Positions 1-64,000 of a DNA stretch of 64,000 nt are shown piece by piece. The notes beneath the pieces are model-generated. The model ran no database searches. It was given only the letters and a program-made list of their open reading frames with translations, and was not told the DNA's origin. The first letter of the stretch is position 1. The number at the start of each line of letters is the position of its first letter. Both the position numbers and the translations under genes were made by a program. Origin of the DNA: Paraspadella gotoi. Lineage: Eukaryota; Animalia; Chaetognatha. The stretch covers positions 12,905,081-12,969,080 of the forward strand of contig CM119267.1 of NCBI GenBank assembly GCA_051294375.1. The letters run 5' to 3'.

Positions 1-1405
1 TAGACGTTGTTTGAAGATGCATTGTTCATCATTTTACTTCAATTTTTTTTTGTTATTTCAAATCTGGTATGAACCGCTGATGTTTATGGACATAAAAATT
101 AAGGTTAACTAGTTTTATGTTAGTAATAAATACGTTTTTCACGTTGAATGTCTATACAACTGTTCAATACTAAAATTTGGAAAAAAATTTTGACAACTTT
201 TGCCGTGTGGGTAACCCCCATAGGGGCTCATATCTCGGCTTCAGGGTCAAATATTGAAATTAGCTTCGATAGTTTTATTTGTATTCTCACAAGGATCATA
301 TATACAAAATTTCAACATATTTGGTCCAGTAGTTATTCCAGAACCAATTCTAGGCACAAAAAACGGCGTATCATTTTTTAATATGAAGCCTTCTGTACTC
401 TTAATCTTAACACTCACTACCTTTAACTCTAATTTCCCCTAATATTTGAAAATAGTGTTGTTTTTTTTTTTTCAACTTAAAAAAATCTAGAAAAAACTAA
501 GATACTATTGAGATAAGTGAAAATCATTCTTTAAAAAAATTAAACATTTTTCTAATAGAGATTTCCATTCAAAACTGACTGCCCAACTTTACAAACGGGC
601 CTGCAAGAAATTCCGGTAGAAAAATTGTAAAAACGCACGATTCCAATAGCGTTGCATCTCAAGAGCTCAACTTTTTGTTCTTGTTGCAACAAAGATACAG
701 GGATGGCAATAGTACCAAAATGAAGCCATAATTATAGGGCATATACAATAGAGTGGAGCACTGGGGAACATAAATTTTATTTGAGTGAACAAATAAGGAT
801 ATTTAGACGTGAGATAGTATGATTAAGGCATACAAAAAATATTTTGCTTATATTTTTGGGGAACAGTATCATTAATTACAATATTTTTATAGTAATATCC
901 TTATAAAATAATAAATTTTTAAAATATTTTTTAAAAAATTTTTATCAAAGATTCTGATTCTTCATAAAAAGTTAGATCAAAAATATAAAATATGTTATTA
1001 AAAATTTCAATGTCTTCAGTATTAAAAATGGAAGAAAAGATCAAAATTCTTTACTTTTTCATGCTCTGTAGTAGAAACTATTATATGATGAAACGTTTTA
1101 ATCATTTTTCGCAGCTTTAAACTAAAAATATTATAAATTATATATTACAAAAGTTTTTTTAGTTTTTTCCGGCGAATCCGAAACTGTTCTTAATATTAAA
1201 AAAATATTATTTTGAATTTTTTTTGATTTTATAAGGATATTACTCAAAAGAAAATTAAATTAATGATACTGTTATGCAAAAAATTTTTTATTACATATAC
1301 AAAAGAGGCAAAAAAACGTTGTTCCATCGCTCAATATTTTCATCACTCCACCCTAATATACAAGATACAAATTTAAAATAATTTTTTTAAACATTATGTA
1401 TAGAC

Positions 1406-3620
1406 GAGAGTTCCGATAACCGTTAAGTTAACGGTTATTAACGATTAAAAATAATTTTAACTTAACCGTTAATAGAGCCAAACTTCGTCAATGGGGTGGG
1501 TCAGAAGTTTCATTTGGGAACCTTTCCAAATGAAACTTCATACATTTCTGTGAAAACTTTCAATGGAGCAAAATTTTCTAAAATGGCAAGAAGCATTAGT
1601 AATTATTTTTTTAATATTTATTTATAGATAGGAAATGTCAAAAATTTTTTTTGAATTTTTTATTTTTAAAAGCAGATTCAAATAGCTTATGAAAAGTTAT
1701 CTACACAAAGTATAATTCTTTTTCCAATATTTTGATGATAAGTGGGTTTAAATTGAAAAAAACCTTAAAAAATCATCATCATCATCCGATGATTTTAGCA
1801 GTTTTTACTAATTTTTAGTAATAAAACATCAAAATTTTAAAAAGTTGTAATTATATTTTTTGCTTAACCTTTTAAGCTCTATCAGAATCAATTAAAAAAA
1901 CTTAAAATATCAAAAAAAAATTTTTGACATTATATAGTAATATAATAATATTAATTAGCAAATTACTCATGGTTCGAAACATTTTTGCAAAAAAATATTT
2001 TAACACAATAATTAATACCAATAATGGATTAGTTTAATGCTGTTCACATTAAAATTTGAATTTGGTCGGCTACCGCTACCGTTAATATATTTATTTTAAC
2101 GGTTAAATTCGGTTAATTTTCAAGTATGATTTTTGTTAATTTTTGTTATGAAAACTTTGATTTTTTAAGAAAAAAATTTTTTTTCCTTATTCTCCTCTCC
2201 CTTTCTCACTATATTTTTCCCCCCTCTCTCTGTTCTACATTTTCCCCTTTTTTTCTTTGTTAATTTCAACCCTTTTAATCTTTTTCTATCCTAATCTATT
2301 ATCATTTTTTTCTGCCCTTCCAGTATTTTTTTTTAATTACTTTCTCCCAATTGTTTTCGTTTTTCCATTCAGCTCATTTTTTACATTTGCAAATCAAATT
2401 TTTACATGCAATAATATTCTATTTTGCTAATAAAAAAAATAAATAAGCTTTCTTATTTTACTTTTTTTAGCTTTTTCTTTCAATTTTTAAAACGAACAAA
2501 GAAGTAAATAAAATAAAGCCGAATGAATGAAAAAAAAAAAAACTAAAATAAAAAAAATATTAGAAAACATTTTAAAAATGAACAATAAAAGGAATGAATC
2601 TTTTAAAAGACATTAAGGCTAATTAAAACTATCCATCAATGATGATATACTTTAATAAAATTTTTTATAAATATTTATTAATTAATAACTATTTTGATCA
2701 ATCGATCATTCAACCAACCATTCAATTAATAAATTTATATTCATAATTAAGAGAAAACAAAGTTAACAACGGGTTTTTATTCCAAAAAACAGACATGTTT
2801 CGACTCTAGTTTTTCCGAGTCTACATCAGCGCGTGAGAGTCGAAACATGTTCGTTTTTTTTAAAACCTGTTGTTTGTAAACAAATAAACTTTGCTTTCAC
2901 TTATCTATAAACGCAACGAAAAAAAAAGTCTTAACACAATATTCATAATTATAATTATATTTATGGTCATGGTTTATGAAAGACTAACAACAGAAAACAT
3001 GCTTTCAAAAAAATAACAACTATAAAAATAATGAAGAGAAATAGAAAAAGAAAAAGCGAAAACGAAAGAAAGAAAAAGAGAGAAAGAGAGAAAGATAAAA
3101 CAAAATATACAGAATTAAAATTACATTGTGCTTTTTCTTTTATTGTCTTTTTTCATATTTTTATTATGCTATGAGGCAAAAGAAAAATTTATTATAATGC
3201 TTTATTTGATTAGCTGATGGATAGATTTAAGATAGTTTTTTCTTTGTATTTTGACTTTCTTTTTTGCTATTTAAAATAGTATAGAGATGAAACGAAAAAT
3301 TCGTTGTAATAGAATAATAAATAAAAATTGCTATTACAACGAATTTTTCGTTTCATCTCTAAAGATAGTTTTTTCAAACCAATTTTCTCATTTATCAACT
3401 ATAATGTGTACCTCATCTATCTGAAATAGAAGATAAAGACGATTCAGTAGCCGGAGTTAAGGAGAAAATACCATTAAATACTTTAGTTAGTTTTAAATAT
3501 TAATATTTTAAATTTAAAGTTAAATTATAAAATTAACCGATTTTAACGGTTAACCGTTAAAAACGTTAGTTTTAACGGTTAAACGAAGTTCCTCAAAAAT
3601 TAACGGTTAACGGAACCCTA
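1406..3620. mobile_element. hAT-like MITE with nested insertions
   Basis: TIRs AGAGTTCCGATAACCGTTAA...TTAACGGTTAACGGAACCCTA; 8-bp TSD GTATAGAC at 1398-1405 and 3621-3628. Related inverted copy at 40222-41406. Confidence 0.8.
1473..2078 (+). mobile_element. ~600-bp non-autonomous DNA transposon (TAGAGCCAAAC...GGCTACCGCTA family)
   Basis: Flanked by CCGTTAA(T) duplication. Other copies at ~4400-4760 (-), 28211-28789 (TSD GTATTAT(T)), ~31790-32405 and ~60276-60690. Confidence 0.75.
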
Positions 3621-3705
3621 GTATAGACTTTCAATTTCGTTGTTTTAGGATTTAGTAAAACAGTTTATTTGGATTGTAGCAACGAATTTTTTGACAGATA
3701 AGTCG

Positions 3706-3744
3706 GACATGTTTCGACTCTTGCTGTTTTAGAGTCTTCATCAG
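3706..3744 (-). ncRNA. Minimal type I hammerhead ribozyme motif
   Basis: CTGATGA-A-GACTCT-loop-AGAGTC-GAAA-CATG-TC on the minus strand. Confidence 0.7.
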
Positions 3745-5154
3745 CAAGTGATTTTACAACAATTTTTCTCTGTTAAAGTTGAGTTAGTGAGAGAGAGAGA
3801 GTGTGAGAGAGAGAGAGAGAGAGAACAAGAGAGACATTCTAACAAAGAATTGAGTGAGAGATAGTGGTAAGATGTGAGGGCAGTTCAAGGTAAGGACAGG
3901 GGAAGAAGAAGTAAGATTGTGAAAAATGAAAAGAGAGAGAGAGAGAGACAAATAAAATTTAATACATTTAGCAATGTACAACAGAGAAAACTTAAAGATT
4001 TACTAAGTATTAATACTATTAAAAATAACTATGAAAAACTATGAAAAATAAATTAGTAAAATGAAGTGAAATTGAAATGGAACAATAAGTGGTGAGGGAT
4101 AGGTAAGTAAAGAGTTAGTGAAAGTAAGTAAAAGAAAAGAGCTCAAAATGAGCGTCTACGTTCTCCATTTGCCATCTATTTATTTATAGATAGAAAAAGC
4201 TAAAAAATCATCATCATAATCTTTTAATGATTTTATCAGTTTTTTTAGATTTTTACTGAGAAAACATAAGAATTTTTCAAAGCTGTAATTATATTTCTTA
4301 TTTAACTTTTTATGCTCAATCAGAAACCATCAAAAAATTTTAAGGCTTTAAAAATTTTTTTTCTTTTTATAGAGAAGTATAAAAATTTTAATTAGGCTAG
4401 TACTTGCGGTAGCCGACCAAATTTAAATTTTAATGGGAACAGAATTAAACGAATCCATTATTGGTATTAGTTATTTTTTTAAGTTTTTTTCAAATTTTGA
4501 CCCACTTATCAAAATATTGAAAAAAAATTATACTTTGTATAGACGACTTTTCATAAGTTATCTGAATCTGCTTAAAAAAAAAAAAACAATTAAAAACATT
4601 TTTTTAACATTTTCTATCTAAAAATAAATATTAAAAAAATAATTGCTTGTGCTTCTAGCCATTTTAGAAAAAAATGGTCCATTGAAGGTTTTATCAGAAT
4701 TGTATAAAATTTCATTTGGTTCTCAAACTTCTGACCCACCCCATTGACAAAGTTTGGCCCTTCTAGTACCCTCAGAAAAAAGCAAAAAATATTTTAATAC
4801 TATAATCTATGCTCATGATAGATTATTTTAACGCTGTAAACATTATCATTGGCTAATTTTGATAGGTTTCTTATGATTTCTCGAGAATTACAATATTCAC
4901 GTCATTCCTCATCTAACGATATAAAAATATATGAAAAAAACCGCTGACATCTTTCGGAATAATTTTTTTCTAGTTTAGAAAAGTCATGCGATTAACAAAT
5001 CATTGATTAGTGCTCGCTAAGGTTGATTTAAGTCTCCGAAAGTAAAAAGTGCCGAAAGATTTCTTGAAATATTTCATGATTGCGTACGGATTTCATTTTA
5101 TTTCCGTAAAATTCCAAATTGTTATATTCATTGATCTCAACTTCTTTTATCAGC

Positions 5155-6468
5155 ATGAATTATCCTTACGAGGATATTGCGCGCTCAGTCTTGCACACAT
5201 ACAGTGCCTTACCCCGCACGGGAAAACCAGATTTATCCCGAGAATGGACCCATTTGGCTGGAATTGTAATGCTCCAAACGAAAAAAACTTGTTCGGGACA
5301 TGCCTCCTTCGACGTTAGTCCTGTCGCGATCGGTACTGGTTCCCGTTGTCTCGGCGCCTCCAAACTGCCGGTCGACGGATCTCGCCTTCACGACAGTCAC
5401 GCAGAAGTCGTCGTCCGCCGAGCCTTTCTCGTCTTTCTCCTCGATGAGATTGAAAAATGTTTATCAAACGAAGAGGAGAGCAAAATTTTTCAAAAGGACG
5501 GTGTGAAATGCCGATTAAAGCCAGGAATAACTTTCCACATGTTTGTCAGTCACACCCCTTGCGGGGACGCGTCGATCTTTCCTAAAAGCGAGAAAGAGTT
5601 AATTGAGGAACGGAATGGAGCGTCCAAACGTGACGCCCAATCAGAGGACGGCGTCGAAGCCAAACGACTAAAGCTAGAAAATAACAACGATGATGCGATC
5701 TTGGAAGGCGATCTCCATCGTACCGGCGCCAAATGTGTTCCGGGAAACGATAACCAGGACCCTCTACTCCCGGGCATCAACTATCACGTCACCGGCGCGT
5801 TGAGGTACAAGCCGGGACGAGGCGATCGAACCTCTTCCATGTCCTGTTCAGACAAGATTGCCAAGTGGGGATTACTCGGTTTACAGGGTGCGTTGGTTTC
5901 TCTGTTGCTGTCCCAACCGATATTTTTGACTTCCCTCGTGTTCGCGCAGTGTCCTTACGATGAGAAAGCTGTGAGGAGGGCTTTGGTCGACCGCACTCTG
6001 CCTTTGAGAGAAAAATTTAAAAAAAATTTGGGACAAAGCGTTCCCGAACTTATTCTCCGTCGGGTCGATCAGAAATTCGACCAAGGGAAAGTCGCTATGG
6101 AGACAAGCCTTGGTAAAAAGCTGAAGCCATGCCCCAGTAGCATCTCTTGGACATCGTTGGACGGACGTGAAGATATTCGTCAAGTTTTTAACAATGGATT
6201 CAAACAGGGCGTTGTTAAAAAACGAGAAAAAACTGAAACCGCCCAAGTTTACATTTGTAGGAGACAAATTCTCAAGCGATTCGTTGACGCTTTTGATCGC
6301 GTTGAAGCCGTATCCAATTTCGCTTCGCTTCGAACGCTAAAATATTTGGAACTGAAGCAAAAAGCTTCTTGGTACCAAATCATGAAAGAGTTACTCACAA
6401 AAGACGTTATTTTTCGAGACTGGATCGTTACTTCTGAACATACCAAGAATTTTTCACTGGAGACTTAG
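5155..6468 (+). CDS. ADAT1: tRNA-specific adenosine deaminase 1 (ADAT1/Tad1), single coding exon, ~437 aa
   Basis: ORF has the deaminase motifs LHDSHAEVV, HTPCGDAS and KPGRGDRTSSMSCSDKI, plus an N-terminal GKP...EWTHLAGIV and IGTGSRCLG. It has no dsRBD, so it is ADAT1 rather than ADAR. ATG at 5155 directly follows a polypyrimidine-CAG acceptor (5153). Confidence 0.93.
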   Translation: MNYPYEDIARSVLHTYSALPRTGKPDLSREWTHLAGIVMLQTKKTCSGHASFDVSPVAIGTGSRCLGASKLPVDGSRLHDSHAEVVVRRAFLVFLLDEIEKCLSNEEESKIFQKDGVKCRLKPGITFHMFVSHTPCGDASIFPKSEKELIEERNGASKRDAQSEDGVEAKRLKLENNNDDAILEGDLHRTGAKCVPGNDNQDPLLPGINYHVTGALRYKPGRGDRTSSMSCSDKIAKWGLLGLQGALVSLLLSQPIFLTSLVFAQCPYDEKAVRRALVDRTLPLREKFKKNLGQSVPELILRRVDQKFDQGKVAMETSLGKKLKPCPSSISWTSLDGREDIRQVFNNGFKQGVVKKREKTETAQVYICRRQILKRFVDAFDRVEAVSNFASLRTLKYLELKQKASWYQIMKELLTKDVIFRDWIVTSEHTKNFSLET

Positions 6469-6530
6469 GTTACCTTTTCTACCAAACCGTTTTTGTTTAC
6501 AGATACAGCTCAAGTGTTATTAAATGAAAG

Positions 6531-9500
6531 ATGTCTCGTCGCGTTGACTGTGGTAGAGATTACTTCACGCATAACTGTGAAATCGTTAAGGTTAACGATT
6601 TTTATAAAAAAGGATACATCTTCGTAATTATTCCTCTCGCACTCTCTCCGACTACGGTGGACGATTTTAATATCGGTAATGTCTAAATCTAATTTTAAAC
6701 TTAATTTCGAAAAATAGAAAAATTGTACTGCAAAATTATATGAAATTGGTACAACCAATATAAAAATTATCCATTCATTTAATAAATAAGCTATCTTGCC
6801 CCTGACTTTGGACAGGCTTTGGTGGTTTAAGGCCTCCATCACTCTTACAAGATAATGACATAGCAGGTCCCTGCAAGCTTTCAATCAAGACTCTTTCACA
6901 GTCTCGTTTATTCACTCCCAGAGTACCTGGCTTCCCTATCAATGAAGTGGAAAATATTTCAAAGAATGTTTCAATTGTATGAATATGTATATATAATTTA
7001 TGAATCGGCCCGAAATTTTTAGCATTGGCGCCATTAAAATTAAATTCTCTTACACCCCTTTTATATTTTTTAAATTTTCTTCCTAGGTAGTTTGATGAAC
7101 GAAAGAAGCAGCCCTCTCTTAAATTTAGAAACAGTTCTTTCCAAAGAAAAATGGTTTCAGTCAGTCGTCGGGCGAGTATCAGGTCGTTTTTTAAACTTAA
7201 ATGTTATTATTTTCTCATGCACATATGTTATATTTTGATTGGTTTTCAGAATTTTAGAAAATGGTAGTTAATATGAAATGATTAAAAAAATTGATTATTT
7301 TCAATAAAATTTTAAATTTGTGACGCTAGTATTAAACTAGCTAGTAGTAGTAAACTAGTAGACGCTAGTAGTAAACATCAAATATTTTTGGGTTTAATTT
7401 GGTCATGTTCCTTATCGTTTCTAGATTGGATTGACTGCGATTCGAGCGACGAAAGCGTTCGCCGAAAATCAGAGGCTGCCTTAAATCAAGAACTTCTTTT
7501 CTCCGCCTATATAAACCTGCTAGCGGTTGTTGTGCCGCTGCGTTCGCGCCGCTGCGCCAATCTCGCCCGCGTCATCAACGACTACACCTTTTCTGGCCCG
7601 AACCAGATGCTTTGGATGCTCTTGCCGCTCGACACCGACGAGGCCGATTACGACGACGACGATAGTGGAGACGAAAGCGACGTCCAAAATGGAAGCAATT
7701 CTCGCGTGGCCCGTGAGGTGACTGTGCAAGTTGGGGCAGGTATAATTTTGGCCAAGGATTCTTTCTCTCTCTGGACAAATTCTTTTAACGATTTGTAACA
7801 TTGAAGGAAAAACTGCAGTCTGCTCAAATTAAAAATGATTTTTCGTTTTCCGTGGAAAGTTTTACTCTGTTCTCTGTTTATCATTCTGATTCTCTCTTGC
7901 CGCGGCTCTTTGATAGGCGTTGTTGAGTCCGGTAAGCTTAATAATATTAAAAATACATGATGAAATAATTTGTGGTTCTCTGTAATCGTTTGGGCCATCG
8001 CTTAATCAGGACCAAAACGACTCAGTTCCAAAATCCGCCCGCAACGCCATTTTATCGTCGTTGAATTTTTCGACTTCGACGGACAAGACTCAGTCGGTTC
8101 CAGATGTCGACGCGGCCGTCGGCGACGCCACTCCTAAAAAAGTAAGTTGATTAGTTTGTGCTTTTAATGATTATTTTTAAACCTACTTTATAAAAGTTTA
8201 TTTTTCAACGTTAGCGTAAAAGCAGTTCTTGGCAACGGTTCAAAGTTCTCCATGCTCTGTGCGATCGATGCCCTCTTATAGGCGTCTGTCTTGTGAGTAG
8301 ATATATTGAGATTTTGACGTCTCACTTAACCAAGTTTTCCGTATAATTCCTAACTTCCCCCGTGACTCAAACCGACGAAAATAGGTGTTTTCGTCGACAC
8401 TTCCCCCCGAACCCGTTCTGCTACGCTGGCTGGCGGAACCCGTCAAGTGCGTCTTCATCCCCACCTACGTCTTTCTCATCAATCCTTACGGTTTCCCTGT
8501 CCTTCCGCGCTCCCACCAGTCTTTTGTTCAGAAGCTCATCAAAATTGGTTGTCAATTCGTCGTGTCGGGACCGCCTATCAAAGGCAAGCCGGAGCGGCTG
8601 TACGCTTTGTATCTCAAACATCTTGCCAACACGCTGGGAAAGCCTGATTTGCTGGAGCGGTGGGCGATGGATTACAGCGATCGACTGCAATATCCTTTGC
8701 AGCCATTGCGGGTATTTTTCTATAAGTGATTTAGCTGTTTTTAAAGATATGTAAAATCATAATACCATTCATCGATTCAGGATAATCTCCCGTCAAGTAT
8801 CTACGAAAACTTTGAAAAGGATCCATCCAAATATCTTGTATATGAAAATGCAATTCGAGGCGCCCTAAGCGATCGTGCCAATAGCGAACTAAAGAGTATT
8901 CATATGCAGGTTAGCGCAATTATTGTTATATCGATACCTTTTTATCTCACCTTAAGCCTCGCGATTAAGCCTGTCTTGGCGCGATAATCGTTTAGAATTG
9001 CTTCTCTGTGCCGTCCTCTGGTTAAAACTCTGCAGAAAAAACGTGTGCCAGATAGCGCCCTAAATTATGCTAAAAATGGCTAGTTTTTTTCTAGTATGCT
9101 AAATATTATGCCAAATTATGTTTTAGCTATTTTAATGAAAAACTGTTACAAGAGTACAGAAAAATTATTATTATTAGATCCTATGAAAAATTATTTAGAT
9201 AAAAACAAAAAAAGATGAAAAAAATGAGACTTTGTGAATTGATTAATGCTTAATGCTTAAGCGATGAGCCATATAACCAGTGAAGTCCTGTATATTGCAG
9301 CAGTAATTTTCAAACAGACCAACCAACGCCATAGTATTTTGCTCTTGTAAAGCTGCTTTAACATGCTATTACTAGTATTACTGAACTACACGAGCATCTC
9401 AGAGGAAAATCGGTATTAACCAAATACTTTGGCTTTATTGTATAACTGCTAGCAATCCCTTCCTGGACTCAAAAAATTGTAATGGGAATTAACATGATTG

Positions 9501-12500
9501 TTATCAAAGAAATAAATAATAAGATAAGCAAATAGCATATTTAATACATTGCCAAAGGAAGTGTTTTTCATAATATGTCCAATGCTGTAGATCGAAAAAC
9601 CTTAAATTTTTTTCACATTTTGAATATGCCAGATTGTATGCTATATGCCAGATCATTTTTATCGTCGCAAACGCTTAGCGATATTGTAACGCTTTTGCCC
9701 ATAAGTGGCGTCGTCGTCGTTGTTGTCGTCGGCGTTCCAAATTATAGATCGCCTTTTTTATGATTAAATTTGGGTGTATGAAGCTGAAAATTTATATACA
9801 GCTTCCGATGGAGGATGGAGACAGCGTTCGTTTTGATCTTGGACCGCATCTCTCGTTCTTTTTCACTCCCGGATGTCGGCGTACTTCGAAGGATGCCTCG
9901 ACGAGGCGCTTGAGGGCCTTGTCAGGAGGACGACCTTCTTGGTCAGGCGCTCCTGCCACTGGCGTTTTGATGCCGCATTCTCATACGACATCTGGCTCTG
10001 GGGCTCAAGCGGGAGACTGTTGACCAGCCTCTCGATGTCGTAGGACCCCTCGACTGTCCTCTGTCAATGAGCTACTCGGGTCGACGAGTCTCTCGGCGGG
10101 TGACTGTCGATGAGCCACTTGGCGGACAACTGTTGATGAGCCATTTGGCGAACAACTGTCAACGATCATCTCGGCGGGCCTTGTTGACGAGCCACTTGGC
10201 GGATGATTGTTGCTGAGCTACTCTGCGGACGATGTGGCTCAAAGAGACGGGGTTCTTCTTCCTCTCCCAACGCTACTCGGGTCGACGAGTCTCTCGGTGG
10301 GTGACTGTTGATGAGCCACTTGGCGGAAAACTGTTGACGAGCCACTTGGCGGAAAACTGTTGACGAGCCACTTGGTGGACAACTGTCGACGATCATCTCG
10401 GTGGACCTCTGTCGATGATCATCTCGCGGGCCTTTGTCGACGATCATCTTGGCGGACCTCTGTCGACGATCATCTCGCGGGCCTTTGTCGACGATCATCT
10501 CGGCGGGCCTTTGTCGACGAGCCACTTGGCGGATGACGGTTGATGAGCCACTCGGCGGACGATGTGGCTCAAAGAGACGGGGTTCTTCTTCCTCTACCAA
10601 CGCCCTCTCTGCGCGCTGGTCAGCTTCTCCAGCTTATCGGCATTTTGACGATGGCATCCTTGGCAGCCCTGCCGCTGAGTTGCCGGCCTTCTTTGATCCG
10701 ACGAGTCTTCTTCCGCGTCTGGAGGCCAAAGAAGGATACCGACTGCCTGGCCCCGCTTTGTTCTCCAGCGATGGAGGACTATAGTCCTTCCAGGCCAGCT
10801 TTTCATGCCGGTCGATGTCGCAGGGGCGACCTTCTGCAGGAGTTTTGCACGCTGGAGGTGTCGACGGACGCCTCCCCTCAGTTGGGCCCTCTCTCACAGC
10901 GCGTCCATCTTAGGGAGGTGGTCAGACTCATTGCCCCTTCCTGCCTTCTTTTGTACTGCAGCAGGCTCAGTTGGCTTCTGAGCCTCTTCGGTTCATGGAT
11001 GAGAAGCCTTCCGGCATCCAAGGAGCTCGACGCCGACCCTGATTCAGAGCGTCCACCGCCGCTTTCAAGCTCGCCATCAGGATGTTTTTAGGCGGTGCCA
11101 CTTCTCTGAAATCGACAATTCTACCTTCTCCCTCATCGCCGATGCTGGAGAAGTCTAGCAGGGAGCTCTTCGTGGGAACGAGTTTCTGCGAGTTTCTTCC
11201 GACGTCTTCCTTCGGGATGGAGACGCTCAAGAGAGAGGACTCTCCTGAAGACGTCCTGCACTTCCTCGGGTCGTTGTTTGACAGCCGACAGCACGATCAT
11301 CCTTCACGGATCAGCCATCTCAGCGACTCTCCCTGAAGGGAGCGCCGCCTCAGTTTGCGCTTCGACACGGCGCCACTTCCGGTCACGCCGGGCGTTTTTC
11401 ACCGACGCTCACGCTTCTTCGTCGCTCTAGCATCGGCACGTCGCCCTTCAGAGTTCATTTCTCTTTGCTGCGACGCAGGCCGCCTTCCTCAGCGGCAGTC
11501 TTCTGGCGTTTGGTTTCATCGACGTTCTTAGACCGTCAGGATCGTGCCTTTTGGCTCGCACACGCGTCTTGAGGCTTGGCCGTTCTTGGATCACTGCCCA
11601 GACGAGGGCTCTCTCCTTTTTGGAATTGCACCGCCGCACAATTTTTTCTTCTGCGCCCCGCTCCGCCTTCAGTCGGCCCTCGACGTGGTGCTTCGCTCCC
11701 TTTCAGGGATCTCTTCTCGGAGGTCTCAAAGTTCCGGGATCGCCGCTCGCAGAGTGGATCTCGGCGTCATCTTTGCGCTGGATTTTGGTCTGGCGCGCTA
11801 AAGACCGTCTTCTGACTTCTCTACAGGGACGTCGCTTGGGGCGCCTCTCCGGGTCCTTCTGGAGACGATTGAGGACTTCCAAACCCGGATGAGAGAGAGG
11901 GATCCCCAGGAGGATTTGCCGGGCTTCCATTGGTCGGGGCCGGTCATGTGACGGCATTCCCTGGTTTTTCTTTTTTGCATCTCTGGATGCTATTTTGTTC
12001 GTTTTTCTTACTCTGATAAACGCGCGATCTATCGACTTCGCGAACAAAAAGCATTTCGTGGTGAGGCGGACCGATATAGAATTAATATTCCATAAAGGAA
12101 TTAAAAATTAATTTTCATTTATAGTAACGTCTGGCGAGATCACTATACTTTTAAAATATGAATTTTAATTTCCATTTACGGCGAATATAAGTTATCATTC
12201 GAAAGAATCTACTAGGTGGTGATGGTGGTGGGCGCTGGCCGCGGTCCCCTCGTCCAAGCGACCCTCAACGCCTCCCGAGACTCCGGGATCCCGGTCAAAG
12301 TCTTTGCCGTTGAAAAGAACCCTGGTTGCGCCCTCCGCATTTCGCACATCGGGGACTACGACGCAGCATGGCGAGAAAGCGTCACCGTCGTTTACTCCGA
12401 CATGCGGGACTGGGAGGCGCCGGAGAAAGCTGACATTCTCGTTTCCGAACTCATCGGCTCTTTCAGCGACAACGAACTTTCGCCGGAATGTCTGGACGGT

Positions 12501-13058
12501 TGCAACCCTTACCTAAAGGACGACGTCGTAAGCATTCCTGATCGTTACACCTCCTACGTCGCTCCCCTGCAGTCGACGAAACTCTTCAATCAGATTCGGT
12601 CCTATGTCGAGGAAGAAAAGGGACCTTTGGCTATTTTCGAGATTCCGTACGTGGTGCGAATGCGTAATGCGCTGATCCTGGCCCCACCACAACCCCTGTT
12701 CACCTTCGAGCATCCCAATCGAGATCGCCCGATCTCCAACGAGCGCTACGAAGTCCGGACGTTTGCTGTCGAGGCCGATGCCACGCTTCACGGCTTCTGC
12801 GGATATTTTCATGCGCATCTTTACAAGGAGCAGGAAATTTCTATCCTGCCGGAGAAATACACTCGAGACATGTTTAGTTGGTTCCCGATCTACATTCCAA
12901 TTCGCGATCCGGTTCAGTTAAAGAAAGGATCTTGCGTGGAACTGCAGTTTTGGCGGCGAGTTGAGAAGAAAAAGGTATGGTACGAGTGGGCGCTCACCAA
13001 GCCAGTTCCATCCCCTATTCACAATCCTATTGGGAGAAGTTATGTGATTGGTAAATAA
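6531..13058 (+). CDS. PRMT5: Protein arginine N-methyltransferase 5 (type II), 8 coding exons: 6531-6675, 7087-7182, 7425-7717, 8010-8141, 8215-8292, 8385-8711, 8781-8909, 12216-13058 (~680 aa)
   Basis: GT-AG junctions are phase-compatible and give MSRRVDCGRD..., WFQSVVGRVSDWIDCDS...SEAALNQEL, RWLAEP, LQYPLQPLRDNL..YENFEKDP.KY, VVGAGRGPLV, SELIGSFSDNELSPECLDG, MFSWFPIYIP and HNPIGRSYVIG. AATAAA lies at ~13180. Confidence 0.95.
6738..6982. repeat. Dispersed repeat with one fixed end (possible 3' end of a 5'-truncated retroelement)
   Basis: TATGAAATTGGTACAACCAATATAAAAATTATCC... also at ~27596, ~34343, ~37282, ~62614 and inverted at ~58835-58910. The other end is variable. Confidence 0.7.
8939..12152 (+). 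mobile_element. Helentron-associated (HINE/DINE-like) element family A with nested inserts, filling PRMT5 intron 7
   Basis: Degenerate 5' end TTTTATCTC...AAGCCTGTCTTGGCGCGATAATCG; 3' end TAGTAACGTCTGGCGAGATCACTATACTTT; T-run flanks. Confidence 0.65.
9806..12075 (-). mobile_element. GC-rich decayed retroelement-like insert (gag/ORF1-like remnants, internal tandem repeats)
   Basis: Abrupt GC shift where a family-C repeat breaks off at 9805; broken Arg/Pro-rich minus-strand ORFs; repeats of GAGCCACTTGGCGGA and TGTCGACGATCATCTCG at ~10050-10600. No RT or integrase motif seen. Confidence 0.45.
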
Positions 13059-13552
13059 TTAAACACGAAGTTGGGAATCTCATTTTCTTCCTACTATGTT
13101 TTTTTTACCTTTTCGTTTCAAACAAATCACTATGAAACAATCTAATTTCATTGCGCTTTATTACATTTTTGATTTATTGAAATAAAAAATTAATAAGGAT
13201 TACAGGACGGGTTGACGTGTTTATCTATGAGCAATGAGCATGAGATGTTTTTGTTAGTTTTTCAAGAATCCACTTTCGTTTTCTAGGCGAATTCAAGAAT
13301 CTTTACTTCCATGCTAAGAAATTGTCAAATATTTTCCATAAGAATTTATCCGGACAAATATTATGTCATTATGTAATTTAAAAAATTTTGCTACATTAAT
13401 ATTTCATTTTGTAACGCGTTATATTTAAAAAAATGAATTAATAATCATCTCTTTTTTCTTGATTATTTGTGAACCTTCTTAGCATGTGCTACATTAAGTT
13501 TTTCTGTTTTATAAGGTACTACTTGAAAAGTTGGTAAAATATCATAAAAAAT

Positions 13553-16500
13553 ATGGACATCACTGCTGATCAGTTACTTTTCTTAGAAGTCATTTCGCGA
13601 GGCGATGTTCCACCTCTGTTAAAACTACCTCTGGAAATCCGCAAACTAAAATTTGATTTCGTCCGCGCTCGACTGAAAAAAATAAATAAAGGGCCGACTC
13701 CTTTCCTCGTGACTTTTCCTCTGCGAATAGAGCCGGAAAAAGGATCCCCGAAGCCGAATCAAAACACGGCGCTTTTCTGGGGAATCGTTGGGGAATGTGC
13801 CATCAATCGTCATCTCCGTCTCAAAGCCGATTGGGAGCGCTTGGTCGAGACCATCTCCTTTGATCATGATGTCCTCGAGGTCGGTCAGGTGGTGCTCTGT
13901 CGATCAAAACAACAGAGATTGTCCCCCTCCAAAAAAATTCTGGAATGTCAAAAAGATTTGGATTCGTCGGAGGCCCCCGATGGTATCGCGGAGTCTGAAA
14001 CGAATATTTTTCGCGCCGTCATCCTCACGAAAGCACCGCTCCAAGTCTTCGCCCTCGATAATGGATATTTCAAGCGCGTTACCATGAAGATGTTGTTTTG
14101 TCCGGTAATAGAGGAGCTTCAGCCCGCAGAACAGCCGTTGTTCTCGACCGTGGCCGCTCCTTTTGTCTCTCTCGTTGAGGTGGAGTTAGTCGAGGATGAG
14201 GACGACATCAACGACGACTTGGGTGAAAACAAATGCAGCAAAGTCCCCGTTAAAATGATCGAAGAAGAAAATAGAACGGAATTTTCCATTTCGCCTGTCA
14301 TCGTAAAAGAAAATAATGGTTCTTTCTCTGAGGAAAGGCTGGACGTTGCGGCCACTGCTCGGTCTATTCACGCATTTGATTACGGTGCTAGCGTTGAGGA
14401 AAAACCAGACACGGACTTACGGAGCGAAAGCACTATTGACCATGTTAGTTTGGGTATATATTGATTTAGGAATTAGGATATTTATAGTTAATATTTAACT
14501 TAAAATTCTAATACTGTTACACGCTTTGCAGATTCTTCTTGGCTCCGAAAGCGTATCCGAGGATATTGTTCGATTTCTAAATTCTCAAACTAAAGGATCC
14601 GTTGTTTTCGGCATACTCGGTATGCCAAAGACCTCTGTTGGCATTGCAATCCAGCCAGTCGACTTCCTCGTCGTAGAAAGACGCATCCGCGACGCGATCG
14701 GGACCCAGCTCGGCGACGAGGGGGAATTCGTCCAAAGCCTCCTTAGCTTTCGGTTCATAGAGGTGGTTGGGGAGAGCTTGGATGGGCCGATTCCCTCACG
14801 TCATCGTCACGTCATGTTTCTCGACGTCGCCGGCAGCGTAAACGAAAAAATATTTTGCTTTCGGGTGAGCATCATCGCGAGATGAAATTGACTCATGTGC
14901 AAAAAAAAAAAACGCGCCACTTTAATTTGCAGATACTCCATAAGAATATTTTTTAAAAAAATATAAGAAAAATAATTTTTATTAAAAAATGAATCGATGT
15001 CTATATTTTCTATAAGTTTTATCAAAATTGGTTAAGAAAAAGGGTCATTCAATTCAACTTTAAAAATAGGCTAAAATGGAGTACAAATTCAGAAAGCTGA
15101 GCTCCTGGCGATTCCGAAAATGTATTCACTTTAAGCATTTGATGCATTCTACCCCATTTTATATCGGTTTTAATTATAATATAAAATAAAAGAAACCTAT
15201 CTGAAGAGTTGCAGCTCAAACGAAAAGGCCAATCCACCTGATATTTTTTATGAATTTGTTATTACTGAATTAGAAAAATGTAATAGAGACATTTTTAAAT
15301 TTCAACTTGTATCCTTGAAAAGGAAACATTTTTAAACTTTAACCCTGAATTCTTTCTAACTGGAATGCGTTTATCAAAATGTCTCTCTATTACATTTTTA
15401 CAAATGTTTTTAAGATTGCTAATCAAATTTTTAATTCAATATTATTGCAGTCGTTTAGGCTGCAACTCTTCAAATTTAGTGTAGATTCATTGTAGCTCGA
15501 ATTTCTTTACCATCTATTTAACTGAAGATTTTGTTCATGACTGGAAAACCAACAGAGTAACGAGATTAATTGCTTAATTCTCCCCTTCTAAATTATCCCA
15601 TACCGTGTTTTAACTTCTTACCTAGAATTTTTTAACAACCAGATTGAAAAACGAATCTTTAGAAAATGTGCTTACCCATTTAACTTAACAATTTTGTTAT
15701 TTACCCATTTAAAAAAAATTATTGAAAACGGAATGTTTACATATAAATAAGAACTTATTTTTTTGTGATTACTGATGACTATAATGTATTTCTCGATATA
15801 TTAGCTCTAACACATCAATGATTACGTATTGTTATGCTGAATGACCTTTCCTCTTAAGCTGTTTAAGAGATATGATTTTTTAAACTTGAGTGTTCCAAAT
15901 CAGGAAAGGAAAATCGAATATTATTCAAAAGCTTCAAAATCATTAACCTGTCATGTATCTTATTTTTATCGTCGCAATCGCTGAGCGTCATAATCATAAT
16001 TCGATGTTCTGACATGATATAAGTGTGTGCCCGACAATATTGAGGGGGCGGACCGACGGACCGACAAAGTGAATTATAGAGTCGGGATCTGCTGATAAGC
16101 AGACCCGACTAAAAATGACTCAATTATTGATACACGAATATACTTCTACGAGTAAACTTCTGTTAGATCGAAATAATATGCAAAAAAATTTCAATTTTGT
16201 AATTCTATTTCAACTTGTCAAATAATTGAACAAAACATTTTAAAATGAAAATAAAAAACAAAAACCGAATTGCAATTTTAAGGCGAGTTTATCCCGATGG
16301 AAATCGAAAAAAAAAAAAAAAAAAAAAATTAAAAAATTAATTAATAAGACCAAAATATTTATTCTCGATTTAATAACATTCGTCTGGATTGGTCATAAGT
16401 TTTATTCCGCCTCTTTCTAGGACTACAATATGCACCAATTGCGCAAATTTTTTCTAAAGGGGTCAACTTTTTGGATATGAGGGGACAGGAAGTTGGAATC

Positions 16501-19500
16501 CTAATAAAGGTCTAGTCTCTTTAAAAGGTATTTAAGTTAGCCATATATGAGACTATGGCCTGGTTGATACTTCAAATAAGGACCTAGCAATTGCAAGTTA
16601 TGGGCGTTTTTATTCTATTATGCACAACTTTGTTTGTAAAGTCTCAATCCAAAAAATGAAAAAAAAACGCTTTATAGCTTGAGGCCAGGGCATTTGTATC
16701 AATCGATACCCGGGAGATGTGTTAATGCCAAGGGTCCTGAATTTGACGATTGAATGTATTAATTTTTGTTTGCCATTTTTTTGTTGATCCTCTAAGGAGA
16801 GTGGTTTTTTTGAAAAAAAAAATATTTTTTTTTTAAATTTGAAAAAGTAGTTGCCACTATCTTCTGAAATACCCTCACAAACTCTTTCCTCAAGGGCAGA
16901 GAAATAAAAAAAGATCAATAAACAATAAGATTTTAATAAAAAAATTATAATTTCTGGAGATTTTCGAAATTTTCAATTTTATTTTTTAATTTTTGGGCTT
17001 ACCGAGTATTTTTTTAGAATTTTGCCATTTGAAATTTTTTTTTTTTAAAGTTTATGAATTTTGTTGCTTGACCGTAATTTAGGTTTTTAACAGAAAATGA
17101 ATTGTATGAAAAATGCTTAAGCATCAAGGATCAATCCGCCTGCCAGGAAGTTGATTAATGAATGCAATGATTGAACCAATTTATTGATGCGATGTAACCG
17201 AATATGATCGATTGTGATGAATAACAAAGATGATTGAATGCGATGATAGTCAACTCATGTGATACGATAAAAATAATCATTTTGTTTGATATAGATGGAT
17301 AGTTCATTCATTGATGCGTATGATAAGTCATGTCCATTGTTACGTATAATAGTCATATTCATTGTTACGATGATAGTATCATCGTCTTTGGTACTATGGA
17401 TGATAGTCCAGTTCATTGATGCGATGAATAGTCATTCATTGATGCGATGATAGTCATTCATTGACGGGCGATCAATCTCATCGTAATAAAACATAACAAT
17501 GAGTGGCCGTGTAATGAAAGTGAGAAGAGTAGAGAGATAGCAGAGAGAGAGAAAGAAAGAGAGTAACGGTCACAAAAATCTCAGATGTATAATTTGGGAT
17601 TTTGTATTGAGAAAAAAGCGCGGAATAAATGGCAATAATAAAGTTTTTAGAGTAGGAAGAAAATAATTCAGAATTTTTAGAAAAAACGGCCGAACGATCG
17701 ACGCAAAGAGATCGTACGTAGAGAGAAGAGAGGCGCTAGGACAAACCGCTGGACAGCGCTTTCAGAGCTGAACAGCGTTTTTAGACGAGATCTGAATAGG
17801 GTCGAACTCTATAAATAAATATTAAAAAAATAAAATATTTGGGTATAGTTGTGGTGAGCAACAACAACGCTAAACAACGCGCGAAAAGGGAAACTGACAT
17901 TTAACAATGTAAGATTCCTGGACCTTAATCAACCTTGCTTTTTCTAATTGTACATTGATTGACAAGTATATTAAAAATGTATAAGATTTAATTCGTTGAG
18001 CAGGTTCTCCATTTCTAAATATTTTGACTCACCCCATTGAGTAGGGGCTTAACCGCCTAATTCAGAAGAAAAAAAGAAGAGAGAGAGCGACATTACATTA
18101 TAAAGTGAGAAGGAAAACTTGAACAGCTGCTGGAACAGCCGCTGCAGATGGTTTTTACACGAATCCTAGAACAGAAGCGACGGAGAAAAAGAGAGAAGAG
18201 CACTAACAATAATTAACTAAAAGAGAGAGAGAGAAGAGCTGAACAGCCCTTTACTCCGTGCGCGGGTAGCGGGCCGGAGGATAGCGCGAAGTTCCTTACC
18301 CAATATCCAAAAAATTATAAATCTGTAACGCAACGCCATTTTTCGGTCGCCTTCTCTGTCGCTCTTCTCTTCGTACTTCTTCAAATCATGCCATTTTCAT
18401 CTCTCGTCTTCATTGTTTCGTCATGCGTCTTCGAGCACTCTGTTGCTCAGTGCTTATTTCTTTCATATCATTTTCGTCGTCGTTTGTCGTCGTCTTCTCG
18501 TCGTCAGTTTTGTCTTTCCTCTTGTCGGTCATTTTTCGTTGTTGTCTGTTGTCATATATTTTTTTTNNNNNNNNNNNNNNNNNNNNNNNNNACTTGTCAA
18601 ATAATTGAACAAAACATTTTAAAATGAAAATAAAAAAACAAAAACCGAATTGCGATTTAAAGAGAAGTAAAATTCAATGTAAACTAAAAGTTAAAAATTC
18701 GGCCTAAAAATACAATTAGTTTTAAAAACTTATATTATATTTGGAAATTGCAACATATTCATTTTTTGTCATATTTTATTTCATTTTAAAAGCATTACAT
18801 TTCTATACCAAAGGTCCAAACATGATTTTATTTTCTGCCATAATTTAAAGTTGTTTCGTCATTATCACTGATATAATTTATGTGCTCGTCATTTGGTGGG
18901 GAATGCCCAATGCTTAATCATTGTTATTTATTATTTCATTTAAAAATCATCACATTTCTTTACCAAAGGTCCAGCCATATAAAATTAAAGTCTGTCTCGT
19001 CAATTCACTGCAACTGATATGAATTTACTGTGCTCATCGCCATTTGCGCGAGAGAAAAATCGCCCATTCTTAAATCATTGTATTCATTTTATTTATTTCA
19101 AAAGCATGCACAATTTCTTTACCAACGAGTGTGCCACAACTTGATTTCTATTTTCATGCCAGATAAATTAAAGTTGTCTGGTCATTATACTGATATTGAA
19201 TTTTACTGTGGCTTCATTGCATTTGACCGGAGAATAGGCCTCATATGCTTTAATCAATCTGTTATTTATTTATCATTTCAAAAGCATCACATTTCTTTAC
19301 GCATCGTCGTTACACATTGATTTTAATTGTTATGCCTATAATTAAAGTCTGCTGTGCATTATCACTGATATATTCTAATAGTGTCATCATTTGGCGGAGA
19401 TAAGTGCATTTCTTAATCATCTCGTTATATTTTTTATTATTTCATGTTCAAAAGCATCACATTTTCCTTGATACCATAGGTCCAAACTTGATTTTATTTT

Positions 19501-22500
19501 ATGGCCATAAATTTAAAGCTTGTCTCGATCATTATCTAACTGATACTGCAATTTAATGTGCTCCATCCATTTGCGGAAATGCCGCAATTTCTTAAATCAT
19601 TTGTTATTTTCTATTTGTTTCATTTCAAAAGCATCACATTTCTTTATGTAAAACGGAAGAATAATTCCGGCGAAAATATTGGGCCAAAAACTTGCCATAA
19701 AAAACTGGCCAAACAATTAAGCAACAAGGCAAAACATTTTTTATTATTAATGTCTTTTTTCAAATTTTTCATTAGATGTCTTGTACCAGAAGAGCCAGAA
19801 CAGCATTCAAAAAGTTTTCTGTCATTCATCAATGTTATGTGATAACCCGTGAGCTAGGAAGGATGTCAAAAATTTAATCGCTGCCACTCTTCATACTTAA
19901 TTTTAATTTTCATTCATACTTTTTATCATCTTAATTATTTTTTATTTCTTTTTTTTTCTTTTTAATTCAAACTTTGTATCATTCATTGTTTCATTATTTA
20001 TCATTTAGTATTTTTTTTAATCGACTATCTTTACCGGAGTCATCTTTATAACAGGAATTCGGCAAGCATCAATCTAACCATACAACTATTAAAAATATTG
20101 AATATTAGATAATCACTCTAAGTTAATAAATATTAAAAATATTATTTTAAAAGAAAGGCTTCCACTTCGTGAGTCAAATTGTATTCACCAGCCCCGACAT
20201 TTCTGCATAGGTCTTTTTTCAAAGGACACGAAATTGTCCAGTGCTGTCCATAAAGTTCACATCGACTACAGAATTCTTTGCGCCGAAATGAAAGGATAAC
20301 TGGGTCCGAAAAGAGTTGAAGGCGGTGATAAACGTCCGTAATGTTTGATTCAAGCGATAGATGTCGCGCGTATCTTTCCGAAAAACGCCGTACAAATTTG
20401 TTGAGACCTTCGGGACCTGTTAATTAATTCAAAATTTTAATTATTTAATAGATTATAATGGTTTTCATTTTTTAACTATAATAAAACTTTGTTTTTATAT
20501 GACCTTGTTCTGTCATTTGACCGAGTCCAAATCCGTCGTTCAGGTCAATAAGCTGAAATGAATGAGCGAGCACCGCATGAATACTTTCACTGAGATTAGC
20601 CCAAGGAAAGTTGTCGACTATCAAGCAAGCAGTTTCAGTACAGAGATATTTTAACTTTTCAATGTCAACTCGGTTTTTCGATGATAAAACTCGGAGAATG
20701 ATAGCAAGGTTTCGATGAATAGAAATAACGTTGTCCTTGTTTTCAGCTGGTAGCTTTTCTCTGAATACGGGCAGAACTTCCTCTGAGAAAAATCGCCAAG
20801 CGGCGTTGCCTGTGTCTGTAGTTCCGCCTAAAATTTAAAGAGAGATTAATTTTGAATTAATTTACCAAATAACAGCAATTAAAGAAATCCTAATCAGAGA
20901 ATTTTTAAAGTATTCAAACCTGAAAAAATACTATATAAAATTTTATTGCTGTCCATGAAAAGCAAATAATTTGTTTTATGATTTTGATAAAAAAATGTTA
21001 TTTTTTAAATGAAGGAGATAAAAAGCAAAACAGAAAAGAGAAAGAGAATGGGTTATATATTTAAAACAAACGAACATAGCAACATATGGAGTCACTTTGT
21101 TAACAGGGAATATTTCTACTTTAACAATACCTTTTGAGGACGGCATATCCATGATTATACCAGTTTTTTCAGCAATAGCACGAATCCAGTTTTGACGAGA
21201 CTTTTCCACTTTTTCTCTTTATTTTTCACCAGATGTTCTCCAAACTTTTACCTTTGCGCTCAGTCTGTACAAAAACTTTTGGAACCAAGAGTAAACTCTT
21301 AATCTTTGATGCAATGGGCGGGGCGATTGATTGATTTCTTGAACAGTTAATGGTTTCTGGGTGATACCTTGTCTTGTTTCATAATCATTACGTTCCTTGA
21401 GAACCTCACCTGTTTGCTCATCAAAACATCTCCGAAAGGCTTCATGAATTTGTTGCATTGATCTATCTAGCGGTAAACCGGCAATTATCATTTCGCGCGA
21501 CTGCGCCTGTTTTTCAGAAACTTTGCAATAGTTACAAAATACTCCGCCTGTTCCCGCGGCCTCTTTCACAGCTTTACCATCTGCAAGAAGAAGCTGAACC
21601 TCGTTCTCAAAGTGAACTTCAATATCATCAAGTTTTATAACACTTCCCGCTGCCTCTACCTCGGCCTTCTCTCTGTCAAGAATCGGTAAAAATTTAGACA
21701 AAAGTTCCCTATTCTCTTTTTGCGGCATAATCATGTAAGGCCTTATTCCGTGCGGGGATGCAATAAGATGGTTTAAATAAACCTGATCACCAGATTGCGT
21801 AGTAATGTCGCGCAAGGCAACAATGACGAGTTCTCGAAATTCTTGTGCGAGATTATTTCTTGATGCTTGCATAGCTTTTTGTTGATCTCCACTGCCATCA
21901 AAGCCAGTGAGCCAACGCACCTTTAACGGAAAAGCTGATGAATCCAGCGAGTTGATCTTATCGATAAAATCTGGCAAGAAGCATGTACGCGTAAGGGTAG
22001 TTTGAAAAATTTCTGGAAGAGTTCCTCTGACTCCGCCCAAAAATTCAATGGTTTTGTAATACATGTTTTTTTCATACAATGACATCTTATAGACTGGAGG
22101 AAGGCGAACGCCATACTGTAACAAGCGCAAACGGAGTTTTGTCCATTGACGCTGCGAAAGTTCGAGTTCAACGTTTTTCATAAATTCTGCTTCTTCTATA
22201 GTCATGAGACAATTCTCTTGTTCTTTCTGAAAATTTCCTTCATAAATCAATTTGCCAGTTTGGCCTAAGAACCGGTTAGAATTAAAACATTCTTTTTGAA
22301 TAACACGACCGCATAACTGCGTGACTGTTTTTCCTAGCTTCTCTGAGGCATCTCGAAGAGCATTGACGACTGGCTGAAGCTTCTCTGTCTGATACTTAGG
22401 AGAAACATCATCGAGTTTTTGAACCTTAGGTCGACCTCGTTTTCGTCCGTTTTGAAAAGCTGGAAAATCAGCATTCAAGGATGGCGATGGTGAACAATGG

Positions 22501-25371
22501 CTATCCATATCCTGGTGGTTTTGAGAAGAAATACTAAGTGGAAGGGGCGACTAGATTGCCTGTCTTTGACTTAAAAAGGGATCAAAAAAGGAACATGGCA
22601 TTCTTGAGCCTGTTCATCTTGGGGTTGACAATCTTGAGCTTGGCCGTTTTTAAATTGGCTGTCTTGAGTTTCGTTGTCTTCCAAATTCTCTTGCCTTGCT
22701 TCGCGAGACTCTTGCAAGGGATCCAACAATTGCTGCATGCTTTTTGTGAGTACTGCTGTATGGAGAAAGTCAACGGAAACGCTGGTTTTGTTCTTTTGTT
22801 TTTTTCGAAAATGATTTGCAATGCGGCATTTGACTCTATTAATGAGATCATAAAAACGATTCTCTCTATCATCCTCACTTAATTCTTGTTTGAACTGTTC
22901 AACAACCCACATTGCAACCTTTTGGTAACTGTCAACTTCATTTTTTTTTTCAAAAGCTTCTTTAAAAGTAACCCGACGTCTTTCAAGGTCAGATTCTTCC
23001 ATGGTAACAATAAATGCCCGAAGTGCGCAAAACTGAAAAAAATTTACTAATGAAATGCGAGGTTTTGGCATATATTTTTAGTCGGATCTTCTTATAAGCA
23101 GACCCCGACTTTGAGATAAAATGATTGTCATTTTTTTATTATAAATTATTGATAGTTTTTATATTTTTCTATTTGTTGGCTCAAACTTTTAAATCTTTGT
23201 AATTGGTATATAACTTATTAGAATAATTTAAAAAATTGTTAAAATTTATTAATGAATTTAAATAATCAAAATGTCTTCTGATATGATTCAAAGTAAAATT
23301 CAAAGTAAAATGAATATTTCTCCCTTCTTCTCCCTATTTCAACTGTGGATATCAACTTTGGAATATAATATAATATAATATAATACTTTTTAGACGAGAC
23401 GAGACGAGTCTTGTTGACGAGACTGATTGACGAAACCTTTTGGACGAGACTTGTTGACNNNNNNNNNNNNNNNNNNNNNNNNNNNNNNNNNNNNNNNNNN
23501 NNNNNNNNNNNNNNNNNNNNNNNNNNNNNNNNNNNNNNNNNNNNNNNNNNNNNNNNNNAGGGCGTTAACCTGGAGGTCTTTTTAGAAAATCAGGCAGTAA
23601 TCAGGCAAAATCTTGTCGGTAAATCATTTTTATCATATCAGAAACTCGAATTATGATAAATTATGCAAAAAAAGTCCGTCTGTCTGTCCGTCCCCCCTAA
23701 GCATTAAACTTCAATTACTCGTTATTGGATGGATGGATTGGAATGAAATTGTGTGTGTGGGTAGGAAAGTGTGTGATTGAGTTGGATATAAAGTTTCGAT
23801 AGAATCGTGCGAGTTTAAAGTTTAAATGGAAAAAAAAATCTATTTCACTATTTGAACGCTAATTACGGACGGGGCGATTGACTTAAAATTTTGTATGTGG
23901 GGAGGAAAGTGTGTGATGAAGCTGGATATCAAGTTTCGATGGAATCGTCTGAGTGGAAATGAGTTTAAATTGAAAAAATAAAAAACCTGTTTCACTAATT
24001 GATTATGCTTCTTTTTCTTTTTATATTAAATGTAAATGCAAGATGTATTAATTAATCAGTTAATTAATCAATTAATAAATAATTAATCGGTCAATTAAAT
24101 ATACAATCAATCAATTTATTTAGTTAATAATTAATATAATAAAGTAATTAATCTACAATCAAGTCTATCATTATCAGCATTATTATCATCGTCGCAATCA
24201 TCCTCGTTGCTTTTGTCGTGGTCAGTGACGAAAAGACCTAAAAACAAACATTTTGGATCAAATTAATTAATTTATTAGTTAATTTATTATTTTAGTTTAT
24301 ATAGTTTGTATTAATTAATTAATTACCGCTAATGATCGTGGGCAGATCCGACATTGTTTATTCAAACTTTTTTTTTTGCACATGACTGGAGGTGGAATTT
24401 CCATCTTGTAGAATATCTATTAAGTACTCCCGCAGAGATTCTACCCGTGGAGGCAATTGACATCCAACAATGATGTCTACAAACGCAACCTCTTTTCTGA
24501 AGCCGGCGTGGTTTATGAGAGAGCGGAAAATAGACGGAAAATAGATCATGGTGGTCGTTTAACTGGGTAAATTTATTTCTTATACGTAAATTTTTCCGGG
24601 TATGTACTTTGCACGTAGATTATGAGACTTGTAGAATTGTATAATTTTAACGTGAGTGCAACCAATGGTAATAATTAATAAAATCTGTTCGGTTATGTTT
24701 AAAAGAAAACGGAATACGGAAAATGTTACAACGCAAGTATTGTTCGATCCGCAATTCTTCATGGGTGACGAGTGCCCTTTCGTCGAAGATCAGACGACGC
24801 AAATCTCCCCGGAGATTTTCCCCGCTTCGATGTCCCTTAACGATTTGGCGAGAGATATTTCAGCCATGTACAACGCTTCTGTCGGAGGTTAATCGAAACA
24901 AAATTTTATTCTTACTTATTACTACTTATATTTCTCTTCGACATAGGTTCTATATTTTTCGGTTTTTCCGGTTCTACCTACGAACTTCGGACGAGCGGCA
25001 TCAAGATTCTCTCTCCTTCGATTAGTTCTTTTGAGCGAATCGTTCACGATGCTGTAAGCAGTATGAAACCTAACTCTCCGGTTTTTCCTGCGCGCGTCTT
25101 CCTCCATGCCATCTATGAGCGCGAGTCTTCCTCGGAGATTACCCCGATCCGCGACAAGTTCGTGATCGAAATCCGCGTGGCGCCTCGACACGATTTGGAG
25201 TTTTTCTCGGTAATGTTCCGAGAAACTGCAGACGTTCGACCTCACAGAGGCCTAGTGGCTTTCGACGTCAGAACGGGAAAGATGGTGGGGCAACGCTCTT
25301 TCTATCTGCGACTTGGCACAGAAGTGAGGGAAGTTTCTGTCAACGAAATTCGAAAACGAGCTTTCGAGTAA
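13553..25371 (+). CDS. Extended-Tudor + two Schlafen/AlbA_2-like domain protein; exons 13553-14443, 14532-14864, 24436-24566, 24706-24887, 24947-25371 (~653 aa)
   Basis: Exon 1 has the eTudor pattern FWGIVG...LEVGQVVLCRS...IFRAVIL...VFALDNGY...PLFS. Exon 2 has DIVRFLNSQTKGSVVFGI...FRFIEVV...HVMFLDV. Exons 4-5 have LARDISAMYNASVGGSIFFG...FVIEIRVAP...FYLRLGTEVREVSVNEI. All four introns are GT-AG with matching phases (0,0,2,1). The join across the gapped 9.6-kb intron is inferred. Confidence 0.72.
15036..15853. mobile_element. TTAA-flanked MITE (Sola3/Kolobok-like termini)
   Basis: TTAA|GAAAAAGGGTCATTCA...TGAATGACCTTTCCTC|TTAA. Inverted copies at 31322-32781 (with a nested MITE) and 49127-49944. 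Confidence 0.75.
18567..18591. other. Assembly gap (25 N); other gaps at 23459-23558 (100 N) and 30408-30432 (25 N)
   Basis: N runs in the sequence. Confidence 0.99.
18770..19645. repeat. ~155-180-bp tandem repeat, about 5-6 noisy units
   Basis: AAGCATCACATTTC-like anchors at ~18790, 18944, 19102, 19282, 19452 and 19629. Confidence 0.7.
20142..23002 (-). pseudogene. RAG1-like/Transib-superfamily DDE transposase, disabled; exons ~23002-21131, 20827-20504, 20416-20142
   Basis: Motifs in order: RGRP, WLTGFDGSG (D1), LLLADGKAV...VFCNYC (D2 + CxxC), PRPLHQRLR, GGTTDTGNAAWRFF, SIHAVLAH, GLGQMTEQGPEGLNKFVRRF (catalytic E), RLQLFSDP. Two phase-compatible GT-AG introns. In-frame TAA at 21219-21221; frameshift plus TAG at ~22551-22590. 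Confidence 0.88.
23076..24377 (+). mobile_element. HINE-like family B element (interrupted by N-gap)
   Basis: 5' TTTTTAGTCGGATCT..TTATAAGCAGACCCCGACT, GTCY microsatellite, 3' GGCAGATCCGACATTGTTTATTCAAACTTT. Further copies at ~43285-45000, ~45032-46135, end ~48205 and ~16000-16115 (-). Confidence 0.65.
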
Positions 25372-25999
25372 GTTAGACTTAAATGTGGAAAACGATTGAA
25401 GTTCATTTTTAGAAAGTTAGTAGCTTTTCGTCGGTTTGGCTGTTGTTCTGTAACTCCGTTCTATATCATTCGGTTAATATTGCTTCATTTAATGTTCAAT
25501 TTATGCTTAATACTGTTTCAAACTTGTAATCATGTGATTACGTGCAAATCCGATAATAAAATAATATGACCAGAAAGTTAATTTAATTGATACTAAAGTG
25601 AGGTATCATTTTACGCTGGTTATTCGTATATCTTATGACCTTATTGAAATGCGTTTGCGAGATTAGAAAGTCAAAAACAGAATAATTTGTATGATCTTTA
25701 ATTAATTATCTTATAACATATAAGTACGTAAATGATTAATAATAATTCATAAGACGCTTTTTTTGCATATTTCTCATATTTGTATAGACTGACGACGTAC
25801 ACGTTATCATTTGTATATCCGTGCAAGTAGTAAGTCAAGCGGCGCGACAAATTGGAATATCCGTTTTTAGTTATAATAATTTTGACTGTTTCCATTTAAT
25901 TTTTTTTACAGAGACTTATTGGATCGGTGGCGTTCTGCCACAAAATTAGGAAAAGATTTACTGGCGAAGAAGTGACCTTAAAAAGCTAATGTGTTGATC

Positions 26000-26525
26000 T
26001 TTTTTTCTTGCCAGACGGGCTAAAGCCTTGGGCGTAGATAATCGTTTGCTTTTTGTGACGTCGTCGTTGTCATCACGCTTTTTTACAATTGGAAATTGTA
26101 AAAGTGTATGGTGGACTAAAATCAACCTTCAGCGGCCATTGATGCAGGAGTCAAGTTATTTGTTTCCCAACCCAAAGTTCCGGGTAGTCGCCTAGAGGGA
26201 TAGGGCGCTTAACCCGCCTGTAGCACGGTATTACAGAAGCTTATTGAACGGTTCTGTCACTACCTCATAACAATTCTTACTGTCTTATTGGTGAGCTCGA
26301 CTTTCGAACACAACAGCAACAACTTTCTGGCAACGTGCCTCAACCTGGCGATGCACTTTCCGCCAACACATCAGGCGACATGCCTCAACTTGGTGACAAA
26401 TTTTCCACCTACAATACACTGAAGAGACGTAACAGATTTTTCCCCTGGGGAGAGGGGATTTCTTCTTTTGTTATTTTTTCATTAATTTTCTTTTATATTA
26501 ACATCTGGCGAGATCACTATACTTT
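26000..26525 (+). mobile_element. HINE-like family A element
   Basis: 5' TCTTGCCAGACGGGCTAAAGCC, GTC microsatellite, 3' ACATCTGGCGAGATCACTATACTTT. Confidence 0.7.
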
Positions 26526-28210
26526 GGGATTTTTTTGTAAATCATTTAACCACTGAAATTGTACATTTCTTTGTCTTTTACTTTTTTATTATGAGCATTT
26601 TCCTTTTAATTTCTGTCTGCACCCACTTGATCTTCAGTTGCATCGCTCTATACAAAATATTAAATTTTTGCCCGTTTTAATTTTAATAAACCAGAGGGTG
26701 GTATAAACAAAATAATATTTTTAAAAACAAAATAACAGTAAAATTTAGTTTAAGTATATCCACTAGAGGTTTTAAAATTTTTTTTAAAACAAAAGAACAG
26801 TCAAAATAAATTTAAGTTTTTGTTTTTTTTTTATTTTCTTATTTTCTTATTCTATGTCTTGATTAAAGAATTTTATAAATATTTTTGCTAGTATTAAAAT
26901 ATTATTAGTTCCGCAGTAACAGTTATTTTAAGCCCTTGAAAGTGATTTACATGTATTGGCGCAGCCACTGGTTTATCGATTTTGTTGAATTCGCGATTTT
27001 CAGAACAGAGAGGGCATTGCGGATTTAAATTAGGCTTATTTTCTTAAAGTTAAGTGTTAAGGTTTAAAGGTTTTTTTTGGCGTCTCATTGTTCAAAAATC
27101 ATTATTTTTATAGTTTTTATATAATTTTTATATTTTATCGTTTTTAAGTTTTAAAATGTATAAAACTATAATTTTTCCTTCATTAATAAAAATAATCATC
27201 ATTTGTAGACCATCTGAGCATTCTGTTTTTAAAAAAATGTTTAATATTTAGAGCTTTTATTAACATTCGCATGACTGTTTTTACTTTTTTACTTGGCAAT
27301 TGGCAATTATGTTTTATCATAGTTACAAATTTACTAAATGTGATATTTCGTTTGTGTTAATATTTTTCAATAGACAGGACTTATATCCGCTAAGAGGCAG
27401 TTTCAGTTCTGATTCAGCTCTTGCTTAGGATTTTAGAAATCCCTTACAGCGGTTCTTCTACATAATTATCTAATTTTGACAGCATTAGCACATTAATGAA
27501 TACGTAATACGTATTGCAATGGGTAATGATGAAAATATCAAAGTTGATGAGGATAATTTAAAAAGCTATATACATATTATAAATATTAAATAATTATATG
27601 AAATTGGTACAAAAAATATAAAATGTATCCATTCATCTTATAAATAAGCTATCTTGCCCATGACTTTGGACAGGCTATGGTGGTTTAAGGCCTCCATCAC
27701 TCTTACAAGATAATGACATAACAGGTCCCTGCAAGCTTTCAATCAAGTCTCTCACAGTCTCGTTTATTCACTTCCAGAGTACCTGGCTTCCCTATCAATG
27801 AAGTGGAAAATATTTTAAAGAATGTTTCACTTGTATGAAAAGACCACTCCCTTACCATGATAGAAAAAAAATTGGTTTGGAAAAGTCGGTTAATTTTGTT
27901 ATCAAATAGATATTTTGGCCAGTAAATAGGTTTTAAGAGTAATATGACCTCCCTAGGACTGAAAAAAAAATTATTTCTCAACAGTATAAAATTATTTAAT
28001 GCATTCAGATACTTCTAAAAAAGGTTGTCTCCAACTGTTTTGACCTTTTTCTGATCAAGAGGACTACTCACATTTTTAATATTTTATCTCTGATATGATA
28101 TTTTTTATCAGATTTAAAGCAAAAAATAGTCTTTGGCAAGCAGCAAAAAAGATTTATCCCATATAAAGTAAACCAGGCTTGAGTTGTTGTTGCATAATAT
28201 GATGTATTAT

Positions 28211-28789
28211 TAGAGCCAAACTTTGTCAATGGGGTGGGTCAGAAGTTTGATTTAGGAACCTTCCCAAATGAAACTTCATACATTTCTGAGAAAACTTTCA
28301 ATGGACCAAAATTTTCTAAAATGGCGAGAAGCACTAGTAATTAATTTTTTAATATTTATTTATATATAGGAAATGTAAAAAAAATTTTTGGCATTTTGTA
28401 TTTTTAAAAGCAGATTCAGATAGCTTATGAAAAGTTGTCTGAATAAAGTAAGTGGGTCAAAATTGGGAAAAACCTGAAAAAATCTTCATCATCATTATCC
28501 GATAATTTTAATAGTTTTTGCTCATTTTCAGTAACAAAACATCACAATTTTAAAAAGTTGTAATTATATTTTTTGCCTAACTTTTTTAGCTCAACCAGAA
28601 TCAATTAAGAAAACTTAGAATATTAAAAAAAATGTTTATATTATATAGCAAAATAATAATTTTAATTAACGAATTACTCATGGTTCGGAACATTTTTGCA
28701 AAAAAATATTTTAACACAATAACTAATACCAATAATGGATTCGTTTAATACTGTTCCCATTAAATTTTGAATTTGGTCGGCTACCGCTA
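28211..28789 (+). mobile_element. Copy of the TAGAGCCAAAC MITE family
   Basis: High similarity to 1473-2078; GTATTAT(T) duplicated on both flanks. Confidence 0.75.
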
Positions 28790-31700
28790 GTATTATTTTT
28801 CATTTCAACAAAATCTTGATTTTTTTTTTTTAGATTTGTTTGATATTTGGTTCTGATAATCCAACCAGTGGTAAATAAAAATGATGACTTTATTCATAGA
28901 AAGTTTACCCGGAGTATTATAACTTTTATTAATACTTTATAATATAAAAAGAATATTCTGGAGTATCAACAGCATCAATGTATTTTTAAGGTCTCTCTTT
29001 TTTTGATATATGAATTAAGATTCATCTTTGAATCTGTCCTAATGGAGATGATGCAATTATTATTTGAGAAAAGGCAAGGATTATTAATAGAGTGGAGGTG
29101 GTCGAGATAAAAATGGCTAACAAAATGAGATGAATCGATTTATTGAAATCAGAAAAGCGAATGGAATCGAATTGGCTAATTGTACAAAGTGGCATTCATT
29201 TTTATACGGCGAGAGAGAGAAAATTTGGTTTACATTTGTAAAGTAAACAATTCTAAAATACTTCCAAATAAGGTAACGTTTTGCGACCGGCGTTTGAACA
29301 GAAGGAGCAAAATATTTCTTAGCGGGCATTGGAATTTTTAAAGAATTCGGCCGGCGATTTTATTTACTTTCTTACTAATAATAATAATCAGGATCTCCAC
29401 TATAGTAACGGTTTAACTCAAAAAGTAATAAAAAGGAACCGGAAATTAGTATAAATAAAAAGTAGAGATATGAAAAGATAAAAAAGGAAGCATTTTTTTG
29501 GACAACTCATTTTCTTTTGCATGGAACTCTTGTATTTTTTGTCGTACATAAATGAGACTCAGCTTATATGAATCACAAAAGTCTAAAGTTTCTTGATATG
29601 TAAATTTTATTTTTTGCGGGGTGGCTCTAGGGGCGGCCCCAGGGTGCAGACTATTCCAGGGGGAGCAGCAAAATGGTTATTGAGGGGGGCGCTCCTAATA
29701 GACCCAAAATGTTTGCCCCAGGGGGAACCCCCTGAGTCGGCCCCCCGGGGCCCCTCGGGGAGCAAAAAAGTGCTCCCCCAAAGGCGAGTTAAGGAGAGAG
29801 CAAAGTTTAGATGAGAATATATATTCTTTCTGACTATGTTATTGTATCTGAGAATATCTCTCCCTGTCTGTTACTCTTTTTTTCACTCTTTCTCTCTCCC
29901 TTTTTCTTTCTCTCTCCTTTTTTCTTTCTTTCTCTCTCTCTCTCTTTTTCTCTTTCTCTTTCTTTCTCTCTTTCTTTTTTCTTTTTATCTCTTTCTCTCT
30001 CTTTCAAGACTTATTTCATGTAACTGAAAAAAATATATATTTTTTTCAAATTATTGTTAACTCGTTTATTCCATATTTTATCTAAAAATTATAATATTTA
30101 TATTTTTGAACCTAATTATTTTATTTCAATTAAAAGATATAGAAACAAGTTTGAACAAATAATATATGATATGGCCACAATAATTTAGTAGTAAGAAGCT
30201 AATCAGTCATGTTTTTTTTTTTTTTTTTTCTTTCTTTTGTTTTCCTTTTTTTTTCTTTTGTTGGATGGACATTAAGGCGTAGTAAAATTTCTAAATTTAA
30301 CTTTAATTAAAATTCTAAAAGTGAGGAACGAACAACATTATACTAATGAACATTTATATAATAAATGTATTATAAATTTTACAATTTACGCAGTAGGCCA
30401 TATTTATNNNNNNNNNNNNNNNNNNNNNNNNNACTAGTACTAAACTAATAAATGTTAAAATTTCAAAACAGTTTTTCTAAGATTTTTTGGAGATTTGGAT
30501 TCGTCATAAAAAAGTTGATAAAAAGAAATATAACTCTTTTTGAAAAATTCCTTCATTAAGTGGTCAAAAAATTAAAAAACTATATTTTAAGCTGAAAATT
30601 AACTTTTTATATATTAAATATAGTTTTTTTAACTTTTAACCCACGTAATGAAAGAATTTTTAAAAATGATTTATATTTTCTTTTATCAACTTTTTGACGA
30701 GGAATTCAAATCTGCCAATCAAAATTAAGAAAAGCCTATTTTGAAATTTTTTTTGATTTTATAAGGATAGTACTATATATAAATATAGCCTACTGCGAAA
30801 ATTAAAAAGCATAAAATTAATTTTTTTTACAAATTAATCGTTTACATGGTATGGTTATGTTGTTTCATAATTGACTTTTAGAATTTTCGTATTGTAACTT
30901 TCACTACGCCTACGAGATTAATTTTTTTAAAAAATTTTAATTTGATGCTTCAAAAAAGAATTAAATAAATCATAAATAAACAAATAATGAGCAGTAACCG
31001 ACAGACGCAGCTGAATTATGGAGTCACAAAAAAAAAACTATTATCAAAAGTTTTTAATTCATGATTAACATTAAATGAGTTCCACATCGTGAAAGAAATG
31101 TTTTTTCATTTAAGATTTGTATTTAATAATCGTCAGTTTGTAGATTGCCTCAGATGAACTCACGTTGTTGAGGAGAGGCTGACGGTTTGAGACAGAGAGA
31201 GTGAGCAAAACTTTATATCAAGCTCAATGACATACTTTTCTACCCACACAAGATTTTATTTCAATCCATCTACCTAATCACGAATAATTGAAGTTTAATG
31301 CTAATGTGGGACGCAACTTAAGAGGAAAGGTCATTCAGCATAAACAATGCGTAACCATTTGTATTAGAGCTAATACATCGAGAAATACATTATAGCCATC
31401 AGTAAATCACAAAAAAATAGTTTTTATTTATATATAAACATTCTGTTTTCAATAATTTTTTTAAATTCGGTAATAACAAATTGTCAGCTTAAACGGTAAG
31501 CCATATTTTTAAAGAATTTTGTTTTTCAATACTGGTTGTTAAAAAAATTCTAGGTACAGAAGTTACTAAAACACAGTAAAGGGAAAGTTTTAGAAGAGGA
31601 GAATTAAACAATTAATCCTTGTTAACTCTTGTTGGTTTTCACAAGTCATGAACAATAAATCTTCAGTTAAAAAGATGGTAAAGGAGGAATTTTGAGATAC

Positions 31701-32789
31701 AATGAATCTACACTGAATTTTGAAGAGGTTTGCAGCCTTAAAACGACTACACATAATATTGATTTAAAAATTTGATTAGCAATCTTAAATAGAGCCAAAC
31801 TTGTCAATGGGGTGGGTCAGAAGTTTGAATTTGGGAAACCTTTCCCAATGAAACTTCATACATTTCTGAGAAAACTTTCAATGGACGCAAAATTTTCTAA
31901 AATGGCGAGAAGCATTAGATAATTAATTTTTTAATATTATTTATATATAGGAAGATGCTAAAAATTTAAATTTGCATTTTGGTATTCTTTTTAAAGCAGA
32001 TTCAGATAGCTTAATGAAAAGTTATCTCAAAATGAATCTTTTCAATATTGATGTAAGTGGGTTTCAAAATTGGAAAAAACCTTAAAAAATCTCACATCAT
32101 CAATCTATCCGCGAATTTTACAGTTTTTACTAATTCTTCAGTAATGAAAACATCACAATTTAAAAAAGCTTGTAATTATATTTTTGCCTAACTTTTTAGC
32201 CTAACAGAATCAATTAAGAAAACTTAAAATATCCAAAAAAAAATGTTTTGATATTATATAGCAAATAAAAATATTTTAGACCCAACATTCACTCATAGGT
32301 TCGGGCACATTTTCTGTCAAAAACAATATTTAACACAATAATATACCAATAATGGATTCGTTTAATGCTGTTCCATTAAAATTTGAATTTGGTCGGCTAC
32401 CTCTACTTAAAATACAGTTGCAATAAAATGTAATAGGAGACTATTTGATAAACGCGTTCCAGTTAGGAAGAATAGGGTTAAGTTAAAAATGTTTCATTTT
32501 CAAGGATACAAGTTGAAATTTAAAAATGTCTCTCTATTACATTTTTCGAATTCACAAATAAAAAATTCATAAAAAATATCAGATGGATTGGCTTTTTCGT
32601 TTGACCTGCAACTCTTCAGATAGGTTTCTTTTATTTTATATTATAATTAAAACCGATATAAAATGGTGTAGAATGTATCAAATGTTTAATGTAAATACAT
32701 TTCGGAATCACCAGAAGCTCAGCTTTTTGAATCTGTACTCTCTTCTGCTATTTTTGAAGTTGAATTGAATGACCCTTTTTCTTAAAGAC

Positions 32790-34570
32790 TGATATTAATA
32801 ATTAATTAATTAATTATTTTTATAGTGAATTTAAAAATTAAAAACATCCTACTCTTTATTCTATTATTTAAAGTTAAGATAAAATTTTGTGTGTGGTAGA
32901 AAATTGTACAAGTAAAGTGAGTTTTAATGGAAAAAAACAAAAGTCACATTTACTTTAATTTATTTAAAAAAATTTTTTTTTTACCAAATTATGCAAGTTG
33001 ACCAAATTATGAGTTAACCAATTAAGCAAATTGACCAATTTATGCCAGTTGACAAAATTATGCAAGTTGACAAAATTATGCAAGTTGACCAATTATGCAA
33101 GTTGACCAAATTATGAAAGTTGACCAAATTATGAAAGTTGAGCCAAATTATGAAAGTTGACCAAATTATGAAAGTTGACCAAATTATAAAGTTGACCAAA
33201 TTATAAAAGTGACCAATATTATAAAAGTTGACAAATTATAAAAGTTGACCAATTATAAAAGTTGACAAAAAGTTGACCAAATTATAAAGTTGACAATAAA
33301 TTACCAAATTATAAAAGTTGACCAATTTATAAAAGTTGACCAAATTATAAAAGTTGACCAAATTATAAAAGTTGACCAAATTATAAAAGTTGACCAAATT
33401 ATAAAGTTGACCAAATTATAAAAGTTGACCAAATTAAAATTGACCAAATTATAAAAGTTGACCAAATTATAAAAGTTGACCAAATTATAAAAGTTGACCA
33501 AATTATAATACAAGATATAGTGACCAAATTATAAAAGTTGACCAAATTATAAAAGTTGACCTAAGTTGACCAATTATAAAAGTTGACCATTAAGTGACAA
33601 TATAAAAGTGACCAAATTATAAAAGTTGACCAAATTATAAAAATTACCAAATTATAATGAGGTTAACCAAATTATGCAAAAAAATTTGATTGGCACTAAA
33701 TATAAAAAAATAACCAATCATTTTAAAGTTTACCAAATTATATCAGTTGAACCTAATTATATCAGTGAGCTCTTTTGACCTAATTATATCAGTGACCTAA
33801 TTATATCAGTTGACTAATTATATCAGTTGAACCTAATTAATATCAGTGACGCAAATTTTATATCAGTGACTAATTATGTAAGTTGACCAAATAATGCAAG
33901 TTGAGTGTTGGCGCAGCTATTGGTTCATTGATTGATGTAATTGAGAATAAAATATTATTTTTATTTTATTTTAATTAAAGAATGAAAAAGATAGAGAGGA
34001 GAGAGAGAGAGAGGAAGGAGAGAGAGATAGGAGGGAGAGAGAGCGTTCCAGGGGGCAGGTTCCCAAGGGGAAAGGGTTTTTCTAGCCCTGGGGGGATTCC
34101 CCCTGGGAGTGGCCCTTTGGGCCCAAAAAAAGGTTACAGGGGACCGCCTCAGCCTGGTAAAGATTTGCCTGCCCGTGGGGGCCGCCCGCGCGGAGCGCAT
34201 CCCGCGAGCTGCCCTAGCACCGCACCTCCGGGGGAGGCGATTCTGAAGGATGACATACTTAGGTAACTGCGAAAATTTTTTTTCCATCATGGTAAGTATT
34301 AGTTTGCGGACTAGCATCAAAAACAAAGAGGCGGTGGAATGGTTATGAAATTGGTACAACGAATATAAAAATTATTCATTCATTTAATAAATAAGCTATC
34401 TTTGCCCTGACTTTGGACAGGCTTTGTGGTTTAAGGCCTTTATGTTATAGCTGGGTAAGAAGAAGAGTGAAAAATATTTAAAAACTCAAAACAAAAAAAA
34501 AATAGTTGGTCCCTTAAATTGTTACTACGTAATAAAAAGAAATACTTCAACCTCATTACTCAATGTAGCA
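32790..34570 (+). repeat. Indel-rich duplicate of ~35820-37497 (probable gap-fill artefact)
   Basis: Colinear ~1.7-kb match to the later copy, differing mostly by single-base indels. Confidence 0.7.
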
Positions 34571-36009
34571 AGATCACGAGTTTCGCGAGAGGGGGATCAG
34601 GTTCCGAGAATTTCGGCTTTTTTTTATGGTCTCGCCTCGATTCGAACGGCATGCCCGTAATAAATAGTATAAAAATGGCATATTTCGAAGCGTGGCGTCT
34701 TGGGAAGCCCTTGCCGGTGGAGCGCGAGAAAATTCGGTCATCTTGACATGAAAAAATGGACCTAAAGTGGACTGGTTTCACCGGTTTTTTTTACTTTCTC
34801 ATCTTAGACTTGATCGTTCTACTAATCTATGTTGATTATTTTTTTGACCTTACACATTCTGATAATTGGCGTCTGGCTAAGACAGGGTATCTTATTTGTT
34901 TATATTTTGCAAGCTTGCTTGTTTAATTTAACAATCAAATGAACTGCTTTTTAGGCCATTAATTCGAACGTAACGCGATAGTATTTTTTACTTTTTATTT
35001 TCCCTTCGGCGAGACGAGGGTTTTATCTTCTGTTTCTGGGTGGAGCGCACGAAAAATTCAAGCGTTTTTTTTTTTAAATCCTAAGAAAACAAAGGGCTTT
35101 TGTTTCGATTAACATTTTATATTGACCGACCGAGCATAATGACTCTACCGCGAAATCCAAATCGAAAGCCATGGCCTTGCGACGAGCAACCGCGGTTTCC
35201 GAAAGAGAGAATTTTGGTGCTCGTTTATTTTGAAACATATCTCCCGCCTTCCCGCTGTATTTTTTTAAATTAGATTTTTTTGAAAATATATATAATTAGG
35301 GGTATTTATCAAGTATTTATTAGATTTTTAAAATGTTATCTTTTCATCTTTTATCTTCTTTCTCTTCGTTTTCCATCGACGATATATGTCGCTCCGCGAT
35401 TAGAAAAAAATCCGAAAGAACGAAGCGGTTTCTGATAATTTTGGTTCCTCGCCATTTTTGCACCAATGCGCAGTAAATATTACAAAACCATGGATGATTC
35501 TGATACGCAGTATTTGGGCTATCCAACGCAGCCGGAACAAAGAAAATCCATAAAGGTTTTAACTAAAAAATACTTAAAATAAACACGGTGTTTAGACTGA
35601 TTTCCTTTTGAATTTTTTATTTTGCGGTACTTACTGTATAAGTCAAATAATATTACAGCGATAATGCACTGATTCCGATTCTGTTGGGTTAGCCTATATT
35701 TCAAGCACATAACGAAAAAATAATTTACATTATAGTAAGAAAATTGGAGCAATTAATTCATTTTTTTTCCAAAATTTATTATCATTTTATTTCTTACTGT
35801 TTTTGCCAAACATGCCCTTATTAATAATTAATTAATTAATTATTTTTTATAAGTGAATTTAAAAATTAAAAACATCCTACTCTTTATTCTATTATTTAAA
35901 GTTAAGATAAAATTTTGTGTGTGGGTAGAAAATTGTACAAGTAAAAGTGAGTTTTAATGGAAAAAACAAAAGTCACATTTACTTTAATTTTATTAAAAAA
36001 ATTTTTTTT

Positions 36010-36845
36010 TACCAAATTATGCAAGTTGACCAAATTATGAGTTAACCAAATTAAGCAAATTGACCAATTTATGCCAGTTTTGAACAAAATTATGCAAGTT
36101 GACACAAAATTATGCAAGTTGACCAAATTATGAAAGTTTGACCAAATTATGAAAGTTGACCAAATTATTGAAAGTTGACCAAATTATGAAAGTTGACAAA
36201 TTATAAAGTTGACCAAATATAAAAGTTGACCAAATTATAAAAGTTGACCAAATTATAAAAGTTGACCAATTATAAAAGTTGACCAAATTATAAAAGTTGA
36301 CCAAATTATAAAAGTTGACCAAATTATAAAAGTTGACCAAATTATAAAAGTTGGACCAAATTATAAAAGTTGACCAAATTATAAAAGTTGACCAAATTAT
36401 AAAAGTTGACGCAAATTATAAAAGTTGACCAAATTATAAAAGTTGACCAAATTATAAAAGTTGAGACCAAATTATAAAAGTTGACCAAATTATAAAAGTT
36501 GACCAAATTATAAAAGTTGACCAAATTAATAAAAGTTGACCAAATTATAAAAGTTGACCAAATATAAAGTTGACCAAATTATAAAAGTTGACCAAATTAT
36601 AAAAGTTTAGACCAAATTATAAAAAGTTGACCAAATTATAAAAGTTGACCAAATTATAAAAATTTACCAAATTATAAAGGTTAACCAAATTATGCAAATT
36701 GACTAAATTATAAAAAAATAACCAAATTCTTAAAGTTTACCAAATTATATCAGTTGACCTAATTATATCAGTTGACCTAATTATATCAGTTGACCTAATT
36801 ATATCAGTTGACTAAATTATGTAAGTTGACCAAATAATGCAAGTT
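36010..36845. repeat. 18-bp minisatellite (AAGTTGACCAAATTATAA)n
   Basis: Directly visible. Noisy duplicate at ~32980-33900; variant (CAGTTGACCAAATTATGC)n at ~46855-47200 and ~47815-48000. Confidence 0.92.
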
Positions 36846-37514
36846 GGTGTTGGCGCAGCTATTGGTTCATTGATTGATTAATTGAAATAAAAAATATTAT
36901 TTTTATATTTTATTTTAATTAAAGATGAAAAAAGATAGAGGGAGAGAGAGAGAGAGGAGAAGGAGAGAGAGATAGGAGGGAGAGAGAGCCGTTCCAGGGG
37001 GCAGGTTCCCAAGGGGAAAGGTTTTTCTAGCCCCTGGGGGATTCCCCCTGGAGTGGCCCCTTGGGGCCCAAAAAAAAGGTTACAGGGGACCGCCCTCAGC
37101 CGGTAAAGATTTGCCTGCCCCTGGGGGCCGCCCCGCGGAGCCATCCCGCGGAGCTGCCCCTAGCACCGCCCCCGGGGGAGGCGATTCTGAAGGATGACAT
37201 ACTTAGGTAACTGCGAAAATTTTTTTTCCATCATGGTAAGTATTAGTTTGCGGACTAGCATCAAAATACAAAGAGCTGAATTTTATGAAATTGGTACAAC
37301 CAATATAAAAATTATTCATTCATTTAATAAATAAGCTATCTTGCCCCTGACTTTGGACAGGCTTTGGTGGTTTAAGGCCTTTATGTTATAGCTGGGTAAA
37401 AAAGATGAAAAATATTTAAAAACTCAAAACAAAAAAAAAATAGTGGCTAAATTTTACTACGTAATTAAAAAAGAAATACTCAACCTCATTACTCAATGCT
37501 CAAAAATGTTTTAG

Positions 37515-38626
37515 ACAAAAAATACTGTGTCAACTATGCATCGATCTCGTGCTTGTCTGTGATCGACCGCTTGCCTCCTGAAATCCGACCTCACATATCA
37601 AGTTACCAGTTGCCCACGAAAGAGCTTTTTTTAGAAGACGGTCACCTTGTCAAATGGGTCGGTAGGAAATCTAGAGGGAGGCCACCCGATAGTCTTTCGT
37701 GCTCGTCGGATGAGGAAACTGACGACAAAGACGAATCTGGCCCGGCCGATCAACCCAACGGGGCGTGGAGCTTTTTAGGTTCGCCTTCTTCTGTCACAGT
37801 AGACAGATACGATTTGACTTCCGATGCCATCGACAGCCTTGACTCCTTAATAGCACTCGACGCTGTGGACGCAACCGTCCTATCGATTCCCAAAGACGAA
37901 ACAATAAAGCCCCTTGTAATTTATGACGCCAAAGCGCCTGTTTCCTCCGATGATATTCCATCTGAGACATCGCGTTCTTCTTCTTGCAGCGTCAAAATAA
38001 TCGAATCGACACGATCTCGAAGCAAGTCTCATAGAATCGAGACTCGAAAGAAGCGAAAACGAGGGAAAAAGGTGAAGATTCTTCGTCCCGAGTATTTCGC
38101 CCCGCCCTCTTCGGACACGACTGACGTAGAAGACTCGGCGACAAAATATTGTCCGCTGTGCGCAAAAGAGTTTTCCATCCAACGGCTACTTAAGAGACAC
38201 CTACGCAGGTGCATTCTGTCATTTGACGCGATCCCATCGACGAAAACACAGAGAGCGCTTTTCTGCCCGGAGTGTAGCCATTCCTTCCTAAATCAGGACG
38301 ATTACCAACGCCATCTCTCACGAGCACACGGTCGATCAATGCTGGAGACTTCTGTGGGAGGAAAACTGGACAAGGGCTACTTCCGATTTAGATTTCCTAC
38401 AGACGAAGAGAAGTGTTTGAGATGCGAGATACGATACAGCTGTCCTGACTGCGTCAAACATTTCGCCACTACGGAACGCATGATGGCCCATTACAAGTCG
38501 GTCCACAGAAGGCCCAAGTCGCATCACGAGTGTCCGGTATGTCGCACATCTTTCTTCGAAAACGATGAAATAGATTCATTGCTCTGCGCCGCTCAGTGCC
38601 AAGTCGAGTGCTTGCGAGCTTGTTAG
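37515..38626 (+). CDS. C2H2 zinc-finger protein, terminal exon (upstream exons unresolved; candidate ~35466-35554)
   Basis: CPLC..F...LLKRHLRRC, CPECSHSF...YQRHLSRAH, CPDCVKHF...MAHYKSVH, CPVC. Acidic/Ser-rich N-terminal part and a basic NLS-like RKKRKRGKK. TTTTAG acceptor at 37514. Confidence 0.8.
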
Positions 38627-40221
38627 CAAGTTTTGTATTGCTATATTCTAAAGTGAGAATTTTGTTTTTGAGCCAGTTTCCTTATTAGGTTTGATTTGAT
38701 CTGATATCGTTGGATTTAAGTAGTTTTAACTACGCTTTGTAAGTTTGTATTTTGTTACGTGTTTTTAGTCCTATAGGAAATATGGATGTTTTCTATTATT
38801 TTTTTTTCATAGAGAGCGCTTACCGTAGAAATTTATTTCACTTTCGATCAATCAAGTTGTCTGTATAATTTGTGAATTTATTAACCAATTTCTTCATTAG
38901 TTGCATTGTTATTACATTTCTATAGATGAAACCAATTCCTCGGCCCTTATTATAATTATCTCGCCAGACGGGCTTTATCACGTTTTGGGCTTAGATAACC
39001 ATTTAGTATTGTTTCTTTGTGCCGTCATTGTCGTCACGCTTTTTAAATAATAATAGCTTAAGTGTCTAACCATAGGAAGTTAAAAATTTAGATATGGGTT
39101 TTCATCATTGAGGTTTTTTAAATTGTTGTTTCATATTCCTCCACTCATTAGTTTGTTTTTTTATTTTTTTTATATTTATTTATATATTATATTTATATTA
39201 TATTATATATATATATTTATTATTTTTATATATATATATTAAGGCGGGTTAAATTTGGTCCCTTTTTATCATTAGAAGTTCTGTCATATAAAATTCATTT
39301 GTCCATCATATACTTAATCAATATTTATTATCACTTTTGTAACTAGTGAAGCACAGTATAACATTAAAGTATTTAAATATTTATAAATGTATAGGCAATG
39401 AAAAAAAAATTTGTAAAAGTTTTATTTTTAAGAACGGATTCAGATAGCCCATAAAAAGTTGTTTACACAAAGTATGCATTTTTTAATATTTCGATGATAA
39501 GTGGGTCAAATAATTGAAAAACCCTTAAAAATCATCTTCATCTGAAGAAGTGATGCGAGTCGAAACATGTCCATTTCACTATGAAATAAAAATTGTTAAA
39601 TCTCTCTTCAAAACTGTTCTAAATCAAATTACAACGAAACAGAAAAAAAAAATACAATGTTATCATCATACCATAATTTTTATAGTTTTTGTTAATTTTA
39701 ACCAATAAAACATAAAAATTTGGAATTCTTGTAATTTTTTTTTATTTATTTTTTCAAGCTCTACCCGAATCCGTTTTTAAAAATTTGGAATTTGAAATAT
39801 AAAATTTTTATGATTTATGTTATTAACTATACATAAAATCTTAATTTTTAACATTATTTATATGACAGAACTCGTAGTTTTTACCTTGTTTCGCCTTAAT
39901 ATATATACAGTGGCTGTCCAGCGGTTGTTCAGCTATCTCTTTTTCTCTTTTAAATATATGTCGCTCTTTTAATTATATATCGCTCTTTTTTTCCGTCGCT
40001 GCTTCTTTTGCTTTGTCTAAAAACGAGTTAAGCTCTACAGTGGCTGTCCAGCTTTTCGTTTTATTTGCGGCAATAAATGACTATCATCGCATCAATGAAT
40101 GAGTATTATTGCAGCAATGAATGATTATCATTGCATCAATGAATGACTATCATCGCATCCATCATTTGGTTATCATGGCATCAATCATTTGGTTTTTATT
40201 GCATCAATATTTGGTTATCAT

Positions 40222-41406
40222 TAGAGTTCTGATAACCGTTAATTTTTTAGGAAATTCGCTTAACCGTTAAAACTTACATTTTTAACAGTTAAGATCGGTT
40301 AATCTTATAATTTAACTTTAAATTTTAAATATTAAGATTTAAAACAAACTAAAGTATTTAATGATATTTTCTCTTTAACACTGGCTCTTGAATGCGCTGA
40401 TAAAGACTTGAAACAGATTCGAAACATGTCTGTTTTTTATGTCAAATGAAATTGTTGTTGTAACAAAACAAATATTTTTTGCTAATCTCATAAAACAACG
40501 AAACGAAAGGATACCATCAAATTCTAATTCTATATTTTGTTTTCTCTTTCTCTCTTTTGCTTTCTCTTTTTCTTTCTCTACTTCTTCTCTTCCTCATTAT
40601 TTTTGTAGTTGTTAGTTTCTTAAACGCTTGTTTTCTGTTGTTAGTCTTTCATAAACTATGATAGACTGGTTGATTTATCGATTAATCAAAATATTTATTG
40701 ATTAATAAATATATTTTTCAGTTTAATTAAAAAGTATATAATCATTATTCTTTTTTATATGTCTTTTTTAAGATTTGTTCCTTCTATTATTAATTTTTAA
40801 ATTTTTTAAAACAGTTTTTTTTATTTGGTTTTTTATTAATTTTTTTCATTCATTTGGTTTTATTTCATTTGCTTCTTTGATCGTATTAAAGAAGGAAAGA
40901 AAAAGAGAGAAAAAATAAAATAAGAGGGATTATTTATTTTTAGCAAATTGAATAAATATTATTGCATGAAAGAACAAAAAAAAGGAAAAAGGTAAAATCA
41001 AAGGGCGAATAAAGGAGAAAAAAGAGGGGGGGAAAGAAAAAGGGGAAAAGTGAGAAAGAAAAAGAAAGGAACAGGACGAGATAAATAAAGGGGAAGAAAG
41101 AATAAGAGAGAGATTAGGATAGAAAAAAAATAACAAAAGAAAAAAGCAGGAAAAAAGTGGAGAAGAGAGAGAGGGGTAAAAATATGGTGAGAAGGGGAGA
41201 GGAGAATAAGAGTGAACAGGAAAAAATTTTTTTCTTTTTTAAATTTAAAGATTTCATACCAAAAAATGAAAAAAATCATATTTGAAAATTAACCGAATTT
41301 AACCGTTAAAATATATAATATATATATAATATATATATAATAATATAAGTTAAAATTATTTTTAACCGTTAATAACCGTTAACAGTTAACGGTTATCGGA
41401 ACACTA
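40222..41406. mobile_element. hAT-like MITE, same family as 1406-3620
   Basis: TAGAGTTCTGATAACCGTTAA...TTAACGGTTATCGGAACACTA; 8-bp TSD GTTATCAT on both sides. Confidence 0.8.
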
Positions 41407-41595
41407 GTTATCATCGTATCAATACTTTGGTTATCATCGTATCAATAATTGGTTATCATTGTATCAATCAATCTATTATTATTATATCAATCAATTAATT
41501 ATTATTACATCAATCTATTACTATTATAATTATAATAATTTGTTATTGCATCAATCATTTGTTATTTTCGGATTTTTTTATTATTTTCTTTGATA

Positions 41596-42227
41596 CAGTG
41601 TCCCAATGGTACTATTGGTTAACTTTTACATATTGTATGGAATTGTATTATTAAATGTGATTTCTAAGATAATAATATCAAAGATAAGTTCTTACCATTT
41701 ATGATACTATATTTCGAATTCAATTTTTATCAATTTTTTTGCAGACCATTCAATTTAAATGAGTCCTCATTTCTCACTTTTTTAATTTTTAAAAAAATTA
41801 TATAATTTAAATTGTAAGTTATATAAATAAATAAAATGCATTAATAAAAAAAATATTAAAAAAATATAAAAATTGATTAAAATATGTTAATTTAATATTT
41901 ACATTTTATTATTTGAAGTTGTGAGCGATTGAATCATTAAGCCAGAACAAAATGGTTGTTATTTATTCAAAAATATATTATTAAATCAATATTATAAAAA
42001 ATATTTGATAAATATTAAAAAATATTTAATTTAAAATTTTTTTTAAAAAAATCATTGAAAAAATTTTATGCCTTTGTTTTATGTAATAAATACAGGAGTT
42101 TGCTTTGTTCAATTTTTAAAATTTAGGTATCCTATAAAATGGTCCATACTTGTGCGCATATTCATTTTTCGATCTGGTATAAGAGCAGTAAGATTTTTTT
42201 AACAGACAGTACCATTGGGACACACTG
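41596..42227. mobile_element. Tc1/mariner-like MITE
   Basis: TA|CAGTGTCCCAATGGTACT...AGTACCATTGGGACACACTG|TA. Confidence 0.7.
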
Positions 42228-42338
42228 TAGTAACGTCTGGTGAGATCACTATACTTATAAGATTTTTTTTATCGCACGTAGGCTAATTATAAAAAAATAT
42301 CGCTTTGAATCAATTAAACACAAATCTAGCGGTCCAAA

Positions 42339-45300
42339 ATGTTTGGAAAGATTTTCTCTATGATGTTCGGAAAGGCTGCGTCCAAGCCCTCGTCAAAGAG
42401 ACGCATCGGCTCAGAAGACGAAGACACGGCCTCAATTTCCCGCTCGATCGCCATCCCGAAGACGCAGCCGACGCACCCGCTCCCAAAGCCCGAACCGTCT
42501 CCGGAACACAGTTCTGACTCGGAAAATAACACACCACGTTCACGCACGCCGCCGCCCGGGTTTCCGCCCAGTGACGTGGAGCCAGATGGCAGGTCGGCCG
42601 ACGAGTCGGTCGGCATGGCCCTTCCGCCGCCGAAGAGGAGAAAACCTTGCAGAGCCCTCGAGTCGGCCGAGGATTGGTGCTTGACCGACGTCAATTGGAA
42701 AGAGATTAACTATACCTGGACTATCAATTCGTTTTCCAAGTGCCAGGAGGAGTTGGGCAATTACATCACCTCGCCAGACTTTCCGTCGGCGCCAAGCGCC
42801 AACGACTCCGAGATGGCCTTTTACCTCAAAGTGCACCTGAGGGGTGAGAATGAGACCTCGGACCACCTGGCAGTTTATATCGTCTGCAAAGGAATGGAGG
42901 AAGTTCTAGCCACCTTCGAGCTATCGATCCTTGTCGACGGTGCGAAGTTAAACGTGCGCGACAGCAAAAAGATGTGCCACTTCGCCGAAAATCATCACCC
43001 GGCCTGGGGATTTAAGAAGTTCATAAAATTTGAGGAACTTCAGGACATTGGGAAGGCGTCGCAAGAAGTAAGTGACTTTTTAGAACGTGTAATTGTCAAA
43101 TTATTTTAATAGTTTGATAACCATGTCCTATGAAACTTCATTATTTATATTCAAACCAAATTCTTTTTTATCTCGCCAGACGGGGTTAAGCCCGTCTTGG
43201 TTAGATTTTGGTTCGGCTCAGCTACTTTGTAACGTCTGCGTCGGCGTCACGCTTTTTTCTTATATAGTTTTAGTTTTGACAAGTTTATAGCCGGATCTGC
43301 TTACAGCAGATTCCGGCTCTATAATTTACTTTGTCAGTTCGTCGGTCCGCCCGCCCAATCTTGTGGGCATTCACTAAAATCATGTCAGAACATCGAATAA
43401 TGATAAATTATGCTTAAGGAATAATATATTTTTAGTGGGTGACAACGAATTTTTTATTTCATAGGGACATGTTTCGACTCTGTGGTTGAGAGTCTTTATC
43501 AGCATTTGATTTAATCAACAATTTTCTCTTTAATGTTAGTTTTTAGAGAGAGAAAGAGAGAGAGCAAAATAGAGAGAGAGAGAGAGAAAAAGAGGGAGAT
43601 TCCAACAAAGAATTGAAAAAGGACAGTGGTCAGATGTGAGGACAGATGAAAGTAAGGGCAAGGAAGAAGATAAATTGGTTGAAATTTTGAAAGGTGAAAA
43701 AATTGAGGGAGAGAGAGAATATAACAGAGGCAGAGAAAATAGTTACATTTGGTAATGTACAACTAAGTAAAAATGGATAAACTTAATGTTAATCTAGTAG
43801 TAAAAAATAAACGTCCTACATTTGCCAGGCCGGGGGGGACCAGCTCTTTTTTGAGTTCTTTCTTTATCTTAATTTCACTAACATCTTCACTTAACTATTC
43901 CTAACAACTTATTTTCCTTTTTATATTTCATTCTTAATAGTTAAATTAAGTTTTTAATTAATTTGTTACTACTAGATTAACATTAAGTTTGTCCATTTTT
44001 ACTTTGTTGTACATTACCAAATGTAACTATTTTCTCTGCCTCTGTTATTCTCTCTCTCTCCCTCAATTTTTTCACCTTTCAAAATTTCAACCAATTTATC
44101 TTCTTCCTTGCCCTTACCTTCACCTGTCCTCACATCTGACCACTGTCCTTTCTCAATTCTTTGTTGGAATCTCCCTCTTTTTTTTTCTCTCTCTCTCTAT
44201 TTCTCTCTCTCACTCTCTCTCTAAAAACTAACATTAAAGAGAAAATTGTTGATTAAATCAAATGCTGATGAAGACTCTCAACCACAGAGTCGAAACATGT
44301 CCCTATGAAATAAAAAATTCGTTGTCACACACTAAAAATCTGTTATTCCTTAAACATAAACACAACAAAAAAAAAGAATCATAACAATGATAAATTATGC
44401 AAAAAAAATGTCTGACTGTCCGTTCATCCGTCTGTCCCACCTTAGTAAAAAAATATTAATTACTCATGATTTGATAGATGGATTGGAATGAAATTTTGTG
44501 TGTGGGTAGAAAAGTGTGTGATTTATCTGGAAATCGAGTTTAGCTGGAATCGTCCGAGTGGAAATGAGTTAAAATGGAAAAAATAAAAAAATAAATTTTA
44601 CTATTTGAACGCCAATGGGGCGATTGACCTCAAATTTTGTATGTGGGTAGGAAAGTGCTTGATTGAGCAGGAAATAAAGTTTCGATGGAATCGTCTAAGT
44701 GGAAATGAGTAAAAATAGAAAAAACAAACAAATCTATTTTACTATTTGATTATGCTTTTTTATTTTTATATTAAATGTAAATTCAAGCTGCATTAATTAA
44801 TTATTAATAAATATGTAATTAATTATTAATTTGTAATTAATTAATTTTTTGATCGAGATTGTTGATTTGTGATTTAGAGGCGCGACAAAGTGGAAAACGA
44901 TTTTGATATGAATTAAAAAAATTAATATTAATTATCTGATCAGCTGCTTACCGCTAATGATCGTGGGCAGATCCGGCGTTGTTTGCTCAAACTTGTTTTT
45001 AAATAAAAACTACTACGAATTACAATGGATTTATAATCGGATCTGCTTAACGCAGATTCCAACTTTATAATCCACTTTGTCGGTCCGTCGGTTGACCCCC
45101 AATCTTGTCGGGCATTCACTTAGATCATGTCACAACATCAAATTATGATAAATTATGCAAAAAAAATGTTCGTCCGTCCATCCGTTCTACCCCTCTTAGC
45201 AAAATCTTCAATTACTTGTGAATGGATGGATATGTAGTTTTGATGGAATCGTGCAAGTGGAAATGAGTTTAAATGAAGAAAAAAATATATACAGGGTAGG

Positions 45301-48300
45301 GATTCAAAACTTAAAAAATCCGTCTCACTTTTTCTTTTTTTTACTTTATGACATAGTGTTCATTAAAATAAAAAATTTGAATTGAAGAAACTTAACCAGA
45401 TCTTGTTGTAACTATCAATGCAATACGATAAGCACTGTTGCAAAAACAGTGTCTGTCTGTCCGTCCGTCCCACCTTAGCAAAAAACTCCAATTACTCATG
45501 ATTGTATGGATGAATTGGAATGAAATTTTGTGTGTGGGTAAGGAAGTGTGTGATTAAGCTAGAAGTTTCGATGGAATCGTGCGATTGGAAAAGAGTTTAA
45601 ATGAAAAAAACCAAAAAATATATTTCACTATTTGAACGCCAATTACTCATGAGTGGATGGGACGATTAACTTGAAAATTTGTATGTGGGCAGGAAAGTGT
45701 GCGATTAAGCGGGAAATAAAGTTTCGATGGAATCGCCTGAGTGGAAATGAGTTTCAATGAAAAAAACAAGAAACCTGTTTTACTAATTGATTATGCTTCT
45801 TTTTATTTTATATTAAATTTAAATGCAAGATGTATTAATTATTCAAAAAATTAATCAGTTCATTAATCAATTAGTTAAGTAATTAATCAATTATTAATTA
45901 ATTAGCCAATTAATTATTAAATTAATCAATTATTTATCTATTAATTAATTATTCAATCAATCAATTTATTTATCAATTAATTCATTATTTAATCAATCAA
46001 GTCTATCGTTATCGGCATTATTGTCATCGTCGCCATCATCGTTGTTGCTTTTGTCGTGGTTAGTGATGAAAAGACCTAAAAACAAACATTTCGGATTTAA
46101 TTAATTTATTTATTAATTACCGCTAATGATCGTGCGGGTAGAATTGAGTTTAAATGGAAAAAACAAAAGTCATATTTATTTGAAACATTTTTAATATTTA
46201 CTCATAATTAAAATTAATTATTATACTTGTAGTCAGGCATTGCATAAGTTCACCCCACCTATGAGCATGACACCTTCAGTCATGACCCGGAGGCTCATTG
46301 AGTAAAGCCATCTGCCGTCGACGGTGTGAAGCCCTGTGTCACTGGCTTTGTGGAAAGATCCCGAGTCCACGAGAGTCTGAGGCTCCGGTCTTGTGGCCTC
46401 TTGGTGGCCCTTCGCCCGCAAGTCTCTGGGCTTTTGGTGTACTTGTGGGGCTCGTTGCCCTAACTACAGGACTACTGTAGAAAATGTGACAAGGTTGGTA
46501 GACGTGGCATCATTGCTCCGTAAAAGGTCGTTTGGGGACGGACCTGCTGTCTGACTCTGAAACTGTGTGACTAGAAAAGTGAAGGAAACAAGTACAGGTA
46601 AGGCAGAGAAAGCAGACGAAAAAAGTACAAAGGTAAAATGAAACAAGTGAACAACGGCATTTCTCATCATATTGATTAAAAATTAGATAATTAAATTGAA
46701 ATGAAATTTTGTGTGTTGGTAGGAAACTATGAGATTCAGCTGGATATAAGTTTTTGATAAAATCGTAGGAGTGGAAAAGAGTTTAAAATAGAAAACCAAA
46801 CGACACATTTGTCAATTTTTAAAAGTTTCTCTCTATCTCTCTCTGATTGATTAATTGACCAAATTATGCCGGTTGACCGAATTTTGCAATTGAGCAAATT
46901 ATGTCATTTGACCAAAATATGCCAGTTGACCAAATTACGATAATTTAACAGATTATGCCAATTGACCAAATTATGCCAGTTGACCAAATTATGTCAGTTG
47001 ACCAAATTATGTCAGTTGACCAAATTAAGCAAGTTAACCAAATTATGTGAGTTTACCTAATTATGCCAGTTGACCTAATTATGCCAGTTGACCTAATTAT
47101 GCCAGTTGACCAATTCAAGCCAGTTAACCAAATTATGCCAGTTGACCAATTCAAGCCAGTTTACCAAATTATGCCAGTTGACCAATTCGTGCCAGTTGAC
47201 CAATAAGGCGTATTAAAATTTCTAAATATAACTTTAATTAAAATTCTAAAAGTGAGGAACGAACAACATTATACTAATGAACATTTATGTAATAAAAAAA
47301 TTTAATAAATTTTACAATTTACGCAGTAGGCCATATTTATAGTAGTACTAATCCAATAAATGTTAAAATTTCAAAACAGTTTTTTCTAAGATTTTTTTGC
47401 AGATTTGGATTCGTCATAAAAAGTTGATATAAAGAAATATAACTCTTTTTGAAAAATTCCTTCATTAAGTGGGTCAAAATTTAGAAAAAGCTATATTTTA
47501 AGCTGAAAATTAACTTTTTATCTATTAAATATAGTTTTTTTAATTTTTAACCCACTCAATGAAAGAATTTTTAAAAATTATTTATATTTTCTTTTATCAA
47601 CTTTTTACAAGGAATTCAAATCTGCAATCAAAATTAAGAAAAGCCTTTTTTAAAATTTTTGATTTTATAAGGATGGTACTATATATAAATATAGCTTAAC
47701 TGCAAAAATTAAAAAACATAAAATTAATTTATTTTACAAATTAATGTTCACTGATGGTATGTTGTTCATAATTGACTTTTAGAATTTTCGTATGTAACTT
47801 TCACTACGCCTTATTGACCAAATTACATCACTTGACCAAATTACATCAGTTTATCATATTATACCAATTGGCCAAATTACGCCTGTTGACCAAATTATGC
47901 CAGATGGCCAAATTATGTCAATTGACCAAATTATGCCAGTTGGTTTAGTTATACAAGTTGATTAAATTATTAAAGTTGACCAAATTATGCAAGTTGGTAT
48001 TGGTACAGCTACTGTAATGATAGATTTTTTCATAGATTTATTAAGAAGTCTGCTATGATTTGTTATAATCACAAAATGAGAGTCAGAAAAATTATCATAA
48101 TTTATCATCAGATATATATATTATTATATTATTATTATATTATATAAGCTATTATTACCGCTTAATTTTCGTAGGCAGATCCGACATTGTTTGCTCAAAC
48201 TTGCTTATATTTAGTTTCATTTAACTTTAGTCCCAAGGATTTTAGGATTAAGATGACTTTTATCTAAATATCTCATACCAAGCTTCATTACAATAAATAA

Positions 48301-51300
48301 TACAGCAATGTAAAATTATAAAATGTTTTTATTTTTTTTATCGTCGCAATCGTTAAGCGTTTGCGACGATATTGTAACACTTTGCGCATAATTGGCGTCG
48401 TTTTCGGCGTTCCAAATTATAGATCGCCTTTTTTATGATTAAATTTGGGTGTATGAAGCTGAAAATTTATATACAGCTTCTCATCATCGATGTGCTTAAA
48501 ATTGAGTCTGGACAGTTATTAAATATGTTTTGTTTACGTTTTATCAAAACATACAAATTTTTTCTCTTTTATTTTCATATTTCTTTCTCTCTCTCTCTCT
48601 TTTCTCTTTTAATTACATGTCTCTCTCCCTCTCTCTTTTCCCTAGTCACTGATTCATAATCATAGGGGAAAAAAACGAGTCTGCAGCTGGTTCTGCAGGG
48701 GCTTATTCTTTTTCTCTCTTTTCTCTTGCTGCTTCTGCTGCTGCCTTTTGAGTCTTCAGCTGGCGAGGCAGGGGCTCTTTCTTTTTCTCTCTTTTCTCCT
48801 GCTGCTTCTGCTGCTGCCTTTTGATTTCTTTCTTTTTTTCTGGGTGCCTCTGCTGCTGAAAATGATTTGGCTTCTTTCTCTCTCTCTTTCTTTCTCTTTC
48901 TCTGATTAATTTTTTCCCTCTAAAAACTTTTATTATCGCCATTTATTCCCAAATTTACATCCGAGATTTTCGTGGATGATTTTTTTTTTTTTTTTTTTAA
49001 TTTTCTTTATTTTTTTCAAATTTGATTTTTTTAGTATCAAAATTTGTCGTCAATCCAGATTTTTCTTATGCAATTGCGACAATCCTTATGCTTTTTAAGA
49101 TTTTTTATATTAATTTGGAATTTTAAGAGGAAAGGTCATTCAACTTAACAATGCGTAATCTCTGATGTATTAGAGCTAATACATCGAGAAATACATTGTA
49201 ATCGCCAGTAATCAGAAAAAAAGTTTTTATTTATATATGTAAACATTCTGTTTTAAATATTTTTTTTTAAATCGGTAAATAACAAAATTATTAAATTAAA
49301 TCGGTAAGCACATTTTTTAAAGATTTGTTTTTCAATCTGGTTGTTAAAAAATTCTAGGTAAGAGGATAAAACACGGTAAAGGCAAATTTAGAAGAGGAGA
49401 GTTAAACAATTAATCTTGTTACTCTGTTGGTTTTTCAGTCTTTAACAAAATCTTTAGTTAAATAGATGGTAAAGAAATTTGATCTATACTGAACCTACAC
49501 TGAATTTAAAGAGTTGCAGCCTAAACGATTGCAATAATATTGATTTAAAAATTTGATTAGCAATCTTAAAAACATTTTTGAAAATGTAATAGAGAGACAT
49601 TTCAATAAACATGTTTTAGTTAGAAAGAATTCAGGGTTAAAGTTTAAAAACGTTTCATTTTCAAGGATACAAGTTGAAATTTAAAAATGTCTCTCTATTA
49701 CATTTTTCTAATTCATTAATAAAAAATTCATGAAAAATATCAGATGGATTGGCCTTTTCGTCTGACCTGCAACTCTTCAGATAGGTTTCTTTTGTTTTAT
49801 ATTATAATTAAAACCCATATAAAATGGCGTAAAATGCATCAAATGTTTAAAGTGAATACATTTTTGGAATCGCCAGGAGCTCAGCTTTTTGAATCTGTAC
49901 TTCAGTTTTGCCTGTTTTTAAGTCGATTTGAATGACCCTTTTTCTTAACTAAGAAACAAATCTTTTGAAACTATATTTATTTTAATTATATATGTAGTCG
50001 GGCATTGCCTAGGTTCACCCCGCCTAGAATCATGACACTTTCAGTTGTGACCCGGTGGCTCATTGAGTAAAGCCATCAGCTCATGACCACTAGGTACCGG
50101 GTTCAATCCCAACCCGGTACCTACCCTGCGGGAAGCGTGAGGACGGCCGTAAGCCGCCTTGGGGGCATGGCAAACCCTCAAGCCTGGTTCCAAGCCCAGG
50201 GACCCGTTCCATGGCTGCTAGAGGGGGTTATAGAAGTTACGGACAGTCATCTTCAGCCCACGTAGCGCCTTATCCACATATAAAACTATGATAGTTTTTT
50301 CATGATATTTATGATACTTCTTTATGATCAACTGTCATATAATAATAATAAACTATATTATAATAAACTATATTTTAATAGATCAAAAACTATTAATATT
50401 GTGTATCTGATTAATTATTGAGCTTTATTTCCGGTTTTGGACACGCCCACTATGGGTATGAACTCTGGTTAAAACTCGGCTGAGAAAATATATGCTAGAT
50501 GGCATCTGAAATTATGCCAGAAATGGCTAAAATTTTTAATCAATGTACTAAAAATTATGCTAGATTTTTTTTCTAATTTTCGTACACATGTATGAAGGAA
50601 AAAAATAATGTAATAAATGTCGTTTTGACTTTATTATTTTTTCAAAGAAAGCCGAAATATTTAATACATTGTATTGAAACTAAAAAAAACAAACAAAATA
50701 GCTCTAGAATAATTTTTTTCTTATAATAGATACCTCATAGTAGGGACCAACTCCAGAGATAATATAAAATTTTCGAACTATTAGCAAAGTATTTTTAGTT
50801 GACTTGACTAAAATTTAAACAATCATTTTTCAAAAAAATTTACATTAAACGTCTTGATTATTACATTAAATATTACTTGTCTTTTTTTACATTATAAAAC
50901 TTTTTTTTGAAATCTTAAAATTTTTTGATGGATTCTGATAGAGCATAAAAAGTTAAACAAGAAATATAATTACAGCTTTTAAAAATTTTTACGTTTTCTA
51001 TGTGAAAATATAAAAAAACTGATATAATCATCGAAAGATGATGATGATGATGATTTTTTAGTTTTTCTTATTTTTGACTCGCTTATCATGAAAATATTTA
51101 AAAAGGAATTATACTTTGTGTAGACAACTTTTTATGAGCTATCTGAATCTGGTCTTAAAATTTAAAAATTATCCAAAAAATTTTGGCCTTTCCTATTTAT
51201 AAATAAATATTAAAAAGTTAATTATTTGGGTATAGAGACACATAAGAAATGTTTTGTCCATTGAAAGTATACTTCAAAATGTATAAATTTTCGTTTGAGC

Positions 51301-54285
51301 ATGAAAACTCATTCAAAATTTTTGACTCATCCCATTGAGTGGGGCTACCCCTACTCATAGGAGAGCTAATTTTAATTAATTTTTTTAGAACAAAGTTTGA
51401 AGAGAGATTTAACAACGATTTTTATTTCATAGTGAAACGGACATGTTTCGACTCACATATGAGTCTTCAAACTTTGTTCTAAATCAAATCACAACGAAAC
51501 AAAGGAAAAAAAACACAATTAATTTTTTAAAATATTTTTATGCCAGTCCCTGGAGGATGTCAATATTCACTTGCAAAAAACCGTTTTAAAATTCCTACAA
51601 TAGTTTCCGAGATATAGTCATAAACGCATAAACGTCAGCCTTAAAAGGCAAAATTTATCAGAATAAAACTTTCAAGTTTCTCTAAAGATTTCTGACGCGC
51701 TAGTACTAACTATTTAAAAAAAAAGAAAATGTTTCGCTGATTTCTTCAAGAATTTACCATAAATGAGTTATACGATGGGTACAAATGAAAGTGATATCTC
51801 TAGATGACAAAATTTTTTTCTTCAAGTTTTATATTAAAATTTAAGTATTGTACCAATAGGATTAAGTGAGATACTTTGCCGAAATTTTTGAAAGATTTGT
51901 ACTGCGTAGTTCAAAACTTCAAATCCTTAGTTCTTTAATGGTAAAAAAAGTTATTTTCTTGAATAACTTTTGAAAGAAAAGCGATAGCAAGGTGGGCGTG
52001 GTATCAAATTGAAGCCCTAATCATGGGACATCTTTCTAAAATAGTTTTATTACATTTTATCCATAATAAATTAGAGCTAAAAGTATAAAAGTTTTTTGCA
52101 TTAAAAATTTAAATAAAGGCATATTGTGGCGGTATAATCACACCGCCTCACGTCCACCATCGTTCAGCCAAATCCATTGGCTCAGAGGGGGAACACACCA
52201 TCCCAGGCGTAGTGTTCCATCCACAGTCCTAACGACTTCCCTCTGCGTTGGCAAAGCGAGACCGTCCTAGGGTAACCGCGCCAGTGACTGGATGCGTCAC
52301 TGAGGGTCGGAAGCCCCCAAAGCCAACAGTGAGATGCCCCATCCCAATGGGCATCACAGGCAACCCGGCTGTTGCCATAATATGAAATTTTTTCTTTTTC
52401 TTTTGTAATTTGAAAAGGAAAGACTGAATTACATTTTGATTACCATTAAATTTTCTCTACTGCTTAAATTTGCTTGTATTTTTCAGTTAAAGTAAAAAAC
52501 AAGCACAAATTGTTGTAATAGCTTGATAAAATGTCTTTTTAAATATTAAAAATGATAAATATAAAAATGTTTTCAGCTTGATATAAAAAGTATGGATGTC
52601 TAACTTCTTCTCTGTGAAAAAAAAATTATCATTTTTTATTATCTTTAACTGCAAACAAAAAGCTTGACACTGCTTGTTTATCATAATAAAATTTTAAAAA
52701 ATAGCTGGCGAAATATTTGACAAGACATTATTGTGTTTATTTGTATGGATAATTTTCTTTTAAATATAACAACCTTTATACTAGGATTTTAATTCTATTA
52801 TTTATCATCCATTTTAATTAAGAAAAAGAATTTCGCGGAATAGCCCATTGGAAAGGGTTCATTGAATGACTTAATGATCGAATTTTTTAGGTTTCTTTAC
52901 TGCCCCCATTTCACAAGACATAAAAGGTCATGATTATCGTGTATGTCCAGATTATCTGTACGCTTTCTGCAACCTGCATTCTGAATTTTTTTTTTTCCCT
53001 TTCAAATGTATTATATAAAAACAATTATTTAGAGAATGATCAGTGTGGAGGATGCTATTGGTAAGCCTTAGTTACCCAACATCCCGATGGAATTTTTAAA
53101 CGAGGTTTTTTTTTCATTTATTCGAGACATAATACTAACTATTGGTTCTATTAATTTTATATTGCTTACATGATATTTTGCGTAATCAGAGAAAATTTTA
53201 GCGTGTCAAAAAATATGGAAAAAAAATAGTAAAACGTGTGTGTGTGCGTGAGTTTAACGTTTTAATTTTCGATTGCATGGTTAAAAAAAATCGTGTAATA
53301 TCCATTTTTTTAGTTTCATATTGATTCAAGTATTTTTTGTTGGTATTTTCACTTCATTATAATTTACTGCAATATGTAAATTAGAATATAATACTTACTG
53401 CAATTTAAAAATAAATTTGTTTGTATTATTTATTATGTAAATAAAAATACCTATTTTCGCCTGATTTTTTCATTAATTTTCTTTGATAATAACGTCTGGC
53501 AAAATCACTATACTTTTAAGTGTTTTTTTTTTATATTTAAAATGTGTAAAATAGCTTCATTGCAATACTTCTTAAATTTATAGTCGAAACCTCGTATATA
53601 TCTGGAAGGCGACTGCTTGACCCTCCATTGCGACGTCAAGTACATCATCATGAAGAACTTGCGACCTTTGCACCAAAACCGCGGAGAGGCCATGATAAAG
53701 CCGGGAAGTTGCGTGGAGGAAGGCATGGAACGTCTCGACATTGATCAGCTTTGGCGCGACCGCCAGTACTTCTCCGACATCATCATAATCTGTCAGGGCA
53801 AAGAGCTTCGAGCGAACAAGGTGCTCCTCTCGGCCCGTTCCAAAGTTTTTTGCGCCATGTTTTCTCACCCTATGCGCGAGTCCCAGAGCGGCAAGATCGA
53901 CGTCAACGACATTGATCCGAACGTGTTCGAGCAGATGCTGTGCTACATGTACACCGGCTTCGTTCCCGACATCGAAAAGTTTGCGGAGGAGCTGCTAATC
54001 GCCGCCAACAAGTACGCGCTCGAGGAGCTAAAGACCAGCTGCGTTCGCGTGTTGGAGAACAAGTTAAATCACGAAAACGTCCTCTATATGTTGGCTTTGG
54101 CTGAGAGTTATTTGGCCAAGACGCTCAAAGATGCCGCCTTACACTTTCTTGCCCAGCATCTAGACCTGTTCATGGACAAGAATTTCAAGGTGCAGTGGCA
54201 CAAGTTTAACGATACTCACCCTCTGCTAATGAAGGAGACAGTCAAGTTTTTGTTGGAATGGCAACCCAACGTGAATTTGCCTTGA
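42339..54285 (+). CDS. MATH-BTB(-BACK-like) SPOP/roadkill-like Cullin-3 adaptor; exons 42339-43067 and 53584-54285 (~476 aa)
   Basis: MATH domain (YTWTINSFS...ITSPDF...FYLKVHLRG...WGFKKFI) is completed in exon 2 by LEGDCLTLHCDV, followed by BTB (FSDIIIIC.GKELRANKVLLSARSKVFCAMF...YMYTG...LLIAANKYALEELK). GAA|GTAAGT and TAG|TCG are both phase 0; intron is 10.5 kb. Confidence 0.9.
43414..44353. mobile_element. Penelope-like element end forming a ~390-bp-arm inverted repeat
   Basis: 43414-43803 is the reverse complement of ~43965-44353; each arm carries a hammerhead-type motif and CT-rich tail sequence. Confidence 0.7.
44265..44301 (+). ncRNA. Minimal type I hammerhead ribozyme motif
   Basis: CTGATGA-A-GACTCT-CAACCAC-AGAGTC-GAAA-CATG-TC. 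The mirror copy at 43466-43502 has a core mutation (CTGATAA). Confidence 0.68.
47204..47813. mobile_element. MITE with TAAGGCG...CGCCTTA termini inserted into the 18-bp satellite
   Basis: Near-identical copy at ~30273-30911; similar termini at 39240-39898. Confidence 0.65.
48335..49096 (+). mobile_element. HINE-like family C element
   Basis: 5' TTTTTATCGTCGCAATCGTTAAGCGTTTGCGACGATA; 3' ATTGCGACAATCCTTATGCTTTT. First ~140 nt also occur at 9656-9805, and the 5' tip at ~15963. Confidence 0.6.
49127..49944. mobile_element. TTAA-flanked MITE, same family as 15036-15853
   Basis: TTAA|GAGGAAAGGTCATTCA...TGAATGACCCTTTTTC|TTAA. Confidence 0.75.
49993..50278 (+). mobile_element. Solo LTR of the tRNA-containing TRIM family
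   Basis: Closely similar to 61207-61490; TGT...ACA; TSD TATA. A related 5' segment starts at 46228. Confidence 0.72.
52125..52379. mobile_element. Solo LTR
   Basis: GC-rich 255-bp island, TGTGGC...GCCATA ends, 4-bp TSD ATAT. Confidence 0.6.
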
Positions 54286-55536
54286 TTCAGAAAAAGATCG
54301 GAATCATGAAGCTTAAAATCATGAAGCTTGAACGTTATTACTCTAGGTATACTAACAATTGTTTGTTGCCGGATTATTATAGTTCCATTTAGGAATGAAT
54401 CGTTGGAAGATCTTTCTAGGAGATTATCCCCGACTTATTTATTTATTTTCTAATAAATTATTTCTTTTGATCCAGATTTTTAATTTTAAAATTATTAATT
54501 CGTTTTTATAATTAACGTGCGTTGAGACGAGTCATATTTGTAACACGTTCTTTGTGCGTCACATTTATTCGCAATAGAAGGACTTTTGTTTGATAATATT
54601 GCGTTGTTGTTCAATAGGGCATCTATCGACTTTAGGAGACAAATTTTTCAATTTACGAATGATCAATTAGAATGATTATAATGGAGTTTATGTATGTATA
54701 GTAGTATTTCATTAACGGAGGTTAACTCGAATTTGAAACCCTCTTTTTTAGTATTACCGCTATTAGACACATTTTTTTCCGCTGAAAATGGTCATAGAGT
54801 CTCCAAAAATGTGTCATTCTGTTCGTATTTAAACGTTCTTTAAGAAAAAAAAACCTTTCAAAGATTTTTTAAATACTTCTCGCCTCTCCCAGGGGCGTCA
54901 GTGCCACGAGCGTCAAATTTATCGATTTTTGATAATTTTCTTTTATTTTCTTGTTATAATAGCTAATTTTAAATAATTTTTCAATAATATGTTATGATTT
55001 ATTAGGTTATTCCAATAAAAAAATCTTTATAAGATTTGTATTTGCATTGTATCATATCTTTAAACCGGAAAAATGCCACAGACCGGAAATGACTCACAAA
55101 AATCACGTTATTTTCATAAAAATTTCAATTTAGGAATTTTTCCGAAAAAAAAATATATGAAAGCTAGAAAATATTTTAAATTTTATAAGTCATTGCAAAA
55201 GATGAGAAAAAGATAGATACCCGGGACGAAAATGCAGAATTAGTTCATATTTACTTCAATTTGTAAAATTCGGAGCGCGTGACTGGAATCAAGTATGATT
55301 TGACCGGACTCACGCTTGAAATGAGGAAGAACAGGCTTGTCAAGGAAAAGATTTGATGAGAAAAACAGTGAGACTGGATTTAATTTTAAAAACATCTTAA
55401 ATTTAAACGTATTGTAAAATATTTTTTTAAAAAGTTTTTTAGACATTGTGAATATAAATCCTTTCTTTTCGTTGTTTGGACGATTAGAGACAGTTTGAGT
55501 TTAGTTTTGACAACGATTTTATTTAATTCAAAAACA

Positions 55537-55570
55537 GACATGTTTCGGCTTCATTTCAAGCCTTCATCAG
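55537..55570 (-). ncRNA. Minimal type I hammerhead ribozyme motif
   Basis: CTGATGA-A-GGCTT-GAAATG-AAGCC-GAAA-CATG-TC, with stem I AACG/TGTT. Confidence 0.72.
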
Positions 55571-56445
55571 CGTTAGTGAACTTTGAAAATATTTTTGTGT
55601 AAAGGAAGAGAGAAAGAGAGATAAACAGAGAGAGAGAGAGGGCAAAGTTTCCAACACAAGAGTTTAGAAAGGACAGTGGTCAATTGGTGAGGACAGGCTG
55701 AAGTTGAGAAAAAGACAGAGTAAGTTGTGAAAAGAAGTGAAATGGTGAAAAAAAAAAAGAGAGAGAAGAGAGAGAGAGAGAGAGAGAAAAACAGTGCAAA
55801 ATCTTTACATTGTGTAATGTATAACAATAAGAAAAATTTTTAAACTGATGAATATAGTGAAAGTATAACAATTAATCTACTTAATAATTAGTGAGAGTGA
55901 AACAGGAAATTTGAAATTGAAAGGATAGATTTGAGAGATGAGTGAGTAAGTAATAAAGTGAAATTGAGAAGTAAAGATAGAGCTCAAAATGAGCTGGCCC
56001 CCCTTGGCATGGGCAAATGAGAGGCATGATCGATGAGGCCGGGTCATTGGCATGTCATAGGCTGAGATGACAGTTGGATTGAGCTTGTCATGGATGCGTC
56101 AGGAAGAGTTCCCTGCGGGAAGAGCCCAAGTGCTATTCGAATGTCTCTCTGGCCTGATACGCCTGCCGACTGCCCTCTTCTCGCCTGCTGGGAGGTGGGC
56201 GGTTGTCCGTTCTTGCCGCTTTTGCGACAGGAGTGTCGGGCTCCTCTCCCTCCTCCTGTAGCCGCCGTTTTGGGCGGCGCTCATTCCACAACTTACTCTG
56301 TCTTTTTCTCAACTTCAGCCTGTCCTCACCAATTGACCACTGTCCTTTCTAAACTCTGTGTTGGAAACTTTGCCCTCTCTCTCTCTCTGTTTATCTCTCT
56401 TTTCTCTCTTCCTTTACACAAAAATATTTTCAAAGTTCACTAACG

Positions 56446-56479
56446 CTGATGAAGGCTTGAAATGAAGCCGAAACATGTC
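56446..56479 (+). ncRNA. Minimal type I hammerhead ribozyme motif
   Basis: Identical inverted copy of 55537-55570. Confidence 0.72.
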
Positions 56480-58561
56480 TGTTTTTTTTTTTTTTGAATT
56501 AAATAAAATCGTTGTCAAAACTAAACTCAAACTGTCTCTAAAAAGTTTTTTATAATAATATATCAATCTTTTATGATTACGGAAGAAAAACCTTGCAATA
56601 CCATCATATGTCATAAAAGATCCAGAGATTTAATCACTACAATCTAACGATGCTGATATTATACCGAACACTAAACATGGAAAAATGCCAGAAACTATTA
56701 CAGTTACATTAAAGCAGCAAGAGTGAATATGGTCAGCCATCAGCACTGCTGATCGGGCATGTCTATCAACCGACAACCTTTTTCTCCTTTTACGAGATAT
56801 TGTTGTCACAGTAAAAGTTGTCATGAAAATGGTTTTTCTTTTGCTTTCACTTATTGCTGAGATCCGTAAAGAAGTTCATATGACCAAGTTAAATCTTACA
56901 AAGGTAAAATTTAAAAAAAAAAGTTTTATTGATCGTAATAATATCTCATCTCCAGGAAACCTTTAACTTCTGAAAATTTTTATTGAAATGACCTGTAGGA
57001 CATAAACTCCCTATGTAGTTCGTCGCTTTAAATTTACTTTTGTAAAAGTGTTTAAAAATATAAACAATCAATATTTGTTTAAGCGCGTTCTTGCATTTAT
57101 ATCCTGAATATGCTTATTTCTCGTGCTGTTTTAGCTCTGAGCCCCCAGCAAAAAGTTTATGTCACCATTATGTCATTTTACATGTACATCATGGCGGATG
57201 CGCTCTCCCCTCTAAAAAAATAAACACAATGCAATGAAAGACGCAATGGTGGCGGCTCTTAAAATGGCAATATTTGTTTTGAAATGGGGAAAACAGGCAA
57301 TGCCTTGTATGTACGATGATAGTCATCTGAAGAATTTATAACCGAATAGTCTTGCTTGTTTTTTCAGTTCCAATATTTGTTTTAACAATTTGGTAAAATG
57401 AAATATAAATGAAACATAAAAATTCTTCCATGCTTACACGATTTGAGCCGTCGAGTGAATGGAAAGACAATTCAAATTTCCAAGCTTTCGTCACCTTTTA
57501 AACAGATTTTCTCTGCTCAATGAAGCCACTGAGCGTTAGGTCAAGTTTGCAAGTGCCATGACCTTTGCAATTCCCAATAATCTTGAGCAAACTTCAGGAT
57601 TTTTGCAGGCAATTGATATGAATCAACGCGATCATCCCAAAGTAATAGTTTTAAACTTGAAAACGGTTACGCCCATTTTGGTCACATGATCTCATCTATA
57701 TCCCTCATATACTGATTTTTTTTGCTATAAAAACTTTTGTTATGAAATACATTATTTTTTACTTTTTAAAACTTGGTCTTTGCCATTTTTCTTGTAGCAA
57801 TTAAAATTATTTGAATCTGTGATCATGCTAATAATTTAACTTCCAGTTTTATTATATTATTAAAAATTCTTAATAACGGTTTGAGGTTGTTCAAATTACG
57901 ATTAAATATTTTGGGTAACATTTAAGTATAACAGGTAATACAAATTTTATCCTTATTTTTATAATTATCTAAAAAAAAAAAAAAATTGCTGAAAATCAAT
58001 TATTTTGACGTCGTGGAACTTTAACGCCTCCGGGAAAGGCGAGATATTTAAAAAAATGCATTATAAATGCTTTCATTGTGTATAGCTCTAAAATACGAAA
58101 AGAATGACACCTTTTCATAACTCTCATGACAATTTTCAGCGGAAAAAAATGTGTCTAACCGCTATTTTAATGTTCGATGAAGACCTTACTGACATTTAAA
58201 AACGCAATATAAAACAGGATTAAATTATAATTGAAAACTATATATACTCTTACAATTTATTATTACGAGTAATCGTAAAAAAATATTATAATTTCGACGA
58301 GCAAATACAATTAAAATAGAAAGTGTGGCGAACTGACCTATAGGCATCGAAGATGGCGTTGAAGAGTTGCGTCAATTGCCACGCCAGTTGGCAATGCAGA
58401 TGAGTTCGTTAATAATAGCTTAATTTCTATAATAAAAGTTTCCAGGAACAAAGTTTTATTTTGTTCAGCTTAAAATAGTGACCGTGAAGAGACAGTAATT
58501 ATTAATATATGTTAATGACAGAATCGTTCAATATAAGCAGTCCCTGAGCTTCGGATCAGGC

Positions 58562-58720
58562 TGTAACACCATGTTACAGGCGGGTTAAGCGCCCCGTCCC
58601 TCTTAACTGCCAGACGACCACCGGGCTAGAACCCCGGACCTTTGGGTTGGGAGGCGAATGTCTTGCCTCCGGTACCAATGGCCGCTGATGAACGATTGGT
58701 GGATTTTAGTCCACCATAAC
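58562..58720 (-). mobile_element. tRNA(Gly-like)-derived short repeat (SINE or small LTR)
   Basis: Minus strand reads ...ATTCGCCTCCCAACCCAAAGGTCCGGGGTTCTAGCCCGG...GTTACA. An internally deleted copy is at 26105-26235 (+). Confidence 0.5.
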
Positions 58721-60243
58721 CGTAATAAAATAATCAAAGCATATAGATATTCACTGCTTTTACCATCAAGCAATTACAATATCTATATGCAACAACAAAA
58801 TGGTAGAATTATTCATTAAAAATAATATAAAAAGCCTGTCCAAAGTCAGGGGCAAGATAGCTTATTTATTGGAATGGATAATTTTTATATTGGTTGTACC
58901 AATTTCATAAGACAATAAACTACATGGAACCAAAATAGAATAACCAGTTGTTAACAATAGAGAGTCTTTGTGAAGAAGCAAAGAATTGACTTTGGTAAGT
59001 TACTGTTATTAGTAAGCACAACACTACTACTAGTTCAACCTGTAGGAGTTGATTGACAGTGTTCATTTGTTTGACTAGTATGCTAGAAATTATAAGTAAT
59101 AAGTTGGAATATCTATATTGTAAAATGCCGCAGTGGCGACATTGGTAAAGTCGGTGAGAGTGACGCAAATAACTCGGGATCGAATCCCGATGGTAACTCT
59201 TTTATTTATTTATGATTAGAGATTGAAGAAAGAGGGGTTGAAACCTACAAAAGATACAAATGCAAAAGAAAAAAAAATCCGAAAACGTCACTTTGCGTTG
59301 TTTGAAAAATAAATATGCACTTTATACATACAAATATAATTTTTTAAAATTTTAATCGTTTTATACTCGTGATTAATGTTGGTGCTGAGTCGTAACGCAT
59401 TTCTTGACGCATGTTATGTTAAAAATCATGCTTTATTTACCTTCCATGTAAGATCTCTTAAATGCCCTTTGCCCGCTTCCTCCGCTTCCTCTCATTCCTT
59501 CATTCTTCTTGTCTTCCTTTCCTCCCTTTCCTCCCTCTCACCGTCCTTTCCGTCTCTTTTTTTCCCAACAGTTTGTGATTAACGACAAAACAATTCAAAT
59601 GCAATGACAGCGTAACGATGAGAAGGAAGCCCCTTGATTACTTGCCTCTCCTCATCATCATCCTCCTCTTCCTTCTCCCCTTTTCTTCTCGAGACTCTTT
59701 CTCATCCCCCGTTTTTCCATTAGTCTTTTTCTTCTTATCTTAATTTTTTTTTTGTTCCCTCTCACCGGTTTTTTATTTCCAATTTCGTTCACGTTTTTAC
59801 CAAACAAAACGTTCATAAATTTAAGACTTGATGTGACTCAGTATAAAGCTGGCTAAAGCGGAAACAAAGATCAAAAAAAAACCAACCAATCGCTAGTGTT
59901 TGACTTATGTTATTTTCCCTGTTGTATCTCGGGACGTGACAGCGGTTTTCCTCCATGAGACGCGCCCATTGCGGAAGAATTGGATTAACGCCCGCTCTTC
60001 CCACTCGTTATTCCTTTCGGAGCCACGCGCGAAACATTACTGTCATTTTGTCTTCTCTTCGTTGTGCGAGGAATGACCCCAAATAAAAACCCCGAGTGAT
60101 GAATGATGGTCGCGGTCGCGGTCCATCGTTTTTGCATCATCGTTAAAATCCCTCCCATGGGAGCGAAAAAAAATAATAATCTGTGGGAAATTCAATTCGA
60201 TTCTTGTACTGCTTTTGTGAGTTTAAAGAATAGATAAAAAAAA

Positions 60244-62200
60244 CTCTCGCCAGACGGGCTTAAGCCCGTCTTGGGTAGGGCCAAATTTTGTGGTTCAGAA
60301 GTTTGATTTGGAAACTTTCCCAAATAAAACATACATTTCTGAGAAAACTTTCAATGGACCAAAATTTTCTAAAATGGCTAGAAGCATTAGTAATTAATTT
60401 TTTAATATTTATTTATAAATAAAAAATGTTAAAAAATTTTTTTAAATTTTTTTATTTTTAAAAGCATATTCAGATAGCTTATAAAAAGTTGTCTACACAA
60501 AATATAATTCTTTTTTTAATATTTTTATGAAAAGTGGGTCAAAATTGGGAAAAACCTAAAAAAAATCATCACCATCATCCGATAATTTTAGTAGTTTTTG
60601 TTAATTTTCAGCAATAAAACATCAAAATTTTAAAGAGTTGTAATTACATTTTTTGCATAACTTTTTAAGCTCTATCAGAATCAATTAACCATTTATTGCT
60701 TCTTTGTGCCGTTTTCATCGTCGTTACTCTGTTTTAACATTGAAAATAGCTCGAGCTAAAAATTTAGATATTTAAATTTGAAGTGTTTTAACTTATTCTT
60801 TCCATCGCTGCTGCTTCTGATTCATCAAAAAACGAGTTAAGCTCTGCAGAGGCTGTCCAGCAGCTGTCCATCTTCTCTATCTTTTTTTCTCTCTTTTTTC
60901 TCTTTTTCTGTTTTTTCGTTCTTTTTTTCTTCTTCTTTTTTTTCCTGTTTTTATTTTTCTTTCTTTTTTTTTCTCTCTTTCACTCATCCACTTATTTGTT
61001 TTATGATGAACGATTCATCGTGTCAATGACTATGAATGATTATCATCACAGCAATGAATGACTGTCATCGCAGCAATGAATGATTGTCATCGCAGCAATG
61101 AATGATTGTCATCGCAGCAATGAATGACTATCATCGCAGCAATAAATAACTATCATCGTAGCAATGTATGACTATCATCATAGCAATGAATAACTATCAT
61201 CGCAGCTGTAGTCGGGCATTGCAAAGTTCACCCCGCCTCTAAGCATGACACCTTCAGTCGTGACCCGGTGGCTCATTGAGTAAAGCCATCAGCTCATGAC
61301 CACTAGGTACATGGTTCAATCCTAACCCGGTACCTACCCTGCGGGAAGTGTGAGGACGGCCGTAAGCCGCCTTGGGGTTGTGGAAAACCCTCAAGCCTGG
61401 TTCCAAGCCCAGGACCCGTTCCATAGCTGTTAGAAGGGGTTATAGAAGTTACGGATAGTCATCTTCAGCCCACTTAGCGCCTTATCCACACTGGTGAGCC
61501 CATCCTGTCGAGCGTATTCCAACCTTCTGATTCCAGGCCCATGGACGTGCTGAAGATTGCTCCCCTCCCTCCACTGGAAGCAGTGCAGGGTGGGTTACAA
61601 TCAGCCCACTTAGCGCCTTATCCACACAGCAATAATTAATTATTATTATATTAATAATCAATTACTATTATATCAATAATCAATTACTATTATATTAATA
61701 ATCAATTATTATTATATCAATAATTAATTTTTTATTACATCAATAATTAATTTTTTATTACATCAATAATTAATTTTTTATTACATCAATAATTAATTTT
61801 TTATTACATCAATAATTAATTTTTTATTACATCAATAATTAATTTTTATTACATCAATAATTAATTTTTATTATATCAATAATTAATTTTTATTACATTA
61901 ATAATTAATTTTTATTACAATAATAATTAATTTTTAGTATATCAATAATTTATTTTTATTACATCTATAATTTATTTTTATTATATCAATAATTTATTTT
62001 TATTACATTAATATTTAATTTTTATTACATCACTAATTAATTATTATTCATCAATAATCAATTACTATTACATCAACAATCAATTACTATTACATCAATC
62101 AATCAATTGTTATTACATTAATAATTTGTTATCGTATCAATCTTATTTTTTTTTATTAATTTTCTTTGTTAGTAACGTCTGGCGAGATCACTATACTTTT
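60244..62200 (+). mobile_element. HINE-like family A element with internal ~22-23-bp minisatellites
   Basis: 5' CTCTCGCCAGACGGGCTTAAGCCCGTCTTGG; internal (ATGACTATCATCGCAGCAATGA)n and (AATTAATTTTTTATTACATCAAT)n; 3' TAGTAACGTCTGGCGAGATCACTATACTTTT. Confidence 0.72.
61207..61626 (+). mobile_element. TRIM with tRNA-like LTR (Helenus-like): LTR 61207-61490, short internal region, truncated second LTR
   Basis: TGT...ACA LTR ends; 4-bp TSD CAGC; TGGTGAGCCC directly after the LTR (PBS-like); G-rich GCAGGGTGGG before the repeated LTR 3' end; A/B-box-like motifs inside the LTR. Confidence 0.7.
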
Positions 62201-63106
62201 AAGATTTTTTTTCACTAAATTTTATAATATAATCACAGTTCCTTTTTACATCGATTTAATCGGCATGGAGTGCACAAGAATGAGATGTCCTGGGATACGT
62301 TTCCGGACCTTTAGGCTACTCAAAAAAAGGGTAATAAAATTTTTCCTAATGAGTTTTTTATAAATTAATATTAAAATTAGCTATATAAAATCAATAAAGT
62401 AGAATAAAAAAAATAAAAAATTGGTTTAAATTCTTTTAAAAATGAAAATATTATGCATCATCCATAATCTATAAACAATTTTCTTTCGTTTGAGTCCATA
62501 ACCATTATTCTATCTTTAATAGTATATTTGTAATTAATTTTTCTTTATTAAAATATTATTTAAATTTTTTTCCAAATAATTTAAATTAAAAAAAAATATA
62601 ACTAAGAAAAATTTTATGAAATTGGTACAACCAATATAAAAATTATCCATTCATTTAATAAATAAGCTATCTTGTCCCTGACTTTGGACAGGCTTTGGTG
62701 GTTTAAGGCCTCCATCACACTTACAAGATAATAACATAGCAGGTCCTTGCAAGCTTTCAATCAAGACTCTCTCACAGTCTTATTTATTCACTCCCAGTGA
62801 ACCTGGCTTCCCTATCAATGAAGTGGTATAATATTTCAAAGAATGTTTCAATTGTATGAAAAGACCACTCCCTACTTACCTACATAATATAGGCCTTCGA
62901 ATACATATATAGTAAGTTTATTATGATTATGTTTTGACATAAAAAATAAATAATTTCTAAAATTAAATTTATGAAAAAATTTTGTATTAATCACCTGTCC
63001 TCACATCTGACCACTTTCCTTTACTAAATTCTTTGTTGGAACTCTCCCTCTCTCTCTCTCTCTCTCACTCAATGTTTGTGAAATAAATTATTTGTGATTT
63101 CAAATG

Positions 63107-63141
63107 CTGATGAAGGCTTGAGTTGTAAGCCGAAACATGTC
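63107..63141 (+). ncRNA. Minimal type I hammerhead ribozyme motif
   Basis: CTGATGA-A-GGCTT-GAGTTGT-AAGCC-GAAA-CATG-TC. Confidence 0.68.
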
Positions 63142-64000
63142 CAAAGTTAATAAAAAACTTTATTGTTGTTCCACGAAAATTTTCTTTAATTAATGAAAAA
63201 ATTTATAACTTTGAATTTTTTTTAGCATAATAAACATAATTTTTAATTAATTGTTCATGATGCTTTTAATAGCTACCTGTCAGTTGTATCCTTCTCAATT
63301 ATAATAATTTTATAACTTCTTTTATTTTTAGTAATACTGACTGCTATTTGACAAAATCCAAAAATTACTGGTATTAAAAGTTCTCTATGAAACATACAAA
63401 AACTTTTTTTTAAATCGCATGCTAATTCATTTTGTGGAGTGATATAATTTTTTTTATTCTACTTTATTAATTTTATATAGCTAATTTTAATATTAAGTTA
63501 TAAAAAAATGTCACTAGGAAAAATTTTATTACCCTTTTTTTGTGTAGCCGATTAAATCGATGTTTTAGCAAAATTGGTCAAGATGCTTTTTACCGAAAGG
63601 TAATATCATTTTCCCTACTTAGAATACTGTCGACAACGCCGCAGGCGACGCGATTTTTATTTTATCTAATTCGTATTTCGTCAAGAAGTTCTCATATTCT
63701 TTCTTCCATTGGCATTGCTGTTGATTATTTAATATTTATGGACGTCTCATAAGAAGCCTGAATCGCTGTGTCAGCATCGTTCCGATTAGTGCCCGTATTT
63801 TCCAGTTTATACATTAAAACAAACATTATACAATATATTTCTGTGACATCAACCGGGATCAAAGGGGGCTCCGAAAGGAATTGGCTCGTTTTCGACTTGG
63901 GCTCCAGTTGCTGGCGAAATATTGGAGCGGTGCCAGATTTTTGTTTGGTCTAAAAATCTTTTTTCCAGTCTTCTAGAGAGAGAAAGATAGATTTTTTCTT

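Follow-up and report, generated by a model that had tools for sequence, protein, structure and literature searches.

The question raised by this locus of the chaetognath Paraspadella gotoi is whether one gene joins an extended Tudor domain and two Schlafen-like domains in a single chain, and what such a protein might do. Cooperation between Tudor and Schlafen domains is known from one system, PUCH-PETISCO of C. elegans, in which three proteins with a single Schlafen (SLFN) fold each form one enzyme, TOFU-2 alone carrying catalytic residues including E216, and in which the contact between Tudor and Schlafen is made by separate proteins and is weak, with a Kd of about 20 uM (PMC10567574). An earlier sequence-only reading of the window, i.e. 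the whole stretch of 64,000 nucleotides that was analysed, proposed that four separately listed open reading frames and one unlisted exon of 131 nt splice into one such fusion of about 653 amino acids, and that it represents a single-chain version of this small-RNA processing module.

The gene model was borne out. The five exons (Table 1; the last one runs to 25371 in the five-exon model) add up to 1962 nt with a single open frame of 653 amino acids, all four introns are of the GT..AG type with the phases 0/0/2/1, and the motifs quoted before lie where they had been placed. When the region 13000-26200 was compared with Logan contigs of public runs, one contig of 2006 nt (depth 101) in run X1, the kind of which we guessed as RNA, spanned the four proposed joints including 14864/24436, 24566/24706 and 24887/24947, skipping 88, 9571, 139 and 59 nt with no mismatching letter across the 4 pieces listed; the run contains 0.90 of the words of 13553-14864. 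A mis-joined scaffold had been named as a possible cause of error, but the two N gaps in intron 2 hide no mis-join, because the contig joins 14864 to 24436 across this gapped intron. Hence, the gene is real, spliced and transcribed with the exon chain as proposed, the transcript support coming from one of three runs of one study, possibly the assembly's own sample, with a contig that is not proof of one molecule. Runs X2 and X3 contained only repeats of this stretch. A short form using the AG at 14931 was absent among the 15 of 98 joints listed, and an inverted repeat formed by the two ends of intron 2 was set aside, its pairing energy being unexceptional. The gene had been missed by ORF lists and Pfam, since a 9.6-kb intron divides it and none of its exons reaches the Pfam cut-off.

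Table 1. Features of the Tudor-Schlafen gene and its neighbours in the window (positions of the window)
Feature	Position	Strand	Remarks
ADAT1-like adenosine deaminase	5155..6468	+	PF02137, E 9e-78; first gene of cluster
PRMT5	6531..13058	+	8 exons, 680 aa; stop 13056-13058; second gene of cluster
Probable trans-splice site	13500..13515	+	unpaired pyrimidine-rich AG acceptor, 37 nt upstream of start codon
Exon 1	13553..14443	+	aa 1-297: N-terminal segment, Tudor-like domain, acidic linker
Likely extended Tudor domain	13685..14197	+	aa 45-215; insertion of ~30 aa; cage apparently degenerate
Exon 2	14532..14864	+	aa 298-408: bulk of lobe 1 (Schlafen-like, starting at aa 302), without catalytic motif
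Intron 2	14865..24435	+	9571 nt; two N gaps, repeats; joint spanned by one contig
Transib-like transposase	inside intron 2	-	
Exon 3	24436..24566	+	131 nt, aa 409-451: end of lobe 1 and linker
Exon 4	24706..24887	+	aa 452-512: start of lobe 2, degenerate active-site segment
Exon 5	24947..25367	+	core and end of lobe 2; family-specific insertion common to relatives
Intron 5, probable	25368..25911	+	544 nt; ends in T-run and CAG
Exon 6, probable	25912..25975	+	adds 20 aa (673 aa); from contig ends

The contigs also point to a longer C-terminus. The 2006-nt contig stops at 25367, directly 5' of a GTAAGT donor, and a second X1 contig (604 nt, depth 19.5) covers 25338-25941, which by arithmetic is exactly what a graph of 31-letter words should give if the intron 25368-25911 is retained. 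Judged from the contig ends and depths, the main protein probably has 673 amino acids with exon 6, while the form of 653 amino acids keeps the last intron, where the frame stops at 25369-25371. Contig depth, a poor measure, suggests that the spliced form is commoner than the retained one. The joint 25367/25912 was absent among the 15 of 98 joints listed. The related fragments P0004-P0006 described below terminate at the same residue as the form of 653 amino acids, as expected if they share intron 5.

The N-terminal part is likely an extended Tudor domain, an assignment carried by language-model features as its sole support. In the ESM Atlas the first match to residues 45-215 reached 0.91 with 181 of 256 features shared, at a level of 0.9 that is also attained by 4-10 per 100 shuffled proteins in a calibration made on whole proteins and not on parts. 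All 30 matches carry PF00567, 29 of them in the PF00567-only set, and all belong to eukaryotic clusters. Pfam searches with exon 1 and its parts and a PDB sequence search with the Tudor part returned no match, and the single-sequence model of this part (pLDDT 30) was unusable. The aromatic cage positions, read by eye against a consensus, are S118, F153, A167 and N170, i.e. one of four is aromatic. On this reading the cage looks degenerate, and binding of methyl-arginine appears doubtful.

For the Schlafen-like part the Pfam scan of single-exon pieces gave nothing above the cut-off. PF04326 scored 14.3-14.5 bits (E 0.054-0.061; cut-off 25.3 bits) on the first 52-73 residues of exon 2 and was the sole, sub-threshold match of trimmed exon 2 among 24,736 families, whereas exons 4 and 5, which divide lobe 2 between them, gave no PF04326 match when scanned singly. 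Because both lobes are interrupted by introns and Pfam was run on single exons only, an own AlbA_2 profile was built from bacterial AlbA_2 domains, of which the 5 pattern-derived loci checked sit in genomes with PF04326 above cut-off. With the first version (139 sequences, most of them closely related) the spliced frame scored 4.5 bits, a value exceeded by 1 of 1000 shuffles. The second version, with diversity added to 175 domains and then reduced to 74 at 45% identity, reached 20.9 bits, spread over two colinear domains (E 1.5e-8, for a single sequence); the best of 1000 shuffles reached 7.1 and the reversed sequence -0.8. Domain 2 (aa 496-547 onward) contributed 13.3 bits and domain 1 (aa 302-409) 3.9 bits, the i-E of 0.0028 for the latter holding for one sequence and not being significant across Pfam. 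The colinear pattern helix - N-x-x-GG - strand - strand - YxR-G - helix is present in the spliced frame with this profile.

Glocal (global-in-model) alignments with cheap gaps, the penalties being our choice, gave z values of 7.2 and 8.5 for lobe 2, with none of 500 shuffles reaching its score, and of 3.3 and 4.0 for lobe 1, reached by 2/500 and 0/500 shuffles; the Tudor region as control stayed at -0.6. The lobe 1 score of 25.2 exceeded 193 of 194 windows from real proteins, and the sole higher window was a member of PF04326. Pairwise comparison of single-exon profiles with the AlbA_2 alignment brought the expected motifs together at low probability (5.6-37.8%). Exon 2 was assigned to no family by the ESM Atlas, nothing relevant came from the PDB when its sequences were searched with exons 5, 4 and 2, and the model of exon 5 reached a mean pLDDT of 38, a confidence at which fold searches listing no Schlafen chain are meaningless. 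A plasmid match to exon 2 (E 1) was rejected, as it lies antisense to another gene and is without PF04326.

According to the profile scores, the Schlafen-like nature of lobe 2 is well supported and that of lobe 1 is weakly confirmed. The proposed order of Tudor, Schlafen-like and Schlafen-like domain holds, firmly for lobe 2, moderately for the Tudor domain and weakly for lobe 1. We regard it as improbable that this domain reading is partly wrong, with lobe 2 alone being Schlafen-like and the middle or N-terminal segment having a different fold whose likeness to the motifs is accidental. Such an error would be consistent with the 3.9 bits of lobe 1 alone, the 2 of 500 shuffles that reach its full-model glocal score, the missing Atlas family for exon 2 and a Tudor call made by one tool. 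However, it would have to account for PF04326 as the only family matching trimmed exon 2, for a motif order in lobe 1 that is colinear over about 110 residues, and for the uniform PF00567 annotation of the Atlas matches to the Tudor part.

Schlafen nucleases use the catalytic motif Ex4(E/D)xK (PMC13056530, PMC9482658, PMC13462974). The exchanges E209A, E214A and K216A inactivate SLFN11 while D252A does not, making the third carboxylate dispensable, and Schlafens without one of the three active-site residues are described as nuclease-deficient (PMC9482658). Likewise, CbCash requires E17, D22 and K24, its K24A variant being inactive (PMC13462974). Among our reference domains, 51 of 74 carry E-x4-E-x-K and 66 of 74 carry [ED]xK. 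Lobe 1 shows no Ex4(E/D)xK motif. The corresponding segment of lobe 2 (24770-24808, exon 4) is degenerate and offers E474, E479, Q481, Q484 and S486, which can be read in two registers. The bacterial profile gives register A, E474-x4-E479-x-Q481, and matching the P-F-x-E to mammalian chains gives register B, E479/Q484/S486; the catalytic lysine is missing in both. Two correctly spaced glutamates are nevertheless retained, which a dead enzyme need not keep.

This glutamate pair brings an active single-chain nuclease into consideration, in which lobe 2 would cut with the variant site E474/E479/Q481, lobe 1 would be non-catalytic and the Tudor domain would recruit the protein to small-RNA precursors. 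We consider this unlikely. The retained E-x4-E spacing, the combination of one inactive with one active lobe as in mammals (PMC13056530), the dispensable third carboxylate of SLFN11 (PMC9482658) and a C-terminal part conserved at 20-22 of 38 residues in distant relatives would all agree with activity, but the lysine that is missing here in both registers is essential in SLFN11 and CbCash (PMC9482658, PMC13462974), and the register containing the glutamate pair places an aspartate where the references mostly carry a hydrophobic residue. Moreover, TOFU-1 and TOFU-2 alone are insufficient in PUCH and need SLFL-3/4 (PMC10567574). Somewhat less probable still is a one-protein PUCH, composed of a Tudor dock and a two-lobed Schlafen RNase with a variant site, which would make small-RNA 5' ends in a trans-splicing animal outside the worm system. 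If true, Schlafen-based and Zucchini-independent small-RNA processing would be a wider animal solution, and the protein would bridge the divided enzyme of the worm and the two-lobed core of mammals.

We favour a scaffold rather than a complete one-chain nuclease, because the lobes are without the usual catalytic lysine. Tentatively, and with a little less than even confidence, the Tudor-Schlafen protein may be a scaffold for docking and for holding RNA, dependent on an active partner, in a complex for small-RNA or tRNA processing. TOFU-1 docks on the eTudor domain of TOFU-6 away from its degenerate cage (PMC10567574), and the Tudor domain with its apparently degenerate cage would bind a partner protein outside the methyl-arginine pocket in the same way. 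The two lobes would pack together like mammalian Schlafen cores and hold RNA, while cutting would be supplied in trans by an active Schlafen subunit, as TOFU-1 and SLFL-3/4 need TOFU-2. One chain would thus fuse the docking and the non-catalytic parts of PETISCO-PUCH and not the whole enzyme. Of the single-chain module proposed from the sequence, the gene model and the domain order stand, and the nuclease part is weakened by the absence of the motif from lobe 1 and of the lysine from lobe 2. The parallel to PUCH is further weakened by the lack of a membrane anchor of the SLFL-3/4 type. Even as a dead scaffold, the protein predicts an active partner, and the fusion provides a single protein for testing the link between Tudor and Schlafen domains.

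The comparison with known systems places the protein between families. It appears to share with PUCH and TOFU-6 the SLFN-like folds combined with a degenerate-cage eTudor domain, SLFN folds without catalytic residues, and signs of trans-splicing; in contrast, it appears to hold two lobes and the Tudor domain in one chain, whereas in PUCH each chain has a single SLFN fold and the Tudor domain lies on a separate protein (PMC10567574). SLFL-3/4 carry a C-terminal transmembrane anchor (PMC10567574), but no transmembrane helix was detected here, the top hydropathy over 19 residues being 1.53 (Tudor region) and 0.32 in the last 60 windows. Unlike TOFU-2, it also lacks a complete active site. None of TOFU-1, TOFU-2, TOFU-6 and SLFL-3/4 surfaced in the protein searches with exons 1 and 5. 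The resemblance to the core of mammalian Schlafens (SLFN5/11/12/13/14) lies in the probable tandem lobes, the first of them degenerate, and in a P-F-x-E before N-x-x-GG in the second; the zinc finger of the SLFN11 core is formed by H285, C287, C321 and C322 (PMC9482658). The chaetognath protein differs from this core in having no E-F-K, no zinc finger (there is no cysteine from residue 496 to the end) and neither the linker (SWAVDL) nor the helicase domains of long Schlafens, the frame ending at residue 653 or 673, and in carrying an N-terminal Tudor domain instead. Nuclease-dead SLFN5 and mouse Slfn2 have likewise lost at least one of the three active-site residues (PMC9482658), although their architecture differs. 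Prokaryotic pSlfn and Cash fusions also combine Schlafen with an accessory domain, and our profile was built from such domains, but they keep Ex4(E/D)xK and have a single Schlafen domain (PMC13056530, PMC13462974). With two folds per chain and no membrane helix, zinc finger, helicase or full motif, the predicted protein fits neither the PUCH subunits nor the mammalian Schlafens. Fusions of eTudor domains with RNA-acting domains, some of them nuclease-like, occur in Tudor-SN (SND1) and the TDRD proteins; in these proteins the eTudor domain is accompanied by staphylococcal nuclease, helicase, KH or LOTUS domains and is not known to be joined to Schlafen.

Lobe 2 is, from its sequence, a member of a family present in at least two other sequence groups. 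A search with exon 5 among 1.84 billion representatives returned two matches, of which P0001, a repeat-rich surface protein, was dropped as a chance match and P0002 showed 53% identity over the C-terminal 45 residues (E 1.7e-5). A profile search added P0004, and P0003, P0005 and P0006 are cluster mates. All relatives are fragments of 51-120 amino acids from ENA contigs of 515-1081 nt, without the Tudor or active-site part; common to them is the insertion that precedes the final strand of lobe 2, each one scores 7.8-8.7 bits against the end of the AlbA_2 profile, and the tail is identical at 20-24 of 38 residues between relative groups. Longer relatives were sought by word-based protein searches, with none among 3596 candidates for exon 1 and none among 7992 for the exon 5 alignment, which is weak evidence. 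Eleven JGI metagenome loci sharing one short motif were rejected, the six that were translated looking by eye like GC-rich bacterial quinoprotein dehydrogenases. The whole architecture of Tudor and two Schlafen-like domains was found in no other organism among the protein searches made, and the Rosetta-stone argument of the sequence-only reading, which needs the fusion in more than one genome, is to that extent weakened, a full-length relative not having been found in these searches. That this reading knew of no described protein of the kind agrees with our search of the literature on Schlafen, Tudor, piRNA and PUCH, which gave none, a mention in subscription papers or supplements being possible. 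The word Tudor is absent from the main text of PMC13056530, and PMC12839542 treats Schlafen and Tudor in separate bacterial proteins. Hence, the fusion appears to be a new architecture of known domains. With two lobes apparently arranged as in the mammalian core, it suggests that the association of Schlafen folds with RNA pathways built on Tudor proteins arose repeatedly or at an earlier time than assumed.

The neighbourhood adds a further aspect. The Tudor-Schlafen gene is the third in an operon-like cluster with PRMT5 and a gene which we read as ADAT1, these two being separated by 62 nt and held, with PRMT5 spliced, by one contig of 4113 nt (depth 99.9) that ends at 13510. The Tudor-Schlafen contig starts at 13512, four letters before the end of the acceptor, with 7 letters that disagree with the genomic sequence; such an overhang into the acceptor together with a clipped tail is a signature of spliced leaders (PMC7986045). 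Each of the three start codons of the cluster is preceded by a similar acceptor, at distances of 1, 28 and 37 nt, against a background of 2 per kb for acceptors of such strength in 6.5 kb of non-coding DNA, with a threshold set post hoc. The contig of ADAT1 and PRMT5 continues unbroken across its acceptor. Cis-splicing into 13516 from 5018 or 6587, which have the same last four letters, was judged unlikely, the upstream contig being unbroken there. An operon and trans-splicing are thus considered probable. PUCH cleaves piRNA precursors in dependence on an m7G cap, a requirement by which trans-spliced mRNAs may be spared, and PETISCO also binds SL1 RNA (PMC10567574, PMC6601512). The signs of trans-splicing would fit a cap-reading pathway, because PUCH has been proposed to spare trans-spliced mRNAs by their cap (PMC10567574).

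The same cluster bears on a role outside the piRNA pathway, namely a Schlafen of innate immunity or translation control in which the Tudor domain would act as sensor or regulator on a tRNA-binding or tRNA-cutting module, in the manner of the numerous prokaryotic sensor-Schlafen fusions. Both in prokaryotes and in mammals Schlafen domains occur together with a variety of accessory domains, and their target is mostly tRNA (PMC13056530, PMC13462974); the cluster includes a gene resembling a tRNA deaminase. Nevertheless, this role seems rather improbable: the cluster is of a housekeeping type, which in our judgement does not suggest an inducible defence gene, the catalytic lysine is missing, and the look-alikes of the Tudor part all fall into eukaryotic PF00567 clusters. 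Tudor domains of this eukaryotic kind serve in RNA-silencing scaffolds.

PRMT5 makes the mark that is read by Tudor domains. We give little weight to its adjacency to the Tudor-Schlafen gene, as the cage looks degenerate and eukaryotic operons are loosely themed. As a side observation, the last PRMT5 exon scored 340 bits against the best PDB chains, presumably vertebrate, and 182 bits against 3ua3, which we take to be the C. elegans protein.

The ADAT1-like gene, PRMT5 and the Tudor-Schlafen gene follow one another head to tail in this order on the plus strand (window 4913-13515). The distances from stop to start codon are 62 nt between the ADAT1-like gene and PRMT5 and 494 nt between PRMT5 and the Tudor-Schlafen gene, unpaired acceptors were found upstream of all three start codons, and both the ADAT1-like gene and PRMT5 are covered by a single contig assembled from public reads. 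The cluster looks like a trans-spliced operon, in which a spacer is nearly absent at 13510-13516. The 3.3-kb intron of PRMT5 contains a GC-rich element (9700-12100, approximately 58% GC), which shows broken short frames on both strands and gave no Pfam match for the single frame scanned; one contig, at a depth of 19, spans part of this element.

The second intron of the Tudor-Schlafen gene, 9.6 kb in length, harbors several further features (see table). The arms of a perfect inverted repeat are situated 28 nt inside its donor and 50 nt inside its acceptor. The repeat could draw the two splice sites together, but an A/T run makes up half of its length, and the energy of its pairing is unexceptional. 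A second acceptor-like AG is located at 14913-14931, 67 nt into the intron. If used, it would generate a short form ending shortly past exon 2; a splice joint using this AG was absent among the joints listed. The summed depth of the high-copy repeats reached thousands to tens of thousands in X1, a public run presumed to be RNA, one contig of which crosses the Tudor-Schlafen joints, and the repeat piece 16049-16084 was also found in two compared runs from other organisms (X2 and X3).

The same intron carries a Transib-like transposase, the middle piece of which matches PDB 6pqn (E 9e-6). The PDB search with its 443-aa piece gave no match, and no Transib-type ends were detected with the patterns tried. 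The neighboring 168-aa ORF may represent a second gene of this element. Further downstream in the window, the MATH and BTB/BACK ORFs probably belong to a single SPOP-like gene that is interrupted by another long intron.

Coordinates of features in intron 2 and of ORFs downstream
Feature	Position	Strand	Remark
Perfect 18-nt inverted repeat	14893-14910 and 24368-24385		Arms near both ends of intron 2
High-copy repeats	15993-16116, 23074-23110, 23609-24330		Intron 2; by depth in run X1
Transib-like (RAG1-related) transposase	20145-22550	minus	Three pieces; within intron 2
168-aa ORF	22574-23077	minus	Directly upstream of the transposase; family not clear
385-aa ORF	37469-38623		Several C2H2 zinc fingers
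MATH ORF	42330-43106	same as BTB/BACK ORF	
BTB/BACK ORF	53584-54282	same as MATH ORF	10.5 kb between it and MATH ORF

Follow-up and report, generated by a model that had tools for sequence, protein, structure and literature searches.

HzTransib, ProtoRAG and RAG work as dimers, and the pairing of a GRP-type nonamer-binding domain (NBD) with a zinc-knuckle tail has been proposed to be evolutionarily unstable. Subgroup I Transibs were defined by RAG2-binding helices, a GRP motif and a CTT1 tail without RAG2, with asymmetric TIRs as a further trait, and were termed intermediates; Subgroup II, the insect-type elements, is distinguished by another kind of tail, CTT2 (Tao 2022, PMC9435367). They are the proposed source pool of the RAG1-RAG2 transposon, and, as far as the available part of the literature goes, only a few examples have been published, known from gene prediction and in part degraded. 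According to the accessible portion of a later study, Transibs have been seen to carry asymmetric TIRs, the CCGHC tail and GRPR/K alike (Martin 2023, 10.1101/2023.08.20.553239). Chapaevs, in turn, are described in the part of the source consulted as having an N-terminal Chapa zinc finger (PMC4411706).

The window, by which the whole analysed stretch of 64,000 nucleotides from the chaetognath Paraspadella gotoi is meant (GCA_051294375.1, contig CM119267.1, positions 12,905,081 to 12,969,080), carries on its minus strand a transposase gene running from an ATG at 23002 to a stop at 20144-20142 (Table 1). This locus is likely to be a broken Subgroup I Transib-type gene with two likely introns, probably a decaying and immobile copy, a reading to which a probability of roughly two in three is assigned. 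With the two GT-AG introns removed, a frame of 672 residues opens at 22550, interrupted by a single internal stop; in it the catalytic codons lie at 21899-21897 (D), 21581-21579 (D) and 20411-20409 (E) and a tail zinc knuckle Cx2Cx5Hx4C at 20270-20226 (all minus strand), the latter one residue longer than Cx2Cx3GHx4C. Much of what had been proposed in an earlier, sequence-only reading is borne out at this level: splicing out 21130-20828 and 20503-20417 restores the D-D-E core together with CxxC and HxxxxH, with all quoted motifs present, the RAG1-like NBD start is found as RGRPK in the window protein and as GRP in 12 of 13 close relatives, and the RAG1L-type Cys/His tail with one extra residue is the knuckle just described.

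Table 1. Features of the transposase locus, in window positions.
Feature	Position	Strand	Remarks
Lone heptamer-like CACAGT...	23332..23347	-	345 bp upstream of the ATG, left-end orientation, no partner downstream
ATG and conserved N-terminal domain	22718..23002	-	~95 aa, one Cys, helices predicted; neither Chapa nor RING zinc finger
Low-complexity linker	22441..22717	-	between N-terminal domain and GRP motif; ~30-nt in-frame repeats, by eye
Main exon	21131..22550	-	RGRPK NBD start, dimerisation/DNA-binding region, RNase H fold, CxxC (ZnC2), alpha11-alpha12 equivalent, PLH
TAA stop at Gln position	21219..21221	-	null allele, not fixed
Intron 1 (likely)	20828..21130	-	303 nt, GT..AG, phase 1, in first Gly of GGTTDTGN loop
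Exon	20504..20827	-	Transib-length target loop, zinc-domain helices, HxxxxH (ZnH2)
Intron 2 (likely)	20417..20503	-	87 nt, GT..AG, phase 1
Last exon	20142..20416	-	catalytic Glu, C-terminal domain, CTT1-type zinc knuckle, acidic end helix, stop

Both introns are likely real and well supported, since the two splice junctions rejoin motifs that run contiguously in intact relatives, a sister copy in the same organism is missing exactly the 303 nt of intron 1 (X3 and X9 show a skip of 506 where 203 letters intervene), and GC is low in introns 1 and 2 (0.23 and 0.14) as compared with 0.37-0.43 in the flanking exons. At the site of intron 2 the sister copy has a stretch of similar length and different letters. 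Several gene calls of relatives break off shortly past the motif with the catalytic Glu, or else at the target loop, those of P0001, P0042, P0043/P0198 and P0090 about 9 nt downstream of the intron 2 position and that of P0044 near the intron 1 position, which looks as if they stopped at introns; since these stops fall at similar positions, introns would be no mark of domestication here. Intron 1 was also considered as a repeated Introner-like element and rejected, as the window holds no other copies and read depth is not raised. By tblastn, a second transposase copy is absent within the 64-kb window.

The sister copy is 80-88% identical to the window copy over four stretches matched in sequencing runs, and among the 42 differences listed between the two copies 29 fall on third codon positions (p 2e-6; listed rows only). 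Contig depth in X3 is 254-354 for the sister copy versus 69-85 for the window's own copy, a hint at a family of few copies rather than a count; autonomous Transibs are typically of low copy number, according to the part of the source seen (PMC4411706). Run X9, possibly RNA, contains the sister copy alone and in the same form as the DNA runs, and the sequence of the window copy occurs in samples from two studies. Between the sister copies intron 1 has been lost or gained precisely, a modest example of intron turnover within a transposase gene.

How badly is the window copy damaged? Two stops and a frameshift had been counted from the letters, with a check of the reads at 21219 and 22551-22590 suggested, and of these the frame break stands in all three covering runs while the stop at 21219 is found in some alleles only. 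The stop at 21221-21219 is an allele-specific, polymorphic nonsense codon: it was seen in X3, the possible source run, and is called an allele because the own-copy contig of X5, a run from another study, encodes Gln (depth 6.7, this being the single difference over 181 bases), as does the sister copy in 4 of 4 runs, the own copy being covered at this position by X3 and by that single X5 contig and not by X6 or X7. Stop-codon recoding was rejected, as the standard code leaves long host ORFs uninterrupted and the position is Gln elsewhere. In the linker, the frame of the N-terminal domain closes at a TAA (22573-22571) and the core frame has a TAG (22553-22551). The frame change near 22550-22590 is gap-free in 3 of 3 covering runs (X3, X5 and X6, from two studies) and thus no assembly slip; X5 and X6 have one other letter each somewhere in the stretch compared. 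The frame change may be a true lesion, or else mark a third intron. A script found 36 GT/GC..AG pairs that would mend the linker frame, none of them combining a strong donor with a strong acceptor. The stop and the frame change fall inside some 30 nt, and one segment could take out both, for example a 44-nt GT-AG segment (22594-22551) or a 161-nt GC-AG segment (22694-22534). With 36-43% GC the linker is exon-like when compared with the 14-23% of introns 1 and 2, and it comprises about 105 codons versus 24-34 residues, measured from a P-A/V-L/M-T/S motif to GRP, in 11 of 11 relatives. An in-frame ATG at 22508 lies directly ahead of the GRP motif. Apart from the linker and the one polymorphic stop, the 2.4 kb of coding DNA is clean and all catalytic and zinc residues are intact. 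The clean coding stretch, the third-position bias and the possibility of bypassing the linker lesion by GT/GC-AG pairs run against decay.

The surroundings were searched for element ends by comparing 23003-30000 with 14000-20141 (61 x 35 CAC pairs), and neither a convincing pair nor a perfect 5-bp duplication was found, so that the earlier suggestion to look for CAC-initiated TIRs and a 5-bp duplication of the target site (TSD) yielded no pair around the locus. As no end pair seems to be left, the copy would be unable to move. N gaps at 23459-23558 and 18567-18591 could conceal ends. A strong inverted match, 23074-23110 with 16080-16116, was rejected as a pair of ends, being a high-copy hairpin repeat. 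The CACAGT at 23347 may, as a weak indication, be a relic of the 5' TIR: two ctenophore elements have TIR ends of the predicted sequence CACAGTG in the part of the supplement seen (Tao 2022, PMC9435367), the hexamer has 18 matches in the window versus 11.3 expected by chance, and none lies on the plus strand between 6903 and 27752. By estimate, chance yields a CACAGT-type site about once in twenty, and an N gap begins 111 bp beyond 23347. Downstream of the gene lies a repeat array of about 175 bp (satellite) followed by an N gap, and the neighbouring genes are host-like (ADAT1, PRMT5, C2H2, MATH, BTB). The ADAT1 matches all lie at about 29-43% and spread over animal phyla, PRMT5 is nearer to the vertebrate chain than to that of the nematode, and the host appears as an animal lacking closely related annotated species. 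The absence of a visible RAG2-like partner, noted before, holds on either side among the ORFs scanned, a selection of 14 and 21 window ORFs without a match to kelch, PHD or chromodomain. A plus-strand gene at about 24400-25371 gave no match in the searches.

Taken together, the nonsense allele, the frame break in 3 of 3 runs and the missing TIR/TSD pair argue for decay. Alternatively, a member of the same family could live on here as a domesticated or still expressed gene whose linker contains a third intron and of which the assembled individual has a null allele. Such a live gene, which is rather unlikely, would account for the Gln allele in the independent run X5, the intact active-site and zinc residues, the clean GT-AG introns, the lack of a TIR pair, the occurrence of the sequence in samples of two studies and a linker stop and frame change that one segment could remove. 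The third-position bias relative to the sister copy also fits but is equally expected between active transposon lineages, the candidate ends of the third intron are weak and lie in a linker of exon-like GC, a sister family is present in the same runs, and the nonsense allele exists.

The middle ORF matched 8 proteins at 43-49% identity and a profile search added 4; the matched relatives, from ENA, JGI and Logan, are mostly intact, 750-770 aa long, unnamed and collinear with the spliced window protein, P0004/L001 and P0012 being intact as well as intronless. In L001 (2.9 kb) the transposase is the sole content. A search of cluster representatives returned 375 matches at E 0.001, and the window, 13 close relatives and 37 matches of at least 530 aa, taken from 150 listed of the 375, were aligned. 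In these 51 rows the D-D-E residues and the zinc ligands are nearly invariant, although the second Cys of CxxC, kept in the window, is Gly in 8 of the 13 close relatives. In an IQ-TREE quick tree of 45 rows (6 truncated of the 51 dropped), computed without bootstrap, outgroup or published Subgroup I, Subgroup II and RAG1L references, the window clade comprises 14 rows with an SH-aLRT of 99 and a stem of 0.63, P0001 and P0004 being nearest, while the deep forks are weak (81-93). Four unnamed look-alikes of ctenophore proteins fall into the same unrooted radiation without adjoining the window clade; P0138, a look-alike of this kind, aligns at 28% over 559 columns. Identity is 40-51% inside the subfamily versus 23-34% to other relatives, and the subfamily sits in a broad radiation of proteins of 700-790 aa with the same architecture. 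Among 37 relatives examined the tail spacing is canonical in 9, of the window form in 9, different in 2 and without a tail in 17, and the extra-residue form is present in 9 of 10 close relatives that have a tail. By alignment and tree, the window and at least 13 relatives thus form a tight, unnamed subfamily, of which no description was found in the openly accessible literature. Look-alike clusters in the Atlas (648-743 aa, scores 0.93-0.94) are mostly from arthropods where the phylum is given, with RAG1_RNase_H on 28-38% of members. A metagenome scan yielded one transposase locus from 181 candidates, without ends, the five loci from a scan of prokaryote genomes were all rejected as chance matches, and motif and profile scans of viral contigs found no RAG1L or insect-type Transib reference.

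The N-terminal helical domain is, judged by profile, a trait of the subfamily and common to relatives. Set against a profile built from the N-termini of relatives it reaches 82.6 bits, compared with 7.7 for the highest-scoring of 980 shuffles, a value exceeded by 6 of 49 more distant proteins, and tblastn matches have E values of 2e-10 and 1e-16. Helices are also predicted in the N-terminal part of the model of P0004. The GRP motif is preceded by 110-122 residues in 11 of 13 relatives, the other two being truncated, and in most of the full-length aligned rows the N-terminal extension measures about 90-150 residues. What had been called an unfamiliar extension of about 165 aa indeed has no named match in Pfam, PDB or Atlas, but other members of the subfamily have it too, and about 100 aa of it are conserved, the rest being linker. 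In an Atlas search with the N-terminal 100 aa the best score was 0.78, under significance, and fold searches barely probe this part. N-terminal helical domains have been reported for fly Transibs as well, in the section of the source available (10.64898/2026.08.26.747230).

How does the protein compare with the solved structures? The middle ORF itself had no match in Pfam or in single-sequence PDB searches, and only profiles reach Transib and RAG1. The subfamily profile scores 93.9 bits (E 6e-26) with HzTransib, 51.4 with ProtoRAG and at most 38.3 with RAG1, an 86-row profile 265 (E 1e-77), 209 and 157 bits, and the profiles of two other subclades give the same order (ProtoRAG/HzTransib 121/175 and 121/191 bits). 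The Transib-like character of the core motifs, claimed earlier, agrees with this: the motifs are present, and by sequence the protein appears closer to Transib than to RAG1, as a comparison of scores and not as a tree. Four of 8 relatives give faint Pfam RAG1 matches, the best (E 7.6e-6) falling narrowly short of the cut-off. For the fold, the intact relative P0004 was used in place of the window's own spliced protein; its AlphaFold2 model (pLDDT 91, pTM 0.76) superseded a first one built from 12 rows (pLDDT 64). This model matches HzTransib with Z 32.5 (rmsd 2.6, 470 aligned), RAG1 with Z 32.2 (rmsd 5.9, 553 aligned, residue 111 falling onto RAG1 387, the NBD start) and ProtoRAG with Z 28.5 (rmsd 2.9, 503 aligned). 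The next family is the P element with Z 11.8, and these comparisons agree with Foldseek. HzTransib and RAG1 thus fit the predicted model equally, a tie; identity in the structure alignments is 16-19% to RAG1/RAG1L versus 21-23% to HzTransib. PDB searches found no solved Subgroup I structure, the clear relatives being HzTransib, ProtoRAG and RAG1 only. The zinc domain has RAG1-like dimensions: ZnC2 and PLH are spaced by 72 residues in the window protein and by 68-78 in 50 of 51 aligned rows, the 52 profile positions of this region are matched by 11 residues in HzTransib while ProtoRAG aligns through, and helices corresponding to alpha11-alpha12 are placed at 442-452 and 467-470 in the P0004 model. 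The second D and the E are 260 residues apart in the window protein, as compared with 206-214 for Transibs of insects and 253 for RAG1 in the part of the source seen (PMC1131882). The GGTTDTGN target loop, on the other hand, shows no gap when aligned with HzTransib and one of 8 residues when aligned with ProtoRAG.

Could the subfamily then stand apart as an undescribed lineage between Transib and RAG1L, for instance as sister to the RAGL transposons? Its well-separated, well-supported stem and the drop in identity towards outside proteins would be consistent with that, as would the private tail form (9 of 10), GRP in 12 of 13, the alignment of the P0004 model with RAG1 including the NBD, and the finding of TDTGN in 0 proteins of the Tao supplement in a partial, line-break-sensitive search (PMC9435367). 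However, the profile leans to ProtoRAG no more than those of other subclades (51/94 versus 121/175 and 121/191), the target loop has kept its Transib length, and the subfamily is nested in the broad 700-790 aa radiation of the 375 matches, which makes a separate lineage improbable. A true RAG1L (ProtoRAG-type) gene minus RAG2L, or a Chapaev transposase, is already largely refuted and highly improbable, since the CTT motif, the NBD, the RAG1-length zinc domain and the faint Pfam RAG1 matches are outweighed by a helical N-terminus of about 100 aa with one Cys in its first 100 residues (no zinc fingers or RING, no Cys/His richness, no Chapa zinc finger, no Pfam match above cut-off), by identities and profile scores that favour HzTransib, by the Transib-type loop and by the lack of kelch matches among the ORFs scanned.

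How an intact member of the Transib-type family would work can be modelled on HzTransib, ProtoRAG and RAG (PMC7204232; 10.1101/2023.08.20.553239, the relevant parts). It would act without RAG2 and as a dimer and would bind CAC-initiated terminal repeats through its core and two clamps, the GRP domain on a distal AT-rich element, as in RAG1, and the zinc-knuckle tail on the bases just inside the heptamer, as in BbeRAG1L. The transposase would then nick, turn the flanks into hairpins and cut out the element, whose insertion would create a 5-bp duplication. From the window copy, the assembled allele would give a protein truncated by the nonsense codon, and the Gln allele would lose the N-terminal domain at the frame break unless a third intron or a restart at ATG 22508 rescued the core. 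The damaged locus itself changes little; its worth lies in the route it opens to intact relatives (P0004/L001 and P0012) and to the 375 matches. Such relatives make it testable whether an enzyme with RAG2-docking helices is active without RAG2 and in what way two redundant DNA clamps are used jointly. It could be imagined, though it is unlikely, that the subfamily represents a RAG2-free, RAG1-shaped branch that stably keeps both clamps, the RAG2-docking helices and the unclassified N-terminal domain and is either near the root of RAGL or, at this locus, domesticated as a spliced gene of a deeply diverged animal host. If near the root, it would be the best living model of the enzyme before the capture of RAG2.

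Most likely the window protein belongs to the Subgroup I Transibs, an assignment that rests on features and proxy look-alikes. It is a DDE transposase homologous to the RAG1 core, the trait of the Transib superfamily, and has the alpha11-alpha12 region, the CTT1 Cys/His tail and an NBD equivalent with GRP that characterise Subgroup I; the kept alpha11-alpha12 region, the CTT1-type tail and the D-to-E spacing of 260 do not agree with Subgroup II. The mix of features that had suggested a lineage intermediate between Transib and RAG1L is real, but that grade is already in print (PMC9435367), and since a described Transib group already has this tail, the claim to novelty against described Transib clades largely falls. 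Most likely, the window adds a member and an unnamed subfamily to a described group and not a new kind. The nearest published proteins, MleTransib_3931 and _2823 of Mnemiopsis, resemble it by eye in the series of motifs, the acidic end and predicted introns and have an N-terminal extension of about 110-170 residues and a Cx2Cx3GHx4C tail (part of PMC9435367); their Subgroup I status, like that of PbaTransib of Pleurobrachia, is deduced from features in the part of the supplement available. Ctenophore Transibs seen there share GFDGSG, GxGGxxC, GGTxxTGN and GLGxxxExGxExxNK with the window, whereas the window subfamily differs by the extra tail residue, a conserved Trp-Thr and an explicit GRP and is separate from ctenophore-like proxies at about 27-32% identity, and the window copy is broken, with no recognisable TIR pair. 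HzTransib (PDB 6PQN/6PQX), the best sequence match in the PDB, has like the window a long target loop, the SDP motif and no RAG2, but its zinc domain is about 40 residues shorter, alpha11-alpha12 being missing. ProtoRAG BbeRAG1L (PDB 6B40) and RAGL elements share the Cx2Cx3GHx4C-type tail and the RAG1-length zinc domain, and PflRAG1L-A has GRPR/K and the CCGHC tail together in the portion of the study seen (10.1101/2023.08.20.553239); unlike the window, RAGL elements have RAG2L, N-terminal zinc fingers and a shorter target loop, and the profile score is lower. Finally, the vertebrate RAG1 core has in common with the subfamily the fold from the NBD to the C-terminal domain, the GRP motif, D-D-E and the zinc site, but RAG1 is a domesticated recombinase of 16-19% identity that needs RAG2 and has a RING, zinc fingers and an acidic tail.

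Among 13 close relatives of the transposase, several of them intact, the second cysteine of the CxxC zinc site is aligned to a glycine in 8, and a cysteine is found two residues further on. As read from the alignment, the glycine swap and the later cysteine in intact members may represent a rearranged zinc site. In L001, a 2.9-kb contig carrying an intact relative, a short hairpin is located at 2735-2770, about 340 bp past the stop codon, and no TIR was recognised anywhere in the contig.

Two Transibs assigned to bacteria (Thioglobus) are listed in the supplement of the paper defining Subgroup I Transibs (Tao et al., 2022; PMC9435367). According to their supplementary entries, both are found on short contigs from uncultured-bacterium assemblies, one of 4,563 bp with a coverage of 5.4 and one of 3,240 bp with a coverage of 0.19. 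Eukaryotic contamination is a candidate origin of both that is worth checking and, if true, would touch the bacterial root claimed in that study.

The host genes ADAT1 and PRMT5 are intron-poor at this locus (see table). For ADAT1, identity to the animal proteins among the matches listed reaches no more than about 29-43%, so the host is deeply diverged. Between the PRMT5 pieces, at about 10070-12000, lies an interrupting GC-rich segment that contains 26-bp repeats. The 308-aa open frame has no match in Pfam, although on visual inspection one portion may resemble a Tudor domain. The last exon (about 138 aa) of the multi-exon gene upstream of the transposase is without a match in Pfam or PDB; this gene may belong to the host or may be a passenger.

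Genes and repeats surrounding the transposase gene (window positions)
Feature	Position	Strand	Remarks
ADAT1	5110-6468	+	one open frame, 452 aa
PRMT5 pieces	7316-13058	+	
Open frame	13538-14464	+	308 aa
Head-to-tail array	about 18780-19680		unit roughly 175 bp, about five diverged copies; by eye
Multi-exon gene	about 24400-25371	+	directed away from transposase, beyond N gap
Inverted-repeat pair	55530-56486		86 nt at 100%, with 785 nt in between
Inverted-repeat pair	43408-44359		190-270 nt at 92-94%
Inverted-repeat pair	15060-15763 / 49216-49921		dispersed, 480 nt at 89%
18-bp minisatellite arrays	32976-33900, 36070-36880, 46800-48050		large

The three long inverted-repeat pairs are probably MITE- or foldback-type elements. 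The head-to-tail array sits directly downstream of the transposase element and was not picked up by Tandem Repeats Finder at a score of 30. On the other side, 70 bp upstream of the transposase ATG, lies a 36-bp palindromic hairpin (23074-23110), which is also present at 16080-16116. This hairpin matches a very high-copy repeat with a summed contig depth of tens of thousands in X3, a sequencing run that is a possible source of the assembly, and in other copies of the repeat the hairpin is adjoined by a GTCC-type microsatellite. We take this combination of hairpin and microsatellite to be reminiscent of DINE-1/Helentron-type elements.
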